Shown here: one piece after another, positions 1-64,000 of the stretch
Position numbering within the stretch: position 1 is the first letter of the stretch
How the letters are laid out: every line of letters starts with the position of its first letter
DNA from: a phage
DNA: 64,000 nucleotides
Reading direction: 5' to 3' (one strand)
NCBI GenBank assembly: GCA_024686575.1
Contig: GCA_024686575.1_4863.1
Made by a program: the position numbers and the translations under genes
Notes under the pieces: generated by a model
The model's input: the letters and a program-made list of their open reading frames with translations, nothing else
Database searches by the model: none
Told to the model about the DNA's origin: nothing

Positions 1-176
1 TTACTCTTATTAGTCAGCAAAGCACTTACACGACCGTCTGGTTCCGGCGGACCATAACTCTCCACACGGATACGTTCTGTGGTCAGGGGCGTATAAACGG
101 TTTCAGCATTAAAAGCATTGACTAAATCGAGCAAGGTTTGACTGTGATGGTGGTTAAAGTCAATAACAAAAGACAT
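1..176 (-). CDS. hypothetical protein, 3-prime partial (runs off window start)
   Basis: ATG at 176-174 preceded by AGGAG Shine-Dalgarno; open frame continues to position 1 (MSFVIDFNHHHSQTLLDLVNAF...). Confidence 0.45.
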   Translation of the reverse strand, partial: MSFVIDFNHHHSQTLLDLVNAFNAETVYTPLTTERIRVESYGPPEPDGRVSALLTNKS

Positions 177-221
177 GCCTCGCTCCTGGTATTTGATTAA
201 GGGGGGTCATAATACTTCACA

Positions 222-259
222 GGAAAATAATAAACAGTATAGGGGCCGAAGCCCCTATA
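222..259 (-). terminator. rho-independent terminator (UUCG-loop hairpin plus U-run)
   Basis: Stem TATAGGGGC/GCCCCTATA with CGAA loop on plus (UUCG in minus-strand RNA), followed on the minus strand by a T-rich run. Confidence 0.6.
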
Positions 260-267
260 CGCTGTGT

Positions 268-657
268 TTAGTAATCGTACAAAGGATACCGCGCGGAAAT
301 TTCTTTACCTACCCAAAAAGTTAACCGTAGGTTATTAACTCTGCAGTGTGTTCGTACTGACGGGGCAATTGTCGCTTTAACATTCGACGAACACGTACCC
401 GCATCTATTGGCTGGTACGTCTTGCGCTTTGTGTTAACGAGATAAAAGCCACCACCTGGACACAGTTCAGAACGTCCGTAGTTAACCACAGCAAACTCAC
501 CATTTTCCACCGTCACGACTGGTTCATCTTTGTCGCTGAATTTCACAGGTGCGTCAGTTTCCCACATTGGTTTGTATTGCGGGAAGTCCTGAACAGTAAA
601 CGCGTATACTGACGTAGTAACGCAAATTATAAACACAGCTAATACAGCACGCATCAT
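268..657 (-). CDS. hypothetical secreted protein with N-terminal signal peptide
   Basis: 129 aa ORF; hydrophobic N-terminus MMRAVLAVFIICVTTSVYA resembles a cleavable signal peptide; hairpin terminator immediately downstream. Confidence 0.6.
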   Translation of the reverse strand: MMRAVLAVFIICVTTSVYAFTVQDFPQYKPMWETDAPVKFSDKDEPVVTVENGEFAVVNYGRSELCPGGGFYLVNTKRKTYQPIDAGTCSSNVKATIAPSVRTHCRVNNLRLTFWVGKEISARYPLYDY

Positions 658-659
658 AT

Positions 660-1136
660 CTAGTCCTCTTCCAGATAGGGTAGAAGCCAGTCCATTTTCT
701 CCAAACGGTGAATCATGTTGCGAGTGTTTGGCGATACCTGTAAGGCATCGTGGAACTGTTTTTTGAAGTGATGCCAGTGATAAGAGAAAGGTTTAGTTGG
801 ATAGCCCGCTTCCTTGAGAACCTCTTCCCATTCCAACTTCTGGATAAGGTGTTCGTCAACCAAAACCACAACTAAAGCCTTCCAGGCACTCCGACGAAAA
901 TGCCGGGACAACCGATGTTTTAAATCGGCATAACTTTTTCTTTTACTGGACCGTATTGCTGGTGAAGTCTTACTGTGATGAAAAGAACGTCTCGTAAGAT
1001 TCAGAATCTTAACAGGAGTACCCCTAAGCGAACTGTCTGCAATATTCAGTTCATGCTGAGGAACAAGCTCCACACGGCGGATGACGTTTATACGGGTTCC
1101 ATCCGTATCTCGTGTTTCGTAAGCAACACGTATCAT
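660..1136 (-). CDS. hypothetical basic protein
   Basis: 158 aa ORF tightly packed between neighbouring minus-strand genes; His/Lys/Arg rich; no recognisable motif. Confidence 0.55.
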   Translation of the reverse strand: MIRVAYETRDTDGTRINVIRRVELVPQHELNIADSSLRGTPVKILNLTRRSFHHSKTSPAIRSSKRKSYADLKHRLSRHFRRSAWKALVVVLVDEHLIQKLEWEEVLKEAGYPTKPFSYHWHHFKKQFHDALQVSPNTRNMIHRLEKMDWLLPYLEED

Positions 1137-1153
1137 TATACACTCTCGCTCGT

Positions 1154-1639
1154 TTAGACGAATTGACCTTCTGCCATCGAAAGAAAAATGGGAACGCTTT
1201 CAGCGTAATGAGTTAAAAGCTTTTCCTCCGGTGGCGTGTGTGACGAAATAACATTGTAGTTCGTCATACGAAAATACCGTTGGCCGTCAGCAGCAATATA
1301 CCATCGGTCAATCTGGAAGCCTTGTTGGTGAAAGAATCCCAGCGCGGGAATGTTGGTCGGGTGAACACGACAGCTGACGTGTTTACGATCGGAGTTCTGC
1401 TGAAGATACTTAAGCATAAATCTACCGACGCCGCCGCGTCGCGATTCCTCGGGCACAACCATATAGACCAAATGGCCAGGTTCCCATGCCATGATTCCCC
1501 GCACGATATCATCCTCAACAAACATCGTGAGTTTAATAGGCTCCTCACGAATACTGTTTAAGTCGCGTACCCATTCAACCAGTTCAGGATAAACGTTCGC
1601 AGGAATCTTATCCTCGACCACATTAATAACAAGCATCAC
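1154..1639 (-). CDS. putative GNAT-family N-acetyltransferase
   Basis: 161 aa; segment VVPEESRRGGVGRFMLKYL fits the acetyl-CoA binding motif (R/Q-x-x-G-x-G/A) and is followed by a GFF..GF segment typical of the GNAT fold. Confidence 0.5.
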   Translation of the reverse strand: MMLVINVVEDKIPANVYPELVEWVRDLNSIREEPIKLTMFVEDDIVRGIMAWEPGHLVYMVVPEESRRGGVGRFMLKYLQQNSDRKHVSCRVHPTNIPALGFFHQQGFQIDRWYIAADGQRYFRMTNYNVISSHTPPEEKLLTHYAESVPIFLSMAEGQFV

Positions 1640-2274
1640 TTCTCTCCACTAAGCAGGTATATGGCTTCTGCCAATGACAGGGACGGTTTTAACAGCATGT
1701 GTAGCGGCAGGATTGTTGAACGGTGAAACTGTGCCGGTGTTTTTGCCAGGTGTTCCAGATAGCGATTGACCGACATTTCTTGCCAATCGATAGTAGGACG
1801 AACCCAGCTTATCTGTAACCATTTCCCCAATGAGACGTCACGCTTACCGCGTGGCATAATTATACTTAACTTGTACCCGTGGTCGAACTGACGCGGTGAA
1901 TGACCTGGTTCCCAAGGAACTTCGGGACCTAGCGAGTCTGCAAGAAACCCTTCTTTAATTAACACATTTCTGACGGCAGCGAATATCCGTCCTCGTTGCG
2001 CGGTGATCTCTTTGACATGCGCCATGGCATTTAGTTTACGTTTGGTAATCGCAGCGGAAAGCGCGCTGACAAACTGCCCTTCAACATACGGGGCGTTTAA
2101 GCTGCTACGAAACGGCACTACGTAAAACGCCTCCCACAATACTTCTTCGACTGCCGCCAATAACAATGCTTCTTTCTCAGCTGCAGTAAAATCCACAGAC
2201 AGCATTTTGGTAAACGAACCTAATATAGCGCTAAACGGTAGTAGTACAGACCGTTGACGAAATTGTAATTGCAT
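1636..2274 (-). CDS. hypothetical protein
   Basis: 212 aa ORF; AAAGGAAT Shine-Dalgarno upstream of ATG at 2274; 4-nt overlap with downstream gene. Confidence 0.6.
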   Translation of the reverse strand: MQLQFRQRSVLLPFSAILGSFTKMLSVDFTAAEKEALLLAAVEEVLWEAFYVVPFRSSLNAPYVEGQFVSALSAAITKRKLNAMAHVKEITAQRGRIFAAVRNVLIKEGFLADSLGPEVPWEPGHSPRQFDHGYKLSIIMPRGKRDVSLGKWLQISWVRPTIDWQEMSVNRYLEHLAKTPAQFHRSTILPLHMLLKPSLSLAEAIYLLSGEK

Positions 2275-2314
2275 TTTTATATTCCTTTTGGGTCGTGCTT
2301 ACACAGTAATTTAC

Positions 2315-2365
2315 GTAGACGTAATAAAAAAATAAGAAGCCTCTTCTCCCGGAGGAGAAGAGGGC
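2315..2365 (-). terminator. rho-independent terminator
   Basis: 12-bp GC-rich stem GCCTCTTCTCC/GGAGAAGAGGGC followed on minus strand by TTATTTTTTTATT. Confidence 0.7.
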
Positions 2366-2369
2366 TTAA

Positions 2370-2942
2370 TTACACTTTAGGTGCGGTAGTCTGTTGCTTC
2401 GCGTTGCTCTTATTCAGCTTGTATTCAACAACTTTGGCACCAATGGCCATCGAGTTATAAGCAAGCGTCTTAATCGGCCATGTAAAGAACACGGCCTGAG
2501 CAAACAAAGGTAAGAGCGCCGCAATCAGCACATCCGTTAACTCTTGTGGATAATGCAGGTGTGTGTCCCAGGCCATCACGCCAGTAATCACCACAGTGGT
2601 CAGCACCAACAAAACGATAAGGACTTTCTGCGGACCTTTCAAATTTGGCCACAGAGTCAATAACGTTTCTTTGGCGAGCTTTTCATCCATGCTTTCTACT
2701 GCGGCTTTTGCTTGCGATTCAAACGTTTTCGCCATGTTCCCCACCTGCTCAAGGATGAGGGGGCGTAAAGAAGTAAGAATCACGTTAGCAGGTTTAGTGA
2801 CATCAATTTCAACATCACTTCCCAAAGCGGTCTGGGCGGCTGTTTTTAGTCGTTTACTCTCTTCCAGGCTTAATTTATTGGTGCCCGCCTGGATAAGAAC
2901 ATCCAACACATCCGTCGAGGCTTCTTGCAAAGACTGCGACAT
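2370..2942 (-). CDS. hypothetical membrane protein
   Basis: 190 aa; two hydrophobic helices near C-terminus (VLIVLLVLTTVVITGVMAW and LIAALLPLFAQAVFFTW); terminator hairpin downstream. Confidence 0.6.
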   Translation of the reverse strand: MSQSLQEASTDVLDVLIQAGTNKLSLEESKRLKTAAQTALGSDVEIDVTKPANVILTSLRPLILEQVGNMAKTFESQAKAAVESMDEKLAKETLLTLWPNLKGPQKVLIVLLVLTTVVITGVMAWDTHLHYPQELTDVLIAALLPLFAQAVFFTWPIKTLAYNSMAIGAKVVEYKLNKSNAKQQTTAPKV

Positions 2943-2944
2943 CG

Positions 2945-3595
2945 CTATTTCCTCCGGCGTCTTCCTTTCCGCTTACCGGCCTTAGCTTTAGGAACTTTAA
3001 CCTTGGGCGGAAGAAGACTATTTAGGTTTAATAAGTTGACCCTGACGAAGATATTGCCCACCGCCACGGCATCGATACTGTGTTCATCCAATACCGATAA
3101 GTCGCACCGGGTATGGTTAGCGTAGAGCTTGGTAACCGCTTGCTGCATATGCGATTTATCAGTACCCTTTGCTTCCACACCAACGTACGACTTCACAATA
3201 ATAGGATTAAACCCATGGAGATATTTTTCGGGAAACACGTCCCAAAGCGTTCGCCGCAACATCAGTTGCAACTCCACCCCAGACTCGTACGCTGAGAGCT
3301 TAGCTCTTCGCATGAATGGAGTTTCGGTAGCGACAAAAGTCGGCCTTGCCAGTTTTAAAAACTCGCGAAAGCGTTCTTCTAATTCCACCAAACGCGCATC
3401 ACGTTTCCCTACGCACTCGCCAAAGGCGCTATTGTGCGTAGGGTCCGCAACATGAGCCGTTCCCGCCCAGACAACTTCACCTTGAGGTTGGCCAAATTCC
3501 CAGTCGATAACCGCCATCCCAAGATGGGCGGTACCGGGGTCAACAGCCGCAATCCTCACCATACTGTCGGGTAACCTCGGCTCAGGAATCAGCAT
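2945..3595 (-). CDS. ruvC: RuvC-like Holliday junction resolvase
   Basis: IAAVDPGTAHLGMAVI, VATETPFM, KSYVGVEAKGTDKSHMQQAV and DAVAVG align with the four conserved RuvC segments including catalytic acidic residues; Lys/Arg-rich C-terminal tail. Confidence 0.75.
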   Translation of the reverse strand: MLIPEPRLPDSMVRIAAVDPGTAHLGMAVIDWEFGQPQGEVVWAGTAHVADPTHNSAFGECVGKRDARLVELEERFREFLKLARPTFVATETPFMRRAKLSAYESGVELQLMLRRTLWDVFPEKYLHGFNPIIVKSYVGVEAKGTDKSHMQQAVTKLYANHTRCDLSVLDEHSIDAVAVGNIFVRVNLLNLNSLLPPKVKVPKAKAGKRKGRRRRK

Positions 3596-4482
3596 CAGTT
3601 AGCTGTCCCTAAGAACCACGGTGCTGGCTGGCCGATACGGATGGTCAGTGACAGACGATCGTTGGTCTGTGCCAGGTTAGTGAACAGAGAGATGTAGTAC
3701 AACGCTTGCACACCGATAGCTTCGTCGTAGCTGAACTGTGAACCGGTAGCCGACTCACCCGTTTCAGGGGTATCAACGCCAGAGCACAGCGCAATTTCAG
3801 AGATAATCGAACTGCGCGGCGTGCCACGTAGAATCGCCGTCACGTTCATGTATTCCTGAACATCAAACTCAGTCCATGGAATCACCAGGTCTGCGCCCGA
3901 TTCAACATAACGACCGTCGGGGATCTCTACAGTGCCGTCATCGTCGTAATCGTAGTCTGGGAGTTCTTTCGGTACCGGGTTCAGTTCCGCATCGGTATAG
4001 ACGAAATCTTTGACGGTTTCAACACCGTTTTCGCGAGTGATATCCAGGTCAGTGGTCTTCACTGCGCGCATATCGATACGTTTCAGATAGTACGCCCAGT
4101 AATCCCGCGCGCCGATAGTTTCACGAGTACGGAAAGCGTACTGTTTACGTTGCTCATCAGATAAGTCATTATCCAATGTACGCAGTACCAATGGAACGCG
4201 CGAGAACATCCCTGACGTAATCGGGGATTTCGCGACAGGAACAACGTCTGCCACAACATCAGACTGATCAACAATGTGTCCGCGATTGCCTACGCACATG
4301 TATCCTAAATGCGGGCGTGTAGCGCCATCGGGCACTTTCGAGGTCATGAGTTTATAAAACTCGTTCATCGTGGATTTCTGTGGGTACTGCACGTCAGCGC
4401 CTGTCAATAACGCGGTCGTAAGTCGCATCGCGTTAAGAGTCACTGTTGACAGTTTACCATCGTAAACTTTGGTGTTAGCCAT
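3595..4482 (-). CDS. hypothetical protein
   Basis: 295 aa ORF; start overlaps stop of upstream gene; no recognisable motif. Confidence 0.65.
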   Translation of the reverse strand: MANTKVYDGKLSTVTLNAMRLTTALLTGADVQYPQKSTMNEFYKLMTSKVPDGATRPHLGYMCVGNRGHIVDQSDVVADVVPVAKSPITSGMFSRVPLVLRTLDNDLSDEQRKQYAFRTRETIGARDYWAYYLKRIDMRAVKTTDLDITRENGVETVKDFVYTDAELNPVPKELPDYDYDDDGTVEIPDGRYVESGADLVIPWTEFDVQEYMNVTAILRGTPRSSIISEIALCSGVDTPETGESATGSQFSYDEAIGVQALYYISLFTNLAQTNDRLSLTIRIGQPAPWFLGTAN

Positions 4483-5002
4483 TTAAAAATTCTCCTGGGC
4501 GAAACCCGTCGAGTGCCCGTTTAGTTACCAGCTGCGCCAGCTTACGGGGAGTTGGGTCAACAAAAGTAATCGCAATCGTGCCTTTGAAAGATAGATGGTG
4601 CGGGATTAAGCGCGCCTCATACGATTCCATTTCTGGGGTAATCGGTTCAACCATGATATCGTAGGTGTCGAGCTGGAGACCCAGCTCATCGACAATATAC
4701 GGAACTAATTCATGGCTCCATTCCACCGCACCTTTCGGGACTTCAACCGTTACGTCTTTAAGTAACTTGTTTAAGTCCGCACGAGTCAGGTAAAACTCTT
4801 GGGTGCCGTGTACTCCATTTACAAAGCGCGCCGCAACTTTAGACTCCACGCCTTTAGCGCGTCGCTCTGCTTGGGTCAGCGGCCACACCCCACGTGGGTT
4901 AAACTCGTAGTTATTTTCACTATACGATAACTTAAAAACGTAATTGATTCTCTCAACCAGAATCTGTTTCGGGGTTTTTGATAAATCTATACGGTATCCC
5001 AT
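4475..5002 (-). CDS. hypothetical protein
   Basis: 175 aa ORF in operon-like array with 8-nt overlap to downstream gene. Confidence 0.6.
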   Translation of the reverse strand: MGYRIDLSKTPKQILVERINYVFKLSYSENNYEFNPRGVWPLTQAERRAKGVESKVAARFVNGVHGTQEFYLTRADLNKLLKDVTVEVPKGAVEWSHELVPYIVDELGLQLDTYDIMVEPITPEMESYEARLIPHHLSFKGTIAITFVDPTPRKLAQLVTKRALDGFRPGEFLNG

Positions 5003-5009
5003 AAGTCTC

Positions 5010-7205
5010 TCACTTTGGTAATTGGTCTAGCCGGAAGCCATCCATGTCACGGTCGGCCACGCGCTCGGCAAGCGTCCACTCCTCAAATGACGTCCGCACA
5101 CGGACAACGTCGATAGGCGGCTGTACCATATCGACCACAACATCCTGCTCGACCTTCACACGGATACCAGGGTAGACATTCATCCGCAACTTAATACGTT
5201 GCGGGATTGCCATTTCCTTTATCACGGGAGCGACAGGGATGGGCTTATCCGTCGTCATGAATGAACTACGGCTCACACGCTGCACGTCTGTCAGAGGGTA
5301 AATGATATTTGTTGTATCGGCAGCCTCTGTGAGAATATCATCCAGAATCGGGATGACTGGGTCGGTGACATCGTAGGTGTCAGAACCCATACGTGCGGCA
5401 AAATGGACAGTATACGACGAGAGTTTCGTCATTAACCGCACCATCGCGCGTTGTATTTCAGCTTGTGAGACAGACGCACGTGTTTCCAGATTAGTGGCCA
5501 CGTTTAGAGCGTCGGTGGCGATGTCCTGCCAGGTTTCCGCGGAGACTAACTCGTAATCAAAACCAAACGTTTTAAAGAACTCGTCGTAATCGCGGTAAGG
5601 TAGGTCAAGATCGCACTTATAGTCACGGTAATGGTAGGTAAACAGCATTGTGCCGGCAGCACGGTCGGCTAGCTTGTGTCGATTATACGAGTAACGGTAA
5701 CGACGACGCTTCTGCACCATGATTTCGCTAATTTCATCGTACAACTCATCTGCAGACATCAAATTACCGATAACTTCATGATGCGTGTCCGTGTAATAGT
5801 TAATCAACGCATTAAAACGGCCGGGCCATGAGCTTGGCAGATGCTGTTCCATCTCATCAAAACCAACCCAGCGTTTGATTAGCACACCAAACACATTCCA
5901 CACCGGGATTTTATCCAGTGCTACGCCAGAATAACCTTTGAAGCTCGCATACAAGAACAGTGCCAGCAGCTCTTTTGAAGTGAGCTTTAGCGTGTCCCCG
6001 TTCGTTGGGTTAAGAATTTCGTGGTAAATGTTGTACTGTCCACGTGCCACGATATGCATCCACTCGTTGAACAAGCCATGCATAAATTCCCAACGTTCGA
6101 TGGCCTCTGGGTCAATCGCCGTTACCTCAACTAACTTCGTTGGTAGGTTCGGATACTGCGTCAAGCTCAAACGCCGATCGAGGTCTTCCTGATAGTCAGG
6201 TTCGTGCACTGGGTTATTGTACGCCAGATTGATTTCTTTCTGGATGATGTCAGTTGTGCTAACAATGTCCAGGTCACGGCCCGAGTCACGTTCAGTATAG
6301 TTAAGCGACGACTGGTAGCCGATCGGGAGTGGTGTCAGGTCATCGTCGCTGCCCGTCGTCGGGTCGTGAATCTGCTGGGCGACCTTATATCCAACAGCAG
6401 GCATACCCCAACCTGTCAGCAGGGTGTCAATCATCCAAGTAAAGATTTCTTCCTTACCAGAGTTACGTTCCCAGTAACGGATATTGCGATACAGTGTGAA
6501 TTTCTGCTTGAGGGTCAGGTACGGCATGAACTCGTGCAGTTCTTGGTGCGAAGCCAAGAACTCGGTCACGTAGTAGGAGTGCGTTTCGGTCGTAAACTGT
6601 AATCGTTTGCGGATGTACATGATAAGCCCCGGCCACACCGGGTACTGCTGCATGTAAAAGGCCAGTACGAAACAGTCGTTGTGAACTTTCCAGCCATCGG
6701 CCATGAAACGTACATGTGCCGCACGAATAAAGTTCTCAATATGTGTAATTAACGACGTCTCCTGCGGTTCAACTAAAGCAGGATCGTAATACAAAATTGA
6801 GCAGTCATCGACACGTATCGCGTATGCAACATCAATCGGATTGAAAGTACCGCGAATATATACTGCGTAGTCCGGATACTCGGCGATTAAGTCGTCGATA
6901 TACTCCGGGTTAGAACGATATACGTTTGAGGTCTTTTTATGACGGGAGAGGTTCTGCGTCGTTAACTCTATCTGCTCTTGCGTGTCGAGTGACGTAATGT
7001 ATATCGGCTTGTCGATTGCATGTCGTTTACCTGCTAAGTGTAGGTAATACCGCCACGTCTCACGGTTCTCGGAAACGAAACCGCCGTTTTTGGTTATTGC
7101 CAGGTTCATCTGTTGGGCGATGCTCTCTGATTTGACAATCAGGGATTTCGCTAACTGGATAGCCTGGTCACGAAAAATGTTAAATCTCTGCATCGGAGAC
7201 CCCAA
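5010..7205 (-). CDS. hypothetical large protein
   Basis: 731 aa ORF; track start at 7205 is a TTG, first ATG is 4 codons in at about 7193; divergent from the plus gene starting at 7205. Confidence 0.7.
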   Translation of the reverse strand: MGSPMQRFNIFRDQAIQLAKSLIVKSESIAQQMNLAITKNGGFVSENRETWRYYLHLAGKRHAIDKPIYITSLDTQEQIELTTQNLSRHKKTSNVYRSNPEYIDDLIAEYPDYAVYIRGTFNPIDVAYAIRVDDCSILYYDPALVEPQETSLITHIENFIRAAHVRFMADGWKVHNDCFVLAFYMQQYPVWPGLIMYIRKRLQFTTETHSYYVTEFLASHQELHEFMPYLTLKQKFTLYRNIRYWERNSGKEEIFTWMIDTLLTGWGMPAVGYKVAQQIHDPTTGSDDDLTPLPIGYQSSLNYTERDSGRDLDIVSTTDIIQKEINLAYNNPVHEPDYQEDLDRRLSLTQYPNLPTKLVEVTAIDPEAIERWEFMHGLFNEWMHIVARGQYNIYHEILNPTNGDTLKLTSKELLALFLYASFKGYSGVALDKIPVWNVFGVLIKRWVGFDEMEQHLPSSWPGRFNALINYYTDTHHEVIGNLMSADELYDEISEIMVQKRRRYRYSYNRHKLADRAAGTMLFTYHYRDYKCDLDLPYRDYDEFFKTFGFDYELVSAETWQDIATDALNVATNLETRASVSQAEIQRAMVRLMTKLSSYTVHFAARMGSDTYDVTDPVIPILDDILTEAADTTNIIYPLTDVQRVSRSSFMTTDKPIPVAPVIKEMAIPQRIKLRMNVYPGIRVKVEQDVVVDMVQPPIDVVRVRTSFEEWTLAERVADRDMDGFRLDQLPK

Positions 7206-9946
7206 TGGAAGATATTAGTAAATTAACGGGCGACCCCGCGGTAGCTGCCATACTGCGTAAGTCCACGAGCCCGTCGGCTCAGCAGCAACGCGGTAAGCGT
7301 GAAGATGGCGGTGTTACACCAACCCGTACAGAACTCACAGGTATCGCGAGTAGCCGCATTCGCACCGTTAAAAATGCCGAACGTATCTTTGATGCGCTCC
7401 CTGAGTTAGAGGTCATTGTTACCATCGCGACCTCCTCGCTCCTGTCCACAAAAGATTTGATTAACACCACGCTGATTTACGACAACGTGGCGGATATCCC
7501 GATCGACCTGCGTCAACAGTTGTTAGAACCCGTGCGTGATTTCCATGACCACACGCGCCAGTTGCCCAACAAACTGTATCAGTGGATTTACGATGCACTG
7601 AAATCCAAAGGTGCGAGCCCAGTGTTGCTGATTTCAGATACCGGATTCGATGAACTCTTCGGCTTAAAGCCGTCTGTTGCAACCGAATCACTGCGCCGGA
7701 GCCAATCTGACTTCTTTGAACGTCAGTTGGGTATTCTAGGCAAGATTGGCGGTGAGAACAAACCGAAGGTTGGTGTAGAAAGTATTCTGGGCCGTGCACG
7801 TGGCGCTGACAAGCCCACCAAGCCACAAACCATTAAACTTAACTTTGCATCAGCCCCTAACAGTCCGTTTAAAGCAGACGGTATGTTAGCTTCCCTGGAT
7901 ATCGTTATCACCGACAACCCGCGTATTACCCTGTTACCAGAGGCTTATCGCCGTGTGGCACAGGAGAATGCTCGTACCGGCCTGTTCGGGCAGTTAGAGC
8001 AGTACGCATATGAACAACCTTCTACACCGACAGGTGCGTCAGCGTATAACGCTGACCAGTTCACTGACAGCGAACAAGAGAAGGCAAAACTCGGTTTAAT
8101 CAACATTGGCGACCTCAACGAAGCGTACCAGAAAACGCCTGAGCAAAAGCTTTACGGCGAAGTACCGAAGATGAGTTTCTCCGATGCTAACAAAATCGAA
8201 TACACGGAACGATTACTGCCAGCAGAGTCCACACTCCCGCTCGTTATCGGCGACGATGTTCGTAACCCCATAGGTTATCTGGCCATCGTTGACGAAATGG
8301 GTAACTTCATTAACTCGCGCTCCACACTTTACGGTGATGCGAACTTCATGAACTACCTGAACAACGACGGTATGGTGGATTCAACAATCAACCGTGCAAA
8401 TCTGGGGATGGGCAACACAACCCGAATCACACCAGACATTGCTAACCGCTTAACAGCGCGTTATGGTGAGATTGCTGAAGATCAGCTGACAAAAGCGTTG
8501 GGTGAGGCGTTGGGGGGTGCTGAGATTAGCATGACGGTAACCGAAACGTTCAGCCGTATCATGTTAGCGCGCCATCTGGCAAAACGTCATACGCAGGTTA
8601 TTTATATTCCTGCGGAAAACCTTTGCTACTTCGCCACGGACTTTGATGAAGATGGCATCGGTGTATCTATTACCGAACGTTCGTTCGTTATCTCTACTGT
8701 CCGTATGGCACTGTTGTTCGCTACCATGAACTCTGCGGTGTTAAACTCTGCGCGTCACATGCAGTACGACATTGAGTTGGCACCAGATGACATGAACGGT
8801 CAGAAAACAATTGACCAGTTGAAAACAGACATCATGAACTCCTATAACCGTCGTCAACCGATGTGGGGGGACATGAACGACACCTGGGCAATGACGACAA
8901 ACGCAGGTATTGCGTTCAACGTTATCGGTAACGACTACTACGGTAGTACCAAAGTGTCTGTGTCGGATACCACGCCGGATTATAAATATCCGGATAAGGA
9001 TTTCGACGAAGGTCTGTTACGTCGTACTTGTCACATCGCTGGCGTTGACCCTGACCTGGTAATGACCCCAGAGAACATCGAATTCGCTTCACAGATTTTC
9101 TCTAAATCGTTGCTGGTCACGCAACAAGTTGTTAAGAAGCAAGAGATTCTCTCTAAGCCACTGACACGTTATGTAGTCAATGGGATGTTGGCCTCCCCGT
9201 CGTTACAATCGGCGATGATTAAAATCATTGCAGAGTATATCAATGCTAACGGCAAAGGGATGACTACTGACCAGATTACGAAAAAGGTCTCTGAGTATCT
9301 GGCTGCCTTCATCAACGGTATGAAAGTAACCTTACCACCGCCAGACACCTCAGCAGCAGCCTCGCAGATGGAGTTGTTCGATAAACGTACTGAGTTCTTT
9401 GAGAAGCTGGCTGATCTGGTTGTAACGGATGACATTGCTGCGCAACTTCAGCAGGAAGGCATCTCGATGGACCCGAACGATCTGAAGACGATGATCAAAT
9501 CCTTCTATACGCGCAACTGGCTGCGTAAACAAGGCATTGAAACCGACTTCTTCGATCTGGTTTACGACGATAAATCTCGTCAAGACAACATTACCATGAT
9601 GACTGATGAAGCGATGGCTGCTTCGAAGACGCTGATTCAACTGGCGAAACGCTTTACAGGTCGTCTGGAAACGTTGGCGAAAAATGCTGACCTTGATCCT
9701 AATGATGCTTCCGGCGGATTCAGTGGTGGTTTTGATGCGGGCGGTGACACCGGTGGCGGTGAAGGAGATCTCGGTGGTGGGGGTGACGATGATTTAGACC
9801 TCGATCTCGATACGGATGACGGAACCGACGGGGATAGTACAGGGGAAACGACTGAGTCGACCGAAACCACGGATACAACCACCGAGGGAACGGAAGGCAC
9901 AGAAGACGAAGGGACTACCGACGACAACCCAGACAACGCCCTCTAA
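7205..9946 (+). CDS. hypothetical large protein with acidic Gly/Asp/Thr-rich C-terminal tail
   Basis: 913 aa ORF; GGAG Shine-Dalgarno 5 nt before ATG; C-terminus is low complexity (GGFSGGFDAGGDTGGGEGDLGGGGDDDLDLDLD...); strong terminator after stop. Confidence 0.75.
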   Translation: MEDISKLTGDPAVAAILRKSTSPSAQQQRGKREDGGVTPTRTELTGIASSRIRTVKNAERIFDALPELEVIVTIATSSLLSTKDLINTTLIYDNVADIPIDLRQQLLEPVRDFHDHTRQLPNKLYQWIYDALKSKGASPVLLISDTGFDELFGLKPSVATESLRRSQSDFFERQLGILGKIGGENKPKVGVESILGRARGADKPTKPQTIKLNFASAPNSPFKADGMLASLDIVITDNPRITLLPEAYRRVAQENARTGLFGQLEQYAYEQPSTPTGASAYNADQFTDSEQEKAKLGLINIGDLNEAYQKTPEQKLYGEVPKMSFSDANKIEYTERLLPAESTLPLVIGDDVRNPIGYLAIVDEMGNFINSRSTLYGDANFMNYLNNDGMVDSTINRANLGMGNTTRITPDIANRLTARYGEIAEDQLTKALGEALGGAEISMTVTETFSRIMLARHLAKRHTQVIYIPAENLCYFATDFDEDGIGVSITERSFVISTVRMALLFATMNSAVLNSARHMQYDIELAPDDMNGQKTIDQLKTDIMNSYNRRQPMWGDMNDTWAMTTNAGIAFNVIGNDYYGSTKVSVSDTTPDYKYPDKDFDEGLLRRTCHIAGVDPDLVMTPENIEFASQIFSKSLLVTQQVVKKQEILSKPLTRYVVNGMLASPSLQSAMIKIIAEYINANGKGMTTDQITKKVSEYLAAFINGMKVTLPPPDTSAAASQMELFDKRTEFFEKLADLVVTDDIAAQLQQEGISMDPNDLKTMIKSFYTRNWLRKQGIETDFFDLVYDDKSRQDNITMMTDEAMAASKTLIQLAKRFTGRLETLAKNADLDPNDASGGFSGGFDAGGDTGGGEGDLGGGGDDDLDLDLDTDDGTDGDSTGETTESTETTDTTTEGTEGTEDEGTTDDNPDNAL

Positions 9947-10013
9947 ACAAAAAAAAAGAAAAAGAAATAAGGTTTACCTCTCCCTTCGGGGAGAGGTACC
10001 TTTTCTTTTTTAA
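9947..10013. terminator. bidirectional rho-independent terminator
   Basis: Stem TACCTCTCCC/GGGAGAGGTA with TTCG loop, A-run upstream and T-run downstream; sits between convergent genes. Confidence 0.8.
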
Positions 10014-10312
10014 TCTTCTGTAGCAGCTTTAGGTTTATTAACCAGTTCGTCGAGCATGATACCAATCGCCAGAGGGTCGTTCTGGAAAGGTTCTAGCTTT
10101 TCCAATACCTTTGTATCCTTTGCTGCTTTTAACGCCTTCAGGAGGCCTTTACGGGCGTTATAGAAGATTTGCCAGCGACGCCCATGACTGATCGCGGTTT
10201 TGGCTTTGTGGAAGTCGGCTAAGAAAGCTTCAGTCGCTTTGTTTTCAGGTAACTCAAAGCGAAAACGCACACTACGCTCAAAATCCATGTTGACAACAAT
10301 GAACTTTACCAT
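10010..10312 (-). CDS. hypothetical protein
   Basis: 100 aa ORF; GAGG upstream of ATG; perfect palindrome TATAGAG-CTA-CTCTATA lies just upstream. Confidence 0.6.
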   Translation of the reverse strand: MVKFIVVNMDFERSVRFRFELPENKATEAFLADFHKAKTAISHGRRWQIFYNARKGLLKALKAAKDTKVLEKLEPFQNDPLAIGIMLDELVNKPKAATED

Positions 10313-10325
10313 GCTCGAACCTCAT

Positions 10326-10342
10326 TATAGAGCTACTCTATA
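10326..10342. repeat. perfect palindrome TATAGAG-CTA-CTCTATA
   Basis: 17-bp element with 7-bp perfect inverted arms in the 34-bp spacer between two small minus-strand genes; operator-like. Confidence 0.5.
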
Positions 10343-10346
10343 ATAA

Positions 10347-10613
10347 TTACGCCAGTGTAATGTGGTACTTATCAATGTCAGGGAATCGCTCTTTGATCAT
10401 CCCGCAGAACATATCTAGCACCGGATCAGTTTTTGCGGCCTTCTCCATCTCAGGAAAAATACTACGCAGTGGCACGCCAGGGTACAGTCCTGCCGTTTTC
10501 TTAAGCTCTTCTTTATACTTTGCCAACAGAGATTTAACCCCAGCTGTCTTCGGGAAGCCGCACCCTGCGACCCCATCGTTTTCAAAATAGATTACTGCTT
10601 CAACACTAGACAT
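10347..10613 (-). CDS. hypothetical small protein
   Basis: Track ORF 10347-10631; the second in-frame ATG (at 10613) has an AAGGAG Shine-Dalgarno 8 nt upstream, so the shorter 88 aa form is preferred. Confidence 0.55.
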   Translation of the reverse strand: MSSVEAVIYFENDGVAGCGFPKTAGVKSLLAKYKEELKKTAGLYPGVPLRSIFPEMEKAAKTDPVLDMFCGMIKERFPDIDKYHITLA

Positions 10614-10631
10614 TTTAATACTCCTTTTCAT

Positions 10632-10671
10632 GATAAAATAAAAAATAATAATAGGAGACCCGAAGGTCTCC
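10632..10671 (-). terminator. rho-independent terminator
   Basis: Hairpin GGAGACC-CGAA-GGTCTCC followed on minus strand by a long T/A-rich run. Confidence 0.65.
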
Positions 10672-10678
10672 GTATTAC

Positions 10679-12355
10679 TTAGTACAACACTGGTGCAGTT
10701 TTCTCACCATTGCTCAGAAGCAAGTAAGTGTGCTGCGGCAGCTGCATCAATACAATTGCATGTGGCACGTTTTCCTGTACTGCTTCGTAGATAGACACAA
10801 CCGGGTCTGCGGTATTGCCCAGAGACGCTACCGTAACTACGTCGTGTTTATCAACAGAATGGTACATGCCTGGAATCACGATGGTGAACTGGCTCTGAAT
10901 CAGATTAACCACCTTGCCAGAATCGCTCAGCTTGATAGTCAGTTTGCGCAGAGAGTTTGCTACCATCAGGAACAGGTCACGGAACCAGTCTTCATATTCA
11001 CTTACGCCGTTGTCGCCAGCGGTTGCTGTGAACAGATCTTTTACGAAGAAATCAATATCGCTGATTTTCCGTTCGAAATCGATAGCTTTGAACTTCGGCA
11101 CATCTTTACCACGCTTAGTGCCCAGCGACAGCGCGTTGTGTACCAGGAAAGTGATATTCGCCAGGTACGCATTAGCAAAGCGAGAAATTTCACTGATAAC
11201 CACTTCTGCTTCGCTGCTGTTCGCAATCGCATATTCGTGCAGTTCTTTCGTGTTCTTACGCAGTTCATCGATCGTGCGTTTCACCTTAGCCATGATAGTT
11301 TCAACATCTTCTACCAACGCCAAGTTGTCGAGATCGGATTTCAGTGCGTCGTGCTTAGCAACGAATTGTTTCATGCGTTCGCACATGTCAGTGTTAACAC
11401 CGACCAGATACGCGCGATAGCTATCCCGTGCACGCACAATCAGGTCAGCCCCGTCGTAGAAAACAACCTCTTCATTACCGTTAAAGATATCTTGCAACGG
11501 TGTAGCCCAATCACGCGTTTCCGCGTAAACAGATTGCTTAATGCGACTGTTAGCTTCCTTCGCTGGAATCGACATTTTAAGCTCGGGGGTTTTCAGCTCG
11601 TGAAGTGCGTAGTCTTCCATCAAATCAATCTCCTGCAGAATGTTGTTAATTGGGCCATTGGTAGTGTCCTTCTCGGTTTCTTCTGTTGCGCCGAGTGGGG
11701 AAAGCACTGGGTTATTAACTGTAGCATTAGACACCGGCATTGGTTGTACAGGCACCTGTGCTGGTTCAGGCTGGGGCTGTTGTGCTGTGGCTGGGACTAC
11801 TTGCGCCGGTTGTGGGTTCAGGATAGGATCACTAACCAGGTTAAGACCTGCACCGCCAGCAATCACGGTTAGTGCCGCATCCGTGTTACCAATCTTAACA
11901 CCACCGGATGGCGCAGAAGACATGGTCAAGCCATCAGTAACACGCACACCGCCAGAACTGTTACCGCCCAGTAACCCGCCTGCGTTGCTACCACCACCTA
12001 AACCACCACTGCCACCCAAACCGCCGGACTGCTGAGAACGAATTTCGGCAAGAATCTTACCGACTTGTTCCCAAGCATTAACCAGTTTGGTGTGACGATC
12101 GTCGTTATACGCGTCGCCCGCGTTATGCACCTGCTGATAGGCAGCTGCTTTATACGCGTCGACCGCATATGCGATAACCTGTGCTTCACTACCCCCTTTG
12201 GATGCTGCCCATGCCGCAACATACGTCGCAATCTTTAACGCCTGATCTGGCGGAATGCTACGACTACGCATCACGTTATTCAACTGCGACAGTACCGCGT
12301 CCTGATCGAGGTGTTTAACGATGACGTTTTTGATTTGTTCAACAGTAATGCTCAT
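10679..12355 (-). CDS. hypothetical protein with central Gly-rich and Pro/Gln-rich linker
   Basis: 558 aa; AAGGAG Shine-Dalgarno; internal low-complexity stretch GGLGGSGGLGGGSNAGGLLGG followed by PQPAQVVPATAQQPQPEPAQVPVQP; terminator downstream. Confidence 0.7.
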   Translation of the reverse strand: MSITVEQIKNVIVKHLDQDAVLSQLNNVMRSRSIPPDQALKIATYVAAWAASKGGSEAQVIAYAVDAYKAAAYQQVHNAGDAYNDDRHTKLVNAWEQVGKILAEIRSQQSGGLGGSGGLGGGSNAGGLLGGNSSGGVRVTDGLTMSSAPSGGVKIGNTDAALTVIAGGAGLNLVSDPILNPQPAQVVPATAQQPQPEPAQVPVQPMPVSNATVNNPVLSPLGATEETEKDTTNGPINNILQEIDLMEDYALHELKTPELKMSIPAKEANSRIKQSVYAETRDWATPLQDIFNGNEEVVFYDGADLIVRARDSYRAYLVGVNTDMCERMKQFVAKHDALKSDLDNLALVEDVETIMAKVKRTIDELRKNTKELHEYAIANSSEAEVVISEISRFANAYLANITFLVHNALSLGTKRGKDVPKFKAIDFERKISDIDFFVKDLFTATAGDNGVSEYEDWFRDLFLMVANSLRKLTIKLSDSGKVVNLIQSQFTIVIPGMYHSVDKHDVVTVASLGNTADPVVSIYEAVQENVPHAIVLMQLPQHTYLLLSNGEKTAPVLY

Positions 12356-12386
12356 TGTAAATAATACTCCTTAAGAGATGTAATAA

Positions 12387-14165
12387 TTAGCGGCCGATTT
12401 TAGCAATGTCTTCTTCGGTCGGTCTGATGTACGGGTCCAGTTTAGGATTCCGCATCATTACCAAACTTGGGTTGGTCTTCATGTACGGGTTGAGGATGTT
12501 TGCCTTAAACGGTGCCGACTTAGGAATATAGTAGACGTTACCGCATTCCAGATGCGACGCGGATGCGTGCTTAGTACGGTCGTTCAAGTTAACGGTCTTG
12601 CCTCCTTTCTTCGAACGCTTAGCATCGGTTTCGGTTTGACCGATGGCGTGCGTAGACACTGCCAATACCATTGATTCTGTAGAGGCATTGAAGAAACTGA
12701 TACCGCCGTTGCTCGTAATGGTGCGCATCACCAGATTGAGCACGATCTGTTTGTTCAGTGCGTCTCGAATAGACTTCGCCGCTGTCTCTGGAGTCCGATG
12801 TTCCAACTGCCCCAGCTTCCAACGTATTTTCGAGATCGTTGTGGTAAAGCCACGTTGACCCAACAGTAGGTAATCGGTTACCGTGAGACGTTTTCCGTAC
12901 ATAGACGGAATATCATCTTGCTTGGTAAGTCGAGTGCGTACCATCAGCTGCGTGGTATACCAGAGGAAATCAAACATATCCAAATCATCAGGGATGGACG
13001 GATCGTTTGCCATCAGCTCACCACGGAAGGTGCTGTTGACATAGCGTTCACATTCCTGGAAGTGGCTGTCCATACTGCGACTCAGTTCGATATCCGAAGG
13101 CTTCAGTCCGCGAATACTGCGGCCCAACACTTCACGCCAAGACGCTGCAGAGTTGAGGTTTGCAATATCTTCGTCCATTGCCATTTCATTAATCTGTGTA
13201 AACAGCCCCGGTAATGTTGGCGCACGACCGTTCTTACTGTTCTGTTTACCTGCGTAGTAGTGCGCTGCTTTGAAGAATGCGGCAGTCGCTACCAGCAACA
13301 GATGTTCGTTTTGATCCCAACGCCCTGCATCGGTGTTAGGCATATCTTCACGTTTAACCAACAGCACGTACTGGATGGTCTTCGCGAGTTGTGGCTCACC
13401 GGATTGAATCACCACATACTTCGTTAAGTCCACATCACGTACTTTAATCGCTGGCCAAATCGCCACATCAACGCCCGCATAACGCTTCACGGCTTGTTTA
13501 AAGCCATAACGCCCAAAGAGCCAATACATCAGTGGCTTCTCATCTGTGTCGTGTCCAATCTGTCCAGTGGAGACAAACAGATTCGATGTACCCGGCAAGA
13601 ACAGCTGCTCAGGGCGACCATTCACCAGAATCTTCGTTGGTTTCTTACAGAACTTGATAGACACCTTGCGAGTGAAGTCAAAGTTAATAAAGATACCGCC
13701 GTGCTCACGACATATACCAGGTTGATGGATTACAGGTGCTACGTGGTACGTTGTACCATAGTAGTTCATTAAGCCGCCACGACGAATAAACGGCAGGCTC
13801 ATTGGTCGTTGCACCGGGCGAGGATCACCTGGAACTCGGAACGAGGCCATTACCATATACGTGTCAGTGGATGAGATGTTAATAATTGACCGGCCACGAT
13901 TATTTCGTGAATTGTTATCCGACTTCGATAACTTAAAGATAAAAGCTTCAAACGGCGACATTTGGCGACAACCTAATACCGTTAACCCTTCTGGTAATTT
14001 CGGGTTATCGATTTCATCATACGTCAACTCACGACGTAGAATGGTTGCCACACGATCATGTATCCCATCTTTAGCTTGTGTGTACCCAACTCCTTCTGCA
14101 ATTGCACGATTAAAAGGCACTATTTCGCCTGCCTCTTTAATCTTCCTAATCGCATCTTTAAACAC
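12387..14165 (-). CDS. hypothetical protein
   Basis: 592 aa ORF; no recognisable motif by eye. Confidence 0.7.
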   Translation of the reverse strand: MFKDAIRKIKEAGEIVPFNRAIAEGVGYTQAKDGIHDRVATILRRELTYDEIDNPKLPEGLTVLGCRQMSPFEAFIFKLSKSDNNSRNNRGRSIINISSTDTYMVMASFRVPGDPRPVQRPMSLPFIRRGGLMNYYGTTYHVAPVIHQPGICREHGGIFINFDFTRKVSIKFCKKPTKILVNGRPEQLFLPGTSNLFVSTGQIGHDTDEKPLMYWLFGRYGFKQAVKRYAGVDVAIWPAIKVRDVDLTKYVVIQSGEPQLAKTIQYVLLVKREDMPNTDAGRWDQNEHLLLVATAAFFKAAHYYAGKQNSKNGRAPTLPGLFTQINEMAMDEDIANLNSAASWREVLGRSIRGLKPSDIELSRSMDSHFQECERYVNSTFRGELMANDPSIPDDLDMFDFLWYTTQLMVRTRLTKQDDIPSMYGKRLTVTDYLLLGQRGFTTTISKIRWKLGQLEHRTPETAAKSIRDALNKQIVLNLVMRTITSNGGISFFNASTESMVLAVSTHAIGQTETDAKRSKKGGKTVNLNDRTKHASASHLECGNVYYIPKSAPFKANILNPYMKTNPSLVMMRNPKLDPYIRPTEEDIAKIGR

Positions 14166-14176
14166 ACCGGCCTCCC

Positions 14177-15181
14177 TCAGAGAATCATCCCAACGAGTGC
14201 TACCCCTGCAGCCAAATACGCGGGAATGGATTTCAAGAACTCCGAGCTATCTTTTCGCTGATAAGCTCGGGACTCGTATTGGTCTTTACGAACATCGGAA
14301 CGCAACTTAAGCTCATTCGTCTGGATTGCGTTAAGGGTGTTAATCCTCTCCTTCTCCAGCGCCAGATTATTAAGTTGCGTACGATAATCGAGGTCTTGCC
14401 GATTCTTTTTCTCATCGAGATCTTGCAACTTGGCCTGATACGTGGCTTCCAGCTTCGCACGAACATCTCGCAACTCTGGAATGTTATCGAGCCACCGATA
14501 ACGCCTCGCTTCATCTTCAGATGCAAACGCCCGGAACGGGGACATCGGGTCATCGAAAGCGTACATTATCATCTTACCCCCTTCGACACACTCCGCACCA
14601 CCGATTACCATGTAAATACCCTCGTCGTAATACTTCGATCGAATCGGTTCGACTTCCAACATCGTTGTATAGAACCTCAGCCACTTTAAAGGTGCTGGGT
14701 CTTCGTACTTCTGCACAACTACCACGCCCAAGGCAAATTCTTTACGATCCCCTCCTGGCTTACCAATAACCTCAGAATCGAGTTTTACTGGTTGAGTAGA
14801 GAAAGCCATTCCTAGCTTCTTCAACACCACCAAGTCGCCTCGCATTAACGCACCGATATCATCAACTACATACATCAGCGTTGTTTCGCCGTTCGTAGTT
14901 AATTCCTTACATATCTGCGCATACTGCTTTGGCGAATGTGCGTCGCGCAAACCAGATAGGTTAGCACCGTTCGCAAACACCGTATAGGTCACGTAAATCA
15001 CAATCCCAAATTCCGCCGCTGTGGTGGACGACGGGGCTAAAACAAAATGCCCGCCACTGAGTTCAGTGACGTAAATGGGAAACCCGGTATTATTTTCGTA
15101 CGTGATAGTCTTCGACACGGCACCACGGTGCATGGGCCGCTGGGTTAGCGTTGGCTGAACGTCTAAATCATAACGGTTCAT
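14177..15181 (-). CDS. hypothetical coiled-coil protein with C-terminal hydrophobic anchor
   Basis: Track ORF begins at a TTG (15205); first ATG at 15181 (MNRYDL...); C-terminal region rich in heptad-like K/E/L/Q repeats, ending in AAGVALVGMIL. Confidence 0.6.
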   Translation of the reverse strand: MNRYDLDVQPTLTQRPMHRGAVSKTITYENNTGFPIYVTELSGGHFVLAPSSTTAAEFGIVIYVTYTVFANGANLSGLRDAHSPKQYAQICKELTTNGETTLMYVVDDIGALMRGDLVVLKKLGMAFSTQPVKLDSEVIGKPGGDRKEFALGVVVVQKYEDPAPLKWLRFYTTMLEVEPIRSKYYDEGIYMVIGGAECVEGGKMIMYAFDDPMSPFRAFASEDEARRYRWLDNIPELRDVRAKLEATYQAKLQDLDEKKNRQDLDYRTQLNNLALEKERINTLNAIQTNELKLRSDVRKDQYESRAYQRKDSSEFLKSIPAYLAAGVALVGMIL

Positions 15182-15220
15182 TGAGCATCCCAGTAATAAT
15201 ACCAAAAGAATTATTCACGT

Positions 15221-15235
15221 AGATAATATCTATCT
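15221..15235 (-). promoter_or_regulatory. conserved motif 2 (plus AGATAATATCTATCT; inverted repeat AGATA-N5-TATCT)
   Basis: Exact 15-mer present four times in the window; here about 45 nt upstream of the ATG at 15181. Confidence 0.5.
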
Positions 15236-15286
15236 CAGATTACTTTGGGCACGGGTTCATACCCAGTGCCCGTAACGTAAAAAACT

Positions 15287-15985
15287 TTAGGGTATTAGGC
15301 GTTGGGCTATTTCGCGGAGTTGGTCGCGGGTTAAATCAGCCAACTTCTGGTCGCCGAAGCCCAACTTCAGACCCAGCTCGTACCCAGCTTGCGGATACGT
15401 GTTCGTGTTTGCTACTGAGAGGAGTGCATCGGCTATCTTTACCATCGTTAACTCGAGAGACGCATACGGGGCGGGGATCGGCTGATTCACGATTTGGTAA
15501 TTATAACGCACTGCGGCGTTATCGTAGTCAAACTCCATCCTTCTGCCGAGAACGTTAAACGACTCCGCAGAATAACTACCAAGTGGGTGATTGGCTTTTT
15601 CCCACAAATCTTTCCGTTCAGTAAACCCAGTCGCGAAGTTCTGACGTATGGTGTCGAATATTTGCGTTGCCTGGCTAGGGTGTATATTTTTCAGCTCATT
15701 GTAGTCGTAGTCGGCGATGGAATATAGAGTGAACACAACACCGTTTATATTTAACTGCGGATAATCCATCCGCAGACTGTCATCACCTTGTAAATGAAGT
15801 TCCCACATCCTTACCCACTGCAATATCGCGCTTACCGCATCGTGACTGAGATAAAAATTAGTAGGTTCTTCAGGATTTTCACGGAAGGGAACAGAGCATT
15901 CCGATACAAAAAAGCCGGCTGCCATAAATCCTCTGCCGTCGAACATAGGCGCAACTAATCTTGATTTTTCTAAATTGATTACCAT
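15287..15985 (-). CDS. hypothetical protein
   Basis: 232 aa; AAGGAG Shine-Dalgarno 8 nt upstream of ATG; preceded by the AGATAGATATTATCT motif and the terminator of the upstream gene. Confidence 0.7.
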   Translation of the reverse strand: MVINLEKSRLVAPMFDGRGFMAAGFFVSECSVPFRENPEEPTNFYLSHDAVSAILQWVRMWELHLQGDDSLRMDYPQLNINGVVFTLYSIADYDYNELKNIHPSQATQIFDTIRQNFATGFTERKDLWEKANHPLGSYSAESFNVLGRRMEFDYDNAAVRYNYQIVNQPIPAPYASLELTMVKIADALLSVANTNTYPQAGYELGLKLGFGDQKLADLTRDQLREIAQRLIP

Positions 15986-16025
15986 TACTGTCTCCTTAAG
16001 TTAAAACCGAACGACTCTCTCCCTA

Positions 16026-16040
16026 AGATAATATCTATCT
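16026..16040 (-). promoter_or_regulatory. conserved motif 2, copy downstream of the 766 aa gene terminator
   Basis: Exact 15-mer 41 nt upstream of the ATG at 15985, immediately after the terminator U-run. Confidence 0.5.
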
Positions 16041-16089
16041 ATAAATTTTTAGAAAAAAAGAAAAAGCTTACTCCCCGAAGGGAGTAAGC
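16041..16089 (-). terminator. rho-independent terminator after the highly expressed 766 aa gene
   Basis: Stem GCTTACTCC/GGAGTAAGC followed on minus strand by TTTTTCTTTTTTTC. Confidence 0.8.
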
Positions 16090-16120
16090 TAATCTTAGGC
16101 AACGTAATCCTTACGGATTA

Positions 16121-18421
16121 TTAGCCGCCAGCGCCTTCACCGCCAGTACCTGGCTGGGTAGCACCGCCGCCAACATCACCAGCATTACCACCGTCAGTAC
16201 CGCCGGTACCGTTGGAAGTAGTAGTGACGTTGAACGCCAGTTTCTCTTCCACGAACTTGGTGATACCTTTAATCCAGATCAGACCAGTGATCGGGCAGTG
16301 GCAGATGTGCGCGTTACGAGGCTGTACTGCCAGCTCTTTGCTGGTAGCGCCGTTACGCTGGATGTTGATGTTGGTTACCATGATCGGAGACCAGAAGTGG
16401 TTACCCCAGTTCAGAACACAGTAAGAACCATCATCAGCGGTTGGAACTTTCAGAACCCACTGCAGGCGGCGAGTCCAGCTGCCGTCAGCTTCGTTCTTCA
16501 CACGCCAGCGGTCATCGTTGGTGGTGATAACTTCGTACTCGTAGCGATCGCCCAGCAGACGCTGGTCACCCTGAACCAGCAGCAGCATTGCAGCAGTCGG
16601 TTCGTCAGTTGCGATAACAACTTTCGGCAGTGCGTTCGGGTCCGCAGTCAGCAGGCGCAGAGCCGGCATGAAGCGAGAGTCCTGGATAGCACGAGTTACC
16701 TGGTCACCGATACGCTGTACCAGACCCTGACGGGCGTTGATGAGCGCATCTTTGGTATCCAGAGACTGGATCACTTTGTCCACTTCGTAGTCGCTTTCGC
16801 TGTACCACGGAGCAACCCAGTGACGGCCCAGGCCGCGGATAGCAGGTTTGTCCCACGGAGTGATCATGGACGCAGCTGCGTTCTTAACCGCTTCGGTGTA
16901 AGACAGAGTCTGAGTGATAGCCAGCATTTCGTTACGGATGTTAACCGCAGAAACGAGGTCGTCCAGACGTTCGGTGTCGTCGTATTCAACGCCAACCGGA
17001 GATTTGGTCATGATCGGAGAACCGTACTGCAGTTTGTAGTTCTCTTGTTCCCAAATCGGGTCGAGCAGAAGGCCCTGGGTTCTCCGGTTCTCGTTGGTAC
17101 GAGTACCGTCGAAGCGCCAGCCCAGCAGCTCCAGTTTCAGGTTGTCGATGATGACTTTGCCGGTGCCGCTTTCGATATCAACAGCAGTACCAGTTGCGTC
17201 GTACAGACCTTCGATTTCCAGAGACGGTGCAGTCACGTCAACACGACCAGAGAACTGACCATTGGTGAACAGAGACATGCTGATGTTCATGGAATAACGA
17301 ATGGTGTAATCGTTCTGTGCCAGAGCGGCCAGTGCCGGGATTTCAGCACCTTTCCAGTCCAGAGACTTGGCGTTCAGGGAGAACACAGTGCGACGGAACT
17401 GCAGGACCAGCTCACGGCCATCACCTTCAGGAGGACGCTGGAAGGTAGCGAACTGCATGTCGCGTACGTTCAGTTTGATCAGCGCACCATCTTTCGCTTC
17501 TTCGGCCGGCTTACGCACAGACAGCAGCAGGCTACCCAGCGCTGCACCCGGTGCGATTTCGTCGGTTTCATCGTAACCTTCCTGCACGATACCCGGATGG
17601 GCAGACAGCTGGAACAGGTTCAGACGACGCTCAGAGAAGCTCAGGTAGTTGGTCGGATACGCCGGCACACGACCCAGCTGAACGTTTTCGTTTTCGATGA
17701 TGTCTTCGGATACGAAGAACTTCGCGTTCTCACCGGTTTCCATCACGTAAGGTACGATACGGATAGCATCGTCCTGCAGGACTTTGTGGTTAGACAGCGC
17801 GTTATGCAGCGGCTGACGGTTGTCTTCAACCACGTCTTTGGTCAGCAGGGCGTTCAGGATACCACGAGTTACAGTAGTAACTTTGGTACGAACGGTGATC
17901 CCGACGTCGTTGGTGTCCACAGTGATGGTCGGGAACAGGGTTTCTGCAAACTTGGATTGAGTTTCCAGAGCACGCACGTTCAGCGTCCAGGTCAGACCCA
18001 GGTTTTTGTCCAGGTCTTTGTTGGTGTAGTATTCGGTTGCGACCAGCGGAGTTTTACCGTAGTCAGCAGCCAGGGATGCTGCACCAGAAATAGCGATCGG
18101 CATATAGCTGGCGTATTCCGGCTTCGCGCTCTCAGCAGCAACACGGGTCATGAAGTCATCTTCGTGACCGGCAGCAGCCAGAATCATCGCAGAAGCAACC
18201 TGAGCAGCGTGGCTCATGGTTTTGCCAGGGTTTACAGCTTCGTAGTGCTGCTGAGCAGTGTCACGCAGGTTGGTGAAGCCGGCAGCATTTTTACGTACAG
18301 ATTCGCCAACGGCTACGGTTTGCCATACGTCATTAGCGGAAGAGCCTGCCTTGGCAGCAGCGACCAGAGCATTGCCCTGCTGAACCAGCTGGTCCAGACT
18401 AGCGATACGGGTATCTTTCAT
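16121..18421 (-). CDS. highly expressed structural protein, candidate major capsid protein
   Basis: 766 aa; strong preference for GGT/CTG/CGT/AAC/ACC codons unlike most neighbours; strong terminator directly downstream; Gly-rich C-terminal tail. Capsid role is a guess from size and expression. Confidence 0.75.
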   Translation of the reverse strand: MKDTRIASLDQLVQQGNALVAAAKAGSSANDVWQTVAVGESVRKNAAGFTNLRDTAQQHYEAVNPGKTMSHAAQVASAMILAAAGHEDDFMTRVAAESAKPEYASYMPIAISGAASLAADYGKTPLVATEYYTNKDLDKNLGLTWTLNVRALETQSKFAETLFPTITVDTNDVGITVRTKVTTVTRGILNALLTKDVVEDNRQPLHNALSNHKVLQDDAIRIVPYVMETGENAKFFVSEDIIENENVQLGRVPAYPTNYLSFSERRLNLFQLSAHPGIVQEGYDETDEIAPGAALGSLLLSVRKPAEEAKDGALIKLNVRDMQFATFQRPPEGDGRELVLQFRRTVFSLNAKSLDWKGAEIPALAALAQNDYTIRYSMNISMSLFTNGQFSGRVDVTAPSLEIEGLYDATGTAVDIESGTGKVIIDNLKLELLGWRFDGTRTNENRRTQGLLLDPIWEQENYKLQYGSPIMTKSPVGVEYDDTERLDDLVSAVNIRNEMLAITQTLSYTEAVKNAAASMITPWDKPAIRGLGRHWVAPWYSESDYEVDKVIQSLDTKDALINARQGLVQRIGDQVTRAIQDSRFMPALRLLTADPNALPKVVIATDEPTAAMLLLVQGDQRLLGDRYEYEVITTNDDRWRVKNEADGSWTRRLQWVLKVPTADDGSYCVLNWGNHFWSPIMVTNINIQRNGATSKELAVQPRNAHICHCPITGLIWIKGITKFVEEKLAFNVTTTSNGTGGTDGGNAGDVGGGATQPGTGGEGAGG

Positions 18422-18433
18422 TTCAAGTTTACC

Positions 18434-18958
18434 TTATTTAGATAAATGACATGCGTACAACTGCGTCAGCACTTCGTGCGCAGCAAACTGCGTCGACGTA
18501 CTGAACGTATCATCCACGACACGAGTCTTGGGACGCATATATTTAAAAAGTTCTGCGCAGAACATCTTTTTCGCAGCGTGGTCTTCACTTAAAGAAAAAC
18601 CCGGTCCGGATTTAGCTTCTGCAAAAGACGCCACAACAACATCGCCACGTTGTGAGAACACCCAACGTAAACGACCGTCGAATGATTCCCCATATAAATC
18701 AGCAAGGGTTTCATTCGTACCTTTCTCAACCAGGTTTAAGACCTGGTCATAATAAAGAGTCGGAAGTGCAGGTGGTGCCATAATCGATTTATAAATCGAA
18801 ATAGGGTCACTCACTGGCAGTATGATGGAACTAAAGCCCGACGAGCAGTCATATAACCAGTTAAAGAAGCTTGCTTGGAGTTCCTCCAACTTTTTAACGC
18901 CAGCCCCTTTATCTATGTTAGATTGAACTTCCCACGGTGGACTAAAACGAATTTGCAT
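18434..18958 (-). CDS. hypothetical protein
   Basis: Track ORF 18434-19012; internal ATG at 18958 avoids a 40-nt divergent overlap with the plus gene at 18973; stop lies 12 nt upstream of the 766 aa gene start. Confidence 0.5.
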   Translation of the reverse strand: MQIRFSPPWEVQSNIDKGAGVKKLEELQASFFNWLYDCSSGFSSIILPVSDPISIYKSIMAPPALPTLYYDQVLNLVEKGTNETLADLYGESFDGRLRWVFSQRGDVVVASFAEAKSGPGFSLSEDHAAKKMFCAELFKYMRPKTRVVDDTFSTSTQFAAHEVLTQLYACHLSK

Positions 18959-18972
18959 TTTAAGGATGCTCC

Positions 18973-20535
18973 ATGAATAGTAAAATGATGTTGATAACCG
19001 CCTTAGCCGCACTGTATACAGAATCTATGCTGACGGACCCTAGCAAGGATCATGATGTCATAAGAAAAGTTCTGATGCAGATCAAGCTTCCGGAATATGC
19101 GGAAGATGGCGAAGAGCGCTTTGCACTCATCGAGATCAAGGACATTATCACATCTATCATAGACGGCGGCATGGAATACGACCACGCGAGCGTTATGAAG
19201 CGCTTGAAGCTGGCCACCACTCAAGTACGTCCTCTATACGATACGATTACCAAATTCCTCGAAGACGATTTGCCCGAGGAAGAAGACAAACGTACCGAGC
19301 ATCTTAATCGACAACTGTCTCAATATTATTTCCAATTACGTCAATGTTTACAGAGCGTCGAACTCAAAACAAAAATGGGTCGCGCGTTCGGAGCATTGAA
19401 TGGAACTGAGACACGTGTTGATCTGAACACCGCAGTGCTCGAACTCAAAGAGGCGTTATCTACGTTCGGTGAACGCTCTCATAATAAGATTCCATCATTG
19501 GTCGGTGAGCTGGTTACAGATAATCGTGCTCCGTTTGTTAAAGTGTTCGACTCGATTAACAAGAAAGCTGCAGGTAATGGTTTGCAGACGGGCTGGAAAG
19601 CCATTAACCAAATGCTCGGTTGTAACAAAGGGATTACCGAAGAACTGTGGCTAATGCCAGCGTTACCTTTTAACTGTAAGTCTTTGTTCAGTCTCTTGCT
19701 GAGCCTATCGATTCCTATCTTCAACACGCCTGAGAAAGTAATGGCGGATGTGAAGGGCACACTGCAACCAATTATTCTTGACTTGAGTTTAGAAAACGAA
19801 CTCGACGTTAACTTAGCTTACGGCTATCAAGCTCTGTACGGTCATTTTGAAGGACAAGTTCCACAGATGACCATTTCACAGGATGCAACCGCTGAAGAGA
19901 AGTTAGCACACACAACAGCAATGTCTGATTACCTCTGTGGTAAGATTCGCGCAAACGGTTGGGACTACGTTTTCCAAAAGCACACCAACTCTGATTTTAA
20001 AGTGCACTACATCAACGACCTTATTCTCGACTTACGTCGTCGCGGTTATCATGTTGTTGGCATTCGCGCAGACTACTTAGGCACAATCAGCAAAGCAGGA
20101 CACGGCAACGGTATTGCCGGGAGTGATATCAAAGAAATTTATCGTATTGCTCGTAACATTCAAGTGGTGCGCAACCGTGGGTTCTTAATTGCCCCACACC
20201 AGATTTCCCCAGAAGGTAAGCGCTTAAAAGCGTTAGACCCGGTAGGCTTCTGTAAGAACTTACCTGGTCGTGGTCTTTACGATAGTTGTTCGAGCCTTGA
20301 TAACGAGGCCGATGGTGAAATGTATTTTAACAAGCGTGTGGTCAACGGCCATAGCTTCTTAGAAGTTCAACGCGGTAAACACCGCACCATTATCGATACT
20401 AAAGAATCTTATCACTACACAGTGATACCTTTCCAGGATGTAGGCATCCTGCCTTGGGATTGTGATAAAGAAGAAACCGTAACAGCGTCGTCTATCAACT
20501 TCTTCACCGGTGGAATGGGTGATGATTTGTTCTAA
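18973..20535 (+). CDS. hypothetical protein
   Basis: 520 aa ORF; AAGGA Shine-Dalgarno 7 nt before ATG; hairpin after stop. Confidence 0.7.
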   Translation: MNSKMMLITALAALYTESMLTDPSKDHDVIRKVLMQIKLPEYAEDGEERFALIEIKDIITSIIDGGMEYDHASVMKRLKLATTQVRPLYDTITKFLEDDLPEEEDKRTEHLNRQLSQYYFQLRQCLQSVELKTKMGRAFGALNGTETRVDLNTAVLELKEALSTFGERSHNKIPSLVGELVTDNRAPFVKVFDSINKKAAGNGLQTGWKAINQMLGCNKGITEELWLMPALPFNCKSLFSLLLSLSIPIFNTPEKVMADVKGTLQPIILDLSLENELDVNLAYGYQALYGHFEGQVPQMTISQDATAEEKLAHTTAMSDYLCGKIRANGWDYVFQKHTNSDFKVHYINDLILDLRRRGYHVVGIRADYLGTISKAGHGNGIAGSDIKEIYRIARNIQVVRNRGFLIAPHQISPEGKRLKALDPVGFCKNLPGRGLYDSCSSLDNEADGEMYFNKRVVNGHSFLEVQRGKHRTIIDTKESYHYTVIPFQDVGILPWDCDKEETVTASSINFFTGGMGDDLF

Positions 20536-20543
20536 CGAACACT

Positions 20544-20561
20544 GGGGAGCTTAGGCTCCCC
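20544..20561 (+). terminator. hairpin after plus gene (weak terminator candidate)
   Basis: Stem GGGGAGC/GCTCCCC with TTAG loop 9 nt after the stop of 18973-20535; no clear U-run. Confidence 0.3.
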
Positions 20562-20851
20562 TACGGGCAGTTTATGCGTCCTGCCGAGATCAAAAAAAAT
20601 ACGACGAACTATTTATATGCGTGGAATTACCCGAGTGCTAGAACACTCGGGTATAATTATTCCAGGCAAATATTCCTGTTATCTCTTGTTGAGTATTATC
20701 TCACCTCCTAGTCCTTTAATGGTACGGGTGGAAGTCTGCGGTTGGCGGGTAACCTCTTGCAGACGTTGTTGAAAAGCGACTTGTTTCAGCTGTTGCTGAC
20801 GCAGTTGTTGCATAAAGGTATTCATGTTAACCTCTAGGTGGATGTGAATAA

Positions 20852-20890
20852 GCTCTCTCCTTCGGGAGAGAGCACCTTTTATTTTCTTTT
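20852..20890 (+). terminator. rho-independent terminator (plus strand)
   Basis: Stem GCTCTCTCC/GGAGAGAGC with TTCG loop followed by CCTTTTATTTTCTTTT. Confidence 0.65.
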
Positions 20891-20932
20891 CGGAAAATAA
20901 ATATAAAGCCCTCTTACCCGAAGGTAAGAGGG
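20880..20932 (-). terminator. rho-independent terminator (minus strand)
   Basis: Stem CCCTCTTACC/GGTAAGAGGG, UUCG loop in minus-strand RNA, T-rich run on minus strand; directly downstream of gene 20939-21799. Confidence 0.7.
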
Positions 20933-20938
20933 GTACTA

Positions 20939-21799
20939 CTACGGTTTATAATCAACTTCGTTGATCTCACCGCAAGCCGGACAAGCAATGTTCATTGTCT
21001 GCGAAGTGTAGCGATGGGTTCTCGGTACTGTAGCGACATGGTTGCGGTTACAGCCGGAACACGTCCAACCGACCACTGGTGCCTTCGATTGTTTCGGGGC
21101 AGGAGTGTCTTCTTTTAACAATGCGACTACCGCGTGAAATTTACGAAGTTCTGCGTTAACATGCGCTTCCCAGTCGGCGTCCAAACGCGCCGTGAACCAA
21201 CGTTGAATCTTCTGGCCAAGGCCGTCTTGATTTTCTTCTTCATGGGACATCACAAACTTGAGATTTGCGCGACCCCACTGCACAACGTTCTCTACTTTAA
21301 TCCCGTCTACGGTGTCGCTGATTGGCGTATAGTTAAAAGTTGGATAGGTGAGATAACAAGCTTCAGCTGTTGCAAAGACCGTATTGCCTTCAAACAGCGC
21401 CATGGCCTCATCGCCCTTAGCATCCTTCTGTGCGGCTTCCAATCGTGGGCAATGGAAACCTTCAAGTTGCTGGATTTTGGTCGTTAGCGCATTGATACCC
21501 TGCAGCACAGCGATACGCTTTTTGCTGTCTGTAATGGTTGCCATTACCTTGCACAACGCGCGCGAGATAGCGCTATACATTGACGTTTTGCGGTTTTCAT
21601 CGAGGAAACGCTCTTGCTGCTCCAGGTCGTAAGAAGACAGGCCGTAGCTCTGCCCTTCGACCAACACGACGTAAGTACGACGTTTGTCGCGGTCCAGCTG
21701 GACAATGGCCGCATCGGTTAACGGATCGCTAGCCAATACTTCGTGGTCGGGAGGTAGGGGGAAATCTGAACTTTTGATGAAATCAGTAATGCTGTACAT
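20939..21799 (-). CDS. hypothetical protein with C-terminal Cys4 zinc ribbon
   Basis: 286 aa; C-terminus WTCSGCNRNH...NIACPACGEI (CxxC-N19-CxxC); terminator immediately downstream. Confidence 0.7.
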   Translation of the reverse strand: MYSITDFIKSSDFPLPPDHEVLASDPLTDAAIVQLDRDKRRTYVVLVEGQSYGLSSYDLEQQERFLDENRKTSMYSAISRALCKVMATITDSKKRIAVLQGINALTTKIQQLEGFHCPRLEAAQKDAKGDEAMALFEGNTVFATAEACYLTYPTFNYTPISDTVDGIKVENVVQWGRANLKFVMSHEEENQDGLGQKIQRWFTARLDADWEAHVNAELRKFHAVVALLKEDTPAPKQSKAPVVGWTCSGCNRNHVATVPRTHRYTSQTMNIACPACGEINEVDYKP

Positions 21800-21801
21800 T
21801 T

Positions 21802-22218
21802 TTAGTCCTTAAGAGAGTTAATAAAGTCATCTAAACTAATATCACGGAATGGGAAGTAAACACCTTCAAGCGGGATCGTGTAGTGTTCACTAATGGCACG
21901 TTGCCAATCCAGAACAGTTGCGGGGTAGTTCACAACCTCAAAGTTAGGATGCGTAATTGGCGGAATTGCGTTGTAAACATAGCCGTTGATATTTTTCGAT
22001 GGGAACGCTGCACGGAACTTCGGCTCCATGTAGAACATTTCCTCTTTTACTTCCTGGCCTTCCCAGAAACGATAACCGCCCTTACCGTCAGGAATATAAA
22101 TCGCCTTGTCACGGGGTATAGGGGAATCCTTGGATAGCGGAACAAATCGTCCGTACTGGTCAAGAACCATCCAGTCGGTGTCATTCTTTAAATACTTTTG
22201 GAGCTTCTCATTAATCAT
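21802..22218 (-). CDS. hypothetical protein
   Basis: 138 aa ORF; AAGGAA Shine-Dalgarno upstream of ATG at 22218. Confidence 0.65.
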   Translation of the reverse strand: MINEKLQKYLKNDTDWMVLDQYGRFVPLSKDSPIPRDKAIYIPDGKGGYRFWEGQEVKEEMFYMEPKFRAAFPSKNINGYVYNAIPPITHPNFEVVNYPATVLDWQRAISEHYTIPLEGVYFPFRDISLDDFINSLKD

Positions 22219-22228
22219 TTTTCACGTT

Positions 22229-22264
22229 CCTTAGGCAAAAAATAATACCACCCGTAGGTGGTAT
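22229..22264 (-). terminator. rho-independent terminator
   Basis: Stem ATACCACC/GGTGGTAT followed on minus strand by TATTTTTTG; ends the three-small-gene operon. Confidence 0.7.
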
Positions 22265-22277
22265 TAAATTATCTATA

Positions 22278-22466
22278 CTACTTCTTCCCGAGTTCCCCAC
22301 GGAACTTCGCCAGCTCTTCTTTCCAGTCCGGCTTCGGTAGTGCGCTTTTCGGCCCCACGATAAATGTGCGTTCTGAGGTTTGTGGATTCACCTCTACTGT
22401 TTCGTTATCTTCCACTTCACGAAGCATGATTCCGTTTTTACCATCGTAATTAACTAAAACGCCCAT
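22278..22466 (-). CDS. hypothetical small protein
   Basis: 62 aa; AGGAG Shine-Dalgarno 8 nt upstream; start overlaps the stop of the upstream small gene (TAATG); terminator downstream. Confidence 0.5.
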   Translation of the reverse strand: MGVLVNYDGKNGIMLREVEDNETVEVNPQTSERTFIVGPKSALPKPDWKEELAKFRGELGKK

Positions 22467-22648
22467 TAGTAAATCTCCTGCTGCATTGGAAATACATTAC
22501 CTGTCGGTGAGACAAGTAAAACTTGCGCGGTAACGTGAACGATTTCTTCTTCGTCCTGACGACGAACACCGTTAGTGAGATTATCCCACTCACGTTTAAA
22601 ACGCGGGTGAGATAAGAACTCGGCAAACTCCGTATCAGAAAAGTCCAT
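22466..22648 (-). CDS. hypothetical small acidic protein
   Basis: Track ORF 22466-22666; the ATG at 22648 (MDFSD...) overlaps the stop of the upstream 47 aa ORF as TAATG, suggesting translational coupling. Confidence 0.45.
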   Translation of the reverse strand: MDFSDTEFAEFLSHPRFKREWDNLTNGVRRQDEEEIVHVTAQVLLVSPTGNVFPMQQEIY

Positions 22649-22791
22649 TAGCCGCGACCTGTACACATGGCAACAGAGTTACCGTTATCGATGCACTTGT
22701 TGTAATCTTGAGTTACAGTGATGGACAGTACCGCGAAAGCAACAACAGCAACGATGGCAAAGATGGCACGTTTATGGTTACGAGTTAACAT
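22648..22791 (-). CDS. hypothetical small membrane protein (below ORF-track size cutoff)
   Basis: 47 aa hand-translated ORF MLTRNHKRAIFAIVAVVAFAVLSITVTQDYNKCIDNGNSVAMCTGRG; AAGGAG Shine-Dalgarno 8 nt upstream; conserved promoter-like motif about 55 nt upstream. Confidence 0.4.
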   Translation of the reverse strand: MLTRNHKRAIFAIVAVVAFAVLSITVTQDYNKCIDNGNSVAMCTGRG

Positions 22792-22842
22792 GGCAATACT
22801 CCTTTAGATTAATAGTCGATTGAGTTGATAGATTGTCTTCTA

Positions 22843-22868
22843 TCACCTAGGTAATATATATCTGAAAT
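22843..22868 (-). promoter_or_regulatory. conserved promoter-like motif 1 (minus-strand reading contains TATATATTACCTAGGTGA)
   Basis: 26-nt exact repeat TCACCTAGGTAATATATATCTGAAAT shared with 31344-31369; lies between a terminator and the first gene of a small-gene operon. Confidence 0.55.
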
Positions 22869-22984
22869 TATTTTTATTCAGAGTACACCCTCTATAACGC
22901 TCTCAAACGCGTTTTGAGAGCTTTTATCACTATAGAGGGCGTTCTACCGTTAGAGTGGCTTTAGAAGGTTGTGAGTGCGTTTAG
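22869..22984 (-). other. structured non-coding region with nested palindromes (regulatory element or small RNA candidate)
   Basis: CCCTCTATA...TATAGAGGG encloses the palindrome GCTCTCAAACGCGTTTTGAGAGC; followed by three TTAGAG-type repeats; sits between a terminator and promoter motif 1. Confidence 0.4.
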
Positions 22985-23025
22985 AGGGCTAAAATAAAGA
23001 GACCTGGTCTCACAAGGAGACCAGG
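22985..23025 (-). terminator. rho-independent terminator
   Basis: Stem CCTGGTCTC/GAGACCAGG followed on minus strand by TCTTTATTTTAG. Confidence 0.65.
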
Positions 23026-23032
23026 CACACAT

Positions 23033-23830
23033 TTACATCAAATCCAGGCTCTGTGAGACCGCAACTTCCGGTTCACTGATACCGCTGGTCACTGACAATG
23101 TAAAGCGACGATCGTTAATCACTTCAACTGCTTCGCTCGCACGCAGTGAATACTTGTCGGCGATTGGCAGTACACTGTTATCGTTCTGCGGCGGCAGAAT
23201 CTGTGCCGGGAACGGAATGTACGAGTTGAAAGTGATATACGGACCGACCTGCATCATCGGGAACACTTCGTTCACGTTATTTGACATCCCTTCATCCGAA
23301 GAGATAACGGAGTGACGCAGACAGGCACGCAGGCCAACGGTGTACTCCGGATCGCGCGATTCGCCGATCAGTGCGAAACGGAACACATTGAAATCGTAGT
23401 CGTCTGCAGCGAAGTGTTCTGGCAGGATACGCTGTACGTATTCAGGGTAAGTGGTCACGTCACCCGGAATAACATTCACGGCGAGTTTCTGTGCCAGGAA
23501 ATACGCATTCGCGAAACCATACTGACCCGCCAGCGCGGCTGAAATCGGTGCAGTGGTTACGCAGTGCAGGAACAAGTGATAACCCAGCCCGCCTTTATCT
23601 TCGATTGCCAGGTCCTTCTTACTCTGCACACCGTCAGCAGTATAAATAACTGCCACTGTCTTATCCAACGTCGACGCCATGACAAAATCCAACTGCACCT
23701 CACCGCTCTGCGGTAGTACCTTAACCAGACGATCCCAGAGCTTGGTCGGTTTGGTGAAGTTAGCGGCTTCGTACGCATCAATGTCGAGAACAGTTTGGCC
23801 GGTCATGCGAAAGGTGTGAATCGCTTTCAT
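23033..23830 (-). CDS. hypothetical protein
   Basis: 265 aa ORF; AAGGAA Shine-Dalgarno; terminator downstream. Confidence 0.7.
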   Translation of the reverse strand: MKAIHTFRMTGQTVLDIDAYEAANFTKPTKLWDRLVKVLPQSGEVQLDFVMASTLDKTVAVIYTADGVQSKKDLAIEDKGGLGYHLFLHCVTTAPISAALAGQYGFANAYFLAQKLAVNVIPGDVTTYPEYVQRILPEHFAADDYDFNVFRFALIGESRDPEYTVGLRACLRHSVISSDEGMSNNVNEVFPMMQVGPYITFNSYIPFPAQILPPQNDNSVLPIADKYSLRASEAVEVINDRRFTLSVTSGISEPEVAVSQSLDLM

Positions 23831-23873
23831 TGCAATATTTTCCTTAAGGTTACTTACGGGTCATACTAGATGA

Positions 23874-25187
23874 CTAAGCTGTAAATTTTTCATCTTTGAG
23901 CCAAAGACTCAGTTGTGATTGGGTGTTATAGCGTCCTGATGCCATCGTTTGACCATCGACAGCGGACTGGAACACTTCACCCACCAACGTGCCGTAGCGG
24001 GTATAGACCCCATACTCGTTGGCAAAAACGTATTTTACTGGCATACCGGGATATAGGATGCCGTGCGTTGAACGGTTCCAGGTTGTTTGCACAATCGTAC
24101 CCAGACCCATCTCCAGTTTAGACCGCTGCGGTTTATCGGTATCACTAAAGTGTTTATCAGGATCGATTGGTGCGTTAACCACGCCGCCTGGATACGCAGC
24201 AGGGTCGGCCTGCGCCACAAACTTATCAGGTGTGGTCATACTGATGTCGCCAGGCGTAAATGAACTACTACGCCCATCCAACACACGTACAGACCCTACC
24301 CTGTAACCCGTACCGTGGTTAAGCGCGGCCTGGTCACGGTATTCCAAACTACTGGTGTCGCCGCCACAAATCAGATAGATAACATTACCCGCGATATCGG
24401 TGGTGCGGTCAATGTGAGCAGCCTGTTCACGAGGCAGATTATAGATGACCAGTTTAGGCTTCGTTGTGTTATTAAACTTCAACGAGTCCCAGGGCCGATA
24501 CAGATACCAGCGCTGCAAGTATTGGAAGACCCCAATACCTTTGCTGTAAACACCGTAATGGTTCTGCAGATAATCAAACACGCTTAAGAAGTCTTCGGAG
24601 TCCGGTATAACGATATCACGATATGCCTGCTGTTCTTCCTCGTCGTATTCAATTCCTTTCAACTGCCCCTCTGCAGCCACCCCGTCCGGCAACGTATCCG
24701 CCAGTATCGAGCGTGCCACTGTTAACCCATCGGTTTCGTGGTAGATACCGCCCACTTGACGGTTACGCAGGAACCACATCGACTCATCCATCAGCTCCAA
24801 TGTTACCAAAGCGATAGATTTCTCATCAGACTGACTCAAGAACATCGTCGGTGTTTCCGCGTTGTGGTCGCGGTTATTTATCACGATGCCGCGGTAGTTA
24901 AAGACCCCCGCGATTTTCTGTCCACGACGCAATAACAGCTTTACCTTCAAATCCCCTTCTGCGGACGATGTGATCATTCGCATGTGGCTGTAGGGTATAG
25001 CCAAGGTGAGATGTGTCAATAAACAGATATCGCGCGTAAAGTGACCCGTGTGGATGATAGACAGCATCTTCAACACCGTCACTGGGGCACCGTGCACCGT
25101 GAGGAATATCCCGTAGTCGATAGCCGGTAACCCCCGAGCATTAGCGATGTGACCGTTCGCCATCTGTTGTAACCGACCAAACGACAT
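23874..25187 (-). CDS. hypothetical protein
   Basis: 437 aa ORF in tightly packed minus-strand array 23033-28561. Confidence 0.7.
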   Translation of the reverse strand: MSFGRLQQMANGHIANARGLPAIDYGIFLTVHGAPVTVLKMLSIIHTGHFTRDICLLTHLTLAIPYSHMRMITSSAEGDLKVKLLLRRGQKIAGVFNYRGIVINNRDHNAETPTMFLSQSDEKSIALVTLELMDESMWFLRNRQVGGIYHETDGLTVARSILADTLPDGVAAEGQLKGIEYDEEEQQAYRDIVIPDSEDFLSVFDYLQNHYGVYSKGIGVFQYLQRWYLYRPWDSLKFNNTTKPKLVIYNLPREQAAHIDRTTDIAGNVIYLICGGDTSSLEYRDQAALNHGTGYRVGSVRVLDGRSSSFTPGDISMTTPDKFVAQADPAAYPGGVVNAPIDPDKHFSDTDKPQRSKLEMGLGTIVQTTWNRSTHGILYPGMPVKYVFANEYGVYTRYGTLVGEVFQSAVDGQTMASGRYNTQSQLSLWLKDEKFTA

Positions 25188-25726
25188 TAGCGACCTCCTC
25201 GGGCTCTATAAGCGTACTCAATACGTTTCATAATCGTATCATTAAAACGGTGGAGTTTAGACTCCAGGCGGACCTGCCCAAATAACGACTGAACACAGTC
25301 CGCCATCGTTGCCGTGGGTTTCTTGAAATACCCGTAGCGGTTAGCCACAGGAAACAGTTTCGAAGCCAGCACATTGAACTGACGCAACCCTTCGATAGGG
25401 ACTTCCCGGTAAATCAGCGTCGGGTTCTCCAGATAGTTCAGCCAGTCCGCAAGGTGTTCCATAATCCACCCGTACACTTTAATCCCGTCATGCGGGTCGT
25501 GTACATCTAACGCACCACCGGTCGCTAAATACTCAGCAGCTTCTGAGGGGTGCAGATAGATAGGCTTCATGTTCAGTAACAACGCTTGTCGTTTCTTCGG
25601 GTCTTCTGGCAAGAACAATCCGTGTTCCTGACTGGCGTAGGTTGTGATGGTTGCGTATTCCGGTACCCGGAAGAACACCCACGCTTTAAACAGCATAAAT
25701 GCTGCACTGCGCTTCTTCTCCGACAT
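25187..25726 (-). CDS. hypothetical protein
   Basis: 179 aa ORF; start/stop overlap with neighbours. Confidence 0.65.
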   Translation of the reverse strand: MSEKKRSAAFMLFKAWVFFRVPEYATITTYASQEHGLFLPEDPKKRQALLLNMKPIYLHPSEAAEYLATGGALDVHDPHDGIKVYGWIMEHLADWLNYLENPTLIYREVPIEGLRQFNVLASKLFPVANRYGYFKKPTATMADCVQSLFGQVRLESKLHRFNDTIMKRIEYAYRARGGR

Positions 25727-25728
25727 TA

Positions 25729-27084
25729 CTACCTCGCGTATTTCAAAATCACGTAGACCATCGGGACGTAATAGAACTGACTGTCCTTCGGTAAAGCCAG
25801 CACCAATTCTGCTAAACGCGCAGCCACTTCACTAGGTACCGGTTGTTTGTTCAGATACAGGTACAAACAATGCTCCAGAACCGAGCTGTACGAGCCGCTA
25901 TAGAACGTTTCGCTTAACAGGTAGGGTTTATACGTCAACGGCAGAAAAGCCACCATATCCTCGCCTGCGTTGCCCTGATACTCAGGGAACATAACCGGTT
26001 CGAATGCTTCGAACTCTGGCCACTCCCCATCGTACGTTGCCAACTGACGAATCTGTGATGTAAAGAAGCGCGTTGAACTGAACTGTGACCACGCGATGGT
26101 GTTGCGGGTCTGCATCGTTCTGAAAGTGCGCGGGTTAACTGCGCTGCATTCTTTCTCGACGTACGGTAGTAGTCCTGGCTGTTGATTTAACAACACCGTG
26201 AACAGCGTTTCGATATCTTGCACAGGTTTCGGCGGGTGTGGGTAAATACGGATATCTTTACCAACGGTTCGAAGGCCGATAGCCTTCACAAACATCGCCA
26301 AGAAGACGTCGTAGTAGCCACCTGCCTTTAACCCGTCGAGTTTCCAGTCGCGTGGATAAGCAAGGGTTTCTAAACTGGTATCGTAGAAACGGCGAACAAA
26401 CGTCGTCTCAATGTCCTTAATGCGGTCTCCCAGCTCCAGGAACGTACGATACTCGTTGGGGGTCAGTAAGGTATCACCACCGGTCCACGCGCGCTCACGG
26501 ACGTAATGGAGCGTTCTCACAGTGCACAGACGAATCGTCTCTGCAATCTGCGGTGTAATCTCGTACAACATCGTGTAACGTATCTGGTACGTTGCAATTT
26601 TGTTGTTCGACATTCGGGTAACGGCAGTGATGTTAAACAGTCCGTGTCGATGGTCGCCTATCGGCGCAACAAAGAAGTCACCCTCGTTCGGTGTAATCGA
26701 TGCTACCAGGGTCGACGTCCCGGTCAGTTCGAAAGTCTTACGTTGTTCGTCCTGCGTACGGTCGAGCGGTGCGTTAACACGTAATGACAGATTAACAATC
26801 TTAAGCAGCTGTTGCGTAGGGCTGTCATTCTGAGTATCGAACATCGTCTTCGGATCGTTGCGACCCGACAACGCGTGATAAAAATCAACCGGCCATTCAG
26901 AACCTTCGTTGTATTGCAGGAGATACTGTTTCGGAATCCTGTCGAAGTCCGTTACCGTGGTGCGGGTTGGAATCGTTACCAAGTTGCTGGCTTCTTTTAC
27001 CCCGTCCTGCGGTTTATTGATAATCGGAATCTCAGGTTCAACAGGAACGAATTTAGTATCACCCCTCTTGTTCGCCTTGAGCAT
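25729..27084 (-). CDS. hypothetical protein
   Basis: 451 aa ORF; overlaps upstream gene by 26 nt. Confidence 0.7.
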   Translation of the reverse strand: MLKANKRGDTKFVPVEPEIPIINKPQDGVKEASNLVTIPTRTTVTDFDRIPKQYLLQYNEGSEWPVDFYHALSGRNDPKTMFDTQNDSPTQQLLKIVNLSLRVNAPLDRTQDEQRKTFELTGTSTLVASITPNEGDFFVAPIGDHRHGLFNITAVTRMSNNKIATYQIRYTMLYEITPQIAETIRLCTVRTLHYVRERAWTGGDTLLTPNEYRTFLELGDRIKDIETTFVRRFYDTSLETLAYPRDWKLDGLKAGGYYDVFLAMFVKAIGLRTVGKDIRIYPHPPKPVQDIETLFTVLLNQQPGLLPYVEKECSAVNPRTFRTMQTRNTIAWSQFSSTRFFTSQIRQLATYDGEWPEFEAFEPVMFPEYQGNAGEDMVAFLPLTYKPYLLSETFYSGSYSSVLEHCLYLYLNKQPVPSEVAARLAELVLALPKDSQFYYVPMVYVILKYAR

Positions 27085-28561
27085 TATCGGCTCCTCTGAT
27101 GGCTATAATCGTGGTATTAAATTGCGTCAACAGGACACGGCGATAGAACTTCGTGATTTCACCAATCACACTTGGTGGTAACACAGGTTTATCCCACCAC
27201 CAATCCGGGCAATCCCAATCTGGGAATAACCACTCAATAAGCACTTTTGCCGCTTTTGGATAAAGATGCAGTGGCCATAAGTCCATATTACGCCAGTCGT
27301 GTATTGCCGACTCTGTTAAGTAGTACGCTTTCTCGACATGAACTTCACGGTTACGTAGCGAGAAGACGCCGTTTTCCCAATGGTAGAAACGTGGTTCAAT
27401 GATTTGACCGTTCTCGAACAATTCCATACGGATAATGCCCGTCTGACCTGTCGGGTCTATCGTGCGACAGTGCTCGATATAAGGAACCACGTCGGCATTC
27501 CAGACATACGGTAAATCATCGATACTACAAACCTCAGGGTCGATCATGTTTTCTTCACCGAAGGCTACATCGGTGCCGAACACATGCAGAAGCTTTGCTT
27601 TTAGCGGCGAGTGTGTACGTTCGAACTGTTCTGTCGGTGACAGCAGATACGGTAGGCGTAAGAACTGGCGAGATTCATTAATCCACCAAGTGCCGTCGAG
27701 GTTCTTTTGCTGTTGGTGACGTTGCACACCCTCTTCATTACTCACAAACGGTGGGTCTATCTCAGGCCACCATTCATCGGGCAACGGTGTCTGGTTGATG
27801 ATGTACGGGTAGGTAATCACCACCTCTTCGGGTCGCTGATACGAGAAGCGTATAACGAAGCTGGTCTCGTAATGGTTTTCGTCGTTATCCCAGGTAGGAG
27901 AGATAACATCGTAAACCGTCTCGATACGGGTTGGTGCATAACGCACCGCTAAGACATTCTGGCCACCGGCGACATTGCCTGTGGTGAAAACGTCGGGTGT
28001 GAAATGTGCCTTTAGATAGGCTTTAAAGTCATCGTATTTCGGCACACGGGTCCCTGCGGCAATATAGCATTCGTTCAATAGCTTAAGCGCAGGCTTTGGA
28101 ATCAGGTAGTACGCTTCGGATTCCGTCATGGTCGAATAGCGACCCATGTCGATAAGTGAATCCAAGCGGTTTGCCCAACGTAACAATTCGTCACGCGATG
28201 GGCCGACACGCCGTAGCGTGATGGTCACGTTATACATTACGCGGACAGGAGCAGCGCGTACTTGGTCTTCGGGGTTATGGAAGAATGGAATCTCTGCCGC
28301 TAACCCAACTTGACGGTTAATGCGTGCACGTTCATCACGTTCTTCTTCCACTTCGACGTAGACACGGTTCGGTGCTGAATAGTCCACCGGTGTCTCATCG
28401 CCGAGCGTAGAGCCTGGCTGATGGGCGGTGTTGAAGCTATCCGTGAAAACAACACTGGCACGTTCAATACCAGATTCGTTTAGCACACGTTCTACGACGC
28501 CGTCGACCACAGCTTTGCGCATGGTCTTGTCCAACGATGGAATTTCAAAATACTGTTGCAT
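27059..28561 (-). CDS. hypothetical protein
   Basis: 500 aa ORF; GAGGGA Shine-Dalgarno upstream of ATG at 28561. Confidence 0.7.
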   Translation of the reverse strand: MQQYFEIPSLDKTMRKAVVDGVVERVLNESGIERASVVFTDSFNTAHQPGSTLGDETPVDYSAPNRVYVEVEEERDERARINRQVGLAAEIPFFHNPEDQVRAAPVRVMYNVTITLRRVGPSRDELLRWANRLDSLIDMGRYSTMTESEAYYLIPKPALKLLNECYIAAGTRVPKYDDFKAYLKAHFTPDVFTTGNVAGGQNVLAVRYAPTRIETVYDVISPTWDNDENHYETSFVIRFSYQRPEEVVITYPYIINQTPLPDEWWPEIDPPFVSNEEGVQRHQQQKNLDGTWWINESRQFLRLPYLLSPTEQFERTHSPLKAKLLHVFGTDVAFGEENMIDPEVCSIDDLPYVWNADVVPYIEHCRTIDPTGQTGIIRMELFENGQIIEPRFYHWENGVFSLRNREVHVEKAYYLTESAIHDWRNMDLWPLHLYPKAAKVLIEWLFPDWDCPDWWWDKPVLPPSVIGEITKFYRRVLLTQFNTTIIAIRGADNAQGEQEG

Positions 28562-28599
28562 TAGCTGTCCCTCGTTGTAGTCATATCACTGGCCTAAAA

Positions 28600-28630
28600 C
28601 GCAAAAAAAAGAAAGGGAGCCGAAACTCCC
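28600..28630 (-). terminator. rho-independent terminator
   Basis: Stem GGGAG/CTCCC with CCGAAA loop, followed on minus strand by TTTCTTTTTTTT. Confidence 0.65.
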
Positions 28631-28638
28631 TTCGTGTT

Positions 28639-28968
28639 TTAGTGGGCCAGCCAAGCCAGCTGCCACTTCTTACATTTTATTCCGCTGTGTCCAACCGGAT
28701 TGCGGATAATGTCCATCGTTTGCCCGACAACGAATTCAATCATCTTGTCTGATAACCTTTTACCCATCGCGATAGAGAGGGCTGTAATTTGATCAGGGTC
28801 ATCGATGTACGCATAGACCGGCTCATTACTGCCGAAGATAAGATAGAAGGAACCCTCGCACGCCACGATTGAGGTCAGTGGCACGATACACCCGGTATAC
28901 TCTCTCGCCAGTTCAGCCGCATTTGGGGTTACTTCCATTACGTAACCTTTAACAGATTTCTTTTCCAC
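28639..28968 (-). CDS. hypothetical protein
   Basis: 109 aa ORF immediately downstream of the DHFR gene; terminator after stop. Confidence 0.6.
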   Translation of the reverse strand: MEKKSVKGYVMEVTPNAAELAREYTGCIVPLTSIVACEGSFYLIFGSNEPVYAYIDDPDQITALSIAMGKRLSDKMIEFVVGQTMDIIRNPVGHSGIKCKKWQLAWLAH

Positions 28969-28969
28969 T

Positions 28970-29521
28970 TTAAACTCCAGCGATACGATTTAAAATTTGA
29001 TACGTCCAACGGTGCGTGTGTTTCTGGCCGTCGGGTAAATGAGTCATGGTGTAGTCGACTTGAAAAACATCTCTGTCGATTTCTGGGAAGAATGCATCTG
29101 CACCTTCAACAGCAATGTCAATACGCGATAGATAAATACGATCCGCACGAGCGAGGGTTTGTTGATAAACTGATGCGCCGCCAATAATCATCACCTCTTG
29201 CTCTTTTCCGGTATCTTTCTCGATACGTTCCAGAGCCTTGATGGCTAAATCAATACTCGTGTGAAACGTCACCAAACGCATGTCGGTGTGTTCTTCCCGG
29301 CCATTGATGTACCCTTCTGGGTTACGAGTAACAATTAAGTTACCGCGGTTAGGCAAAGGACGACAACCTAACGATTCCCAGGTCTTACTACCCATGATAA
29401 CGTTCTTCCCTGTGGTAATTGCCTTAAAGTTAGCCAGGTCGGCAGGCAGACGCCACGGCAGTTCATTGTTTTTACCGATGGCGTTGTTGCGGTCCATCGC
29501 GACGATAATAGAGAGTTTCAC
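28970..29521 (-). CDS. folA: dihydrofolate reductase
   Basis: 183 aa; aligns along full length with bacterial and T4 DHFR (IIVAMDRNNAIG, LPWRLPADLANFK, VIMGSKTWESLG, RPLPNRGN, MIIGGASVYQ, YLSRIDIAVEGADAFFP); GTG start. Confidence 0.85.
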   Translation of the reverse strand: MKLSIIVAMDRNNAIGKNNELPWRLPADLANFKAITTGKNVIMGSKTWESLGCRPLPNRGNLIVTRNPEGYINGREEHTDMRLVTFHTSIDLAIKALERIEKDTGKEQEVMIIGGASVYQQTLARADRIYLSRIDIAVEGADAFFPEIDRDVFQVDYTMTHLPDGQKHTHRWTYQILNRIAGV

Positions 29522-29892
29522 GGTTTGCTCCTACGGGCTTTAGATAATTCTTTCATTGCGTGGCGTAAATGGCGACTAAATTCAAGACGGCTATACGAGA
29601 ATGTCACCGGATAGTCCAGAATCACCGACAGTGATACCGTTCTGGCATCCACTTCGACCAACAGACTGTTCGTACAGCAACCTGCAAACATCCCACTACC
29701 AACCAACGGCCTCTTAAGCCTAATAGTTAGCGTACCAAGCCATTCCCTGTCGCCGAGCAGCAACAAGGCCTCTGCCAGGTCTTCTTCAACTACCGCTAGA
29801 CAGTATTCGTCATCTCGTACACGGAGGCGAATCTGCGGTTCTACGTTTGCGATTTCTGGCGTCATCTCAAATTTAAATTTATCGGTCATCAA
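29518..29892 (-). CDS. hypothetical protein
   Basis: 124 aa ORF; stop overlaps DHFR start; gene begins directly after a terminator hairpin. Confidence 0.6.
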   Translation of the reverse strand: MMTDKFKFEMTPEIANVEPQIRLRVRDDEYCLAVVEEDLAEALLLLGDREWLGTLTIRLKRPLVGSGMFAGCCTNSLLVEVDARTVSLSVILDYPVTFSYSRLEFSRHLRHAMKELSKARRSKP

Positions 29893-29928
29893 ACAATCCC
29901 AAAAAAGAAGGTGGCATGTTAGGCCACC
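29893..29928 (-). terminator. rho-independent terminator or attenuator
   Basis: Stem GGTGGC/GCCACC followed on minus strand by TTCTTTTTTGGG; next gene starts immediately after, so readthrough is likely needed. Confidence 0.6.
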
Positions 29929-29936
29929 TTATTAAA

Positions 29937-30482
29937 TCATTGAACCATACGCTGCGCGTCGTAAGACGGTGCGAGGTTCACAACACGACCATGTAGAGTT
30001 TGCTCTGCTTCGTCTAACAGGTCATCGCGTACGAGCGTCTGGCGAATGTAAAGCGTTGCACGTATCCCCTCAGCGCTGTAAGGCGCGGTGACCATTTTGG
30101 TCTGGTAACCATCAATCGTCACCGGAACACGCTCACCGTTACGACGAACAAAATGCTCCAACTTACCGTAATCGTGACTACAGACTTTAGACATGTCGGA
30201 CAATCCCGCATCGATTAAGTATTTCCAAAGACCGATGATGCTCTCCGAGCAATGTTTGTTAAGTTCACCTTCGACGACAAACTCGTACCCACCGTACGTT
30301 AGAATGTGCGTGCCTGCTGCACGACGATCACATTCTAAAATGAATACGCCCAGACCAATCATAACTGGACGCGGGATTGTCATGACACTGGTACTAAATT
30401 GCAGCGTAGTAACCTCATCCCAAAGGGGCGATGATTTATCGTTACTTACGCTAATAATATCTTTAAGATTGACACGTTTCAT
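29937..30482 (-). CDS. hypothetical protein
   Basis: 181 aa ORF; AAGGAG Shine-Dalgarno 9 nt upstream; terminator downstream. Confidence 0.65.
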   Translation of the reverse strand: MKRVNLKDIISVSNDKSSPLWDEVTTLQFSTSVMTIPRPVMIGLGVFILECDRRAAGTHILTYGGYEFVVEGELNKHCSESIIGLWKYLIDAGLSDMSKVCSHDYGKLEHFVRRNGERVPVTIDGYQTKMVTAPYSAEGIRATLYIRQTLVRDDLLDEAEQTLHGRVVNLAPSYDAQRMVQ

Positions 30483-30540
30483 TATAAATACTCCTTAAGA
30501 TTAATGGTCGATTACATACGGTTTCAGGCTAACGTAATAT

Positions 30541-31302
30541 TTACGCTGCTGGTTCTTCAGCGGTTTTCACTTCAACTGGTTTCATCAGCGAGTTCGCACA
30601 GTCGAAGATAGCATCCAGGAAACCACGGAACGGCTTCATGGCTTCACGCTGGGCGTTCTGACGTTCTTCTTCAATTGCTTCTTCTTGCGCCTGAATTTCT
30701 TCAGCAGTCAGCTCCGGGTGTTCCGTCATGCTTTCTGCCAGGGTCATCACTTTCGGCTGCGCATTCCGAATCGGAATACGGCGGATGACCTTGGTGATAT
30801 TCCCGAGCTTCATGCCACCCAGCGCGGTTTCGAACAGCGTACCGAAATCTTGCAGTGGGTCTTCGCTGATTTCCAGTACCGCCGGAGTCGCAACCAGACC
30901 AAAGGCAATGACCAATTCAACAGCAGTGTCGGTGACGTGCACAGCGAACGGGGTGTCTTCCATCTGCAGGTAATTGTTACCATTATAGGTCACCGGAATG
31001 AATTTGATTTCTTCCCCTTTCTTCAGGCGCAGTGTGTCGACTGCGGCTTTGTACTGAACTTCGTACAGTTCCGGTTTAACACCGTCAACGTTATCCAGTG
31101 TAAAGAGCAGGTCGCCAACCGCCATACGGCGCGGCAGTTTGCGTTTGTTGATTTCGCGCAGCCAGACTTGTAAGCCGGTGAATTGAATTGGGGACAGTAT
31201 AATTTTAAAGCCGTTGGTTGCTTGCAGGATAGCACCGTCGTCTTCGCTACGTTCGATAGAGCCATTAGCCAGAGTAAGCAGATTGATAGTTTTCATTTTC
31301 AT
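30541..31302 (-). CDS. hypothetical protein
   Basis: 253 aa ORF; AAGGAA Shine-Dalgarno; conserved promoter-like motif about 50 nt upstream of ATG. Confidence 0.7.
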   Translation of the reverse strand: MKMKTINLLTLANGSIERSEDDGAILQATNGFKIILSPIQFTGLQVWLREINKRKLPRRMAVGDLLFTLDNVDGVKPELYEVQYKAAVDTLRLKKGEEIKFIPVTYNGNNYLQMEDTPFAVHVTDTAVELVIAFGLVATPAVLEISEDPLQDFGTLFETALGGMKLGNITKVIRRIPIRNAQPKVMTLAESMTEHPELTAEEIQAQEEAIEEERQNAQREAMKPFRGFLDAIFDCANSLMKPVEVKTAEEPAA

Positions 31303-31343
31303 ATTCCTTAAGTGATAGTCGGTTAAAAGATTACCAATGCAAT

Positions 31344-31369
31344 CTCACCTAGGTAATATATATCTGAAA
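31344..31369 (-). promoter_or_regulatory. conserved promoter-like motif 1, second copy
   Basis: Identical 26-mer, with partial conservation of the next 15 nt; located after the paralog-1 terminator and about 50 nt upstream of the ATG at 31302. Confidence 0.55.
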
Positions 31370-31385
31370 TCTTTTCTAATCTGAG

Positions 31386-31426
31386 ACAAAAAAAGAAAGG
31401 GTAAATCCCCCACCGAAGTGGGGGAT
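31386..31426 (-). terminator. rho-independent terminator after paralog 1
   Basis: Stem ATCCCCCAC/GTGGGGGAT, UUCG loop in RNA, followed on minus strand by CTTTCTTTTTTT. Confidence 0.8.
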
Positions 31427-31438
31427 TCGCCAGTCTAA

Positions 31439-32698
31439 TTACTTAGACTTTTCGTACGCACCGATACCGGCGCTGATGTAGCCGTTAACGCCGGCGATCA
31501 GGTTTTTCTGGCCAGTTGCAACGCAACGTTCGGTCCAGGAGATGTACTGGTTCGCAACGGTGATTGCACGACGTGCAACACGGACGTTGGAAGTCAGTTC
31601 AGCGTTGTCGTCGATCTTCACGCCGTCGATACGTTTCAGCAGCGCCTCAATAGCCCGCTCGTACGATTCTTGAGCCTGGTTATTTTTGTGGTACGCTTTC
31701 ACGTTCTCTTCGACTGCTTTACCCAGCTGGTTGAAGAACGCAACCAGAGAAGACAGCGTCTGAGCAGACGGAGTAGAAACAGATTTTTCTACGCTGCCTT
31801 CAGCATCGATAACGGTGAAGGAAGCTTCCAGGTCATCCCCGTTCACTTTCACGTCAGCTTTACCGATCTGGTTACCCAGCAGTTGAACTTCGCCCGCTTT
31901 GCCTGCAGTGGCTTTGTTAACCGCTGCTGCGAAGCCGCTGTTCAGTTTCCCGCCTTCAACTGCGCTGACCATGCTGGTTGCAGCTTTGACCACTGCATCC
32001 TGCTCGCCGTAGATGCTGCCGATAGTAGACAGAACACCTTTCAGGACGTTGATGTCGTTACCGACGAACTTACCACCGGTGGTCAGGTTCTTAATGAACC
32101 CACCGCTAACGGTGTCTTTCTTCTGCTTGCCCAGACCACGCAGAGCCGCGTCATATTTCTTAGCGCGCGCCTGAATGGATTTACCCTGGTTGCTGAACTT
32201 GAGCCAGCGATCTTTGATTTTACGGCCTTGTTCTTTCAGCCAGTCGAAGATACGCTGCAGGAACGCTTTGATGTCGTCCCACAGTGATTCACGAGCAACC
32301 TGACGGCGTTTACGTGCGCCGTAAGATTCCTGCGCAACGCTTACGCGGTGATCGAATGCCCAACGTTTACGGATAGATTCCTGCGCAACGTCCAGCTGCT
32401 CAGCAGCTTCGTCAGGCATATCTTCTTCCACTTCCATTGGCTCTTCGCCATCTTCGCCTTCGCCGTCAGCAGCGGCTTCAGCAGCATCAACTGCATCCAG
32501 CTGTGCATCAGTTTCGTCACCGTCTTCTGCCAGCACGTCTGCTTCTGCGTCCAGCTGGTCGATCGGTTTGGTGTCGTGCTCGATGTCAGCCAGAGTACCT
32601 TCCACGGACTCAGCCGGCAGCTCGATGCCATCTGGAACGACAGTGCCTGCGCCTTCGACAGATTCACGAGCGAGTTTACTTTTTACAAAGTTAGCCAT
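31439..32698 (-). CDS. abundant protein, paralog 1 of tandem pair (candidate head or scaffold-like structural protein)
   Basis: 419 aa; strongly biased codon usage; N-terminus MANFVKSKLARESVE and C-terminus GAGIGAYEKSK shared with the adjacent gene; acidic N-terminal region; terminator downstream. Confidence 0.8.
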   Translation of the reverse strand: MANFVKSKLARESVEGAGTVVPDGIELPAESVEGTLADIEHDTKPIDQLDAEADVLAEDGDETDAQLDAVDAAEAAADGEGEDGEEPMEVEEDMPDEAAEQLDVAQESIRKRWAFDHRVSVAQESYGARKRRQVARESLWDDIKAFLQRIFDWLKEQGRKIKDRWLKFSNQGKSIQARAKKYDAALRGLGKQKKDTVSGGFIKNLTTGGKFVGNDINVLKGVLSTIGSIYGEQDAVVKAATSMVSAVEGGKLNSGFAAAVNKATAGKAGEVQLLGNQIGKADVKVNGDDLEASFTVIDAEGSVEKSVSTPSAQTLSSLVAFFNQLGKAVEENVKAYHKNNQAQESYERAIEALLKRIDGVKIDDNAELTSNVRVARRAITVANQYISWTERCVATGQKNLIAGVNGYISAGIGAYEKSK

Positions 32699-32714
32699 CT
32701 TTTTCTATCCTCTA

Positions 32715-32735
32715 GGCGGTACGCCGTGTACCGCC
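32715..32735 (-). other. intergenic hairpin between the tandem paralogs
   Basis: 8-bp stem GGCGGTAC/GTACCGCC with 5-nt loop and no U-run, between the stop of paralog 2 and the Shine-Dalgarno of paralog 1. Confidence 0.45.
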
Positions 32736-32775
32736 ATTAATGATTTGTCAACTGACGTTCAGTACGTAAAGCGGA

Positions 32776-34053
32776 TTATGCTTTAGACTTTTCGTACGCG
32801 CCAATACCAGCGCCGATGTAGCCGTTCAGGCCGCTGATAACAGTGTTACCAACGTGAGCCACAGCACGGTTCAGAGTCTGGTAGTTACGCACAGCCTGGT
32901 CAGCTGCAGTGCGTGCATTACGCAGCGCTTCCCACTCGCCTTCGTCGTTGGATTTTTTCAGAGCGGCAGCAGCTTTGGCAGCAGCCTCTTCCAGTTTCTC
33001 AACGTCAGCGTCGTAGCTGCGGAAGTCTTGCAGGACTTTCTCGAAGCCTTTACCGATAACGTCCAGGGCAGACGCAGCAGATGCCAGTGCAGAAATAGCC
33101 GGAGTAGCGATTTCTTTCGTTTCAGAAACGTCACCCGTCGACAGGAAGGCCACTGCGGTGAATTCCTGACCGCCTGCCAGAGTTTTGGTGCCGGTCTGTA
33201 CATAGGCGTTGCCTGGCAGTGCCAGAACTTTCTGACCGCCTTCGCCGTCTTCGAATTGCGGCAGTGCGCGCAGTTTCTTCGCAGCGGTACCAAACAGGGC
33301 AACGTCAACAGCGCCTTTAGCAGCGGTTGCGGTACCGTCTGAAGTTTTGGTGATCGCTACAGCAGAGTCAGCCGCCTGAGAGGACAGCTTGTTGATAGCA
33401 TCTTTCGCTTTACCGCCGGTCAGCTCTTTCGCGATAGCGATAGAGTTGGCCACATCGAATTCACCTTCGATAGACAGTTTGCTAATAAAGCCACCAGAAA
33501 TGTTTTCTTTCTTCTGTTTGCCGAGCTTACGCAGCATCTCCTGGTAAGCTTTCGCACGTTTCTGCGCGGACTTACCAACGTTGATGTACTTCAGTTTCAG
33601 CTCTTTCGCTTTCGCGATAACTGCTTTACACAGTTCAACGAAGCGTTCGAACAGATCTTTCAGGGTTTCTTTCCAGCCTTCCTGAGCTGCTTTGGTCATG
33701 CCACGGCCACGGCGATAAGATTCGCGTGCCAGTTTGGTACGATCGATAGCCCAACGCTTACGGATAGATTCCTGCGCCACCTCGGTGTGAGCGATGGCTT
33801 CTTCAGGCATCTCTTCACCGTTTTCGATTTTTTCGTCAGCAGCGTCGATAGCAGCTTCGGTACGCTCGGTATCAGCAGCCAGAGTTTCCTGGTCACCATC
33901 GAGCTGTTCCAGCTGACCGTCGATAGACGCAACTTCTGCCAGCTGAACGTCGATGTTCTCTTCTGCCGGTTCAACGTTGCTCAGACCGTCGATTACGTCG
34001 CCGGTAGCTTCAACGGACTCGCGGGCGAGTTTACTTTTTACAAAGTTTGCCAT
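32776..34053 (-). CDS. abundant protein, paralog 2 of tandem pair (candidate head or scaffold-like structural protein)
   Basis: 425 aa; same N-terminal 15 residues and C-terminal motif as paralog 1; biased codon usage; AAAGGAA Shine-Dalgarno. Confidence 0.8.
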   Translation of the reverse strand: MANFVKSKLARESVEATGDVIDGLSNVEPAEENIDVQLAEVASIDGQLEQLDGDQETLAADTERTEAAIDAADEKIENGEEMPEEAIAHTEVAQESIRKRWAIDRTKLARESYRRGRGMTKAAQEGWKETLKDLFERFVELCKAVIAKAKELKLKYINVGKSAQKRAKAYQEMLRKLGKQKKENISGGFISKLSIEGEFDVANSIAIAKELTGGKAKDAINKLSSQAADSAVAITKTSDGTATAAKGAVDVALFGTAAKKLRALPQFEDGEGGQKVLALPGNAYVQTGTKTLAGGQEFTAVAFLSTGDVSETKEIATPAISALASAASALDVIGKGFEKVLQDFRSYDADVEKLEEAAAKAAAALKKSNDEGEWEALRNARTAADQAVRNYQTLNRAVAHVGNTVISGLNGYIGAGIGAYEKSKA

Positions 34054-34109
34054 TTGTTTCGGTTCCTTTGGTTATAACCCAATTACACGCCCCTAGATAA
34101 GGGGCCCCC

Positions 34110-34667
34110 TTAGGGACGTGCGATTTTTAAAAACACTGCTAACGACGAGATCATATCGGATAACCCGTTCGGACGTGTCAACCAACGTGCCAGCAGTTCG
34201 TGGTCTGCATAAGATAATAGACGCCGGTCAGGCGTGTACGTCTGATGCGCAGTTCCCATTTGGCGAACTTGCCCACTACGGCCGTAAGCCGCAGCAAGAA
34301 GTCGTGAGCCCAGGGAACCGGTTCGCTCTACTTGCTTGGTAGAGTGGATATCGTTCATGTACGATACCAGAAGAACGGACCACTGTCCTGTTGACACTGT
34401 ACGGCGTTTACCGTCAAGTATGAACGATGCAGTTTCGTTATAGAACGTATTAAACGTAAAACCGACCTGCGGATATTCGTCATATAATACTTGTTGGACA
34501 GAGTCAGCGCCCATCATGCGGAAATACGGCAGCACGACGGCTGCAGCTTCCAGGGTTTCATGTATCAGTTCGTCGTCATGAACCAGCACGGGGTTTTGGG
34601 TCAGTTTCGCCATGTAGTTTTTAATCAACTTCTCGGCGAGGTTAAAATTCTGGTCATTGTCAAACAT
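34110..34667 (-). CDS. hypothetical protein
   Basis: 185 aa ORF upstream of the paralog pair; structured GC-rich hairpin just downstream of stop. Confidence 0.65.
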   Translation of the reverse strand: MFDNDQNFNLAEKLIKNYMAKLTQNPVLVHDDELIHETLEAAAVVLPYFRMMGADSVQQVLYDEYPQVGFTFNTFYNETASFILDGKRRTVSTGQWSVLLVSYMNDIHSTKQVERTGSLGSRLLAAAYGRSGQVRQMGTAHQTYTPDRRLLSYADHELLARWLTRPNGLSDMISSLAVFLKIARP

Positions 34668-34690
34668 GAGACTCTCCTGATAATACGGCC

Positions 34691-35668
34691 TTAAACCAGA
34701 CCGTATTTTTTCTCCAGACGTTCACGTTTGTACTTGAGTTCCATCAAGCGCTTTTCGTGCGCTTCGATGAGTTTCTCAATGTGCACGTCCCCTTCACCGG
34801 CAGCCAGTTGTTTCTTGTACAACAGAATACGCAGTTCAGTCGCTTTCGCGGCTTCCACGCACTCGTCATAACGATCCATTTGCCATTCTGCAATATTCAG
34901 ACGCACGCGGTAGACGATCGACAGCGGGAACGGGACGGAGGACATGCCCAGCGGGTCAGTGGTGTTCGAACCGAACTGCTGAACCAATTGGCTATATGTC
35001 TCTTCGTCAAACACCGCTTCGGGTATCTCAGCGTAGTCTGCTTTCAGTTTGGTAATGGGGGTTGCCAGGACGCGCACCGCAATACAGAAAGACGTCTTAC
35101 GAGTTTGCAGATACTGAAGGTCTTTCGGACCGATTCCCTTCACTGCAATGTTCGAGTCTTGTACAGCGGCAATCTCTTCGGCCGTGATGTAGTTAATCAG
35201 GGTGCTAGCGTAACCGACGAAGAATTCGATCATATCCAGCAACTGCAACACGGTTTGTTTGTTGAACGTTAGAGATGATGTCACCAACGTCTTCCCGATG
35301 TCACGGTCGATACACTGCTCCAGGAAAGGTCGCAGCGCCTGTACGTTCTGCATAGACGCGATGACGTACTCCAGCATACTTGCGTTACGTAACCCTTTAA
35401 CTTCCAAACCGGAGCTATGCAGGTACTTAACGATTTCAGTAGAAAGGTCTGCAACAGGCTTCGCTTTAAATGGCTTACCCTGGATACTTCCTACCAGTTC
35501 CTGGAGGTTCTGGAACTGTGGCTCTAACGCAGCAATCGAGTCGCAGTTAGATGACAGTTGATTTTTTAAGTTGGTGGCTTCGAAGCTCGGCAGCAACATC
35601 GCCAACATATTCGGAATCGGCATTCTTTTCCCCTTACAGTACCGGATTCGCGCCAGCGCGATAGGCAT
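34691..35668 (-). CDS. hypothetical protein
   Basis: 325 aa ORF; C-terminal coiled-coil-like region. Confidence 0.7.
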   Translation of the reverse strand: MPIALARIRYCKGKRMPIPNMLAMLLPSFEATNLKNQLSSNCDSIAALEPQFQNLQELVGSIQGKPFKAKPVADLSTEIVKYLHSSGLEVKGLRNASMLEYVIASMQNVQALRPFLEQCIDRDIGKTLVTSSLTFNKQTVLQLLDMIEFFVGYASTLINYITAEEIAAVQDSNIAVKGIGPKDLQYLQTRKTSFCIAVRVLATPITKLKADYAEIPEAVFDEETYSQLVQQFGSNTTDPLGMSSVPFPLSIVYRVRLNIAEWQMDRYDECVEAAKATELRILLYKKQLAAGEGDVHIEKLIEAHEKRLMELKYKRERLEKKYGLV

Positions 35669-36752
35669 CGATGATTTTGTTTACATCGCCGCTACCGGAC
35701 TTCGCCTTGCTAAAGTCTGATTTGTCGAGTTCTTGAGACCCGGTCTGACCACGCGTATAAATGGTTACACGGTTCCAGGTCTGGTCGACAACCACGTAGT
35801 AAACAGTCAGGGTGTCTTTGAACACACGCTGGCGGATATTGTAATCATCGAAGTCACCGCCCAGCTGAGCAGTCAGATCGTCGATAGTTTCTTGAGAAAC
35901 CACCATAACCGAAGACGCGTTGTTGATGGATGGGCTCAGTGTCAGCAGGCCAGACAGCCAGTTGGCGTTTTTCTTCTCCATCATCTTGCGGTAATAACCG
36001 GACTTATCACGGAAGCGGTTCTTACGGTATTCTTCGATAAGGTCATTACACAGCGCGATATCTTTCGCGTAGCTGAGAGAACCGACCTTCGCGCGCAGCA
36101 CACGTTCCCAGAAGGTTTTGGTTTGATCGCTGAACGCGATGAGCGTTTTCATTTCGTCGGTCGGCAGAGACTTCACATCAAGACGCAGACGCATCGGCAG
36201 CTCGACTTTATTACCGTCACGTTCGAAGGTAACAGAGAACACTTTACCGTTGGACAGACCTTCTTGATCATGCAGGAGCTTCAGCGTGTTGTTCGGCAGC
36301 ACAGAACCTGCGGACGATTCAGTCGCTACTTTGTTATCGGATTTCTGGCGACGGGATTCACCGACCGCAAGCCCGATTTTATCGTATGACGGCAGCGTGT
36401 GACGGGAGGACTCGCCGATTGCGAAAGACGCTAAGCGAGAACCCGAACGTGCAGCCGCGTCGAGGGCATTACGACGGGTGCTAACCTGGTCAAGCGTACC
36501 AAGGATATCAACCTCAGGAACACCTACCAGAATTGAGATGGCGGTAAGTTGGTTGCCCGCGAGCAGGATTTGGATTTTCTCCAGAATACCTGGCAGGTAA
36601 TCTAAGCCCAACAGACTTTGTTCAACCAGCGTGGTGTGCTCGTTGTACAGCACAGAGTTGAATTCTTCCGTCGATTCCGCCCGCTGGCGAAGCAGCATGG
36701 GAAACTTAGAAAGAAAGGAGACGAGCGATGTCTCAAATGTTTTTTCTGCCAT
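35634..36752 (-). CDS. hypothetical protein
   Basis: 372 aa ORF; divergent from plus gene 36775; 12-bp palindrome AACTCCGGAGTT between the two starts supplies GGAG on both strands. Confidence 0.7.
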   Translation of the reverse strand: MAEKTFETSLVSFLSKFPMLLRQRAESTEEFNSVLYNEHTTLVEQSLLGLDYLPGILEKIQILLAGNQLTAISILVGVPEVDILGTLDQVSTRRNALDAAARSGSRLASFAIGESSRHTLPSYDKIGLAVGESRRQKSDNKVATESSAGSVLPNNTLKLLHDQEGLSNGKVFSVTFERDGNKVELPMRLRLDVKSLPTDEMKTLIAFSDQTKTFWERVLRAKVGSLSYAKDIALCNDLIEEYRKNRFRDKSGYYRKMMEKKNANWLSGLLTLSPSINNASSVMVVSQETIDDLTAQLGGDFDDYNIRQRVFKDTLTVYYVVVDQTWNRVTIYTRGQTGSQELDKSDFSKAKSGSGDVNKIIDAYRAGANPVL

Positions 36753-36761
36753 TTTTAACTA

Positions 36762-36773
36762 AACTCCGGAGTT
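36762..36773. promoter_or_regulatory. palindromic shared ribosome-binding element AACTCCGGAGTT
   Basis: Perfect 12-bp palindrome centred between divergent start codons (36752 and 36775), giving GGAG on both strands. Confidence 0.45.
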
Positions 36774-36774
36774 A

Positions 36775-38037
36775 ATGATGAGTAACGAGACCGATAAGAA
36801 CGATCCGGGGTATGACCCGAATACCGACTACGACAATTCGTATCAAAACCCGAATAATATCGATGCAGTACCATCGGTCGCCGACTACTTTGACCGTCGA
36901 CTGTCCGATGCGAAACCCACCACGGCGTACAACGTTAATGATGAGTTATCGGGTTGGAATGACCGTATCCGTCTTACGTTAGGTTTGGGTCTGGCTGCGC
37001 AGCGTGTGACCAACCCCTACATGGGGTTCAACCATATGATGGCGTCGAACCCGACGCCTGTTAACCGTGAGTACGGTGGTCTAACCTTTATTACCCGCCC
37101 TGACTTCAACTTGTGCTTTGACAACATTGCCAACTCGCGCAAGATGTCGAACATGGCTTCTCAGCCGAAATCGTCACTCGACTATTCCATTCTGGCAGCG
37201 TTAGACCCAGATTTTGAATTGGGGTTCTCTGATTCACCGATGGAAGATGGGCGAAGAAAGAACCGTTTGGGCACGCCATTCATGAAGGACATTATGTTTG
37301 ACAATCTTCAGGCATTCATACCATTGCTGAGTACACAGATGCTGAGCCTCTCGGGGATGCCTGACCAGTCTGTCGATAACTGGATGTCTGAAGAAGGTTT
37401 GATGCGCGAACAGTGGGGTATGGTTGACTCCACACATGAAATCAATAACCAGTACAGCATGTCGATGTCGCTGAACAACCCATACGGCAACCCTATCATG
37501 CGAATGATGGGTGTGTGGCTGGAGTATATGTCCGGCATTAAAATGGGTAAGTTCAAACCGAAGATGCGTAACTCCATCCAACGTCGCATTGACTACCAGT
37601 CAAGGATGTACGGGTTTAAATACGACGCACTCGGAAACATTACCCGTTTCTGGACAGCGTGTGTTTGTTGGCCGATGAACGATAACGCCGGTCAAATGGC
37701 GAACGTCGATAACACCAAGCCTCAATTAAATGACGACACCACAATTAACCTCAACTGGCAATGCATCGGGGCGCGCTTCGATGACCCATTGTACATGGAG
37801 ATGTTCAACTTGACGGTGTCTATGTTTAACCCGGATATGATGCCGCAACCAGGGAGTGTTGCAGCGGGCAACTTTATCCCGATTGCCGAAGACCAGCTTG
37901 TGCCGATTGCACCACAGCTACTACCGCTGTTCAACTACTACGGCTATCCGCACATCGACTCCCTGCGTCGTAAGCTGACCTGGTATGTTTATCAGGCAGA
38001 TTACCAATTCATCCTTAAACGAGCGGGCTTACTGTAA
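36775..38037 (+). CDS. hypothetical protein
   Basis: 420 aa ORF; GGAG upstream; tandem ATG ATG start; stop overlaps start of next gene. Confidence 0.7.
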   Translation: MMSNETDKNDPGYDPNTDYDNSYQNPNNIDAVPSVADYFDRRLSDAKPTTAYNVNDELSGWNDRIRLTLGLGLAAQRVTNPYMGFNHMMASNPTPVNREYGGLTFITRPDFNLCFDNIANSRKMSNMASQPKSSLDYSILAALDPDFELGFSDSPMEDGRRKNRLGTPFMKDIMFDNLQAFIPLLSTQMLSLSGMPDQSVDNWMSEEGLMREQWGMVDSTHEINNQYSMSMSLNNPYGNPIMRMMGVWLEYMSGIKMGKFKPKMRNSIQRRIDYQSRMYGFKYDALGNITRFWTACVCWPMNDNAGQMANVDNTKPQLNDDTTINLNWQCIGARFDDPLYMEMFNLTVSMFNPDMMPQPGSVAAGNFIPIAEDQLVPIAPQLLPLFNYYGYPHIDSLRRKLTWYVYQADYQFILKRAGLL

Positions 38038-40997
38038 TGACTACGAAAACGTACGACGCATTATCGAAAGACTTGCTACTGATGGCACATAACCCATCAG
38101 CAATGCAGTCGTTAATGCTGAACCAGCTCCAAGACGTGCAGGACGCCGACGGGCAAATCCTGCTACGTGACCCGACCGACCCGGTGGTCTACATGACCGA
38201 AGTCGGAATTACGATGGGCCACACGATTATCCAGGGCGATCGGGACACCATTCCGAAAATGTTCCCCTCTATGGCACAAACTCACGATGATCTGTTCCGC
38301 CACATGTCTGACGTGGATTATGTCGATGTTTTTGCCCAGCCATCACAAGCGACCTTACTGCTGCTTCTAGATGTCGACTCTCTATTAGCGAAGGCGATGC
38401 CGTTAAACGTGGCAGGTATTCGTAAAGTAGTGATTCCGCGGGATACCGTCTTTACTGTTTCAGGTTACAACTTTGCCATTCAGTATCCCATCGAAATTCG
38501 AGTGCTGCCGTATGGTACTGTTGATAATCCAGCCTTCCAGGTCTTGTGGATTACCGAAACCCAGTCACCGATATCGCCCGTAACCACTAACGCGTTGGAC
38601 TGGGAACTGACAAGTGTTCCCAGCACACCGTCGCAGATACTGGCTATCCGTATTCCGGTGATGCAGTACAGTGTAAAGGACGAGAACGATACGTTGTTGG
38701 GGCAGAACACGTTTGTGATGACGCGCACGTTCACCAACAAGTTCTTCTACGCACGGGTGTGGAATAAACCGTCCAATTCAAACACCTGGACAGAAATCCA
38801 TCACACGCACAGTCGTGACGTTTACGATCCAAACACACCTACGGCGCTGATTCAAGTCGTTAACCAGTCCATTCGCTGTACGATACCGTCTATCTACATG
38901 GCGAAGAACCTGGTAAGTGGTGAAATCCGCATGGACGTATATACGACCATCGGGCCACTCGACCTCGACGTTTCTGCATTTCCGGCGGACGAGTACACCT
39001 TCTCATTGCGCGACTTGAACGGTGAATACGATGCGGGATACATCAACCCGTTGAAATCATTCTCCATCAAAATGCTGGTTGCTGAAGAAGGCAGTTACGC
39101 CACCGGGGGGCGTACACAACTTTCGTTTGATGAGTTGCGTGACCGTGTGGTAAATAACGCTGTGGGGATTCGCAAACTGCCTGTAACGGAAAAGCAGTTA
39201 GAAGCCACCGTATCGGATTACGGTCTAACGTTATCGAAGCCAAACGATTACGTAACTGGGCGTACTTACTTCCTGACTGCGCCGATGCCGGAGTCCACGT
39301 TATCTAAAGTGAGTTCCCCTATCGGAACCATCACCGCCCCGCTGTACTTTAGCTGGGATGAACTGGTGAAACTGCCGACGGTCCGTATTAACGGCAACCG
39401 TTTGACGATTGAGCCGGATACGCTGTATCGCTTTACGGATACCAGTCTGCAAATCGATGCGGAGATGACCATCCTTGCGAAGACCATGCGTAAAGAAGAT
39501 TTGGTTAACGCGGGTAACACTAACCGTTACCTGTTCACACCGTTCCATTACGTGGTGGACATTAACAACAAATCTTGCGATGTTCGTATTTACCAACTCG
39601 ATAAACCGCAGTTGAACTCAAAACGTTTCGTTAGCACCAACGTGACAACGGAGCTGAGTGTTGTCACTGCAGATTATCAGATTGAGAAAACGAGCGAAGG
39701 TTATATCCTGCGCACTGTGACTAAGTCAGAACCGCCATACCAGGCGTTAAGTGATGACCAAGTCTTTGCGCAGATTTCCTTCTCGCCACGCAACGCAGAC
39801 GGTAAGTTGGCGTACATCAACGGCACCTTAGTGGGTCGTCAAGGTTCGGAGCGTGTATGGGAATTCTTGTTGAAAACCAATCTCGATGTTGACCGTAACG
39901 ATGAGCTGATTATCAACAACACCCGAATCACCACCGAAGTGGATGTGGACACACCTGCACCGTTGTTAACCGAGTATAACGTGTTCTACGGCTGTACGGG
40001 TTACTACCCCGGTAATTACGAACGCGCTGAAATGGATACAATGATTGTACCGCCTGCGCGCGATGGTATTGGGATTACTCATGAGATTTTCAAAATCGAG
40101 CTGGGTAAAGCCATGTCCTATTACTGGCGAAAAGCACGTGCAGTAACGGACAGCATCAACTACGAATACTACCAGAAGGACGTTCTGGCGTATTGGGAAA
40201 AGGATGTTATTAAAACCAAAGAAGATGGTGTAACGCCTGAGTATACGTACGACCCTAATGCTGTTCCACCGTTGCAAATCACGTACCTGCATCGCAAAGG
40301 CGATCCGAAAATAGACCCGGTCACCGGTGAACAAGAAATCGCACACCACGTTGGGGAGCAAATCTTCGACGGGAACGGTCAGCCTATTATTGCGAAACCG
40401 CGCAGTATTAAGTTCCGTAGTGAAATGGCTGTCTTTGATGCCCGTTATAAGTTCGCAACCTCGAAAGCGGTTAAAACGTACCTTGATAGCGTAATTGACA
40501 ACATCATCAACTATGTTACGGTGGTACTGCCTAATCTGAAACCGCTGCTGTTGGAGCAAACTGAAGGCTTCTTTGTTCCTATCACCACGATGGGTTATAT
40601 CGACGTACGTACCGAAGACGGGGTTGTGTCACCGTTGCCTGCTGAAAACCAGTTCACTGTCAAATATTACCTCACGGCAGCGAACCGCGCAAACAGCGAG
40701 CTTCTGGCACAAATCCGGAAACGGACTTCGCAAGTCATTAACGATTATCTGTCAACACATCTGACCGTTTCAGCAACCGAGATTGGTAATGCGCTACGCA
40801 CCACGCTTAACGATGCCATTATCGGTGTTGAACTCGACGACATGGGGCCAGATAAAGACCTGCGACTGTTCACTGTCATTACCGAAGCGGCACGTGCCAC
40901 GATTGGTAAGAAGCTCGATATCGAAGCCAATGGCGACATCGGTTTGAAAGATGACATCGTACTGTCGTACAACCGTCACGATACCGAAAAAGAATAA
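38037..40997 (+). CDS. hypothetical large protein (possible virion component)
   Basis: 986 aa ORF; start overlaps upstream stop; strong bidirectional terminator after stop. Confidence 0.75.
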   Translation: MTTKTYDALSKDLLLMAHNPSAMQSLMLNQLQDVQDADGQILLRDPTDPVVYMTEVGITMGHTIIQGDRDTIPKMFPSMAQTHDDLFRHMSDVDYVDVFAQPSQATLLLLLDVDSLLAKAMPLNVAGIRKVVIPRDTVFTVSGYNFAIQYPIEIRVLPYGTVDNPAFQVLWITETQSPISPVTTNALDWELTSVPSTPSQILAIRIPVMQYSVKDENDTLLGQNTFVMTRTFTNKFFYARVWNKPSNSNTWTEIHHTHSRDVYDPNTPTALIQVVNQSIRCTIPSIYMAKNLVSGEIRMDVYTTIGPLDLDVSAFPADEYTFSLRDLNGEYDAGYINPLKSFSIKMLVAEEGSYATGGRTQLSFDELRDRVVNNAVGIRKLPVTEKQLEATVSDYGLTLSKPNDYVTGRTYFLTAPMPESTLSKVSSPIGTITAPLYFSWDELVKLPTVRINGNRLTIEPDTLYRFTDTSLQIDAEMTILAKTMRKEDLVNAGNTNRYLFTPFHYVVDINNKSCDVRIYQLDKPQLNSKRFVSTNVTTELSVVTADYQIEKTSEGYILRTVTKSEPPYQALSDDQVFAQISFSPRNADGKLAYINGTLVGRQGSERVWEFLLKTNLDVDRNDELIINNTRITTEVDVDTPAPLLTEYNVFYGCTGYYPGNYERAEMDTMIVPPARDGIGITHEIFKIELGKAMSYYWRKARAVTDSINYEYYQKDVLAYWEKDVIKTKEDGVTPEYTYDPNAVPPLQITYLHRKGDPKIDPVTGEQEIAHHVGEQIFDGNGQPIIAKPRSIKFRSEMAVFDARYKFATSKAVKTYLDSVIDNIINYVTVVLPNLKPLLLEQTEGFFVPITTMGYIDVRTEDGVVSPLPAENQFTVKYYLTAANRANSELLAQIRKRTSQVINDYLSTHLTVSATEIGNALRTTLNDAIIGVELDDMGPDKDLRLFTVITEAARATIGKKLDIEANGDIGLKDDIVLSYNRHDTEKE

Positions 40998-41043
40998 AAA
41001 GCACTACCCTCTCCCGAAGGAGAGGGTAGCCTTTTATTTTATT
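40985..41043. terminator. bidirectional rho-independent terminator
   Basis: 11-bp stem CTACCCTCTCC/GGAGAGGGTAG flanked by A-run upstream and TTTTATTTTATT downstream, between convergent genes. Confidence 0.8.
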
Positions 41044-42772
41044 CGCCGTCAAGCATATTTTTGCGATTATTGCCTTTCACCAACGGGTTACGTTTGGCCA
41101 GGTTCAGTATCGTCTGCAGTGTAGCGGCAGCACCGCAACAACGACGCACCAAAGACAGGTTACGTCGCAAGCCGACGAAGAGGTCTTCATCCCCGTCTGG
41201 GGAGAATAACACCATCGAGAGTTCACGACCGTCGGTACGCAGGCCAGAAGGCTGATTAAGCTCATTCATGATGACTTCGCTAATCAGGTTAACGTATTCA
41301 ACGTTATCCTTGGTTGCTTTCTGGAACTGCTCCAACACTTTAATCGTGTTGTTAACCGCCTTATCCAGTGCACTGTAACGATTCAGGTTAGTCGCAGCGG
41401 TGTCGTTGGTAAAGCCTTGTTTACCTAACGTTACCACTACAGCCAGCAACTCACGTTCGTCACCAACCGATAACGTGCCTGCCTGACGCATTTGCTCTAA
41501 ACACTCGCGTCCCAAGAACGCAGATGCTTGTGCGTTGACCAATACCTTACCAGGCACGAAGTCCACACCATCGTCATGACCCACCAAACCACGAACTTTG
41601 TTTTCTGGGATAACGACCAAAGGTGCAGTAGCGTATTCGAATCCTTTGCGGGAAACGTCGCTGATGATGAAGTTCATCGTGGTGTTCAGCTGCGCTAACG
41701 CCTGACCGAAAATAAGCGCGGTGTCGTGTGCTGCTTTGTTAACTTGCTTACCGTTGTGCGTGGTGGTTGAACCTTGCTGATTCTTAAAACCTTCGGCGAC
41801 GCTTGGGTCAATCATCGCTTTAAAGGCACTCTGGAGCGAGCCAAAGTAACCGATAAGTTCGCTGGCAACATTCGACATCTGATGGAAGTTCAACAGGTTC
41901 GGAATACGCACACCGGCTTCGCGAGCAGACTTCGGTAACGCCTGCCAGGCTTTCTTACCCACTTCAATCGGGTAGATACCGTACGTCACGTTGTGTTGTA
42001 ACAGGGTGTCTAACAGATCGTGAATAACCTGCTGGCTTGACTGACGTTTCTTAGTGTAGCCTTTGAACAACTCAGTGAACGGCGAACGACCCAGCGCGCT
42101 GCTCAAGTCGTTCAGATACTCTTCCGCGTTCATGTTCGTAAACACTTCGTCGGCCATCGCGATAGCCAAGTTCAGGTTTTCCAGATCACGACCTTTCAGA
42201 CCCTTAGAGGCTTCGATGTATGCATCTTTCACTGCGCTGATTTTCAACTGACCGATGATAGTGTTTTCGGTCTGGGAGAAACTCTCTGCTTTTTCGCCGA
42301 CTTTCTCAGCGTAACCTTCGCCGTCGAATTCGCCATTACCAGCAAACCCGTTACCGTTGCTGATAATCCAACCGATGATTTTGATAATCGCGGTCATGAT
42401 CAACACAACCAATCCCACTTTACCTGCATTTGCCCAGGATTCGAGCGCAACAATAGTCTCTTTCTGGTGCGTGCGGGTATAGTTCGAGGTCAGGATTTTG
42501 CGAACGGCTTCGGGAATTGTACCTGGGCGAGAAGATTCAACAGCGACAGCGACATCTTTCGACAGACCTGCGCGACGCACTTCGTCAAGAATCGCGTCAA
42601 TTTGCAGAATCAGTCGAGAGCCGTAGATTAAGTCAGCTTCGTTGCGTTGCATGTACAGATTGAGCTGGTTGACAGAATCAATACGCTCGGCCATACGTGA
42701 ACGCAGGACTTCACCGATCTCCCCCAAACGCCATTTGGGGTGGGTGGCGTTACCTGTCATTTCCATGCTCAT
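41039..42772 (-). CDS. hypothetical protein with one predicted transmembrane segment
   Basis: 577 aa; hydrophobic segment GKVGLVVLIMTAIIKIIGWII near residue 120-140. Confidence 0.7.
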   Translation of the reverse strand: MSMEMTGNATHPKWRLGEIGEVLRSRMAERIDSVNQLNLYMQRNEADLIYGSRLILQIDAILDEVRRAGLSKDVAVAVESSRPGTIPEAVRKILTSNYTRTHQKETIVALESWANAGKVGLVVLIMTAIIKIIGWIISNGNGFAGNGEFDGEGYAEKVGEKAESFSQTENTIIGQLKISAVKDAYIEASKGLKGRDLENLNLAIAMADEVFTNMNAEEYLNDLSSALGRSPFTELFKGYTKKRQSSQQVIHDLLDTLLQHNVTYGIYPIEVGKKAWQALPKSAREAGVRIPNLLNFHQMSNVASELIGYFGSLQSAFKAMIDPSVAEGFKNQQGSTTTHNGKQVNKAAHDTALIFGQALAQLNTTMNFIISDVSRKGFEYATAPLVVIPENKVRGLVGHDDGVDFVPGKVLVNAQASAFLGRECLEQMRQAGTLSVGDERELLAVVVTLGKQGFTNDTAATNLNRYSALDKAVNNTIKVLEQFQKATKDNVEYVNLISEVIMNELNQPSGLRTDGRELSMVLFSPDGDEDLFVGLRRNLSLVRRCCGAAATLQTILNLAKRNPLVKGNNRKNMLDGE

Positions 42773-43212
42773 GAAATTTGCCCTTTCAGTTCTGCCATGT
42801 AGAAACCAACCACTTCCATAAAGCGGCTAATCCACAGACCGACGGTTTCCCAGATATCTTCACCGAGCGCCTGGTTGAAGATTTCACGAACAGAGAAACT
42901 TTCCAGGGCTTTAGCGCCGCCATACACGTTGCAGTAACGATTGCAGTACAGACCCACGGTCATGTCCTCAATCACGCCCAAATCAACACAGTACAGCTCG
43001 TTAACGTCGGAGACGATATTACGCATTACCGGACGTAAAAACGTCCCAGCGGCCTCTGCAGCGCCATATTGGCCATTATCAGCCAGTACCGCGTTATACG
43101 CCAGTGAGAAAGCAACCAGACCAGTCAAAGCACGCTGGGCGTGTACGCCTTTCCCTTCGTTGGTACGTTTGAAATCCAGTACCAGGTTATTTAAAGAAAC
43201 TTTGTGCGTCAT
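42769..43212 (-). CDS. hypothetical protein
   Basis: 147 aa ORF; 4-nt overlap with downstream gene. Confidence 0.65.
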   Translation of the reverse strand: MTHKVSLNNLVLDFKRTNEGKGVHAQRALTGLVAFSLAYNAVLADNGQYGAAEAAGTFLRPVMRNIVSDVNELYCVDLGVIEDMTVGLYCNRYCNVYGGAKALESFSVREIFNQALGEDIWETVGLWISRFMEVVGFYMAELKGQIS

Positions 43213-43227
43213 GTTAAGTACCCTTAC

Positions 43228-44580
43228 TTAGGAAGAAGTCGCCTGACTAAGCTTCGCAGAAGCCACACGCAGGTCATTAGAAAGATAGCGCTCCATCGTA
43301 CGCTGATAATCCACCCCAGCACGCTCACGGCGACCGCCAGGGGTCAGCGTTTTCATGATGAAGCTAAAGACGTTGTCTTTGTCTTTCACGGTTTTCAGTA
43401 GTTCGTCGATAGACGCAATGCCCTGCAGAATACGTTTACGATGTTCGTTCGCTTCTTTCGTGGTGCTGCCTTTTAAGGTGTTCAGCTCCTCCACTAAGTT
43501 ACGGCGCATCGTCTCAAAACGTTCCTGCGGCGGATCGTAGATGGTGTTGCGTGGGTCGTTCACAATCAGGCCGAACGCGACTGAGATAGTCGTGAAGAAC
43601 AGACCAACTGGATTAGTCGAAGCCACAATCAGCAGCGAAACGTTAAGCATCTCCAGCATCAGATGCACACCGTAGTTCATGTACGACGCGTTCCGGCAGA
43701 GATAGAATTGGGACGTTTCGATTTTGTACAAGGCTGACGCCAGGTACGGGGCTGCACCAAAGCGAGCTGCGAAGTCATCTGCAGCACGTTCCCAGGTACG
43801 GTTAGCGAACCCTTCCGAACCGGTAACAAACGGACGCTCAAGCAGAATGTCTGTCACCAGATGCATGTAGATGTTCTCTTTAGACATCTCTTTGCAGATA
43901 GTTTCCGGCTGATTCACTTTGGTGTTCAGCATACGTTCAACGTCTTTTACGACTTTTAAACGCACTGTCGGGTCTTCTGTTTGCATCATGCGGTTCGCTG
44001 CAGCATCCGCAATCAGGTTCGTTACCACCGTACGCATCAAGGTACGGAAATAGTAATAGACGTGACCGACTTCATGTAGAATAATCGCCGCGACTTCTAA
44101 ATCCGTTAACTCGATACCTGTCAGTAGTTTCGGGGTCAGCCAAAGTGGGGACGGCACCTTGCTGAGTTCGCCTGAAAGCTTCGCATTTTTATCGTCGAAC
44201 TCGCCGTTCAGCTCGTTCTCTTTTAAGAACTTACTGTAGACATCCAGGTCGGTGTTACCCTGCACCATCTTGCGTTGCAGGTCGGCGATGATTGGGTTGT
44301 TCGCGTCGAGCTTCGGTGGCTCCACACCCGCAAACACAACGTCCGCCACACCTAAGTCGGACCCGTTACGAGGCAGGACTGTAATACCGTTGTTGTCAAA
44401 GACCCAGGCAGCAATACCAGAACTCTGATAACCCGCTGGCGAGAAGTCGCCCGCATCACGGAACTTACGTACCACTTCCGCCAAAGAGGCGAGTTTCTTT
44501 TTATCTTGGAATCCGATGGACTCCGAGGCCACGGCTTTCGCGTCGGCCAACGAGGTTATGTGCTTTTGCCAGTGTCCCAT
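43228..44580 (-). CDS. putative membrane-associated zinc metallopeptidase (HExxH, M48/M56-like)
   Basis: 450 aa; AAIILHEVGHVYY contains HExxH; downstream TWERAADDF resembles the E-x-x-A-D third-ligand motif; hydrophobic stretch LLIVASTNPVGLFFTTISVAFGLIV. Confidence 0.65.
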   Translation of the reverse strand: MGHWQKHITSLADAKAVASESIGFQDKKKLASLAEVVRKFRDAGDFSPAGYQSSGIAAWVFDNNGITVLPRNGSDLGVADVVFAGVEPPKLDANNPIIADLQRKMVQGNTDLDVYSKFLKENELNGEFDDKNAKLSGELSKVPSPLWLTPKLLTGIELTDLEVAAIILHEVGHVYYYFRTLMRTVVTNLIADAAANRMMQTEDPTVRLKVVKDVERMLNTKVNQPETICKEMSKENIYMHLVTDILLERPFVTGSEGFANRTWERAADDFAARFGAAPYLASALYKIETSQFYLCRNASYMNYGVHLMLEMLNVSLLIVASTNPVGLFFTTISVAFGLIVNDPRNTIYDPPQERFETMRRNLVEELNTLKGSTTKEANEHRKRILQGIASIDELLKTVKDKDNVFSFIMKTLTPGGRRERAGVDYQRTMERYLSNDLRVASAKLSQATSS

Positions 44581-44650
44581 TTAGACGTTCCTTTTAGAAA
44601 ATACGTTACCCACAAATCAGTATAGCAGACACCATATTTGAGAGTAGACC

Positions 44651-46435
44651 ATGGAAATCAATACCTATTACGCACCCGAGGATGTCATCGCTAAAGAGTG
44701 CAAGCACGTCGCTTATGCGACGGACGAAGAAAAAGAAAATGACTTTGTCCTCATCAAAGAGGTCATCCATACTAAGGATGGCAGGCTTATCCCGCGCTTG
44801 GTAATGCGTGAGAATTTAAAGCGTCCGGTGTACGTTACCCGTGAAGAATATCGTAACCACCAGGAGAAAAAGGAGTTCGAAGAAAAAGGAAAATGTCAAG
44901 AACTCTGGACTACTGATGCGCAGATGGCGAAGACGTTGCAGATGGGTTTAGGTGCACGTTTCCCTGACCCGAAAAAGAACCTGAGGCGTGTTTGTACTAG
45001 CCCGTACGTTTATTGGGCCGACTTACCGATTACCAGCTGGATTAAACAGAAATACTTAAAGCGTTGGCCAAACAACATCAGTCCTAACCGTCTTTGTGTA
45101 TACGACGTAGAGACCAACGAAATGGACGGCACGAAGGAACCGTGGATCGTGTCATTTATCTTAGACGACGAAATCCATTTCTTTGGTGCTAAGAACTACA
45201 TGGACCGCATCGGTAAAAACGCGGAAGAAGTCATTCTCAAAAAAGCGCAGGAACTCTTAAGCAAAATCGAATTCGATGAGAAAGACAAAAAGACTGGCGA
45301 AAAGGTGACAAAGACCAAAGACATTATCAGTGGTTATAAAATCTTCACCTATACCTGCGCTACAGCAGGGCAGTGCATCGTCAGGATGTTCGAAGAAATT
45401 CATCCGCGTCTTCCTGATTTGCTGGTCGCATGGAACCACCAGTTCGATATTTCACGCATGTTAGAAACCTTGCAGAAAGAAGGCATCGATCCACTGGGCG
45501 TCTTTAACCATCCGGATGTGCCGGAGAAATACCGTCGTCTGTGGTTTAAAGAAGACCAGGCGAACAAAAAGACAGAATCCAAGTCACTCACCAAAGCACC
45601 GTCACAACAGTGGCACGTACTCTACTGTACTGCGTCTTTCTACTGTGTGGATGCCATGGTGTTATTCCGTTCGTTGCGTGTCCACGAAGGCCAACGTCCT
45701 TCGTACAAGTTATCTGCCATACTGTACACCGAACTCGGTTTACACAAACTCGACATTCCTGGCCTGCCGTATGAAGATAACCTGCAATGGCACATAAAAG
45801 CACAACGGGACTACCCTGCCGAATACGCCGTATACAACATGATGGATAACTTGTTAATTGTGTTGTTGGATAAGAAGACGAACGACTTGTCTTCAGCAAT
45901 ATCCATTCTGGCAGGTTTCTCGATGTACGATATCTTCCCGTCGCTACCAAAACGTATCTGTGTGGCCTTTACCTATTATCTGTATGACAAAGGATACGTC
46001 ATCGGCTCCGTAGGATCTGCAATGCGTAACGATTACGATGAAGAGGTTATCGGTACAGACGGTTGGATTGTTACCCTGACAGCATGTATGAATGCTGAGA
46101 ACGGTCTGAATAACATTCTGGAGGAGATTGACGAATATTACTCTGCGTTCCGTGGTCAAACTGCGGATGCGGACTTAACCCAGGCCTACCCTTCGGCCAC
46201 AAACATGATGAACCAGTCTCGTGAGACCACACTCATTGAACTGCTGTCCATCAATGGGGTTAGTGAAGAGATTCGACGTCGCACGGGCGTCAACTTAACT
46301 GCTGGGCGAGTTAATGCCATGGAAATAGCGACAGACTTCTTCTGCTTACCGGACAAAGACACTGTCCTGTCTACGTTCTTACGTAAGCAAGGGGAAGTAG
46401 TGACAGAGCCTATGGAGTACATCTGCGGGTTCTAA
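44651..46435 (+). CDS. family-B DNA polymerase N-terminal fragment (3-5 exonuclease domain plus motif A)
   Basis: 594 aa; Exo I-like VYDVETNE, Exo II-like VAWNHQFD, Exo III-like YCVDAM, and polymerase motif A-like DLTQAYPS; motifs B and C (KxxxNSxYG, YGDTDS) not found, so the rest of the polymerase is encoded elsewhere. Confidence 0.65.
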   Translation: MEINTYYAPEDVIAKECKHVAYATDEEKENDFVLIKEVIHTKDGRLIPRLVMRENLKRPVYVTREEYRNHQEKKEFEEKGKCQELWTTDAQMAKTLQMGLGARFPDPKKNLRRVCTSPYVYWADLPITSWIKQKYLKRWPNNISPNRLCVYDVETNEMDGTKEPWIVSFILDDEIHFFGAKNYMDRIGKNAEEVILKKAQELLSKIEFDEKDKKTGEKVTKTKDIISGYKIFTYTCATAGQCIVRMFEEIHPRLPDLLVAWNHQFDISRMLETLQKEGIDPLGVFNHPDVPEKYRRLWFKEDQANKKTESKSLTKAPSQQWHVLYCTASFYCVDAMVLFRSLRVHEGQRPSYKLSAILYTELGLHKLDIPGLPYEDNLQWHIKAQRDYPAEYAVYNMMDNLLIVLLDKKTNDLSSAISILAGFSMYDIFPSLPKRICVAFTYYLYDKGYVIGSVGSAMRNDYDEEVIGTDGWIVTLTACMNAENGLNNILEEIDEYYSAFRGQTADADLTQAYPSATNMMNQSRETTLIELLSINGVSEEIRRRTGVNLTAGRVNAMEIATDFFCLPDKDTVLSTFLRKQGEVVTEPMEYICGF

Positions 46436-46490
46436 AACAAAAAAAGAAAGGCCTCTCTACCCTAGGGTAGAGAGGTACTTTTATTTAGCC
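46436..46490. terminator. bidirectional rho-independent terminator
   Basis: Palindromic stem CCTCTCTACCC/GGGTAGAGAGG flanked by A-run and T-run, between convergent genes. Confidence 0.8.
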
Positions 46491-46985
46491 GCCAAAGGCG
46501 TGCATAACCAGCGAACGGAGGTCCGGGTCGTTCAAGCGACGGGCCAGACGGTCAACATCGTTGGTATCACGGAAACGACCTTTATCGGCGCAGCGTGCGT
46601 AACGAATCAGCATGTTAATAAAGATAACGAAGACTTCACGCTCGTCACGATTCGGGAAGTTCTCACTGATACGGTTATTAGCAGCCGGTGCGTAGAAAAT
46701 ACCGTTACGGTGCTTATTAGCCGCTTCTACAAAGGCGTAGAAACCATCCAGGAAGGCCTGACCGCGCAGTTTAAACAGCTCACGGAAAGAGTGATGCAGC
46801 TTATTATACGCATCTTTCTCAGCCTGGGTACCAGATGCTTTACGTGGGCCGGCGTTGTTACCTGCTTCATCGAGCATCGTGGTGATCAGTTTAACACGAT
46901 ATTGGTCGTCGTTGCTGTAAGAAGCGCTATCACGGACCACGCCTTCTGTACGCGGGTCAAGGGTAGTAGTGTCTTTCTTAGTCAT
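46485..46985 (-). CDS. hypothetical protein
   Basis: Track ORF 46485-47060; internal ATG at 46985 has an AAGGA Shine-Dalgarno and avoids 62-nt overlap with the upstream gene. Confidence 0.55.
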   Translation of the reverse strand: MTKKDTTTLDPRTEGVVRDSASYSNDDQYRVKLITTMLDEAGNNAGPRKASGTQAEKDAYNKLHHSFRELFKLRGQAFLDGFYAFVEAANKHRNGIFYAPAANNRISENFPNRDEREVFVIFINMLIRYARCADKGRFRDTNDVDRLARRLNDPDLRSLVMHAFGG

Positions 46986-46998
46986 GAGGAAACAATCC

Positions 46999-48297
46999 TT
47001 AGGTGATGTGGAATTTAGGGATGTACTCTTTAACCACGGTTTCACGACCGTGCATCGCACCCATTGCAGTGGTCATAACGTTCGAGAAGCCGGATGAGAT
47101 ATCCGCAGCGATTGCCCGTGGCTCTTCTGCTTTGTGTGCAGAGGCGCACGCCGCACAACAGTCTACGTGACCTTGCTGACATAAGATGGGTCGGCGGAGT
47201 CGAACAACTTTACCGAATTGCGTTTTCAAATACTCTTCGGTGAGTTGGGTAACTTTACCGTTAATCATCGCGTTCATGCCAACATAACGCTTGTAGTTAT
47301 ACTGGTTAATTACAAGTGCATGAGTCAGTTTTGTCCCGCAATCTCCAGGCACGATTTTGTGGTTCTGGAAGATCATCTGGATGATACGTACCTGCTCACC
47401 ACCCTTAGCGGTTTCTGCACCACGCATGAAGGAACCTTCACGAGTGTCATTGAACTTCTCTACCAGGTACTTCATCCCGGTCTGATCAACTTCCATCAGA
47501 CTCGTTGGGATTAAGGTAAAATCTGCACCTTCTTTAAAAGCGGTCTGAATACCATACATCAGCATCAGCTTACGGCGACGCATACGCGCTTTAGGCGAGC
47601 TGTAGAACTCAACGGACTGGTCGCCACTCAACCACTCTTTATCAAGTTCGTCGAGAGCTTTTTCAATCATAACGATAACCGCAGGGTTATCCAGTTCGTC
47701 TTTGTGCTTCAACAGCAACGCATCACGTACCTTATACGCGTCAGGATGCGTTGTAAGGCTTCTAATTGTTCCTGTTGGGGCAATCCCACGACACAACGGA
47801 GCAAGCTCGTGTAGACCCCCTACAAAGCGTCCTATCATGTATGGCCGAATCGCGTCTTCGTTGTCTGGATCGGTGTCATCGTATTCCACACATCGTTCGT
47901 ACATCTCCTTACGGTAGGCTAGCGGGTCACGGGACTCTGCCAGATACGGGAGACGGGTACCGAATGCGTAATAGATAGCAATCCAGTTAAAGACATAGCG
48001 ACCCACGGTAGTCGGAATGGGACCAGCTAGACCTGGGTACATCTCAGGACGCAATTCAAACTGCTCTTCCGGCACGAACAGCTCTTCATCTTTTTTGCAC
48101 CCTTCAATCGGCACCCATTTAATTTCTTCGTTTTCCCAGTAGTGGGGCAAGCCGTCAATGTAGTTCAGGTCGTATTGCTCAGGTGGCTCACCTTTTTCAT
48201 TAAAGATTGCCACGTTGAAAACCGCAATACGCCACACCAGTCTACGCCAAGCTTCTGCTTTACACGCAGCGACCAGATAATCAATCTTGTTCATCAT
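46999..48297 (-). CDS. hypothetical protein with C-terminal cysteine cluster
   Basis: 432 aa ORF; C-terminal HVDCCAACASAH cluster; no confident family assignment. Confidence 0.7.
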   Translation of the reverse strand: MMNKIDYLVAACKAEAWRRLVWRIAVFNVAIFNEKGEPPEQYDLNYIDGLPHYWENEEIKWVPIEGCKKDEELFVPEEQFELRPEMYPGLAGPIPTTVGRYVFNWIAIYYAFGTRLPYLAESRDPLAYRKEMYERCVEYDDTDPDNEDAIRPYMIGRFVGGLHELAPLCRGIAPTGTIRSLTTHPDAYKVRDALLLKHKDELDNPAVIVMIEKALDELDKEWLSGDQSVEFYSSPKARMRRRKLMLMYGIQTAFKEGADFTLIPTSLMEVDQTGMKYLVEKFNDTREGSFMRGAETAKGGEQVRIIQMIFQNHKIVPGDCGTKLTHALVINQYNYKRYVGMNAMINGKVTQLTEEYLKTQFGKVVRLRRPILCQQGHVDCCAACASAHKAEEPRAIAADISSGFSNVMTTAMGAMHGRETVVKEYIPKFHIT

Positions 48298-49165
48298 CTA
48301 CCTCCGCGTCCCCACTAGCGTATATGACTTTCAACGCTTCCAATCCTTTCCGCAAGATTTCTCCAGGCGGGACGTTGTCGACGTTCAACAGGGCAAGGTT
48401 CTTTTCTAAGTCACCGTAAGCCCCATCAAACTCCGCATGAGGAATAATCGATAAGCCCACCGCATACATCGTCAGCAAATCAATTTCGCTAACATCTTCT
48501 ACGCGAAACTCTAACGACTGCTGCACCACCGTTAAGTCTGGCTCAGCAGGCAGATTCATAAAGACAAACGCTGACGGGTTCTCAGGGAACAACCGCAAGT
48601 AAGCGACGATACGCTCTTGGCGCTCATCGTCGCTGTTTCGTTTCTGGCTTTCCAACGACTCTGCTGCTAAGAAGTTTTCCATCACGGTAAGCACGCGTGG
48701 GCTGACAACAGTAATCAGGTCTTCGAAGTGCAGGTTTTCGTCACCGTAAACATAACGACACATGTTCTCCAGGATATACTCTGGTGTCTCACCAGAGGAG
48801 ACAATCCCGTAAAGGGCATCACTGTCTTCGAACTCCTCGAAGGCTTCCAACACACCGTGAAGGATACGTACGGTTTCTTTCGGTTTCTGGAAGACGATTT
48901 GTGGATTAAGTCCGATACCGAGGCGGTTGCCTAATCCAACCGCTACCTTCACGATAATGGATTCCAGACGGACAGTTTCGTCCGCGTGGTCAGACAACGG
49001 GTTGCTATAAACATCGGATAACGCCACATCGTAACCGTAATCCATACCGAGCGTCACTAAATCTAGCATCGGTGCTGCACGACCTTCGTGACGGTTGACT
49101 GTCAATACAGCCGCATAGTCGGTATAAATATCAATCATGGCTCTGTTCCATAGTGAAAAGGGCAT
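48281..49165 (-). CDS. hypothetical acidic protein
   Basis: 294 aa ORF; alternative ATG 9 codons in (about 49138). Confidence 0.6.
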   Translation of the reverse strand: MPFSLWNRAMIDIYTDYAAVLTVNRHEGRAAPMLDLVTLGMDYGYDVALSDVYSNPLSDHADETVRLESIIVKVAVGLGNRLGIGLNPQIVFQKPKETVRILHGVLEAFEEFEDSDALYGIVSSGETPEYILENMCRYVYGDENLHFEDLITVVSPRVLTVMENFLAAESLESQKRNSDDERQERIVAYLRLFPENPSAFVFMNLPAEPDLTVVQQSLEFRVEDVSEIDLLTMYAVGLSIIPHAEFDGAYGDLEKNLALLNVDNVPPGEILRKGLEALKVIYASGDAEVDDEQD

Positions 49166-49177
49166 TCATACCAAGGC

Positions 49178-49210
49178 GAATAAAAAAAAGAAAACGGGGC
49201 CGAAGCCCCG
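49178..49210 (-). terminator. rho-independent terminator
   Basis: Stem CGGGGC/GCCCCG with CGAA loop followed on minus strand by TTTTCTTTTTTTTATT. Confidence 0.7.
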
Positions 49211-49218
49211 AATTTCTA

Positions 49219-49590
49219 TTAATGTCCCGTCAGATCTTTCTCCAGCTCCTTTAACGCACGTTCACCTGCCACCTGCTCGCCGGCTTTGGCGATAATCGCT
49301 TTGCGACGACGGATATTGTCGAGCATCAGCAGTATCTGCCAGCGGGGGCGGTCGAGGAACTCGTCTATCGACATCCGGTAGTTTTCACCGACCTCTTCAC
49401 GTAAGTAAGTGGCGTACCAGATATCGTAAAGACTACCGTATACCGGGTTTTCAAAATCCGACAATCCTACCTGATGGTCGCCGGTATTAAGAGCCAGTGT
49501 ACGGTCATACGCTTCCAGAAGCTCGTTATGGGCTTCCTGATACGTAATAGGACGTGTGCTACGCTGCTTGAAGAGAGAGGTGGTATCCAT
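49219..49590 (-). CDS. hypothetical protein
   Basis: 123 aa ORF; terminator immediately downstream. Confidence 0.6.
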   Translation of the reverse strand: MDTTSLFKQRSTRPITYQEAHNELLEAYDRTLALNTGDHQVGLSDFENPVYGSLYDIWYATYLREEVGENYRMSIDEFLDRPRWQILLMLDNIRRRKAIIAKAGEQVAGERALKELEKDLTGH

Positions 49591-49634
49591 CTTGAGCGTT
49601 GTAATGATTTGCTCGGACGGAACGTCTTCCTGGT

Positions 49635-51605
49635 CTAGCCAATATCGGCGTATTGATCCAGCAAGAATTTCTGAATCTCGGACACCACTCGAGAGAGCAC
49701 GAAAAAAACCCTGTCCGGACTGATGGTAACAATACCGCGATACAGACCGTCTTTCTCGCCGTGTGTTTTACCACACGCCGGGCAGCGTTTACCCATGTAA
49801 CCGAATACCGCTAAACGTGTACGTTCGTTGTATTCAGCAATCGCGTTTTCAAACTGACCAACGTAGATACGGTCGGAAGACAGCTCTTCCAGCATCTCAA
49901 CGATTTTCGCTGTGTCGGTTTCAGTTTGTGGGATAACCTGCATTTCACCGTTTACTTCACGTTGCTCATTAACGGTGATAGATTTCACCATGTGAGCGTA
50001 ACGCGTTAAGCGACGGGCTTCTGCAGTTAAACGCATATGGGATTCACGTTCACGCTCGGTAGCAAATTCAGACAGCGCTGCCGTAGTTGACGCGTTAACG
50101 TCTTCAATCCACTTCTCGGTGGAGTCAAAGAAGCTACCCAGGGTAGAACGGCCAAATTCAACACGCACGTCGTGGTATTCAAATACCGAAGATGGGTCAA
50201 CCTGATGCGCTGCGATATATTCGCGCTGTTCTGCAATAGAAATCACTGGACGCTCAGTACCGCGTTGACGTGCCCACAGTTGTTTCTGCAGGTCGCTAAA
50301 CAGACCGGAACCGAAACGGATACAGCGTGCGATATTCAGCTTCACATCTTCCTGCTGGTTGCAGCCGTCTTCGCCACACATCAGCGTCCATGGAATACCA
50401 GACGGCCACTTCGCCTGCAACGGACCCAGAATAACCAGCCAGTAGTCAGCCAGATCAATGGTATCCAACAGCACCGTACGCAGATCGTTACCCGCACAAT
50501 CGATGGTTGCTTCGGTAACAAACTGAAGTGCGAATTCAACCATGTGGCGCATGTACACGCCAGAAGACGACGACAGCATCAAACCATAGGTCTGCATACC
50601 GATGGTCGCAGTTTCCAGCGTTAGACGCATGTCGAAGTCACAAAGGTCGCGTTCATGCGGTGCGCGGAAGCCCACGTAGATACCTGTGGCCGGCAACCAA
50701 ACCATGTTCGGAATACCCGACTTACGTACACGACGCAAAGCAGCCAGCGCGCCAGTGTGCATATTGTCACGCGGTGCAATAGCACCAGATGCCTTGCCGT
50801 CCGGCAACATCACGCGCTGTTCCCAAGCGGTATCACCACGATCCAGTGCACCAGCAAATGCCGGTACGCCGTCCTGTAGACGTGGCGGGGTCATGTTCAA
50901 AGCACGATAGATGTCGTCGTAAACCTGTTGCTGTTCAGGGCTTTCGAATAGCAGCCGACCGTCTTTCGGTGAACGTTTAATGTTACCGAGGAACTTTTGC
51001 AGGGAGTCTGCAATGATGTTAGGGTCTTGTTTCAGACCAATCAACATCTTCGACTGTGTCAGAATACGATCGGCTTCATCCTCACCCATTTCGGCGGTTT
51101 CAGCTAAATGGGTATTACCGAAGTCAATCTCACGCATCTGTTGTTGTTCCGGAACCTTCGGTGCAGCATCTTCCATTTCTTTTACAGCCGGCTGTGCCGG
51201 TGCAACCGCTTCCGGAGCTTTTGGCTGCGGAGCAGGTTCTACCACAGGCGCTTTCTCTACTACCGGTTCCGGGGCACGATGTAGGTGCTCCTGCACCTGT
51301 TCAGAGAAAGTCTGAGCTGCCGGTGGTACAGGCGCAGCAGGTTCAGGCAACGCCTCTTCTACAAACGTCGGACGCTCAAGCTTAGGCTCCGGACGATGAT
51401 AGTGTTGGTGATAAACTTCTTCTGCACGGGCAAAAGAAAAATCGGGATTGGCTTGTTTAATAGCCATGATGATTGCATCCGAGGTCGCGTCATCAGGCAC
51501 GGTCGGAAGAATCATCTCTTGTTGGGTAGCAGCCGCCACAGGGGCTGGCTGGTCGGGATTAGGGCGACGGGCATTACCCGGACGCTGATCTTGGATCTCA
51601 GACAT
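49635..51605 (-). CDS. hypothetical protein with Pro-rich N-terminal region and C-terminal CxxC pair
   Basis: 656 aa; residues about 60-140 are Pro/Ala/Glu/Val rich (PEPAAPVPPAAQ...PAPQPKAPEAVAPAQPA); C-terminal GKRCPACGKTHG. Confidence 0.7.
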   Translation of the reverse strand: MSEIQDQRPGNARRPNPDQPAPVAAATQQEMILPTVPDDATSDAIIMAIKQANPDFSFARAEEVYHQHYHRPEPKLERPTFVEEALPEPAAPVPPAAQTFSEQVQEHLHRAPEPVVEKAPVVEPAPQPKAPEAVAPAQPAVKEMEDAAPKVPEQQQMREIDFGNTHLAETAEMGEDEADRILTQSKMLIGLKQDPNIIADSLQKFLGNIKRSPKDGRLLFESPEQQQVYDDIYRALNMTPPRLQDGVPAFAGALDRGDTAWEQRVMLPDGKASGAIAPRDNMHTGALAALRRVRKSGIPNMVWLPATGIYVGFRAPHERDLCDFDMRLTLETATIGMQTYGLMLSSSSGVYMRHMVEFALQFVTEATIDCAGNDLRTVLLDTIDLADYWLVILGPLQAKWPSGIPWTLMCGEDGCNQQEDVKLNIARCIRFGSGLFSDLQKQLWARQRGTERPVISIAEQREYIAAHQVDPSSVFEYHDVRVEFGRSTLGSFFDSTEKWIEDVNASTTAALSEFATERERESHMRLTAEARRLTRYAHMVKSITVNEQREVNGEMQVIPQTETDTAKIVEMLEELSSDRIYVGQFENAIAEYNERTRLAVFGYMGKRCPACGKTHGEKDGLYRGIVTISPDRVFFVLSRVVSEIQKFLLDQYADIG

Positions 51606-52218
51606 TAGCCGCTTCCTCGGTTTCTACTACAACGTCATTGTGATCGACGATGGCGTTTTTAGGGAGTTCCTTCGAATTATTAGCCAGAGCTTCAGCCAAC
51701 AGAACTTCGGCTTGTTCCACGGTATGACCGTTATTCAGCGCCTGCTTCACGAACTTCACTTTCGCGTTATACGTGGAGAAGATTTCGATACTGGTGCCCT
51801 GAATATCCATCGCAAGCATGTTTGCCCGCTGGTCAATCAGGGACAGTTCGGTGTGGTCGACGTGGAACTGGTCTTTGATTTCTTTCCACGTTTTGCTGTT
51901 ATCGTTCAGCATGTCAAACACCGGCACAGCCTTAGCATCTGCCTCAACAATCAGTTTACCGAACAGCTCTTTGCCTTGCTGACACATGCCAAGGAAAGCC
52001 GCCTGTGCTTCATCCAGCGCTTTCAACGTAAAGGCTTTCAGCTCTTCGTGCGTAATGGCTTCAGTTACTTCACGCTCCCGATCAATTTTGCCTGACAGGA
52101 ATTCGGTACTTTCGATAAACACAGCTTGTTTTTTCAACACAGACTGCATCATCGCCTTGACGAAATCGCGGGCGTCTTTACGTGGGTTATAAGCGGGTTT
52201 CTTTTTGCGACGACTCAT
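51598..52218 (-). CDS. hypothetical protein with basic N-terminus
   Basis: Track ORF begins at a TTG (52260); ATG at 52218 (MSRRKKKPAYNPRK...) has an AAAGGA Shine-Dalgarno 9 nt upstream. Confidence 0.6.
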   Translation of the reverse strand: MSRRKKKPAYNPRKDARDFVKAMMQSVLKKQAVFIESTEFLSGKIDREREVTEAITHEELKAFTLKALDEAQAAFLGMCQQGKELFGKLIVEADAKAVPVFDMLNDNSKTWKEIKDQFHVDHTELSLIDQRANMLAMDIQGTSIEIFSTYNAKVKFVKQALNNGHTVEQAEVLLAEALANNSKELPKNAIVDHNDVVVETEEAANV

Positions 52219-52278
52219 CGTAATAATCCTTTTGAAATTAGGGGTTGGGTGTATACACAATATACACCCAAAACGTGA

Positions 52279-52662
52279 TTAACTTGCATCGTGTGGAACA
52301 GTCACCCAATCGTGCCATTTTTCAGAGTAAAGACGATAAGCCATCTTTGGATTCTGATCGACACTACCGGCCGGGTTCTCATTCCACAACACGTACGTAT
52401 ATAACTCGTACGACGAAGTGTTACGGATACTTGACGTGCGGGTGACGTAGTACGTCAACCCGCGTTGGTTAAGGAACAGGCCGCTGTAATGTTCAGTGAC
52501 CATGTAGTAGTGAAACGCCTGGTTGATAGTGGCGTCGGTACAGAGTTTCTTAGCGACGTCTTCTACGCCGGGATACGCCTTTAGAATGTTTTCGAGAAAA
52601 CTTGCTAAAGTCATTCCGATGTAGGGTGGCAGCGGCTCTGCTGGACGCGGCGGAGTGAGCAT
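52279..52662 (-). CDS. hypothetical protein
   Basis: 127 aa ORF with AAGGAA Shine-Dalgarno before ATG at 52662; overlaps the 3-prime end of the helicase ORF by about 113 nt in another frame. Confidence 0.5.
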   Translation of the reverse strand: MLTPPRPAEPLPPYIGMTLASFLENILKAYPGVEDVAKKLCTDATINQAFHYYMVTEHYSGLFLNQRGLTYYVTRTSSIRNTSSYELYTYVLWNENPAGSVDQNPKMAYRLYSEKWHDWVTVPHDAS

Positions 52663-55294
52663 GTGATTTCCTTACAACGTAGGGGGATGTCGCAATACGG
52701 AACGACAATACGACATCCTTGAGTGATTTCTGACGGGCATTCAGGTAATTGCAATGCTTCGGTACGTTATACGCATGGAATAACCACACCGTTGGGTCTA
52801 TTTCACCCCATTCGTTGTGGAGAATCTTACGTGGACGACCGGCCATCTGTTCGTTCAGTTGCTGGTCTTCTACCGGGGTTGAGATGTACATGTGTACCAA
52901 CCCAGGTTTATCGACCGCAGTCCCCGCTTTCCCCGGTGTGGAGATAGAGAAGTCTGCTTGGATAAAGTCGTCATACGAATCGCCTGCATTATATTTCGCC
53001 ACCATCAGTGGATGGAATACAGGGTCACGCGATAACTTATCTTTCACATACTCGGTAAAGAACTCACACATCGCTACCGTAGCAAAGAGTATCAAACATT
53101 TTTGGCCAGGCTGATACCGTTTAAGAAACGATTTCTCAACCACATCCCAGATCATGTTTGCGTATTCTAAATGCAAGTTCTCTTTAATCAGCTTCCCTTC
53201 GAAGAGCTTGTGGTTATACGGCGTCATCTTCGACGCCCACCACGCAAACTTCTTATCATCCAGTCGATAGTACAACGCCTTCACGTCAACCACCGGAATG
53301 ATTGGAATACTGATTCGGTACTCCATTGGGAAACGTTCTAAATACCGCTCCGCGATAAAGGCTTTACTGCTACCCGGCTTAAGAGTTGCAGACATCTCTA
53401 TCGATGCCGGCGGATTCAACATTATACCAGCCATGTAAACGAGGTGAAAATGCTCGTGCACCTCATCCATCGCCACCAGACCCACACCCAGAACATCATA
53501 AAACGTATCCAGGTCCACAGGGTTAGTCGCAGCAGTGTTAATGTACTCCTTCAGGAAACGCTGTAGAGAGACCGTGGGGAGGATTATTACCTTAATACCA
53601 CGACTATCTAGCTCTCCCGACTTACCCATCTCCAGTGCGTCGTAAATCGCCTGTACGCCTGTACAAACTAACACCTCGTCACGAAGTATACGAAGTCCTG
53701 TTTCATCATCACAGACGTCAAACAGCCATTTGGGAACGTACGACGGACGGTGAATCAATGCGGTACGGGTTCCCCGTTTAACCATCGACTTCATACAGGT
53801 CTTGGTGTTGTGCGTAACAATCCACTGTCCCAGAACGTACAGATGTTCATCGTTGTCGACAGTAATGCACGAACCATGACTCTTCCCAACATACACGATA
53901 GACTTAACACGGAGTTTCAGTGTATCGTTGTATTGACCGTTGTCGCGACACAGCGCTTTCTTACGCGGGAGGTTGAACAGCATTGAAGGTGTCTTGTGCC
54001 TAATGAACACCATATAAGCCAATTTACCTTCTCTACGTTCTCCTTTGTAAGTAAAGAACGGACGTTTTGTGGATATAGTTGCAATACCACCTAACGATCT
54101 CACCAACTCCTGGACGCCCAACGCCAGCGACTCGCTGGTGCTACAATACGACGGCTGCCCTCCATCTTTATTCACGGTTCCGTCCGTGTCCATTAAACCG
54201 CGCAGCAGCTCCCAGCGTTGCTCAATCGAGCCTTCAAAATATTCATCCGGAATATATTTTCTATCAGACCCTTTCCCTAGAAGACCGTGGTCCTGCAAAT
54301 AGAGCGGCCAGGACATCGGCACTTCACGTCTGCGACGACGCATTCTATACTGATAACGATCGGCGGGAACCATCTCGGTATCGTCAGGTAAATACTTCCT
54401 CACCAGCTCGACAGTTTCTGGATCGGCTGATGTGAAGCCTACCGCGCCATTTTCACAGGCGTGGCCGTTTCCCAAGAATGCCCCCATGAGATACGGATGT
54501 ATTTTAAAGCACTTTTCACTTGTCTCTTCCGGTTCAGGTAACGGAATGTAGACTCGCGGGTTCGGCATTGCAATCAGTCGCTGAATTTCTTCCGTACTTC
54601 TTACCTGCCACCGAGTGTTTGGTGTGGTATTGACGTAGTAGGATTGCCAGAGATGCTCTTTACCGACCACAGTCTTACGTCCGTCAGCAAAAGTTATCTC
54701 GTAAAAATCCCAATCTTCATGCGGGTACACCGCCGTCACATTCGTCGGCTTCCCATCCCTACCGATTACCACATCCCCGACTTCTAGCTCTCCATGTAAT
54801 TTCCACCCACCAGGAATCCTTACACGCTGATCCCATCTACAGACCTTTCCTCTTCCTGTTTGTATCGCGAAAACCGTTTGTGAACGCGATGGATCTGTTG
54901 CGGCGGCTACGACTTCATTCTGATAATAGAAACGCGACTCTGGGTCTGTTTCTTCCATCTTGAATCCGTAATTATCAAACGTGCACTTATAAGGTTCTGC
55001 ACGTTCAGGATGGTGCTCTGTTAGCTTGTACTGAAAAGCGTATTCAATTGCTGCTCGTTGGAGGATATGTTTAATCTTCTCAGCGAACACTTTATGGAAA
55101 ATGAACGTCCTTAAAGACGGAATGTGAGCGTAGTACGCGTCACCGCGTTCCGTAGTTATTCGTCCATGTTGCTTGCCCATCTTTGGGGCGTGCATATTCT
55201 CTTCGGCCCACGCGAGTATGGCCCTTTCAGCCTGGCGGATAGGGACTTCAACCCGTACCCCCATACTCGTGTAAGTCATTTGAATTTCTACCAT
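52550..55294 (-). CDS. DExH-box (SF2-type) helicase/ATPase interrupted by an intein
   Basis: 914 aa from ATG at 55294 (GAGG Shine-Dalgarno; track N-terminal extension rejected); Walker-A-like AIQTGRGKV, motif II AMDEVHEH, motif III SAT; about 345 aa intein inserted after GRGKV. Confidence 0.75.
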   Translation of the reverse strand: MVEIQMTYTSMGVRVEVPIRQAERAILAWAEENMHAPKMGKQHGRITTERGDAYYAHIPSLRTFIFHKVFAEKIKHILQRAAIEYAFQYKLTEHHPERAEPYKCTFDNYGFKMEETDPESRFYYQNEVVAAATDPSRSQTVFAIQTGRGKVCRWDQRVRIPGGWKLHGELEVGDVVIGRDGKPTNVTAVYPHEDWDFYEITFADGRKTVVGKEHLWQSYYVNTTPNTRWQVRSTEEIQRLIAMPNPRVYIPLPEPEETSEKCFKIHPYLMGAFLGNGHACENGAVGFTSADPETVELVRKYLPDDTEMVPADRYQYRMRRRRREVPMSWPLYLQDHGLLGKGSDRKYIPDEYFEGSIEQRWELLRGLMDTDGTVNKDGGQPSYCSTSESLALGVQELVRSLGGIATISTKRPFFTYKGERREGKLAYMVFIRHKTPSMLFNLPRKKALCRDNGQYNDTLKLRVKSIVYVGKSHGSCITVDNDEHLYVLGQWIVTHNTKTCMKSMVKRGTRTALIHRPSYVPKWLFDVCDDETGLRILRDEVLVCTGVQAIYDALEMGKSGELDSRGIKVIILPTVSLQRFLKEYINTAATNPVDLDTFYDVLGVGLVAMDEVHEHFHLVYMAGIMLNPPASIEMSATLKPGSSKAFIAERYLERFPMEYRISIPIIPVVDVKALYYRLDDKKFAWWASKMTPYNHKLFEGKLIKENLHLEYANMIWDVVEKSFLKRYQPGQKCLILFATVAMCEFFTEYVKDKLSRDPVFHPLMVAKYNAGDSYDDFIQADFSISTPGKAGTAVDKPGLVHMYISTPVEDQQLNEQMAGRPRKILHNEWGEIDPTVWLFHAYNVPKHCNYLNARQKSLKDVVLSFRIATSPYVVRKSHAHSAASSRAAATLHRNDFSKFSRKHSKGVSRRRRRR
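53807..54841 (-). mobile_element. intein with LAGLIDADG homing-endonuclease domain
   Basis: Starts with Cys after the P-loop and ends VLGQWIVTHN followed by Thr; LAGLIDADG-like motifs YLMGAFLGNGHA and LLRGLMDTDGTV; in frame within the helicase ORF. Confidence 0.7.
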
Positions 55295-55304
55295 GCTGCC
55301 CCTC

Positions 55305-55337
55305 TTCGCACAAAAAAAGAGGGGCGCAAGGCCCCTC
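55305..55337 (-). terminator. rho-independent terminator or attenuator between RNAP genes and helicase gene
   Basis: Stem GAGGGGC/GCCCCTC followed on minus strand by TTTTTTTGTG; helicase Shine-Dalgarno and ATG follow within about 12 nt. Confidence 0.65.
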
Positions 55338-55340
55338 GGT

Positions 55341-57446
55341 TTACAACTCAATTACCACAGCGGCTCCTAGGTCATCGTACAACGATGCCGGGATTTTGTA
55401 CTCGGTATAAAAACCAACGCGATCGATATTCCCCTGCTGTCCTTCAAACAACAACATCGGAATTGCCGAGCGCAAACTAATGAGCGTGTTGTGATCGACA
55501 AACCGTTTCCCTGTAGCGTTAGTAGAATCCTCACTGTCAAATCCTACTGCCGGGAACGGATTGGTTGGCGACTCTACACGAGATATCGCCAACATAATCG
55601 CAATGTGCGTCATCGGTATACCACTCAGCTTACGCTGGATATACTTAAACGTGTCCATCAACGCATAAGTACACTGTTTCTCTGTAGCACCACCCATTTC
55701 AACCAACGTCACCGGTTTCACACGACCTTGTTTCTTGTTCAGCTTCACAGTCGAGGCTGTGTTGATGATTTCCACAATGTCTTCGTTCTTATCGGCAGCA
55801 ATCGAACGGAGCTTGGTTTCTAAGCCGGCTACGAACTCCGCCATCGATTCAGAACGGTTGGTGTAGACCAGGACCGGGTGTTTCGGGTTCCATCCTTTTA
55901 AGGGGATTTCTACCGTCTTCTTCTCGATACGAATGTTCGCTCGTTGTTTCAAGAAGTAGTGCAGGAACGGTTTAGAGAAGTTCCCACAAACACCCATTCG
56001 CACATCGATAGAATCCGCAGCGATTATCTGCCCATCTTCTAAACGACGTTGGAAAGTTAAGTCGGTGATTTCTGGTAATGCCGTTTCATCAATTGCATCG
56101 AGATCTTCATGATACGCAATCTGGCTCAGCTCCGAATAAACTTTGTCGGTAACAACCAACTCGTATTCTGACCAATTCCCACGCTGTGGTTTTGGCAGCA
56201 AGCACAACCCTTTCAGAGAGTTATGTTTGTATTCGGTCATATACTCACGCATACGTGGGGTGAGTACCAGGTTGAGCAGATAACGCAAGAAGTCAAGGTG
56301 CTTGGTAGAGAGAATTCCCTGTGTACCCTTTTCCGAGATGGACGTGGATGCCAGGTGACCTGGTGACGTACCTTCAGAGAGGTTATAAATCAAATCCCCC
56401 ATACAGGTCGCACAGATGGACTGATTCGCCATCTCTTTACAGGTCATGGCACTACGGAAGACCAGCGGTTTGCCAACCAGGTCTGCGTATCCGCCTTTCT
56501 CAAATCGCAACCACGGACCATTATCGCCTTCTAAACGATAACGCATCCCCACCATCGCTTTATAGGCACGCTCATCCAGCTGCGTATCCTTAAACGTGTA
56601 GCGGTGTGCGTGTGTTGTACCGCAGTCGTCGTACGTGAAATACATCAGTACGTTTGCTGCCAGCTGCAGTTTACGTGAGGCGTATTCTGCTTCGGCAATC
56701 TTGTCAGTGTTGTACAGGTGGGAACGTGAAGTTGCACCAGATTCTTTCAAACGCGAAATAACCGAATGCATTCCGGTAAAGAAGCCTTCCCACACCTGAT
56801 TGGTGTATACACGTGAGTCAATTTCTGACGTTTTGCCGCGCACGAACGCTTGCAGTACCTGGTTCATCTTCACGGTACCGTCCAGTACCGACATTACGAC
56901 TGGGTTATACCGCAGCGCAGGGTCTTTGAAGATTTTCTCGATAAGCTTATACGCTTCTTCAACCATATCCTGACCATCTTCATCGTAGCCAGTAGGATAC
57001 TGCACTTCCCACTGACGGATGAGTTCGAAGTTCGGGTGGTCGTAGATCTCCATCATCGTATCAAAGTCGATTGTCGTACAATAGGACAGCAAGTTCTTCA
57101 CTGTCATGTTGAACGCATCGGCGTAGACATGTTGACTCAGGATATAACGCGTTTCAGCAAGGTCGACACCTGCTTTACGGGCCAGTACCGCTGCTTCCGA
57201 CATAAAGTCCAGATGCAGGTCATCTGTTGCTACCTGACCTGGACGATACGCCATGGTCGATGGAGTGGGCACCTGCGGATACAGACGCGACACACCCCAA
57301 TACGGCCAGCTGAGTTTGATGTGGCGACTAGACATTTCCAACGACTTACCATCGTCGAAAGTCACGTAATAACGCCCGCGTAGTTTCCACACCTGATCAG
57401 AGTTAAGCATACGCAAATCACGTACGTGTACAGAACGACCCGCCAT
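55341..57446 (-). CDS. multisubunit RNA polymerase beta-prime-like subunit, C-terminal part
   Basis: 701 aa; ASTSISEKGTQGILSTKH matches the beta-prime trigger-loop signature AAQSIGEPGTQLTMRTFH; preceded by a Cys cluster (C-x8-C-x2-C) as in the C-terminal Zn site of beta-prime. Confidence 0.7.
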   Translation of the reverse strand: MAGRSVHVRDLRMLNSDQVWKLRGRYYVTFDDGKSLEMSSRHIKLSWPYWGVSRLYPQVPTPSTMAYRPGQVATDDLHLDFMSEAAVLARKAGVDLAETRYILSQHVYADAFNMTVKNLLSYCTTIDFDTMMEIYDHPNFELIRQWEVQYPTGYDEDGQDMVEEAYKLIEKIFKDPALRYNPVVMSVLDGTVKMNQVLQAFVRGKTSEIDSRVYTNQVWEGFFTGMHSVISRLKESGATSRSHLYNTDKIAEAEYASRKLQLAANVLMYFTYDDCGTTHAHRYTFKDTQLDERAYKAMVGMRYRLEGDNGPWLRFEKGGYADLVGKPLVFRSAMTCKEMANQSICATCMGDLIYNLSEGTSPGHLASTSISEKGTQGILSTKHLDFLRYLLNLVLTPRMREYMTEYKHNSLKGLCLLPKPQRGNWSEYELVVTDKVYSELSQIAYHEDLDAIDETALPEITDLTFQRRLEDGQIIAADSIDVRMGVCGNFSKPFLHYFLKQRANIRIEKKTVEIPLKGWNPKHPVLVYTNRSESMAEFVAGLETKLRSIAADKNEDIVEIINTASTVKLNKKQGRVKPVTLVEMGGATEKQCTYALMDTFKYIQRKLSGIPMTHIAIMLAISRVESPTNPFPAVGFDSEDSTNATGKRFVDHNTLISLRSAIPMLLFEGQQGNIDRVGFYTEYKIPASLYDDLGAAVVIEL

Positions 57447-59683
57447 TATTTATCCTCCCGAATTGGACGCACTAATTCAAAACCTTCACAGCGATGGATG
57501 TTACGTATCATCCTGTCAATCTGCGAATCACCCATTGGCAGTTTCTTACGATCGACCAGCACCCCTGGATTGGTTGGTGTTGGCGAGTTATACAGCCCCG
57601 TTACGATCGCACGGTGTACCGCAGGGTTATTAGCGCGGTCATGAGTTTCGGGGAAGTTGCCCGGACCAAAGCCGTCGGTAAGACGCTGCTCGGAAGGACC
57701 ACCCCACTTCAACCCTTTCAGGTTAATCGGATATGAACCACGTCCTTGGTTGGATGCATCAATACAACCCAAATAGTTCGTGTACATCGACGAGATACTG
57801 GAGAACTCACGACCGGTTTTATCCAGGCGCAGAGTCTCTACCATGCCGACGTAAAACTGGTTCTTCGTCCACTCTTTCTCACCCTGATAGTTAGTAATCA
57901 GTAGCTTAGACTTGCGTGGTGCATACTCGCCTAGAGCACGGCAGATTTCTACCTGGGTAGCATTCAATTCGTGGGGAAGCCAGATACGAATCGTGAAGTC
58001 GTAAATCTCTTTAAAGAGTTCCAGACGTGACCCAGTATCCGGGTGACTGGCATTGAGATAGAATGTCCAGCGTGGGTTATAGCGATCGATATAGTCCATC
58101 AGGATTTCCCAGGCTTCATCAACCTGGTTGGCGGCAAGTAAAGGTTTCAACCGCATCTTCAACTGCTCGGATGCAGCAGACCAATACATGTGGAACAGCG
58201 CAGCATAAGTCGAACGACGAATTACGGCGTTCATGGAACGAATGACATGCACACGTTCTCCGAACTCGTTAATCGGCATTTCTTCATCAGGCCGCACTGC
58301 GCCCACGATACCTTTTGTACCTGAACGGTCGGTGATTTTCGATGAGACGGTAACTGGGATTGGATAACGTACCACGATGCGTATCGTGTAACTACCAATT
58401 GGGTCCCAGAGACCACGCTGAACCGGCTGCGCCAGTTTGTTTAACACGTTCTTATCAGCAGAACGGTTATACTCGCCTTTACGCATGGCTTCATCGTATT
58501 CACGACCAATCTCTTCACGGAAGTCGTTATAGACTTCATACGTCTCAGAACAGAACGCCTTGTCAAGAATCTCAAACGCTTTCGGTGACCAGACGATATT
58601 CTTGTCCTTGGACATCGCAAAATAGAACCGTACGATATCATTGTAAAAACGTTTCAAAGCGTTCGCGTAGTGATCTAACTCGCGTTTGTTCTCTTCGGTA
58701 CATGCGATATTGTTAACACCACGATCGCATTTGGTTTCGTCCCGCCATACCTGAATATCAACGACACGAGAACCGGTACGTTCCATCTTTTCAAAGTCGC
58801 CAGCCAGTCGCGCTTTGTAATGCTCAGGGTCGGCATCAACATACTCACAACGGTCGAAGTGCGGAGAGACATGTTGTGTTTCACCTACGTGCGAGTCAAT
58901 GGCTGCCCATAGCTTATCGAAACGGCGCGCGGCAATAACCAACCCATCATCACGAATTGCCTGTCCTTTATTGGGCAGGTACTGTGGTCGACGAACGCCA
59001 TCAATACCCGTTGTCCCATACGTATCAAGCAGGTACTCGTCGTCGCGCAAGGTAAAGTCGATTGCACGCAAACCATAAGCGTGCATCGCTTTCGCTGCAG
59101 TTTCGGAGATGGTGTACGAGTCCTCGATAATGTCCGGGTGCGACATCGTCACGGTGTGCAGGTTGACCCCATCGACAAACTCACCGTCTTTCTGTGCCGG
59201 CAGCACGGTAAGCATTTCATCTTTTTCCAGGTGCTGCGTCTGCCCGCGCAGCAACGCCTGAAGTTTCCCAGTAGCCTCTTTCTTAGACGAGAAAATGTTA
59301 TCGTGGTTGGTGTAATACTTAATATCGATTACATCAATCATCACTTTGCGCTGGTTGGTTAAATCTGCGCGCGTGAAGAAGATAACATGTTGGAGCGGTT
59401 CGTGATCCCCTTCACGACCATAGCGTGCAAAAACAGCTGCACGAGTAACACCTTCTTTGGTTGTGTAACTGCACACGGTACCACTGTCTTCCACGATATC
59501 GTTAAAACAATAATCGTGGTAGTTCACATCAGCGCCGGTAAAATGGATAGTCGGATCTGGATTGTCCAGTGGTACCGCCGACTTCATATGTCCACCCACC
59601 ATTGAGGCACGTGCCCCAGATACGCCAGTGATATTCACCTCACGGTCAGCAACGCTTGACATGAGTTCGACTGGTGTTTTCAT
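57446..59683 (-). CDS. multisubunit RNA polymerase beta-like subunit, C-terminal part
   Basis: 745 aa; ITDRSGTKGIVGAVRPDEEMP matches the beta signature [20 protein letters not shown]; C-terminal GGPSEQRLTDGFG resembles GGQRFGEMEVWA; stop overlaps the start of the beta-prime-like gene. Confidence 0.7.
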   Translation of the reverse strand: MKTPVELMSSVADREVNITGVSGARASMVGGHMKSAVPLDNPDPTIHFTGADVNYHDYCFNDIVEDSGTVCSYTTKEGVTRAAVFARYGREGDHEPLQHVIFFTRADLTNQRKVMIDVIDIKYYTNHDNIFSSKKEATGKLQALLRGQTQHLEKDEMLTVLPAQKDGEFVDGVNLHTVTMSHPDIIEDSYTISETAAKAMHAYGLRAIDFTLRDDEYLLDTYGTTGIDGVRRPQYLPNKGQAIRDDGLVIAARRFDKLWAAIDSHVGETQHVSPHFDRCEYVDADPEHYKARLAGDFEKMERTGSRVVDIQVWRDETKCDRGVNNIACTEENKRELDHYANALKRFYNDIVRFYFAMSKDKNIVWSPKAFEILDKAFCSETYEVYNDFREEIGREYDEAMRKGEYNRSADKNVLNKLAQPVQRGLWDPIGSYTIRIVVRYPIPVTVSSKITDRSGTKGIVGAVRPDEEMPINEFGERVHVIRSMNAVIRRSTYAALFHMYWSAASEQLKMRLKPLLAANQVDEAWEILMDYIDRYNPRWTFYLNASHPDTGSRLELFKEIYDFTIRIWLPHELNATQVEICRALGEYAPRKSKLLITNYQGEKEWTKNQFYVGMVETLRLDKTGREFSSISSMYTNYLGCIDASNQGRGSYPINLKGLKWGGPSEQRLTDGFGPGNFPETHDRANNPAVHRAIVTGLYNSPTPTNPGVLVDRKKLPMGDSQIDRMIRNIHRCEGFELVRPIREDK

Positions 59684-59713
59684 TCGTAAATGCTCCTTTT
59701 GGTTACCTCGGTA

Positions 59714-59728
59714 AGATAATATCTATCT
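59714..59728. promoter_or_regulatory. conserved motif 2 in divergent intergenic region
   Basis: Exact 15-mer between the RNAP beta-like gene start (59683) and the plus gene start (59750); could serve either or both. Confidence 0.5.
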
Positions 59729-59749
59729 GTTTTATTTTAAGGAGAGACG

Positions 59750-60073
59750 ATGCTAGATAAATTTGCTACCTTATCCGAAATAATACCTTCGCCTGATTCG
59801 ACCAAGTATAAGGTGTTGCATGACTATACAGACTTCCTTCGCAAACACCCAGATACTACAGAAGAAGTTGTTGACCCAAAATATGCCTACCCAGAGGTAC
59901 ACAGTTTCTACGCGTACTGTCGTCTCAAACAGTACGATAATAGTATTATTTATCCGATGATGTTAATGAACGGAATTTCTACTCCGTTCGATTTCACGCC
60001 AGAGATAAGAACCTTATTGGTTCCTAGTGTCGGTGTGGTAAGTAACATCTTATCGACTATCGTAGAATCTTGA
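59750..60073 (+). CDS. hypothetical protein
   Basis: 107 aa ORF; AAGGAGAG Shine-Dalgarno; the AGATAATATCTATCT motif lies 21 nt upstream; bidirectional terminator after stop. Confidence 0.65.
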   Translation: MLDKFATLSEIIPSPDSTKYKVLHDYTDFLRKHPDTTEEVVDPKYAYPEVHSFYAYCRLKQYDNSIIYPMMLMNGISTPFDFTPEIRTLLVPSVGVVSNILSTIVES

Positions 60074-60105
60074 AAAAAAGAAGGGACGCCCAGTCCCTTC
60101 TTTCT
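60072..60105. terminator. bidirectional terminator
   Basis: Stem GAAGGGAC/GTCCCTTC with A-run upstream and short T-run downstream, between convergent genes. Confidence 0.65.
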
Positions 60106-60110
60106 AACGC

Positions 60111-61478
60111 TTAACGTAAATTAGCTGATGAGAATGGTAGGTTGCCTAAACTGCTGCTACTTCCGCCACCTAAACCACCCAGACCACCTAACACGTCACT
60201 ACTCCCTCCTAAGAGGTTGGTGCTACCGCCGCCCAACTGCGTGCTACCCCCCAAGAGATTATTACTACTTCCCAGCAAACCAGAACCCAGACCACTTTCT
60301 TTCGTCACCGCATTACCACGCAGCGCTTCACCGAGAGACAGTTCTTTAATTGTCCCTTTCGGTAAATGGCCGTTGTTCTCACGCAGCGCTTCCTGAATCT
60401 TCGGTGCTAACGCATTGAAGCTATTAGCCGAAGACGCCTGTTGCGCTTTCTTCGCACGGAAATAGTTTACCGGATCATTGAGATCAAGATTTTCCTGCGG
60501 AGCTTGTTGAGAAGCTAAAGCAACGACCGGCTTTGTGCCGGCAGGTGTACGCCCGATACGGAAATCTGTTGCGGTGGTGTCTGTTGCCTGATCGTTACGT
60601 GGGCCGGTATTATACGGCAGAGTTTGGATAACGTTATCATAAACGCTCATGTTATCCAGTTGGCCAATCCATTCTTCTTCTAACGGACGCAGTGGAGTGT
60701 GGTCACGCAGACCACGAACCACTTGATTGTAGTTGGTCACGTATTGTGCCCAACCGCGTGCCAAAGAACCGAAGTACGGACGCGGATCGTTAGAACCAGT
60801 AACCGAAGGATACCAACCAAACACTGCAGTTAGCAGGTTAAAGATAATGACCTTATCCTGCTTACGCTGGAGCTTGGCACCGAAGAATGTTGCCGTACCA
60901 TCCAGTGACTCTTCTTCAAACATGTGTTTGTAGTTCGCCACGCGGATATATTTGATACCCTCAATGGTCATATCGCTGGAGATGAAGATACTGGTGATCT
61001 TTGTCTTTTTATCTTCTTCCAGCAAACCGTAAACATAGTTCTTCACCGCTTGCCAGCTCTGAACCAGTTTCTTATCCATCGTCGGATCTTTCAGGTCAGC
61101 ACAAACCACATCGCTTAAAAACTTCTTGTAAGCTGCCAGACGGATATTCTTTCCTTCGGCTGCTGTTTCCAAAATAGCATCGATTAGCTCGAAGCTTTTC
61201 AGGAAGAGGTTCGCGTTGATGGCTTTCTTCAGGAAGCGAATCGTTCCAGATTCGCCAGCCAGTACCGATTCACACAGTGGGTGGAACGCATGACACTCAC
61301 TACCTTCATCGTCTTCCAACCCACGCTTAATCATCGCTGCAGTTGGAAGCACCAAGCGGCGCTTCACTTTGTTGTAGGTGAACATTGCTGGATGACCATC
61401 ATCGATAGTCAGCATGTCACCTTCGAATCCGTATCCGAGAGAGGTCAGAAACGAACGGTAGAATTCAATCAATTTCAT
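60111..61478 (-). CDS. hypothetical protein with Gly/Leu/Ser-rich C-terminal tail
   Basis: 455 aa; C-terminus LGSGLLGSSNNLLGGSTQLGGGSTNLLGGSSDVLGGLGGLGGGSSSSLG; terminator downstream. Confidence 0.7.
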   Translation of the reverse strand: MKLIEFYRSFLTSLGYGFEGDMLTIDDGHPAMFTYNKVKRRLVLPTAAMIKRGLEDDEGSECHAFHPLCESVLAGESGTIRFLKKAINANLFLKSFELIDAILETAAEGKNIRLAAYKKFLSDVVCADLKDPTMDKKLVQSWQAVKNYVYGLLEEDKKTKITSIFISSDMTIEGIKYIRVANYKHMFEEESLDGTATFFGAKLQRKQDKVIIFNLLTAVFGWYPSVTGSNDPRPYFGSLARGWAQYVTNYNQVVRGLRDHTPLRPLEEEWIGQLDNMSVYDNVIQTLPYNTGPRNDQATDTTATDFRIGRTPAGTKPVVALASQQAPQENLDLNDPVNYFRAKKAQQASSANSFNALAPKIQEALRENNGHLPKGTIKELSLGEALRGNAVTKESGLGSGLLGSSNNLLGGSTQLGGGSTNLLGGSSDVLGGLGGLGGGSSSSLGNLPFSSANLR

Positions 61479-61490
61479 GGTTAATAATCC

Positions 61491-63191
61491 TTAATCAATG
61501 AGACCGTTGCCGAGTCCGTTTCCGCCTATACCGCCTAAGCCACCACCCAGGTCAAGACCTCCAAGAGGATCTAAGCCACCTGTGTTAGTTGGAATGTTAG
61601 ATAGCATTCGACCCCGGCCTTGGCCTTTCTCGAATTCTGTATAACCTTCTTCCACGGCTTTCAGCAGCGTTGCAGTGTTCTGTGCCAGCTCACCAACGTA
61701 TTTGAGATCGGTGGTGTTGCCGGTATGGAGACGGAATTGCATAAACGACGCGTAGGTGTAATATTCCAGCGGTTCGTCGTCGACACGGATTTCAATACGA
61801 GTAACGGTCCCCAACAATGCGGTGACCAGCATGTGACAGCGAATATGGTTATGTTTAGTAACCTGAACCATCGCTTCTTTCATGTTCTGCAAGAAACGAC
61901 GACCTAATGCAGCAGGTAACTGATGATGTGTGATGCTGCTGACTGAGTTAGGAATAACTTCCAACGTAGGCTCTATCATGATATCCGTGTTACGGTTATC
62001 AAAGACAAAGCTCACTTCGCCAATCAGGTTACGTGACATAATCGGCCCGATAGACATAGCCAGATCATACGCAACTAGACTACCCTGAGTAGAAAAGCCG
62101 TTACGTCCAATCCAGTGGTCGGTTTGGTTAACCAGCCCTGCACCCAACCCACGGCGACTTGCCAGCGCCAGCGATTCACGGATACATTCATCCAACCGCA
62201 TTGGGTTGACAATCGCATTACGCAAATCAGCCAAACGGAACGTCGCCTTACTGGTTGCTTTCCAACCGCCAGATACATCAGACATCCCGTTCTGGAGTGC
62301 TTGACGCATCGCAGCAATCAGTTCGTGGTTGCTGTAGTTACGGATAACACCACGCTGCTTCAATTCAGATTCAACGCCGATGGAGTTATTACCTGCAAAG
62401 AAGCTTTCCACGCTACCGAGTTCGGTATCTACCCCAGAGCTTGCCAGATACGCATTACTGATTGCAGATACGTAGTTTTCCGGACGCTGGAGTTGGGATA
62501 CCATCAACTGTGGTGCAGAGCTACTGGTTGCGGATAGCACAGAGTCGCTCGTTGGAACGAACTTCTCACCGCTATTCATTTCAATACGTTTTACCATATC
62601 CGCTGCTTTCGCGATCGAAATGATATCTACCGTACTTTCTGTTTGACCTTCAACAGACAGCGCTTTCGATAAAACGTAGTTATCCAGTAGACGGAATGAG
62701 TCTGGGTTCAATGTTTTGCCGCCCAGGGCATCGTGTGTATACGTTGCCTGTAAGCCGTAGATGTCGTTAATGTACAACACCATATCGTCCGGCAGCAGGC
62801 TACCCAGGCTGGTTTCTGCCTGACTGGTATAACCGGAGACGATGTATTGCGTTTCCTGAGTGCGTGTTGCATTCAGAGGTTTAGCAATAAACACCGCCAC
62901 GAAGTTAAAGATACCGGTATCACGTGATTCCCATTGGAACTGTACAGGACGATTGTCATCATCGGACACGTTGATGAATGGACGCTCAAAACCGTTCTGG
63001 GTGCCATCGAAGCCCACGATGGCAGATAATGCTTCTTGATACTGCTGTGTTCCCACAGCTTTTTCCCCGCCCAGTTCAACCGCTGCTGCTAAGTCATCCA
63101 GTGCACCCGTCGATGCGTTAAAGCCGATGCGGCGACGAACTTGCTCTGGAACATCGTAGACCGGATACATCAGTAGATTTACAAGCTGCAT
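61491..63191 (-). CDS. hypothetical protein with Gly/Leu-rich C-terminal tail
   Basis: 566 aa; AAGGAG Shine-Dalgarno 9 nt upstream; C-terminus GGLDPLGGLDLGGGLGGIGGNGLGNGLID. Confidence 0.7.
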   Translation of the reverse strand: MQLVNLLMYPVYDVPEQVRRRIGFNASTGALDDLAAAVELGGEKAVGTQQYQEALSAIVGFDGTQNGFERPFINVSDDDNRPVQFQWESRDTGIFNFVAVFIAKPLNATRTQETQYIVSGYTSQAETSLGSLLPDDMVLYINDIYGLQATYTHDALGGKTLNPDSFRLLDNYVLSKALSVEGQTESTVDIISIAKAADMVKRIEMNSGEKFVPTSDSVLSATSSSAPQLMVSQLQRPENYVSAISNAYLASSGVDTELGSVESFFAGNNSIGVESELKQRGVIRNYSNHELIAAMRQALQNGMSDVSGGWKATSKATFRLADLRNAIVNPMRLDECIRESLALASRRGLGAGLVNQTDHWIGRNGFSTQGSLVAYDLAMSIGPIMSRNLIGEVSFVFDNRNTDIMIEPTLEVIPNSVSSITHHQLPAALGRRFLQNMKEAMVQVTKHNHIRCHMLVTALLGTVTRIEIRVDDEPLEYYTYASFMQFRLHTGNTTDLKYVGELAQNTATLLKAVEEGYTEFEKGQGRGRMLSNIPTNTGGLDPLGGLDLGGGLGGIGGNGLGNGLID

Positions 63192-63203
63192 TTTAAATAC
63201 TCC

Positions 63204-64000
63204 TTAAGAATTAAACCATTCAACTTCTTCTAACTTGCGACGTGCATTCAACACCATAAACTCCGCCAGGCTATTGTGCAGTGACAAGTGAGGTATATAG
63301 TTTGGCTGATCCGTCTCACACTTCAGCAGCGCAGCTGCTTCTGGTGTAGCCCTGAGATGGAACAGATACGGGTTGATGTGATCCTTGTGTAACAAGGTCA
63401 GTGATTCCCGTGGTGTAGATTGCGGTTCGAGATTACGCGGGTTGCGATACTCCTGAAGATAATATCTATCTAAATCTGCTTTGAGTTCAGATCGAATTGG
63501 GTCGGCTGCATAACCGGCAGACATCTCAGAACGCACCATATTGCAACTTAACAGTTGCGCAACGTCATACATTCCATAATTGAGATAAGTTGCCTGTGCT
63601 AACGCCATGCCGTAGCGAAACGCTTCTGGTCCACATTCGGTATACGTCTTATAATGCGCGCTACGATGGAGTGCTAATGCGACTAACCATTCGTGGAGCG
63701 TATAGACAGGACCGTCGTGTGTTGCCAGTTGCGAATCAATCAATAACTTAACATCTGCTGGAGCGGCATTATCCAGGCGCATTGTTTTCAAGAAAGAGCG
63801 GTATTCTTTAAATACGTACTCGGTACGGACGTATTCTTTCATCTGGGCAGGAGAACGTGCCTGCACCAAATCCATGGCGTTTATCTTACCCTTTTCGCCA
63901 TTGAATATCACACTTTCTGGATGCGCTTTTAACAGCACCGGCTGGTTAGAGATTTTGTTTGCAAAACCTGTTTCAATCTCTTGTTTAACCAGAAAATACA
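63204..64000 (-). CDS. hypothetical protein, 5-prime partial (continues beyond window end)
   Basis: Track ORF starts at a GTG at 63938, but the frame stays open to the window end; contains an internal copy of the AGATAGATATTATCT motif. Confidence 0.55.
   Translation of the reverse strand, partial: YFLVKQEIETGFANKISNQPVLLKAHPESVIFNGEKGKINAMDLVQARSPAQMKEYVRTEYVFKEYRSFLKTMRLDNAAPADVKLLIDSQLATHDGPVYTLHEWLVALALHRSAHYKTYTECGPEAFRYGMALAQATYLNYGMYDVAQLLSCNMVRSEMSAGYAADPIRSELKADLDRYYLQEYRNPRNLEPQSTPRESLTLLHKDHINPYLFHLRATPEAAALLKCETDQPNYIPHLSLHNSLAEFMVLNARRKLEEVEWFNS
63457..63471 (-). promoter_or_regulatory. conserved motif 2, intragenic copy
   Basis: Exact 15-mer inside the coding sequence of 63204-64000 (encodes DRYYL), about 270 nt upstream of the next gene start at 63191. 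Confidence 0.35.

Follow-up and report, generated by a model that had tools for sequence, protein, structure and literature searches.

The gp86–gp90 genes of the Salmonella jumbo phage SPN3US occupy the slot that contains the lysis cassette in phiKZ-type phages, and the same five genes are present at the left end of the 64,000-nucleotide stretch of phage DNA analysed here (the window). In the reading that we favour, they are genes of an SPN3US-type nucleus-forming jumbo phage (Seoulvirus) that make up a clade-conserved non-virion block rather than an accessory island, are divided between two transcription units and have the roles proposed below. Taken as a whole, this reading has in our view about an even chance of being correct.

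The window DNA is 99.4–99.5% identical to that of the Salmonella jumbo phages SPN3US and SEGD1. The five minus-strand open reading frames (ORFs) between positions 268 and 2942, all of which were placed and sized correctly in the original prediction according to the ORF listing, correspond from left to right to SPN3US gp90, gp89, gp88, gp87 and gp86 (locus tags SPN3US_0086–0090 for gp86–gp90, and SEGD1_090–094 in SEGD1). The gp88 and gp89 proteins are 100% identical to their SPN3US/SEGD1 counterparts, and gp86, gp87 and gp90 are 98–99% identical. All five have orthologues at the protein level (20–80% identity) in other phage genera and are therefore real genes rather than chance ORFs. They are already catalogued as SPN3US genes, although four of the five are labelled 'hypothetical protein' in public records, and a crystal structure of the acetyltransferase gp88 has already been deposited. 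Since public SPN3US-type genomes already carry annotations for these genes and the structure of the GNAT is available, the original finding adds little. A sharper framing is that of a conserved module that lies in the chimallivirus lysis-cassette slot and does not encode virion proteins, in which the membrane protein gp86 and the GNAT gp88 are linked over deep divergence.

Gene order and the phiKZ-type slot

All of the genes described here are on the minus strand. The upstream anchor of the slot is gp85 (2945..3595), which encodes a RuvC-like resolvase (phrog_159, E 2e-38). The gp86 gene (2370..2942) starts 2 nt past gp85 and is for this reason probably the last gene of a gp82–gp86 unit. It is followed by an intrinsic terminator hairpin (2363–2340; −20.9 kcal/mol, z −4.6) that lies between gp86 and gp87 and is itself followed by a U-run, UUAUUUUUUU; none of 200 shuffled sequences (0/200) folded as well. 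The remaining four genes, gp87 (1636..2274), gp88 (1154..1639), gp89 (660..1136) and gp90 (268..657), end at a second intrinsic terminator hairpin with a UUCG loop (260–237; −21 kcal/mol, z −6.2). Downstream, the slot is anchored by gp91, of which only the 5′ part (1..175), recognized by its start codon and sequence, lies inside the window edge. The original prediction that the cluster ends at a terminator is borne out by the hairpin at 260–237, but the hairpin at 2363–2340 had been overlooked and, because this strong terminator divides gp86 from gp87–gp90, the five genes are not one operon. We propose that there are two transcription units, in which gp86, with its own terminator, would be the final gene of the virion/RuvC operon while gp87-gp88-gp89-gp90 would form a second, tightly packed unit that ends at the 237–260 hairpin.

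A tblastn search of 50,697 phage records detected gp88 in 73, gp86 in 72 and gp90 in 64. The gp86 and gp88 genes have the same host-genus breakdown, which spans the whole SPN3US-like clade, and their position, following the RuvC-like gene, is the same at every locus examined, with synteny maintained in Caitlin, Asesino, Wellington, Derbicus and STsAS. With gp88 and gp86 in 73 and 72 records across the clade and in a fixed position, the earlier description of the cluster as accessory-looking does not hold. Even metagenomic relatives with 21–27% identity retain the gp86 and GNAT pair, and at two such loci (L020 and L022) genes for a RuvC-like protein, a gp86-like protein and a GNAT occur in that order and are followed by a DUF7941 or gp91-like gene. 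It is this co-conservation that suggests a functional link between gp86 and gp88.

The gp85 protein is homologous to phiKZ ORF140 (gp140) (Thomas 2016 Table S1, PMC5105663). In phiKZ, Psa21, Phabio, Noxifer and PS119XW, the slot after the RuvC gene contains a spanin, a holin, a DUF7941-like gene and an endolysin, and the phiKZ lysis cassette gp141/141.1/142/143/144 (spanin-holin-regulator-endolysin) has been experimentally defined (Manohar et al. 2026, PMC12894885), its holin gp142 having been proven by complementation of a lambda S-null defect and by uncoupler experiments. Both the phiKZ cassette and SPN3US gp86–gp90 directly follow the RuvC-like gene, both the phiKZ holin and gp86 are membrane proteins that begin with a long cytoplasmic helical domain, and in both phages a member of the broad DUF7941/gp83 group is encoded downstream. 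Unlike phiKZ, however, the SPN3US slot contains neither spanins nor an endolysin, gp86 has two transmembrane domains (TMDs) rather than the one in phiKZ gp142, and phiKZ has no equivalents of the GNAT gp88 or of gp87, gp89 and gp90. In SPLA5c, a relative with 97.7% identity, a candidate spanin pair is located ∼90 kb away (189497–190501). At the Derbicus locus a transglycosylase is found in the same slot where SPN3US has gp90, four genes downstream of the gp86 equivalent, and CR5, Phobos and EarlPhillipIV carry near-identical copies of it at the corresponding map position. On the downstream side, gp91 is a virion protein and a distant relative of the DUF7941/gp83 family as indicated by an iterative search of a very small database, although it has no direct match to Pfam DUF7941; its putative equivalence to phiKZ gp143 is based on this search and on its position.

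The membrane protein gp86 and lysis

The 190-residue gp86 is an inner-membrane protein with two predicted transmembrane helices, in agreement with the original prediction, comprising residues 103–127 (TM1, nt 2562–2636) and 134–157 (TM2, nt 2472–2543). The predicted layout is a helical cytoplasmic N-domain of ∼100 residues, the two helices, which are separated by a short acidic loop, and a cytoplasmic tail rich in lysine, and the protein is predicted to have an N-in/C-in topology with a positive-inside tail. Conserved motifs precede TM1 (KETxxTLWP) and follow TM2 (PIKTLAY). This is a tiny family: a set of 1.84 billion proteins includes 19 representatives, each with 170–210 residues and the same architecture. 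The gp86 profile gave nothing below E 0.1 against the PDB, and a related-locus search of IMG/VR with two distant gp86 members as query retrieved nothing.

The generic features of a holin are present in gp86, namely at least one TMD, small size (190 aa) and a predicted charged cytoplasmic C-terminus. With class II holins (two TMDs, N-in/C-in, for example, phage 21 S68) it has in common the number of TMDs, the predicted topology and a basic C-terminal tail, but the ∼100-residue cytoplasmic N-domain is absent from classical class II holins and there is no sequence homology. Comparison with the single phiKZ holin sequence using hhalign gave a probability of 5.6%, and comparison with a five-sequence alignment of phiKZ-type holins gave a non-significant 45.5% (E 2e-4) over 48 columns of the N-domain only. 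In SPN3US, gp86 is not next to an endolysin, and in SPLA5c the endolysin-like genes are tens of kb away. No holin or spanin is annotated across the whole SPLA5c genome, and small transmembrane ORFs that lie close to a transglycosylase at another site in the genome are alternative holin candidates. Of the proteins in this genome, gp86 is the best candidate for a holin-like protein that times lysis, a function that we regard as possible.

A more specific proposal is that gp86 is the missing holin of SPN3US-like phages, with two TMDs and a large cytoplasmic regulatory domain at its N-terminus, that gp88, gp87 and gp89 tune lysis by acetylation, and that gp90 is a periplasmic accessory protein. 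As a complete scheme this is unlikely, albeit with an appreciable chance of being right. If it were true, gp86 would be a new type of holin and the evolutionary or functional equivalent of the phiKZ class IIIb holin gp142, kept in an ancestral lysis-cassette slot, and the level of acetyl-CoA could report the energy state of the host to gp88-controlled lysis timing. The conserved slot, the linkage of gp86 to gp88 and the lack of an annotated holin or spanin in SPLA5c make it worth asking whether gp86 acts as a holin and whether gp88 influences the timing of lysis or the acetylome of infected cells, and an amber-mutant genetic system is established for SPN3US.

The acetyltransferase gp88 and the adjacent gp87 and gp89

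The gp88 protein contains 161 residues when translated from GTG and 160 from the annotated ATG at 1636. Its assignment as a GNAT acetyltransferase, as originally predicted, is secure by profile search since two Pfam thresholds are passed (Acetyltransf_1, 25.9 bits with a cut-off of 20.7; Acetyltransf_10, 24.1 with a cut-off of 23.6), while the score for Acetyltransf_7 (26.1) is slightly below the cut-off of 27. It also matches phrog_7861 ('acetyltransferase', E 1e-78) and is identical in 161 of 161 residues to chain A of PDB 7DQG, a 'Putative acetyltransferase'. A literature search found no paper describing the 7DQG structure or any function for it, and no published acetyl-transfer assay for gp88. 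The acetyl-CoA pyrophosphate-binding loop of GNATs is motif A, Q/R-x-x-G-x-G/A, which in gp88 is R67-R-G-G-V-G72 (nt 1424–1441). RxxGxG/A is kept in all nine aligned members of the gp88 family (9/9), including those with 30–40% identity, and these nine also have a conserved VEDD motif. A conserved C-terminal extension, PPEE...PIFLS, is particular to this family. A general-acid tyrosine in motif B is common, but not universal, among GNATs. In gp88 and throughout its family this position is occupied by phenylalanine (F103), whereas the paralogous GNAT gp95 has tyrosine, and because of this replacement the chemistry of gp88 could be atypical or weak.

The closest relatives of gp88 in the PDB and NCBIfam are an N-terminal acetyltransferase-like protein, YjaB, SSO0209/archaeal NAT, Naa20, RimI and PRK10562. 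RimI, YjaB and the archaeal and eukaryotic NATs (PF00583 clan) share with gp88 the GNAT profile, the RxxGxG motif and a size of ∼160 residues and are its best-scoring characterized relatives, yet the scores are 20–26 bits compared with equivalog cut-offs of 86–134, and all NCBIfam GNAT matches are sub-threshold. They also differ from gp88 in the motif-B tyrosine, replaced by phenylalanine in gp88, and in the C-terminal extension, which belongs to the gp88 family. Assignment as RimI or another ribosomal-protein alanine acetyltransferase was rejected on the NCBIfam equivalog cut-offs (22.7 bits against 86.4 for RimI TIGR01575, and 25.9 against 125 for PRK10562). In GNAT toxin–antitoxin modules, a small RHH antitoxin gene lies upstream of the GNAT. 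No AtaT or TacT chain was among the PDB matches of gp88 at E≤1, and the upstream gene encodes the 212-residue gp87, which matches neither RHH nor any other Pfam family, so a GNAT toxin of the AtaT/TacT type was also rejected.

Sequence prediction indicates that gp88 is cytoplasmic since it has neither a signal peptide nor a transmembrane helix. A protein confined to the cytoplasm cannot act directly on envelope structures together with the secreted gp90, which limits the earlier suggestion that an acetyltransferase beside envelope-targeted proteins could modify host or phage targets. From its predicted fold and its cofactor motif, gp88 is expected to be a cytoplasmic acetyl-CoA-dependent GNAT. 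Its putative substrate is most likely a protein of the host or the phage, an amine of which would be acetylated during infection, and the co-translated gp87 and the adjacent gp89 may be its partners or targets.

The stop codon of gp87 overlaps the gp88 start by 1 nt. This cytoplasmic protein of 212 residues contains the conserved motif FDHGYxLxxxMPRGKRxxSLGxWLQ. The 158-residue gp89 is a basic cytoplasmic protein (net charge +9) that is indeed rich in histidine (7.0%) and arginine (10.1%), as was first noted, and has no cysteine. It belongs to phrog_9187, which is of unknown function, and has orthologues in five phage genera and at the metagenomic locus L022 (HMM E 6.9e-14). Profile searches of the PDB gave nothing below E 0.1 for gp87 and nothing below E 0.25 for gp89, and neither protein matches a solved structure or a known family. 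The possibility that gp89 is an HNH endonuclease, for which a check had been recommended, was discarded as it has no Pfam match to HNH or any other family at E≤1, no cysteine and no PDB profile match.

A different role for gp88 would be that of a host-takeover enzyme, like the phiKMV-type Rac or ribosomal-protein acetyltransferases, that acts on host RNA polymerase or translation, with gp86–gp90 otherwise unrelated and without a role in lysis. A Rac-like action on host proteins has been predicted for the GNATs of jumbo phages (PMC7824862; PMC13282480), and such a role is consistent with the weak nearest relatives of gp88 being RimI and NAT enzymes and with gp88 being a non-virion, cytoplasmic protein. 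However, the gp88 gene is located among late virion genes and not in an early-gene block, and the strict linkage of gp88 to gp86 would be left unexplained. Moreover, chimalliviruses encode their own RNA polymerases, which lessens the need for takeover of that of the host. We consider this role credible but improbable.

The secreted protein gp90 and the status of the block

The 129-residue gp90 is a secreted periplasmic small β-protein. In accord with its original description as a signal-peptide protein, it has a hydrophobic N-terminal segment (residues 1–23) and a conserved signal-peptidase-I site between A and F. The predicted signal peptide consists of residues 1–19 (nt 601–657), with cleavage between VYA and F, and its conservation indicates that gp90 is exported to the periplasm by signal peptidase I. 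A disulfide probably links its two invariant cysteines. A lipoprotein or o-spanin was rejected as the signal-peptide cysteine is missing in four of nine aligned homologues (P0027, P0028, P0031 and P0033). Small secreted β-proteins form a paralogue family in SPN3US-like phages, and gp90, one of its members, joined the gp86–gp90 block later; neither the CR5/Derbicus subclade nor distant loci that retain gp86 and the GNAT have it.

The periplasmic proteins of phages frequently have a role in exclusion, and the predicted periplasmic location of gp90, together with the co-conservation of gp86 and the GNAT in the same order even at 21–27% identity, would fit a single accessory host-interaction module in which the GNAT cooperates with the secreted protein and the membrane protein in modifying targets in the envelope or the host, with resistance or superinfection exclusion as examples of the outcome. 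This is doubtful, since the block is present in the same 72–73 genomes of the clade, a terminator splits gp86 from the other genes, the GNAT has no export signal and hence no route to the envelope, and gp90 is absent where gp86 and the GNAT are still found. In addition, the proteins of the cluster have no matches among the PADLOC defence models.

Related Erwinia jumbo phages encode active spermidine acetyltransferases (PMC9992855), raising the question of whether gp88 is a polyamine (spermidine) N-acetyltransferase. These enzymes, Caitlin gp103 (YP_009292176) and that of phiEaH2 (YP_007237670), are also GNATs and are encoded a few kb from a gp88-type gene in the same genomes, but they are orthologues of the SPN3US virion protein gp95 and not of gp88. 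The gp88 HMM matches gp95-type proteins only at E ∼1e-4 to 2e-3 and the two families differ at the motif-B tyrosine, making this activity for gp88 very improbable. SPN3US gp95 was itself inactive in the spermidine acetyltransferase assay (PMC9992855).

That gp86–gp90 are virion structural or assembly genes like their neighbours is scarcely credible for, although they are flanked by genes for the virion proteins gp81–84 and gp91, gp94 and gp95, all of which are listed in the SPN3US virion mass-spectrometry table (Thomas 2016, PMC5105663 Table S4), and gp86 is probably co-transcribed with gp82–gp85, none of gp85–gp90 is listed in that table, gp90 is predicted to be secreted and gp86 to be embedded in the membrane. 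The original prediction had held that it would be contradicted if the GNAT assignment failed and the cluster were uniformly conserved as structural genes; the cluster is conserved, but the GNAT assignment stands and gp86–gp90 are non-structural.

Identity, conservation and transcription of the five genes

Across their full length, the initial 6 kb of the window share 99.5% identity with Enterobacteria phage SEGD1 and 99.4% with Salmonella phage SPN3US, nucleus-forming jumbo phages of the genus Seoulvirus and relatives of phiKZ. The five minus-strand ORFs of the original prediction were found exactly where it placed them and are, from left to right, SPN3US_0090 (gp90, 268-657), 0089 (gp89, 660-1136), 0088 (gp88, 1154-1639), 0087 (gp87, 1636-2274) and 0086 (gp86, 2370-2942). 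The protein features claimed for them were also borne out by a simple hydropathy and composition script: gp90 has a hydrophobic N-terminal segment (residues 1-23), gp89 is His/Arg-rich (7% His, 10% Arg, net charge +9) and gp86 has two hydrophobic helices (residues ∼103-127 and 134-157). The gene set is already annotated in a model jumbo phage, and one product has already been crystallized. In the SEGD1 GenBank record (L002; SEGD1_086-088, 090, 093) three separate CDSs stand for the gp84 region, and gp86 and gp89 are annotated with shorter CDSs than those of SPN3US. In several LR5359xx SPFM assemblies, the matches to this region consist only of numerous short pieces.

The genes had been described as an accessory-looking cluster, but their presence in the same order across the SPN3US-like clade speaks against that label. 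In tblastn searches of 50,697 phage genomes, gp88, gp86 and gp90 were found in 73, 72 and 64 records, respectively, all of them from SPN3US-like phages whose hosts are Salmonella, Escherichia, Proteus, Erwinia and Cronobacter. The order virion genes, RuvC-like gene, gp86, gp87, GNAT and gp89 is kept in Caitlin, Asesino, Wellington, STsAS and Derbicus; every orthologue was recovered by BLAST and HMM searches, and only gp90 of the five is patchily distributed within the clade. Sequence divergence is faster in the gp86-gp90 proteins than in the virion proteins on either side, with identities to relatives outside the SPN3US species of 20-51% for gp87 versus 63-92% for gp84. Among 1.84 billion representative proteins searched with a profile, only 19 gp86 relatives emerged, all sharing one architecture. 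For three of the most remote relatives (21-27% identity), the encoding contigs carry DUF7941, DUF7208 and RuvC-like genes and then a gp86-like gene, which in the two contigs that reach far enough is followed by a gp88-type GNAT and a DUF7941 or gp91-like gene. Since these distant contigs keep the gp86-like gene and the GNAT, with gp87-like or gp89-like genes present only sometimes and gp90 never, gp86 and the GNAT form the durable core.

The five genes also do not constitute a single operon. The terminator predicted at the end of the cluster is present after gp90 (hairpin and U-tract at 260-237, minus strand; −21 kcal/mol, z −6.2), but a second one after gp86 had been missed (2363-2340, minus strand; −20.9 kcal/mol, z −4.6). 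The gap from the RuvC-like gene gp85 to the gp86 start is 2 nt, as is that between gp89 and gp90, and the annotated GNAT start shares one base with the stop of gp87. From the terminators and this spacing we propose two units, gp82-gp86, in which gp86 is last, and gp87-gp90.

The acetyltransferase gp88 and its neighbours

The GNAT assignment of gp88 is well founded. The protein exceeds the Pfam gathering thresholds of Acetyltransf_1 and Acetyltransf_10, belongs to phrog_7861 ('acetyltransferase') and matches PDB chain 7DQG_A ('Putative acetyltransferase' in the deposition) at every one of 161 residues; no publication on this entry was found in the searchable literature library. In an alignment of orthologues down to ∼30% identity, the RxxGxG/A acetyl-CoA loop (R67-G72) is kept, as is a VEDD motif; Phe stands throughout where motif B commonly has its catalytic Tyr, and there is a conserved C-terminal extension peculiar to the family. 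Pfam, the PDB identity and the alignment together confirm the fold family and cofactor motif. The genes are not structural: the published SPN3US virion proteome lists gp81-84, gp91, gp94 and gp95, and gp85-gp90 are all absent (PMC5105663 Table S4). The nearest characterized relatives by sequence (an N-terminal acetyltransferase-like protein, YjaB, an archaeal NAT, Naa20 and RimI) are protein N-terminal or lysine acetyltransferases, all scoring far below family cut-offs. Most likely, gp88 is a cytoplasmic protein-amine acetyltransferase, with gp87 and gp89 as possible partners.

A second GNAT, SPN3US gp95, is encoded ∼4 kb away, just left of the window (SPN3US locus L003, 966-1430), and is, by mass spectrometry, a virion protein retained in tailless particles. 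The spermidine N-acetyltransferases of Erwinia phages Caitlin and phiEaH2 are active in an assay in which SPN3US gp95 is inactive (PMC9992855); these enzymes are gp95 orthologues and not orthologues of gp88. Phage SPLA5c has a third annotated 'acetyltransferase' (182571-183059).

The gp87 alignment shows a conserved FDHGY...MPRGKR...WLQ motif; its predicted structure is of medium confidence only and the model gave no informative fold match. No gp89 relatives were detectable outside the clade, and an HNH endonuclease was rejected for gp89, which has no HNH signature in Pfam or profile-versus-PDB searches. SPLA5c 175818-177527 (L016 25818-27527) contains four small ORFs (∼127-178 aa), three with an N-terminal hydrophobic segment; the gp90 HMM matches that at 177144-177527 (E 8.6e-11) and, weakly, that at 175818-176219 (E 0.024). 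These matches place gp90 in a family of paralogues in these phages, made up of small secreted beta-proteins, from which it is most likely a later-acquired periplasmic protein. Exactly at the gp90 position, Derbicus encodes a 226-aa transglycosylase (L008 10867-11547) with near-identical genes in CR5, Phobos and EarlPhillipIV by tblastn; no SPN3US-type Salmonella phages were among its top tblastn hits or most frequent host genera.

The post-RuvC slot and candidate lysis proteins

In fnug/phiKZ, Psa21, Phabio, Noxifer and PS119XW, the gene order directly after the RuvC-like gene is an Rz-like i-spanin, an overlapping and small o-spanin, a protein with one TMD and an extended cytoplasmic domain at its N terminus, a DUF7941-like protein and a KZ144-type endolysin; in RP12, too, RuvC is followed by spanin-like genes and a gene for a one-TMD protein. 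The phiKZ genes have been shown experimentally to be a lysis cassette, in which gp142 acts as the holin ('class IIIb') and gp143 as a regulator binding the cytoplasmic domain of gp142 (Manohar et al. 2026, PMC12894885). The SPN3US block fills the same slot and is followed by the virion gene gp91, which, going by its location and by iterative searching of a tiny database, may be related to DUF7941.

In gp86, a ∼100-aa cytoplasmic helical domain precedes two TMDs joined by a short acidic loop, with a Lys-rich tail at the end; the predicted topology is N-in/C-in, and this layout and topology make the protein the best holin-like candidate by architecture. The hhalign probability against the phiKZ holin family rose from 5.6% to 45.5% with a deeper holin alignment, over just 48 N-terminal columns; a two-TMD protein at the same position in a Vibrio jumbo phage aligns at 83%. 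We regard a holin-like role of gp86 as possible but less likely than not; in the most likely picture it is an inner-membrane protein that, judging from position and architecture, may serve as the holin-like factor of the clade. The idea of a gp86 holin linked to the GNAT merits experiment.

The fully annotated genome of SPLA5c (97.7% identical) has no annotated holin or spanin. Two adjacent genes of unannotated function ∼90 kb away plausibly resemble a separated spanin pair: 189497-190012 (L016 39497-40012) encodes an i-spanin-like protein of 171 aa whose N terminus holds a TMD and whose C terminus is Pro-rich, and 190022-190501 (L016 40022-40501) an o-spanin-like protein of 159 aa with a clean lipobox, LLTGC. 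A genome scan found endolysin-like genes elsewhere and, together with the distant spanin-like pair, these suggest that lysis genes are dispersed in the clade. Near the annotated transglycosylase (SPLA5c 184582-185304), small ORFs for TM proteins of 63-88 aa, at 185946-186212 (L016 35946-36212) and L016 31435-31917, are candidate holins alternative to gp86; the 88-aa ORF is missing from the record's annotation. Finally, phiKZ gp143 (L010 9628-10161) and SPN3US gp83 (window 4475-5002) share phrog_2935. The gp83 protein is found in virions, tailless heads included, which sits awkwardly with a purely cytoplasmic role as a lysis regulator.

Follow-up and report, generated by a model that had tools for sequence, protein, structure and literature searches.

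A conserved palindrome beside a small gene of SPN3US-like jumbo phages: most likely a cis-regulatory element, and a candidate phiKZ-type start-site box

Lambdoid phage operators are palindromic repressor sites that overlap a promoter. Autogenous translational operators are also known in phages, such as the operator hairpin of T4 gene 43, the RegA sites and the coat-protein hairpin of MS2. The early promoters of phage N4 are DNA hairpins (5-7-bp stem, 3-nt loop), several of which lie at the genome end and are read by a single-subunit virion RNA polymerase. Promoter boxes normally recur in a genome. Seoulvirus, including SPN3US, comprises 240-kb jumbo phages related to phiKZ. SPN3US-like phages transcribe their genes with RNA polymerases of their own (PMC7598289). 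The phiKZ protein gp123, a beta-like subunit of the non-virion RNA polymerase, binds TATG at positions -3 to +1, on the non-template strand (PMC12809450). Middle promoters of phiKZ contain the motif AAanTTACc centred near -24, some of them together with TATG at the start, and each position of TATG matters (PMC4666361). No transcript 5'-end data or promoter map for SPN3US-like phages was found in the literature searched.

The window, i.e. the whole analysed stretch of 64,000 nucleotides, is assigned by sequence comparison to an SPN3US-like jumbo phage (Seoulvirus), with positions 9000-13000 sharing 98.6-98.7% identity with both Salmonella phage SPN3US and SEGD1. In the SPN3US numbering (PMC5694885), gp75 denotes the capsid protein and gp81 the portal, on which basis the two small ORFs that adjoin the palindrome are, by position, gp79 and gp80. 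The coordinates of all features are collected in the table below. The 592-aa ORF, located about 2 kb from the palindrome, matches PHIKZ123 (PDB 7ogp_E, E = 3e-20), and several RNA polymerase beta-like genes are present in the SPN3US annotation. The portal gene is on the + strand and converges with the 100-aa gene. For gp79, the mechanically called ORF has 94 aa (10347-10631); its likely start is the ATG at 10613, which is preceded by AAGGAG and gives 88 aa as in SPN3US. In homologue searches the gp80 family was confined to the SPN3US-like phage group. With a pI of 9.5, the gp80 protein is basic, and it contains Arg residues that are invariant; it gave no Pfam match, and its AlphaFold2 model (pLDDT 73) gave no match to a DNA- or RNA-binding fold.

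Table 1. Features of the window, with the basis on which each was assigned. Where several positions are given, each is a separate copy.
Feature	Position	Strand	Basis
Bidirectional terminator-like hairpin, between 100-aa gene and portal gene	9975..9998	.	terminator scan, hairpin census
100-aa ORF (gp80 by position), adjoins portal gene	10010..10312	-	ORF list, SPN3US annotation
Box B CTATAATGAGG, inverted TATAG copy fused to Shine-Dalgarno GAGG (10320-10323)	10320..10330	-	kept in three clades
Perfect inverted repeat ATTATAGAG-CTA-CTCTATAAT, 9-bp arms, 3-nt centre	10324..10344	.	sequence, pattern search, hairpin census, folding
Box A TTATTATAG, proposed start-site (initiator) box	10338..10346	-	conserved in all four clades
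Upstream ORF (gp79 by position), 88 aa	10347..10613	-	ORF list, SPN3US annotation
Weak upstream box CATTACAC (TTACA, 13 nt, TATAG), in last codons of upstream ORF	10355..10362	-	pattern T[TC]AC[GA]-N13-15-TATAG
Intrinsic-terminator-like hairpin, 3' of 558-aa gene, upstream of the two small ORFs	10654..10671	-	terminator scan
558-aa ORF	between 592-aa ORF and small ORFs	-	ORF list
592-aa ORF, annotated just as 'polymerase'	12387-14165	-	phiKZ gp123 homologue
Early-like motif, upstream of genes	15222-15235, 16027-16040, 22850-22863, 31352-31365, 59715-59728, 63458-63471	-	motif survey
TATGA examples	23860-23867, 24235-24242, 15256-15263	-	motif survey
Major capsid gene	16121-18421	-	ORF list/annotation
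Second coding-strand copy, AAAACG-N13-TATAGAGGG, TATAGAG(GG)	22890..22915	-	motif comparison
Third copy, AAACG-N13-TATAGAG, ends 16 nt before start codon of 437-aa gene	25204..25228	-	motif comparison
AAAATACG-N15-TATAG, upstream of DNA-polymerase gene (44651-46435)	44598..44625	+	motif survey

The palindrome is located in a spacer (10313-10346) that separates two minus-strand ORFs, gp79 and the 100-aa ORF. A preliminary description of this DNA had reported a 17-bp palindrome with 7-bp perfect arms filling most of this spacer, and TATAGAGCTACTCTATA is indeed present at 10326-10342 (+ strand) with such arms; it is longer than had been noted, the perfect arms reaching 9 bp (10324-10344), and covers 21 of the 34 bases. 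The 17-bp pattern, allowing at most 2 mismatches, is expected 0.08 times per window. From dinucleotide shuffles, 0.93 perfect hairpins with a stem of at least 9 bp are expected per 64 kb, and the chance that any one 34-nt spacer contains such a hairpin is about 5e-4. Both estimates speak clearly against chance. In the window 18 were observed, most of the others being G+C-rich tetraloops with flanking A or T runs, i.e. terminator-like; the palindrome is A+T-rich (22% GC) and the only one of the 18 with a 3-nt loop. Folded as single-stranded DNA it reaches -5.0 kcal/mol (z = -5.5).

Two conventional assignments were rejected. An intrinsic terminator is out, as the stem is only 22% G+C with no T-run, and the terminator scan calls the neighbouring terminators and not the palindrome. 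A sigma-70 promoter of gp80 was also discarded, since transcription directed by the TATAAT of the right arm would begin within or beyond the Shine-Dalgarno, and no -35 element was called. As a side observation, the minus strand of 10320-10346 carries a stop in each of the three frames (TAG, TAG and TAA/TGA) immediately ahead of the gp80 ribosome-binding site, so that any ORF inserted upstream ends before gp80.

The preliminary description had taken the palindrome for an operator, a reading for which further copies in the genome would speak. The motif search it had proposed found one copy of the palindrome in the window and one in the complete SPN3US genome, and 10-11-mers drawn from it likewise occur a single time in each. 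A repeated operator or promoter motif was thus rejected, as TATAGAG-N3-CTCTATA, TTATTATAGAG and TATAGAGTAG all lack a second copy in the window and in the SPN3US genome, and the single copy counts against a multi-site operator. When viral contigs were scanned with the 17-mer, it was found in SPN3US, in phiEaH2 and in six unrelated chance contexts; a scan of viral contigs with a 14-mer gave random matches only.

For the analysis of conservation, regions upstream of gp80 were compared between 12 annotated phages, IMG/VR, metagenomes and assemblies. Four clades were distinguished: Seoulvirus (with pEa_SNUABM_29 and SPAsTU), Erskinevirus (Asesino, phiEaH2), Machinavirus with three subtypes, and an uncultured clade whose gp80 homologue has 50-55% protein identity; a scan of metagenomes yielded no further clade. 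The motif TTA(T/A)TATAG is invariant in all four, 24-35 nt before the start codon of the gp80 homologue, at protein identities of 44-78%. In three clades (Seoulvirus, Erskinevirus and the uncultured one) TATAG is followed, always at a distance of exactly 7 nt, by the second arm in the form CTATA(A/G)(T/C)GAGG, and the 7-nt centre between the two boxes differs between clades (AGTAGCT vs CCGCCCA). The arm containing box B is missing in Machinavirus, and conservation of the two arms is therefore asymmetric. When Seoulvirus is compared with pEa29 or Erskinevirus, identity is 85-94% in the 34-nt spacer and 72-76% in the gp80 coding DNA. This excess of conservation over the coding DNA bears out the earlier suggestion of a functional cis-element, here one under selection and linked to the 100-aa gene, and the palindrome is, judging from these comparisons, most likely a selected cis-regulatory element of one small conserved gene.

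The sequence context of TTA(T/A)TATAG varies, the motif being found after a stop codon, read as codons in two frames, or placed after a terminator. In Machina it is read as the codons Asp-Tyr-Tyr-Arg-stop and in pEa29 in another frame (…Ile-Glu-stop). Given this varying context and frame, the constraint acts on the nucleic acid, and the motif travels with gp80. Erskinevirus and the uncultured clade have a canonical terminator hairpin, complete with T-run, 9-15 nt upstream of the box A motif, so that gp80 needs a start signal of its own there.

The region just upstream of gp80 (window 10347-10631; L002, L004, L006 and L032) is a variable accessory-gene site, flanked on both sides by conserved sequence. 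In the window it is occupied by the 88-aa ORF, for which no function was predicted and which, as gp79, is not conserved among relatives. In pEa29 and SPAsTU the site holds an ORF of family PF21825 (crAss001_48-related). Machinavirus relatives are divided, some carrying a PF21825 ORF and others an unrelated 88-aa ORF. The uncultured clade has an 82-aa ORF there with a terminator behind it; in Erskinevirus the slot is empty, with a terminator alone. The PF21825 ORF is labelled 'Sequestin' in one source. This name is reportedly used in recent papers for proteins that sequester immune signals. The conserved element could be useful for annotation, and for engineering of the accessory-gene slot.

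Candidate promoter signals were surveyed de novo in the regions upstream of SPN3US genes, and three types were obtained. The first is an early-like motif, tttCAGATA[G/T]ATATTA[T/C]CTtaGGTGAg (the AGATAGATATTATCT family), with about 25 copies in SPN3US, which resembles the A+T-rich early (virion-polymerase) promoters of other jumbo phages. The palindrome was rejected as a member of this family, as it is not among the AGATANATATTA matches with at most 2 mismatches. The second type is TATGA, often in the form (A/G)GTATGA(C/A), which is 4-fold enriched in the 70 nt upstream of SPN3US start codons and is comparable to the late TATG of phiKZ. A few TATGA copies are located within small palindromes (GTCATctagtATGAC, TCATAgTATGA), with no general trend.

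The third type is a two-part element, consisting of a T-run, AC(G/A), 13-15 nt and then TATAG or TATGA. TATAG is 2.3-fold enriched upstream of SPN3US genes (p = 0.0016). Upstream of a DNA-polymerase gene, T-run-CAC(G/A)-N13-TTATAG (SPN3US 11492-11518, L014) is present in 21 of 24 relatives, the N13 being represented by 11 different spacers in which each column varies. A second polymerase gene is preceded by TTAC(G/A)-N14-15-TATAG in three lineages; the corresponding element of the window (44598-44625) is conserved in phiEaH2-like phages and in one 57%-identical relative. On these grounds T-run-(C)AC(G/A)-N13-15-TATAG is considered a candidate middle-promoter class of SPN3US-like phages. The bare pattern T[TC]AC[GA]-N13-15-TATAG occurs 8 times in the genome against 4.3 +/- 1.7 expected, a modest enrichment. 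The idea that hairpins are general to TATGA or TATAG promoters, as in N4, was rejected, since such sites upstream of genes fold no better than the same pentamers elsewhere (p = 0.69 and 0.72); palindromy is therefore specific to the gp80 site.

Box A of gp80 contains TTATAG exactly. TTATAG precedes the start codon by 25 nt at gp80 and by 25-31 nt at the polymerase gene (in the 21 relatives with TTATAG). A weak TTACA box stands 13 nt upstream of TATAG in the window, and close relatives have TTACG instead, by a synonymous change; in Erskinevirus, Machinavirus and the uncultured clade no AC(G/A) box is found at the proper distance.

The preliminary description had also stated that the arms of the palindrome are shared with a nested palindrome at about 22890-22938. 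CTCTATA/TATAGAG does occur there, at 22890-22896 and 22931-22937, so the shared heptamer stands, while its interpretation as conserved operator half-sites does not: in SPN3US the second arm of that palindrome is CTCTAAA, part of a run of CC(C/T)TCTAAA-like repeats. The count of the heptamer alone is not significant (7 observed vs 4.15 expected). Pure coincidence was nonetheless dropped as an explanation, because all three TATAGAG copies located upstream of genes are preceded by an AC(G/A) box and 13 nt. In SPN3US, AC is found 14-15 nt upstream of 4 of the 5 coding-strand copies of TATAGAG and of 2 of the 8 copies on the other strand. The feature that the two palindromes have in common is most likely the same promoter-type box, as far as motif comparison can tell.

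The reading considered as best supported, with roughly an even chance of being correct, is that the palindrome holds the start-site box of gp80's own promoter for a phage RNA polymerase, together with the leader. Assignment of the left arm as start-site box is based on the exact TTATAG, its distance from the gene, the TTACA/TTACG box with 13 nt, and the terminators upstream; promoter function, the polymerase used and the start site are what we infer from these sequence features. Box A (TTATTATAG) would be the start-site box of a phiKZ-like 'middle-type' promoter, in which about 13-15 free bases separate TATAG from a T-rich ...AC(G/A) box upstream. The non-virion multisubunit RNA polymerase of the phage would open the DNA at the palindrome, and the first transcribed base would be the A/G of TATAG or lie just behind it, at about 10339/10338 on the minus strand. 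The resulting leader of about 25 nt would carry the GAGG ribosome-binding site, and gp80 would be expressed independently of what is upstream, whether a swappable accessory ORF or a terminator.

This arrangement is close to that of phiKZ in several respects. The polymerase is of the same kind, a gp123 homologue being encoded in the window; a putative T/A-rich ...TTAC(G/A) box stands about 13-15 nt upstream of a TAT-purine box, much as in phiKZ middle promoters; and the box is short and close to the gene, with a putative leader of about 25-30 nt. The differences are that the box is TATAG here, extended to TTATTATAG, and TATG in phiKZ; that in this phage the upstream box is only weak, with no conservation across the other clades; and that box A is set inside a perfect palindrome, which has not been reported for phiKZ promoters and is not seen at the other TATAG/TATGA sites of SPN3US. 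What is proposed in concrete terms is thus a middle-type signal, T-run-AC(G/A)-N13-15-TATAG, beside an early-like family and a phiKZ-like TATGA. Should the inverted partner matter for polymerase loading or feedback, it would bear on how a phiKZ-type enzyme achieves specificity with a box of 4-5 bases; if not, the site amounts to an ordinary regulatory region of a single gene.

A promoter alone leaves two observations unexplained, i.e. that CTATA is kept at N7 in three clades and that the Machinavirus motif is found in a different hairpin with a seemingly co-varying outer stem. A further point against it is that the extended motif of 9-10 nt has one copy in the genome. Selection acts on the second arm (CTATAAT) in three of the four clades, and this arm could be part of an RNA hairpin, an operator or an antisense box. 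In a pair-count test on 10 distinct sequences, aligned from Seoulvirus, Erskinevirus and the uncultured clade, no compensatory change was found, 7 of 11 pairs were invariant, and the variation present breaks pairs. These counts favour a sequence-specific constraint on both boxes, with structure neither proven nor excluded by them. Most Machinavirus relatives have a different predicted hairpin, CACG-A-UUAUU-AUA-GAUAA-CGUG, the outer stem of which differs between relatives yet stays complementary (CCACG/CGUGG, UCACG/CGUGA, AGUG/UACU); the subclade of ChrisDB and pEa_SNUABM_4 is without a hairpin. The changes in the Machinavirus outer stem are suggestive of a role for hairpin formation.

An element acting at the RNA level is unlikely, but retains some weight. 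The hairpin, present on read-through transcripts, would end 2 nt before the Shine-Dalgarno and serve as a translational operator or as a stability or processing signal; the basic 100-aa protein would possibly bind it itself, as a means of autogenous control. In a context of 56 nt, the RNA is predicted to form an 11-bp stem of -14.2 kcal/mol (z = -2.6), and an equivalent stem (UUAUUAUAG/CUAUAGUGA) surrounds a different 7-nt loop in the uncultured clade. The complementarity kept in the alternative hairpin of Machinavirus points the same way, and the element has a single copy in the genome and accompanies gp80 throughout, as an autogenous operator would; the basic charge and invariant Arg residues of gp80 would also fit. 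The main alignment is nevertheless devoid of compensatory changes, the ChrisDB/pEa_SNUABM_4 subclade lacks a hairpin, and the strong terminators directly upstream in two clades would make read-through transcripts hardly abundant. Moreover, gp80 shows no recognisable RNA-binding fold, the palindrome has no Rfam match, and the exact match to a promoter-type TTATAG would have to be a coincidence. Compared with the known autogenous operators, the element is likewise a small hairpin by the ribosome-binding site of one gene, unique in its genome and inherited with the gene; in contrast to them, it shows no covariation in the main alignment, its putative ligand gp80 has no known RNA-binding fold, and it covers neither the Shine-Dalgarno nor the start codon.

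Somewhat less probable still is that the palindrome is an autoregulatory site where the small basic 100-aa protein would attach to its own leader or promoter, in RNA or DNA form, or a 'double start-site box' that helps the polymerase to open the DNA. If the latter were true, it would offer a handle on what, beyond four bases, specifies the promoters of phiKZ-type non-virion RNA polymerases.

A DNA operator, in which a dimeric phage protein would occupy TATAG and CTATA as half-sites and repress or time gp80, is improbable. The dyad symmetry is perfect, the half-sites are invariant at a fixed 7-nt spacing around a free centre in three clades, which is typical of half-sites contacted by a protein, and the site overlaps the putative start site, a classic operator position. 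In all of these features it is like the operators of lambdoid phages. It differs from them in being a single site in its genome, in that one half is dispensable in a whole genus, every Machinavirus relative having lost the right half-site and kept the left, and in that no cognate binder was found. Among the neighbouring small proteins, conservation, Pfam and fold comparison gave no cognate DNA-binding protein (gp79 is not conserved, and gp80 has no known DNA-binding fold), and the second arm of the heptamer-sharing palindrome is not conserved even in SPN3US. Of the operator proposed in the preliminary description, the selected cis-regulatory palindrome is retained, and repressor binding keeps a low probability; a promoter start-site box with leader has the better support.

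A hairpin promoter of the N4 type was rejected. Where the promoter is proposed, the palindrome forms a short stem with a loop of 3 nt, as N4 promoters do, but it is present in one copy, the loop is 7 nt in one clade, and the other candidate promoters are, by the folding comparison above, no more hairpin-prone than other TATGA or TATAG sites (p = 0.69, 0.72).

Two start-site boxes facing each other, with TTATAG on both strands, would give an antisense transcript across the upstream ORF, or competition between sense and antisense initiation. This is quite improbable. In those three clades which retain the palindrome, the opposite strand does read (T/C)TATAG, and in the window AC is present 16 nt upstream of the antisense copy; this antisense upstream 'box' is, however, nothing but the codons for the conserved Met-Val-Lys of gp80 read on the opposite strand, and it is absent in the other clades, and the other TTATAG elements are not palindromic. 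Lastly, a by-product with no specific function, either a chance A+T-rich palindrome or a recombination junction for cassette swapping, is very improbable, for although the upstream slot is variable between conserved flanks, the palindrome closes all three reading frames and the 17-mer arises by chance in six unrelated viral contigs, the chance expectation for the spacer is only about 5e-4, conservation is higher in the spacer than in the coding DNA beside it, and the motif is kept in Erskinevirus despite the empty slot.

Two other places in the window deserve mention. The 241-bp intergenic region 22792-23032 contains a terminator (23003-23025), several CC(C/T)TCTAAA-like repeats and a perfect 9-bp hairpin (22899-22921), as well as the AAAACG-N13-TATAGAGGG element followed by an early-like promoter. 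The same order, i.e. terminator, T-run-ACG box and early-like promoter, is found in a distant relative (L191), and the region could encode a small RNA or serve as a leader. Another perfect hairpin rich in A+T, TTTATTTTC-ttttcg-GAAAATAAA, occupies 20878-20901, wedged between G+C-rich terminator hairpins at 20852-20873 and 20909-20932.

Follow-up and report, generated by a model that had tools for sequence, protein, structure and literature searches.

The 15-nt sequence AGATAATATCTATCT is very probably the core of an early promoter of the phage's own, with operons for the non-virion RNA polymerase (nvRNAP) located behind its copies and one copy embedded in a coding sequence as an internal promoter. 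By its sequence, the element belongs to an already known kind, the early promoters of phiKZ-like giant phages. Exactly four exact copies of the 15-mer have been found in the window (here, the whole analyzed stretch of 64,000 nt), all of them on the plus strand, at 15221, 16026, 59714 and 63457. These positions agree with a preliminary description of this DNA, and its statement that chance recurrence is negligible holds as well: no match was observed in 100 dinucleotide-preserving shuffles, and 0 are expected by chance. If up to three mismatches to AGATAATATCTATCT are allowed, the window contains seven matches versus 0.92 expected; two identical relatives with two mismatches (AGGTAATATATATCT) are found at 22849 and 31351. 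In their 40-nt flanks, the four copies share only 20–47% identity, which is near random, and a longer duplicated segment was therefore rejected as their source. A dispersed repeat or the end of a mobile element was likewise rejected, given the near-random flanks and the strict relation to gene starts.

The window is 98.6–99.1% identical to the Salmonella jumbo phage SEGD1, being the reverse complement of SEGD1 positions 24.5–87.5 kb; in the part compared with SPN3US, the identity is approximately 99%. Judged by this identity, it comes from an SPN3US-like Salmonella jumbo phage (Seoulvirus, phiKZ-like/Chimalliviridae). Almost all long open reading frames (ORFs) of the window are on the minus strand, and all members of the site family described below are co-oriented with the minus-strand genes, therefore the informative reading of the 15-mer is that of the minus strand, AGATAGATATTATCT, followed by nnnn-GA; the preliminary description had used the opposite, non-functional strand. 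In a k-mer enrichment analysis of the whole window, coding repeats and terminator tails were dominant and the family did not stand out; its recognition required inspection of intergenic regions and a weight matrix.

The complete SEGD1 genome was assembled and scanned with a weight matrix built from near matches. Twenty-four sites have been identified, with scores from 6.7 to 46 (23 sites at 29 or higher, and one at 6.7), compared to a maximum score of 10.8 in 20 Markov-simulated genomes. All 24 sites lie on the main coding strand, which carries 245 of 308 SEGD1 ORFs, and are co-oriented with the downstream gene. The few matrix matches on the opposite strand are echoes of the partial palindrome, offset by 4 nt. 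By the SEGD1 annotation, 22 of the 24 sites are intergenic, the non-coding share of the genome being only about 7% (binomial probability below 1e-17, by our own arithmetic). In family members, the distance from the end of the 15-mer to the start codon of the co-oriented gene is 30–98 nt, and a terminator is often found immediately before the site. Thus, the genome-wide motif search and positional analysis that had been proposed as a check yield a clear association with gene starts.

The consensus of the 24 SEGD1 sites is aaaaTTTC-AGATA(G/T)ATATTA(T/C)CT-nnGT-GA. Four positions, 7, 8, 10 and 12 (A7, T8, T10, A12), are invariant, and positions 2–5 are nearly fixed as GATA. Position 20, located 6 nt after ATATTAT, is G in 23 of the 24 sites, and position 21 is A in 20; all four exact copies of the window carry G-A at these two positions. 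The family also includes a site before a gene annotated as an endolysin (SEGD1 173705), for which an early function is not obvious, and a site before the gene of an HTH protein, SEGD1 gp104. As for other motifs, TATGAC, possibly resembling a late promoter, is only about two-fold enriched in intergenic DNA.

Judging from the sequences, these sites constitute one early-promoter family, of which the exact 15-mer is one sub-variant, with G6 and T13. The other, sub-variant B, has T6 and C13 followed by AGGT-GAG, and is represented in the window by the relatives at 22849 and 31351. Each of the five sub-variant B sites has a 5' hairpin beginning precisely at the predicted initial G, with stem sequences differing between the sites, and no such hairpin is seen at the three 15-mer copies compared (0 of 3). 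The AATCGACYATTA box just before the ribosome-binding site is also specific to sub-variant B. The two sub-variants may differ in mRNA stability or translation, the polymerase-recognition core being common to both. The preliminary description considered the 15-mer a possible promoter class distinct from its "motif 1"; this is not supported, as the 22849 and 31351 relatives do not differ from it in core, in spacing or in the predicted start base. If motif 1 is the AGATATATATTACCT variant, the distinction is reduced to that between sub-variants, and what survives of it is the absence of the 5' hairpin and the box in the untranslated region from the 15-mer copies.

The six window sites described here are read on the minus strand. 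Copy 1 (15221..15235, promoter core AGATAGATATTATCT, predicted start base G at 15216) ends 39 nt before the ATG of gp077 (here and below, in the SEGD1 numbering), and the operon runs on into gp078. Between the stop codon of gp076 and this copy there is a G+C-rich hairpin without a U-tract (15247..15271, minus strand), and Erwinia phages have a hairpin of other sequence at the same place. Copy 2 (16026..16040, the same core AGATAGATATTATCT, predicted start base G at 16021) ends 40 nt before the ATG of gp076, with an AGGAG ribosome-binding site within these 40 nt. It is preceded by the canonical intrinsic terminator of the major capsid gene (16065..16090, minus strand; an 11-bp stem, then TTTTTCTTTTT), so that the order is the capsid-gene stop codon, the terminator at 16090–16065, an A/T tract, the element, these 40 nt, and the gp076 start codon. 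Copy 3 (59714..59728, promoter core, predicted start base G at 59709) is located 30 nt before the ATG of gp037, in the divergent gap shared with a small plus-strand gene, gp036. Copy 4 (63457..63471, predicted start base G at 63452) lies within the 3' part of the gp032 coding sequence, where it encodes the residues L-D-R-Y-Y-L, 265 nt upstream of the start codon of gp033/34.

Hence, the placement of three copies 20–45 nt upstream of start codons, as originally proposed, is retained with distances of 39, 40 and 30 nt once the motif is read on the minus strand, the fourth copy being inside a coding sequence. The observation that two copies follow a hairpin or terminator was also correct, with an intrinsic terminator before copy 2 and the hairpin lacking a U-tract before copy 1. 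The two sub-variant B sites (AGATATATATTACCT-AGGT-GA) are located at 22849..22863, 57 nt upstream of a 47-aa gene, with the predicted transcript beginning with a 5' hairpin, and at 31351..31365, between a terminator and gp057, the latter starting 48 nt downstream.

The second gene behind copy 1, gp078 (12387..14165, minus strand), separated from gp077 by only 11 nt, is a homologue of the nvRNAP subunit PHIKZ123 (7OGP chain E, 3e-20). Directly behind copy 3 are gp037 and gp038 (55341..59683, minus strand), homologues of the beta/beta'-like nvRNAP subunits PHIKZ071-073 and PHIKZ074, respectively; gp037 matches PHIKZ071 of the solved phiKZ nvRNAP (7OGP chain C, 2e-29) as well as the AR9 nvRNAP, and gp038 matches PHIKZ074. 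The gene hosting copy 4, gp032, is present in the window by its 3' part (63204..64000, minus strand), as it runs off the window end. Over 444 aa it can be aligned (2e-13) with PHIKZ068, the sigma-like fifth nvRNAP subunit, with conserved gene order, and in SEGD1 it is itself preceded by another exact copy of the 15-mer. A homologue of the remaining subunit, PHIKZ055, is encoded by an unannotated ORF at SEGD1 17.7–18.9 kb, behind two further family members. Hence, all five nvRNAP subunit genes (homologues of PHIKZ055, 068, 071-073, 074 and 123) lie behind motif sites, and five of the six exact 15-mer copies of the full SEGD1 genome are in two gene clusters encoding four of the five nvRNAP subunits. 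On the other hand, in SEGD1 there is no motif site in front of the vRNAP gene homologous to PHIKZ080, or in front of annotated virion genes. The phiKZ genes for the nvRNAP are expressed early and those for the vRNAP in the middle or late phase (PMC4848604, PMC13282480), and it is by homology to this phiKZ timing that the genes behind the sites are assigned to the early class.

The first gene downstream of copy 4, gp033/34 (61491..63191, minus strand), encodes a 566-aa protein of PHROG 3141 with no detectable similarity to PHIKZ069. No match in PDB was found for gp076, gp077, gp033/34 and gp035; for eight proteins compared with Pfam there was likewise no match, and PHROGs yielded only "unknown function". 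Chimallin was also considered for the ORF that follows the tandem sites at 15418 and 15511 of SEGD1, and this assignment was rejected, as the ORF has no PDB match and no significant BLASTP match to PHIKZ054.

The sites are conserved in phages of four other genera as well. In both gaps around gp076 the element is kept in MET_P1_082_240, in SPN3US, in Asesino and phiEaH2 (Erskinevirus), and in ChrisDB (Machinavirus), and the site between gp036 and gp037 is kept in SPAsTU, Asesino, ChrisDB, Wellington and CR5. Overall, the element is found at the same positions in the genera Erskinevirus, Machinavirus, Wellingtonvirus and Derbicusvirus (Erwinia and Cronobacter phages), and the flanking intergenic DNA diverges.

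The embedded copy 4 is kept in all relatives that keep the other sites. In the codon alignment of gp032 from five genomes (1,104 columns), the longest invariant run, 13 nt, is GATAGATATTATC, the next longest being 8 nt, and only 10% of third codon positions elsewhere in the alignment are invariant. With CR5 included, the longest stretch of gp032 without variation is ATATTATC, the promoter core. In CR5, the residues DRYY are replaced by EIYY, and the DNA, GGAAATATATTATCC-TCAG-G, remains similar to the sites of CR5 itself, AAATATATGTTATCG and ACATATATGTTATCT. Hence, the synonymous sites of the embedded copy are invariant across four genera, and the fifth genus follows the promoter variant of its own lineage. 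This pattern in the alignment points to selection acting on the DNA at the embedded copy. Given the invariant run in gp032 and the CR5 DNA retained despite changed residues, copy 4 probably functions as an internal promoter from which gp033/34 and gp035 are transcribed. For phiKZ gp68, no match to TATATTA or TATATCA was found in the 3' part, the nearest TATATTA (L017 3443) being located approximately 420 nt into the gene.

According to reviews, every jumbo phage that encodes RNA polymerases has an AT-rich conserved motif of approximately 10 nt, centered near position -10 of early transcription starts, and the vRNAP is assumed to recognize it (PMC7598289). The closest published counterparts of our consensus are the predicted early promoters of N1M2, TBYAWWWWWTTTCARRYAKATATTATYWAAGTGWA, and OBP, BSHAWWWWWTTTYARRYAKATATTATYWWADTG (PMC7058600, Table 2). 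The agreement is nearly position-for-position, and includes the A/T tract, TTTC, A-R-R-Y-A-K, ATATTAT, Y and AAGTG-A. The number of sites per genome is also similar (31 in N1M2 versus 24 in SEGD1), and here as there, sites precede genes for RNA polymerase beta subunits and many genes of unknown function. The differences are that these phages infect Pseudomonas or Klebsiella, in contrast to the Salmonella Seoulvirus, that their promoters are predicted only, and that SEGD1 has the near-fixed GATA at positions 2–5 and two sharp sub-variants.

The core of the phiKZ early promoter is TATATTAC (PMC7058600). In the phiKZ sequence we observe TTTGAGATCTATATTAC before gp68, TTTAAGATCTATATCAT before gp70.1/71 and TTTGAGATTTATATTAC before gp54, and for gp54 a primary TSS with an early motif has been reported (PMC8244752). 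The two phages share the ATATTA(C/T) core, the T-rich upstream stretch, the TTTGAGAT prefix, and the syntenic location of sites before the gp68 and gp71 homologues. The 5' untranslated regions of phiKZ, 31–40 nt (PMC8244752), compare with 26–36 nt predicted for the SPN3US-like phage. At the same time, phiKZ has GATCTATATTAC where the SPN3US-like phage has GATAGATATTATCT, and its 28–32 sites have been mapped experimentally, compared to the predicted sites here. The ATATTA(C/T) core is shared with 201phi2-1 as well. In AR9, the mapped early promoter is AAATATATATTAT-(6N)-G+1, and in phiKZ and phiR1-37 the TSS is 6 nt downstream of the element (PMC5312081). Common features with AR9 are the ATATATTAT core, the 6-nt spacing to a conserved G, here the predicted start base, and the strict sequence requirement. 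However, AR9 has a uracil-containing genome, does not form a nucleus, is only distantly related, and in the upstream part of the promoter has AAAT versus TTTCAGAT in the SPN3US-like phage.

The promoter idea and the phiKZ-like context of the preliminary description are thus borne out by position, orientation and consensus match, and the comparison with phiKZ-like consensus sequences that it recommended results in a near base-for-base match to OBP and N1M2, with a core shared with phiKZ. In the literature searched, we found no paper spelling out the motif for SPN3US-like phages. An SPN3US motif is probably listed in the 2016 survey of Lavysh et al. (Virology 495:185).

The inverted repeat AGATA-N5-TATCT invites another explanation, namely, an operator for a dimeric phage DNA-binding protein, a repressor or an activator, and recognition of the 5-bp arms by a dimeric factor was indeed the suggestion made initially. 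The 5-bp inverted arms of the exact 15-mer are perfect, four or all five arm pairs are intact in most family members, and there is at least one HTH protein encoded in the genome, that of gp104, itself behind a family member. Nevertheless, breaks in the arm pairs are not compensated. Complementarity is lost at pair 3/13 in eight of the 24 sites (A-C in seven) and at pair 2/14 in seven (G-T in five), with a single possible case of a compensatory change across all sites; pair 1/15 in the relatives is A-T, G-C, G-T or A-C, roughly as expected from independent variation. The only invariant bases (7, 8, 10, 12) are in the non-palindromic center rather than in the arms, and the central pairs 6/10 and 7/9 are complementary in none of the 24 sites. 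Moreover, the flanks are asymmetric, with TTTC upstream and GT-GA downstream, and all 24 sites have the same orientation with respect to the gene, a constraint that a symmetric operator would not require. In the reverse reading, the scores are much lower (below 32 versus 29–46), and A takes the place of the invariant T10. Because of the uncompensated arm breaks, the asymmetric flanks and the fixed orientation, recognition of the dyad by a dimer is argued against, and we consider the operator very unlikely.

Neither of two other kinds of promoter seems to account for the family. The core resembles the sigma-70 -10 element, as it is an AT-rich, hexamer-like sequence at approximately -12 to -7 from the predicted start, and a host promoter read by the Salmonella RNA polymerase would use TATTAT as the -10 element together with the upstream A/T tract. 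In the exact 15-mer, T8-A9-T10-T11-A12-T13 at -12 to -7 matches TATAAT in five of six positions, and some phiKZ-related phages are partly dependent on the host RNAP (PMC5468394). Still, a sigma-70 consensus scan of the 14000–24000 region produced 8 matches compared to 11.1 in shuffles, none of them with the motif as the -10 element, and there is no -35 element at the motif sites. The bases flipped out by sigma-70, A-11 and T-7 (PMC7598289), have equivalents that vary here (G at position 9 in 5/24 sites, C at position 13 in 7/24). The conservation extends over approximately 25 nt, far more than a hexamer, and phages of Pseudomonas, Klebsiella and Erwinia have this extended motif as well. A host promoter is highly improbable. 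In the variant with T at position 13, TATTAT occupies -12 to -7, the place of the bacterial -10 hexamer, and some use by the host RNA polymerase is possible.

We give equally little credence to a promoter of the nvRNAP itself (middle or late), or one used continuously, in place of an early vRNAP promoter. Continuously expressed genes are known in AR9 and phiR1-37 (PMC7598289), and two nvRNAP genes of 201phi2-1 are read from a middle promoter (PMC11512511). However, the nvRNAP cannot account for the synthesis of its own first subunits, and the genes of all five subunits are behind the motif; the known nvRNAP promoters are different, with TATG at the start site in phiKZ and AACA-6N-TA/G in AR9 (PMC7598289); the motif fits the early consensus of related phages; and no annotated virion gene is preceded by a family member. 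Some nvRNAP genes of 201phi2-1 lack a nearby early promoter, so this arrangement is not a universal signature of the class (PMC11512511). Finally, the exact 15-mer might form a dedicated early-promoter sub-class for the hand-over between the polymerases, with the dyad possibly also bound by a factor controlling the timing of nvRNAP synthesis or exerting feedback on it; this seems doubtful, if less so than the three preceding explanations.

Under the early-promoter explanation, the injected five-subunit vRNAP would bind the extended element at approximately -19 to -5, with TTTC and the A/T tract located further upstream. No sigma-like factor is known for this enzyme, the vRNAP of jumbo phages having no sigma homologue (PMC13282480). 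Initiation would take place at the G 6 nt after ATATTAT, that is, at 15216, 16021, 59709 and 63452 on the minus strand, producing predicted 5' leaders of 26–36 nt for the nvRNAP operons. Three of the window copies would switch on, after the upstream terminators or hairpins, the operons in which gp037/gp038 and gp078 are predicted to encode the non-virion RNA polymerase, and copy 4, as an internal promoter in the gene of the sigma-like nvRNAP subunit, would drive the genes behind it. The nvRNAP would then take over middle and late transcription. The family itself, its orientation, placement and conservation, the identity of the genes behind it and the agreement with published consensus sequences were observed directly; the enzyme, the early timing and the exact start base are inferred by analogy.

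The conceptual novelty of this result is small, as early promoters have been predicted for every jumbo phage encoding RNA polymerases and mapped in phiKZ, AR9, phiR1-37 and 201phi2-1. The copy embedded in the gene of the sigma-like subunit, an apparent case of overlapping protein and promoter coding, is the one point of mild novelty. Should the hand-over sub-class with a dyad-binding factor be true, the element would be a regulatory node and not just one more early promoter. The practical value lies in a map of promoters, with 24 sites, their predicted start bases and two sub-variants, for the SPN3US-like phages, in which the genetics of giant phages is modeled.

The two copies of sub-variant B, the T6/C13 form of the predicted early promoter (AGATATATATTACCT-AGGT-GAG; minus strand, 22849-22863 and 31351-31365), are part of a larger cassette of approximately 80 nt. 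The predicted +1 coincides exactly with the first base of a 5' hairpin, whose stems differ from copy to copy by mutually compensating changes. The hairpin is followed by a conserved box in the untranslated region, AATCGAC(T/C)ATTA (minus strand, 22818 and 31321), and, directly after it, by a ribosome-binding site. The box is present in about nine copies across the genome, and is also found without the promoter, upstream of gp058 (minus strand, 30510; gp numbers follow the phage SEGD1).

Promoter copy 3 lies in a divergent gap, the ATG of gp036 (107 aa; plus strand, 59750-60073; conserved in all relatives examined) being just 21 nt from it. Read in reverse toward gp036, the element has neither the conserved start G nor T10. 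In two divergent gaps of SEGD1 outside the window (15418/15422 and 190345/190349), the palindromic echo on the opposite strand also has G-A at positions 20-21, and the distances from the echo to the starts of the minus-strand genes gp020 and gp224 are 31-35 nt for ORF-called starts and 31-56 nt for annotated ones. These two sites may be bidirectional promoters.

Other recurrent signals were also observed. The string AAAAAAAGAA (TTCTTTTTTT on the minus strand; e.g., 16055-16064, 9947-10009, and 46436-46484) occurs seven times in the window, compared to 0.06 occurrences expected from base composition; each inspected occurrence forms the U-tract tail of a minus-strand intrinsic terminator, and several of these terminators share a TTCGG loop. 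Shortly upstream of several non-early genes we observe TATGAC (minus strand, gaps 177-267, 23831-23873, and 28562-28638), resembling T-A-T-G(+1), the late promoter of phiKZ. Across the whole genome, 9 of its 63 occurrences are intergenic, while 7% of the genome is non-coding, an enrichment of only about two-fold, and TATGAC is thus a weak candidate for a late-promoter-like signal.

The window differs from SEGD1 in the gene following the non-virion RNA polymerase (nvRNAP) pair, gp037/gp038: a 1.1-kb stretch (53810-54917) within a 933-aa ORF (52550-55351) is missing from SEGD1, which has approximately 70 nt instead and gives gp039 an annotated length of 568 aa. The discrepancy is due either to an indel or to the assembly. 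The SEGD1 annotation also has problems, both in the region matching the window and outside it (SEGD1 15461-19100). Its gp033 and gp034 form a single 566-aa ORF both in the window (61491-63191) and in SPN3US; the homologue of the nvRNAP protein PHIKZ055 (SEGD1 17663-18885, outside the window) is unannotated and appears to be frameshifted; and gp021 and gp022, annotated on the minus strand (also outside the window), are located where we find a pair of early-promoter sites together with a ribosome-binding site and a long plus-strand ORF. The latter occupies the position of chimallin in phiKZ; no similarity of this ORF to PHIKZ054 could be demonstrated.

Between the gp076 stop codon and promoter copy 1 there is a G+C-rich minus-strand hairpin without a U-tract (15247-15271). 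As hairpins of different sequence occupy the same place in the Erwinia phages Asesino, phiEaH2, and ChrisDB, this suggests a conserved structural element, possibly a non-canonical terminator or a 3'-end stabilizer. Most of gp076 itself (15287-15985) is missing from SPN3US (72406-72737), where only a 27-codon remnant ORF is retained, and therefore the two identical promoter copies stand there in tandem, approximately 190 nt apart; this makes gp076 dispensable or variable within the species.

Follow-up and report, generated by a model that had tools for sequence, protein, structure and literature searches.

Identity of the major capsid protein gene

The gene analysed here lies in a 64,000-nucleotide stretch of phage DNA (hereafter the window). 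Its best overall explanation, and almost certainly the right one, is that it encodes the major capsid protein, the orthologue of gp75, of a Seoulvirus (SPN3US/SEGD1-type) jumbo myovirus of Salmonella. An initial annotation of this DNA had guessed at a major capsid or sheath protein from size and codon usage, and left the identity of the product open. It named no strand; the order that it gave, gene, hairpins and then motif, fits the minus strand only. The features of the region are listed in Table 1.

Table 1. Features of the capsid gene region, in window coordinates
Feature	Position	Strand	Basis
Major capsid protein gene, SPN3US gp75 orthologue (766 aa precursor, 83.8 kDa)	16121..18421	minus	ORF, Pfam, PHROG, identity
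Predicted N-terminal propeptide, residues 1-130, cut off by prohead protease after A-T-E130	18032..18421	minus	motif, masses, conservation
Predicted mature shell-forming core, residues 131-732; HK97-like with large insertion domain, ending in C-terminal-arm helix 720-730	16226..18031	minus	PDB, Foldseek, AF2
Gly/Thr-rich low-complexity tail, residues 733-766, with semi-conserved core GGNAGDVGG	16124..16225	minus	composition, pLDDT, homologues
Small hairpin, 6-bp stem UAAUCC-GUAA-GGAUUA, directly after the stop codon	16102..16117 (approx.)	minus	fold
Intrinsic-terminator-like element: 11-bp stem, UUCG tetraloop, then UUUUCUUUUUUUCU	16051..16090	minus	fold, T-run, conservation
Motif 2, AGATAGATATTATCT: probable early (virion RNA polymerase) promoter for ORF 15287-15985	16026..16040	minus	copies, context, conservation
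AGATAKATATTAYCT copies	16026, 15221, 22849, 31351, 59714, 63457	minus	
SPN3US gp74 orthologue, PHROG 8266	18434..18958	minus	stop 12 nt before capsid ATG

The open reading frame begins with ATG, and its product matches the Pfam profile HMM PF25620 (PhiKZ_MCP) with E = 7.6e-226 and 751.6 bits, against a gathering cut-off of 27, residues 72-725 aligning with positions 2-634 of the 635 in the model. PHROG 3231, 'major head protein', spans residues 1-755 (E = 1e-297). The protein is identical to SPN3US gp75 at 764 of 766 residues (99.7%), the two substitutions being A306T and D743N, and at the DNA level identity is 99.9% with SEGD1 and 99.4% with SPN3US, in both of which the product is annotated as the major capsid or head protein. 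SPN3US gp75 and the protein encoded here are practically the same protein, with the same length, ATE-130 site, tail, upstream gene, terminator and motif. The sequence matches in the PDB, 8y6v (phiKZ gp120), 8bfl (PhiKp24), 11bt and 36za (E 1e-28 to 1e-49), are all major capsid proteins; of the proteins with solved structures, those of phiKZ and PhiKp24 are the closest relatives. A comparison with the phiKZ major capsid protein, which the initial annotation had proposed, places both proteins in one Pfam family.

Structure prediction, proposed there as a way to tell an HK97-like from a sheath fold, pointed in the same direction: the top three Foldseek matches of an AF2 model were 8y6v and 8bfl (probability 1.00). 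The model, built with a 30-sequence alignment, has a mean pLDDT of 61 and a pTM of 0.42, good for secondary structure and the Foldseek family match and not for tail placement, and its TM-scores against 8y6v and 8bfl are only 0.29-0.38. Because both the confidence and the TM-scores are low, the fold evidence rests mainly on sequence homology, which places the core in the phiKZ gp120 family, HK97-like with a large insertion domain. In the model, helices occupy 3-97 in the propeptide, residues 482-517 form a long spine helix and residues 720-730 a C-terminal one.

The size of the protein (766 aa) and the high expression signalled by its codon bias would also suit a contractile tail sheath protein. 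However, no sheath family was found in Pfam (E <= 1) or PHROGs (E <= 0.01), every PDB sequence match and the top Foldseek matches are capsid proteins with no sheath structure among them, and the sheath of SPN3US is a separate gene, gp256 (PMC5694885). We regard a sheath identity as extremely improbable and dropped it, since the Pfam, PHROG and PDB matches and the identity to gp75 already refute it.

No evidence contradicts the capsid assignment, and the capsid half of the initial guess is borne out by the Pfam, PHROG and gp75 matches. The identity left open there had been settled in the literature: proteomics and cryo-EM established gp75 as the major capsid protein of SPN3US, where it forms the hexamers and pentamers of the T=27 shell, has the highest spectral counts and is present in about 1,560-1,615 copies (PMC5694885, PMC10052503, PMC7552025). 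The protein is thus already known and well studied, and the finding is ordinary apart from the Gly-rich tail; its main value is a correct annotation, which places the window in the part of a Seoulvirus jumbo phage genome that carries the head genes.

Codon bias and abundant head proteins

The effective number of codons of the capsid gene, 33.3, is the lowest of the 54 ORFs scored in the window. The next two, at 32776-34053 (34.4) and 31439-32698 (35.4), are the tandem paralogs gp53/gp54 (Pfam phiKZ_IP), abundant internal head (ejection) proteins, and all remaining ORFs have values of at least 40.5. The codon optimisation of the capsid gene and of these paralogs had been pointed out initially, and all five codons named there are indeed preferred in the capsid gene relative to the other genes: GGT (59% versus 46%), CTG (94% versus 36%), CGT (71% versus 55%), AAC (88% versus 71%) and ACC (56% versus 35%). 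We infer that this extreme bias reflects a demand exceeding that for any other virion component, since the only other similarly biased genes encode gp53 and gp54, the next most abundant head proteins. Ranking the ORFs by codon bias alone singled out gp75, gp53 and gp54, precisely the three head proteins of highest abundance, and the ranking is consistent with gp75 being the most abundant protein of the virion.

The capsid gene contains no TTA, CTA or TCA codons. A 715-aa ORF on the plus strand (16298-18445) is the exact antisense frame of the gene without these codons, and was rejected as a gene.

Shell, propeptide and processing

In SPN3US, the prohead protease gp245 cuts prohead-incorporated gp75 precursor after ATE-130, removing a propeptide of 130 residues (PMC5694885; PMC10052503). 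The protein encoded in the window carries A-T-E at residues 128-130, which fits the (S/A/G)-X-E cleavage motif, and E130 and Y131 do not vary across 30 homologues. Four further odd 'homologues' with scrambled sequence (P0036-P0039) were discarded as database artefacts. The computed masses of 83.8 kDa for the precursor and 70.4 kDa for the mature protein compare with the published gp75 masses of 83.9 and 70.4 kDa (PMC5694885; PMC10052503). Cleavage itself has been shown experimentally in SPN3US only, and the site here is predicted. By analogy, the precursor would enter the prohead, and gp245 would trim it after A-T-E130 to the 70.4-kDa subunit of a mature T=27 shell.

phiKZ gp120 (8y6v) and the PhiKp24 major capsid protein (8bfl/8bfp) share with the gp75-type protein the PF25620 family, the HK97-like fold with an insertion domain, T=27 shells, a long N-terminal propeptide cut at (S/A/G)-X-E and a C-terminal arm at the capsomer centre (PMC11297242; PMC10052503), but the sequence identity is only about 24% (PMC5105663). 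The pentamers of phiKZ are capped by gp244, whereas those of SPN3US have a central hole (PMC7552025). More distantly, T4 gp23 and HK97 gp5 belong to the same fold lineage, and their precursor shells likewise lose an N-terminal propeptide to a prohead protease cutting after Glu (PMC5694885); in the searches run neither gave a sequence match to the capsid protein. The propeptide of T4 gp23 is half as long as that of the gp75 type, which also differs from T4 gp23 and HK97 gp5 in its large insertion domain and in its triangulation (T=27 versus T=13, prolate, or T=7).

The Gly-rich C-terminal tail

Glycine makes up 15 of the last 34 residues (44%), versus 7.7% of the whole protein, and the tail is predicted to be disordered (AF2 pLDDT about 30). 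The initial annotation considered such a tail atypical for a capsid protein. This holds against the solved relatives, which stop at most 12 residues past the last aligned position (phiKZ gp120 ends at the twelfth) while the protein here runs 31-40 further, with about 30 extra Gly/Thr-rich residues. It does not hold against the close homologues, every one of which has a low-complexity tail. In the searched literature on gp75-type capsid proteins we found no discussion or explanation of this tail.

The tail evolves fast and is probably disordered, as the homologues and the model suggest, and would extend the C-terminal arm. Its mean identity to homologues is 0.30, versus 0.73 for the core, and three of the four differences from the nearest cluster representative sit in it. 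Across the homologues it varies in sequence and spans about 13 to 55 residues; the last 12 residues are missing in one homologue of 96% identity. The same rapid divergence, predicted disorder and variable length could mean that the tail is dispensable, being a second propeptide, removed during maturation, or the product of neutral low-complexity drift, and not a functional element exposed on the surface. The supplementary file of PMC10052503 (2023 proteomics), which can be searched as text, does not contain the C-terminal peptide (LAFNV..., GEGAGG), as a removable tail would predict; the last Lys/Arg is residue 727, so that trypsin would leave the final 39 residues in one peptide, which is difficult to detect. 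Trimming is opposed by the lack of any A-X-E motif in or near the tail and by the published mature mass of 70.4 kDa, which was computed for an uncut C-terminus and is matched by migration in gels (PMC5694885). As for drift, every homologue retains some tail, and of the closer homologues, at roughly 58% identity or more, the majority retain a G-G-N-A-G-D-V-G-like core, which points to some constraint. We consider a removable or neutral tail rather unlikely.

In phiKZ gp120 the C-terminal arm lies at the capsomer centre on the outer surface (PMC11297242). By homology, helix 720-730 would be the C-terminal arm, packing at the centre of each capsomer, and from this point the 34-residue tail, flexible and evolving rapidly, would protrude on the outer surface. 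This outward placement is probable; the protein from which it is extrapolated shares only about 24% identity (PMC5105663 Table 6). The tail is a clade-wide, rapidly diverging feature, probably on the outside at the centre of every capsomer.

Cryo-EM of SPN3US at about 30 A revealed a small protrusion at the centre of every hexamer, which the authors tentatively credited to an unidentified Hoc-like decoration protein in 260 copies (PMC7552025). In phiKZ and PhiKp24, the helices of six C-terminal arms form a six-helix bundle. We tentatively raise the possibility, by analogy, that the protrusion is wholly or partly gp75 itself, made of six C-terminal-arm helices (720-730) and six Gly-rich tails (733-766). 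The protrusion is present also in maps of protease-mutant capsids, among which a gradient band with gp75 as its only major protein may correspond to empty capsids (PMC7552025); both observations fit a protrusion built of gp75 and do not prove it. If this were true, the capsid would bear about 1,600 flexible, fast-evolving surface bristles.

Transcription of the capsid gene and the probable terminator downstream

No terminator or motif lies between the gp74 gene and the capsid gene, suggesting that the two are probably co-transcribed; the capsid gene would be read late, together with gp74. We did not locate the capsid gene's own late promoter in the window. Given the 12-nt gap to gp74, and the 14 nt that separate the start of gp74 from a divergent helicase gene, this promoter must lie within coding sequence; the short TATG of phiKZ-type late promoters does not allow prediction (PMC7598289). 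A scan of three segments for host sigma-70 promoters gave no excess over shuffled sequences (20 versus 23.9, 20 versus 20.1 and 19 versus 21.6), consistent with transcription that is independent of the host polymerase.

Downstream of the gene, a short hairpin, a UUCG-loop terminator and the motif follow one another on the minus strand in the order originally described, the short hairpin having a GUAA loop. The terminator stem, AGCUUACUCCC-UUCG-GGGAGUAAGCU (16090-16065), begins 28 nt past the stop codon, contains 6 G-C pairs, has a folding energy of -18.9 kcal/mol and is followed directly by the T-tract, with 11 T in 12 nt. The 96-nt downstream region as a whole folds at -29.8 kcal/mol, versus -16.4 +/- 3.2 in shuffles (z = -4.2). 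The claim that this is the strongest terminator of the window stands for the T-tract, which directly abuts the stem and is tied for best among the candidates, but not for the stem, which ranks fifth of about 21 in energy (the best, at 41030-41003, reaches -22.8 kcal/mol). About five terminators in the window, this one among them, are comparably strong.

With a G+C-rich stem-loop, an abutting U-run and a position at the 3' end of a gene, the element has the sequence features of an intrinsic terminator. It is conserved behind the capsid gene, its stem showing compensatory changes, in five phages, namely Seoulvirus SPAsTU, an Erskinevirus, a Machinavirus and two Derbicusvirus; in CR5 and Phobos a different hairpin, with a GAAA loop, occupies the position of the small hairpin. 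Scanned against Rfam, the whole window gave no family that reached its gathering score.

Hairpins in tandem, closed by tetraloops of high stability, are a typical means of protecting 3' ends, and the two found here (GUAA and UUCG) could mainly form an mRNA-stabilising structure or an RNA processing site, with motif 2 serving, for example, as a regulator-binding site. In addition, the RNA polymerase that transcribes phiKZ-like late genes is a non-canonical phage enzyme, and little is known of how it terminates (PMC7598289). Yet 11 T in 12 nt straight after a stem is the classic signature of intrinsic termination, and terminator-like sites outnumber those in shuffles in the three segments scanned (35 versus 19.6, 41 versus 19.8 and 27 versus 19.8), about twofold in two of them, with the strong ones at gene ends. 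We find a stabilising or processing role quite improbable. The late transcript would instead end at the UUCG-loop terminator, as its sequence and conservation suggest, and the terminator would insulate it from the next unit, which would start at the AT-rich motif 25 nt further on.

Motif 2 as a candidate early promoter

Motif 2 is a repeated 15-nt motif. AGATAKATATTAYCT occurs in six exact copies, versus 0.18 expected, all on the minus (coding) strand; five copies of motif 2 are intergenic and ahead of ORFs, and the flanks of the copies align, with an A-rich tract upstream. Jumbo phages that encode RNA polymerases have a conserved AT-rich early-promoter motif of about 10-15 nt, strand-specific and upstream of genes, which can be found bioinformatically in each; transcription from this class starts about 10 nt downstream, early and independently of protein synthesis (PMC7598289). 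Being strand-specific and mostly ahead of genes, motif 2 fits this class, which argues against a non-promoter role, and is most likely an early promoter read by the virion RNA polymerase. It resembles the early promoters of phiKZ and AR9 as a short AT-rich element in one orientation upstream of genes, but differs from them in sequence, which is specific to its own phage group. Relatives keep the motif behind the terminator of the capsid gene; in CR5 and Phobos, the two Derbicusvirus phages, it reads ATATGTTAT. The module of terminator and putative early promoter is thus kept behind the capsid gene in Seoulvirus, Erskinevirus, Machinavirus and Derbicusvirus, and offers a candidate virion RNA polymerase promoter for the group. 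In SPN3US, 625 bp that are present in the window downstream of the terminator (15296-15920), outside the capsid gene, are missing.

Identity and codon bias of the capsid gene

The initial annotation had proposed a 766-aa gene for a major capsid or sheath protein at 16121-18421. These boundaries are exactly those of one minus-strand ORF, with an ATG start and 766 codons plus stop. The proposal of a capsid protein is supported: over nearly the full model, the product matches Pfam PF25620 ('Bacteriophage PhiKZ major capsid protein gp120') at 751.6 bits (cut-off 27), and it also matches PHROG 3231 ('major head protein', E = 1e-297). At the DNA level, identity is 99.9% to phage SEGD1 and 99.4% to Salmonella phage SPN3US (genus Seoulvirus), whose annotations call the gene a major capsid or head protein. 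With 764 of 766 residues identical to SPN3US gp75, the product is an already well-characterised protein. Only four solved structures were matched by sequence, all of them jumbo-phage major capsid proteins, including phiKZ gp120 (8y6v) and PhiKp24 (8bfl). Structure prediction and comparison with phiKZ, suggested in the initial annotation, led to the same proteins: despite the modest quality of the AlphaFold2 model built from 30 homologues (mean pLDDT 61), Foldseek returned 8y6v and 8bfl as top hits with probability 1.00. The sheath alternative is wrong, since no sheath family or structure was matched in Pfam, PHROG, solved structures or Foldseek.

In SPN3US virions, gp75 is more abundant than any other protein, with ~1,560-1,615 copies in the T=27 shell (PMC5694885, PMC10052503, PMC7552025). 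Its 83.9 kDa precursor is cut by the prohead protease gp245 after A-T-E130, yielding the mature 70.4 kDa form (PMC5694885; PMC10052503 Table 2). The window protein has ATE at residues 128-130 and computed masses of 83.8 kDa (precursor) and 70.4 kDa (mature). E130 and Y131 do not vary among 30 aligned homologues with identities as low as 43%, and the cleavage site is always (A/G)-X-E↓Y.

The capsid gene and two tandem paralogs, claimed to stand out by codon bias, indeed have the three lowest effective numbers of codons among 54 non-overlapping ORFs scored within the window: 33.3 for the capsid gene, 34.4 and 35.4 for the upstream and downstream paralogs, and at least 40.5 for the remainder. The five claimed codon preferences are real, all exceeding the pooled other genes: CTG accounts for 94% of Leu codons (versus 36%), and usage is 59% versus 46% for GGT, 71% versus 55% for CGT, 88% versus 71% for AAC and 56% versus 35% for ACC. 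The fraction of codons belonging to the optimal set of highly expressed enterobacterial genes is 0.80 in the capsid gene and 0.40-0.60 in most other genes. Both paralogs have a match in Pfam PF12699 ('phiKZ-like phage internal head proteins') and are the counterparts of SPN3US gp53 and gp54, a pair of ejection proteins that are highly abundant and score just under gp75 in abundance (PMC5694885). As gp75 and gp53/gp54 combine the strongest codon bias with top abundance, codon bias in the window tracks head protein copy number.

The capsid gene contains zero TTA, CTA and TCA codons, so its antisense frame has no stops. The resulting 715-aa ORF, exactly antisense and in register, was rejected as a gene and is a shadow ORF. 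In GenBank, SEGD1 has part of this shadow ORF annotated as SEGD1_074, and its capsid gene is called from a later ATG and is therefore 688 rather than 766 aa long.

Predicted terminator and candidate early promoter

The proposed order downstream of the capsid gene (a short hairpin, a UUCG-loop stem and motif 2, a repeated 15-nt motif) was borne out, and this 96-nt stretch folds far better than its shuffles (z = -4.2). The claim that it forms the strongest terminator in the window holds for the T-tract (11/12, abutting the stem), which ties for best among the candidates, but not for the stem energy, which at -18.9 kcal/mol ranks fifth of ~21 (best, -22.8 kcal/mol at 41030-41003). Strong UUCG (TTCG) hairpins with T-runs recur at gene ends window-wide, some of them between convergent genes and usable both ways; terminator-like sites occur at ~2x the shuffle frequency in two of three scanned segments.

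Coordinates of features in and around the capsid gene and its downstream module
Feature	Position	Strand	Context
Capsid gene	16121-18421	minus	
6-bp hairpin, GUAA loop		minus	directly after capsid-gene stop codon
11-bp stem, UUCG loop	16090-16065	minus	3' of GUAA hairpin
T-run TTTTCTTTTTTTCT		minus	adjoins UUCG stem on 3' side
Motif 2, AGATAGATATTATCT	16040-16026	minus	3' of TTTTCTTTTTTTCT
232-aa ORF	15287-15985	minus	flanked by AGATAGATATTATCT copies at 16026-16040 and 15221-15235
625-bp segment	15296-15920		inside 232-aa ORF
715-aa shadow ORF	16298-18445	plus	antisense to capsid gene
Gap between starts	18959-18972		gp74-like and helicase genes
DnaB-like helicase gene	18973-20535	plus	divergent from gp74-like gene
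Downstream paralog (gp53/gp54)	31439-32698	minus	tandem
Upstream paralog (gp53/gp54)	32776-34053	minus	tandem
Predicted UUCG-loop terminator	31428-31403		hairpin and T-run 3' of downstream paralog
Promoter-like motif copy	31351-31365		sequence match 3' of downstream paralog
Further UUCG hairpins (examples)	260-237, 9998-9975, 10671-10654, 20932-20909, 31428-31403, 41030-41003, 49210-49195		gene ends

The pattern AGATAKATATTAYCT has six exact copies in the window, all on the minus strand, versus 0.18 expected by chance. Five are intergenic, ahead of ORFs; all six have a short A-rich tract on the 5' side, and four a T-rich run too. RNA-polymerase jumbo phages each have their own conserved AT-rich ~10-nt motif upstream of early operons which, where tested, is an early promoter for the virion-packaged polymerase (PMC7598289). 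From its sequence and placement, we infer that motif 2 is probably this phage's promoter of that kind.

The sequence 3' of the capsid gene was also compared across five further phages from the genera Seoulvirus, Erskinevirus, Machinavirus and Derbicusvirus: SPAsTU, Asesino, Machina, CR5 and Phobos. All five have a UUCG-loop hairpin and T-run 3' of the gene, followed by motif 2 or a variant (ATATGTTAT in CR5 and Phobos), and stem differences between phages are compensatory, for example GCTTACTCCC/GGGAGTAAGC versus CCCTACTCC/GGAGTAGGG. CR5 and Phobos have an additional first hairpin, with a GAAA loop. Because hairpin, T-run and motif are kept in all five, the module of late capsid gene, terminator and putative early promoter is conserved, which supports a function for the candidate terminator and promoter.

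The 232-aa ORF that follows has a match in PHROG 15414 (function unknown) but none in Pfam; its position between two AGATAGATATTATCT copies suggests an early gene that is dispensable. The 625-bp segment inside it is absent from SPN3US, where a remnant of only 27 codons is left, and present in ~26 other Seoulvirus records.

The capsid gene's own promoter was sought and not located, and window scans gave no enrichment of host-type promoters. Since the capsid gene starts 12 nt past the stop of gp74, the gene directly upstream, the two probably share one transcript. Only 14 bp separate the starts of the gp74-like gene (minus strand) and the divergent helicase gene, so the promoters of both units must sit inside coding sequence.

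Gly-rich C-terminal tail

Of residues 733-766, 15 are Gly, 7 are Thr and none is Lys or Arg. phiKZ gp120 and the other solved relatives end at most 12 residues past the last aligned position; the window protein continues for ~30 more. In every close homologue (at least 43% identity), the conserved segment GITKFVEEKLAFNV is followed by a tail of ~13-55 residues of low complexity, and the loosely conserved core G-G-N-A-G-D-V-G-G recurs in many of these tails. No other part of the protein evolves as fast: mean identity to the window protein is 0.30 in the tail, 0.44 in the propeptide and 0.73 in the mature core, and of the four differences that separate the window protein from the nearest cluster representative, three lie in the tail. 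AlphaFold2 predicts a helix at 720-730, then disorder.

In phiKZ gp120, the equivalent C-terminal arm (728-747) lines a pore at each hexamer centre as a six-helix bundle, and at pentamers it extends to gp244, a decoration protein on the outside (PMC11297242). Homology suggests that the tail of SPN3US-type proteins would likewise project from the outer surface at the capsomer centre. In a 30-Å map of SPN3US, each hexamer bears a small protrusion at its centre, which the authors tentatively assigned to an unidentified Hoc-like protein (PMC7552025); that gp75 C-terminal arms and tails form the protrusion instead is conceivable, though we rate it somewhat improbable. The tail might serve as a solubility or anti-aggregation bristle or as a docking site, or might reflect neutral drift.

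Irregular public records

The capsid region of Salmonella phages SPFM1, 5, 6, 7, 8, 9, 10, 12, 14, 15 and 20 (LR535901, LR535903-LR535908, LR535911-LR535913, LR535917) aligns with the window as 8-13 separate stretches of ~60 nt. The corresponding proteins of SPFM6, 8, 12 and 14 (P0036-P0039), some annotated as 'major capsid protein' and one as 'hypothetical protein', are made up of 20-residue blocks whose order is reversed. The pattern suggests that the deposited sequences were reversed line by line, an artefact rather than biology.
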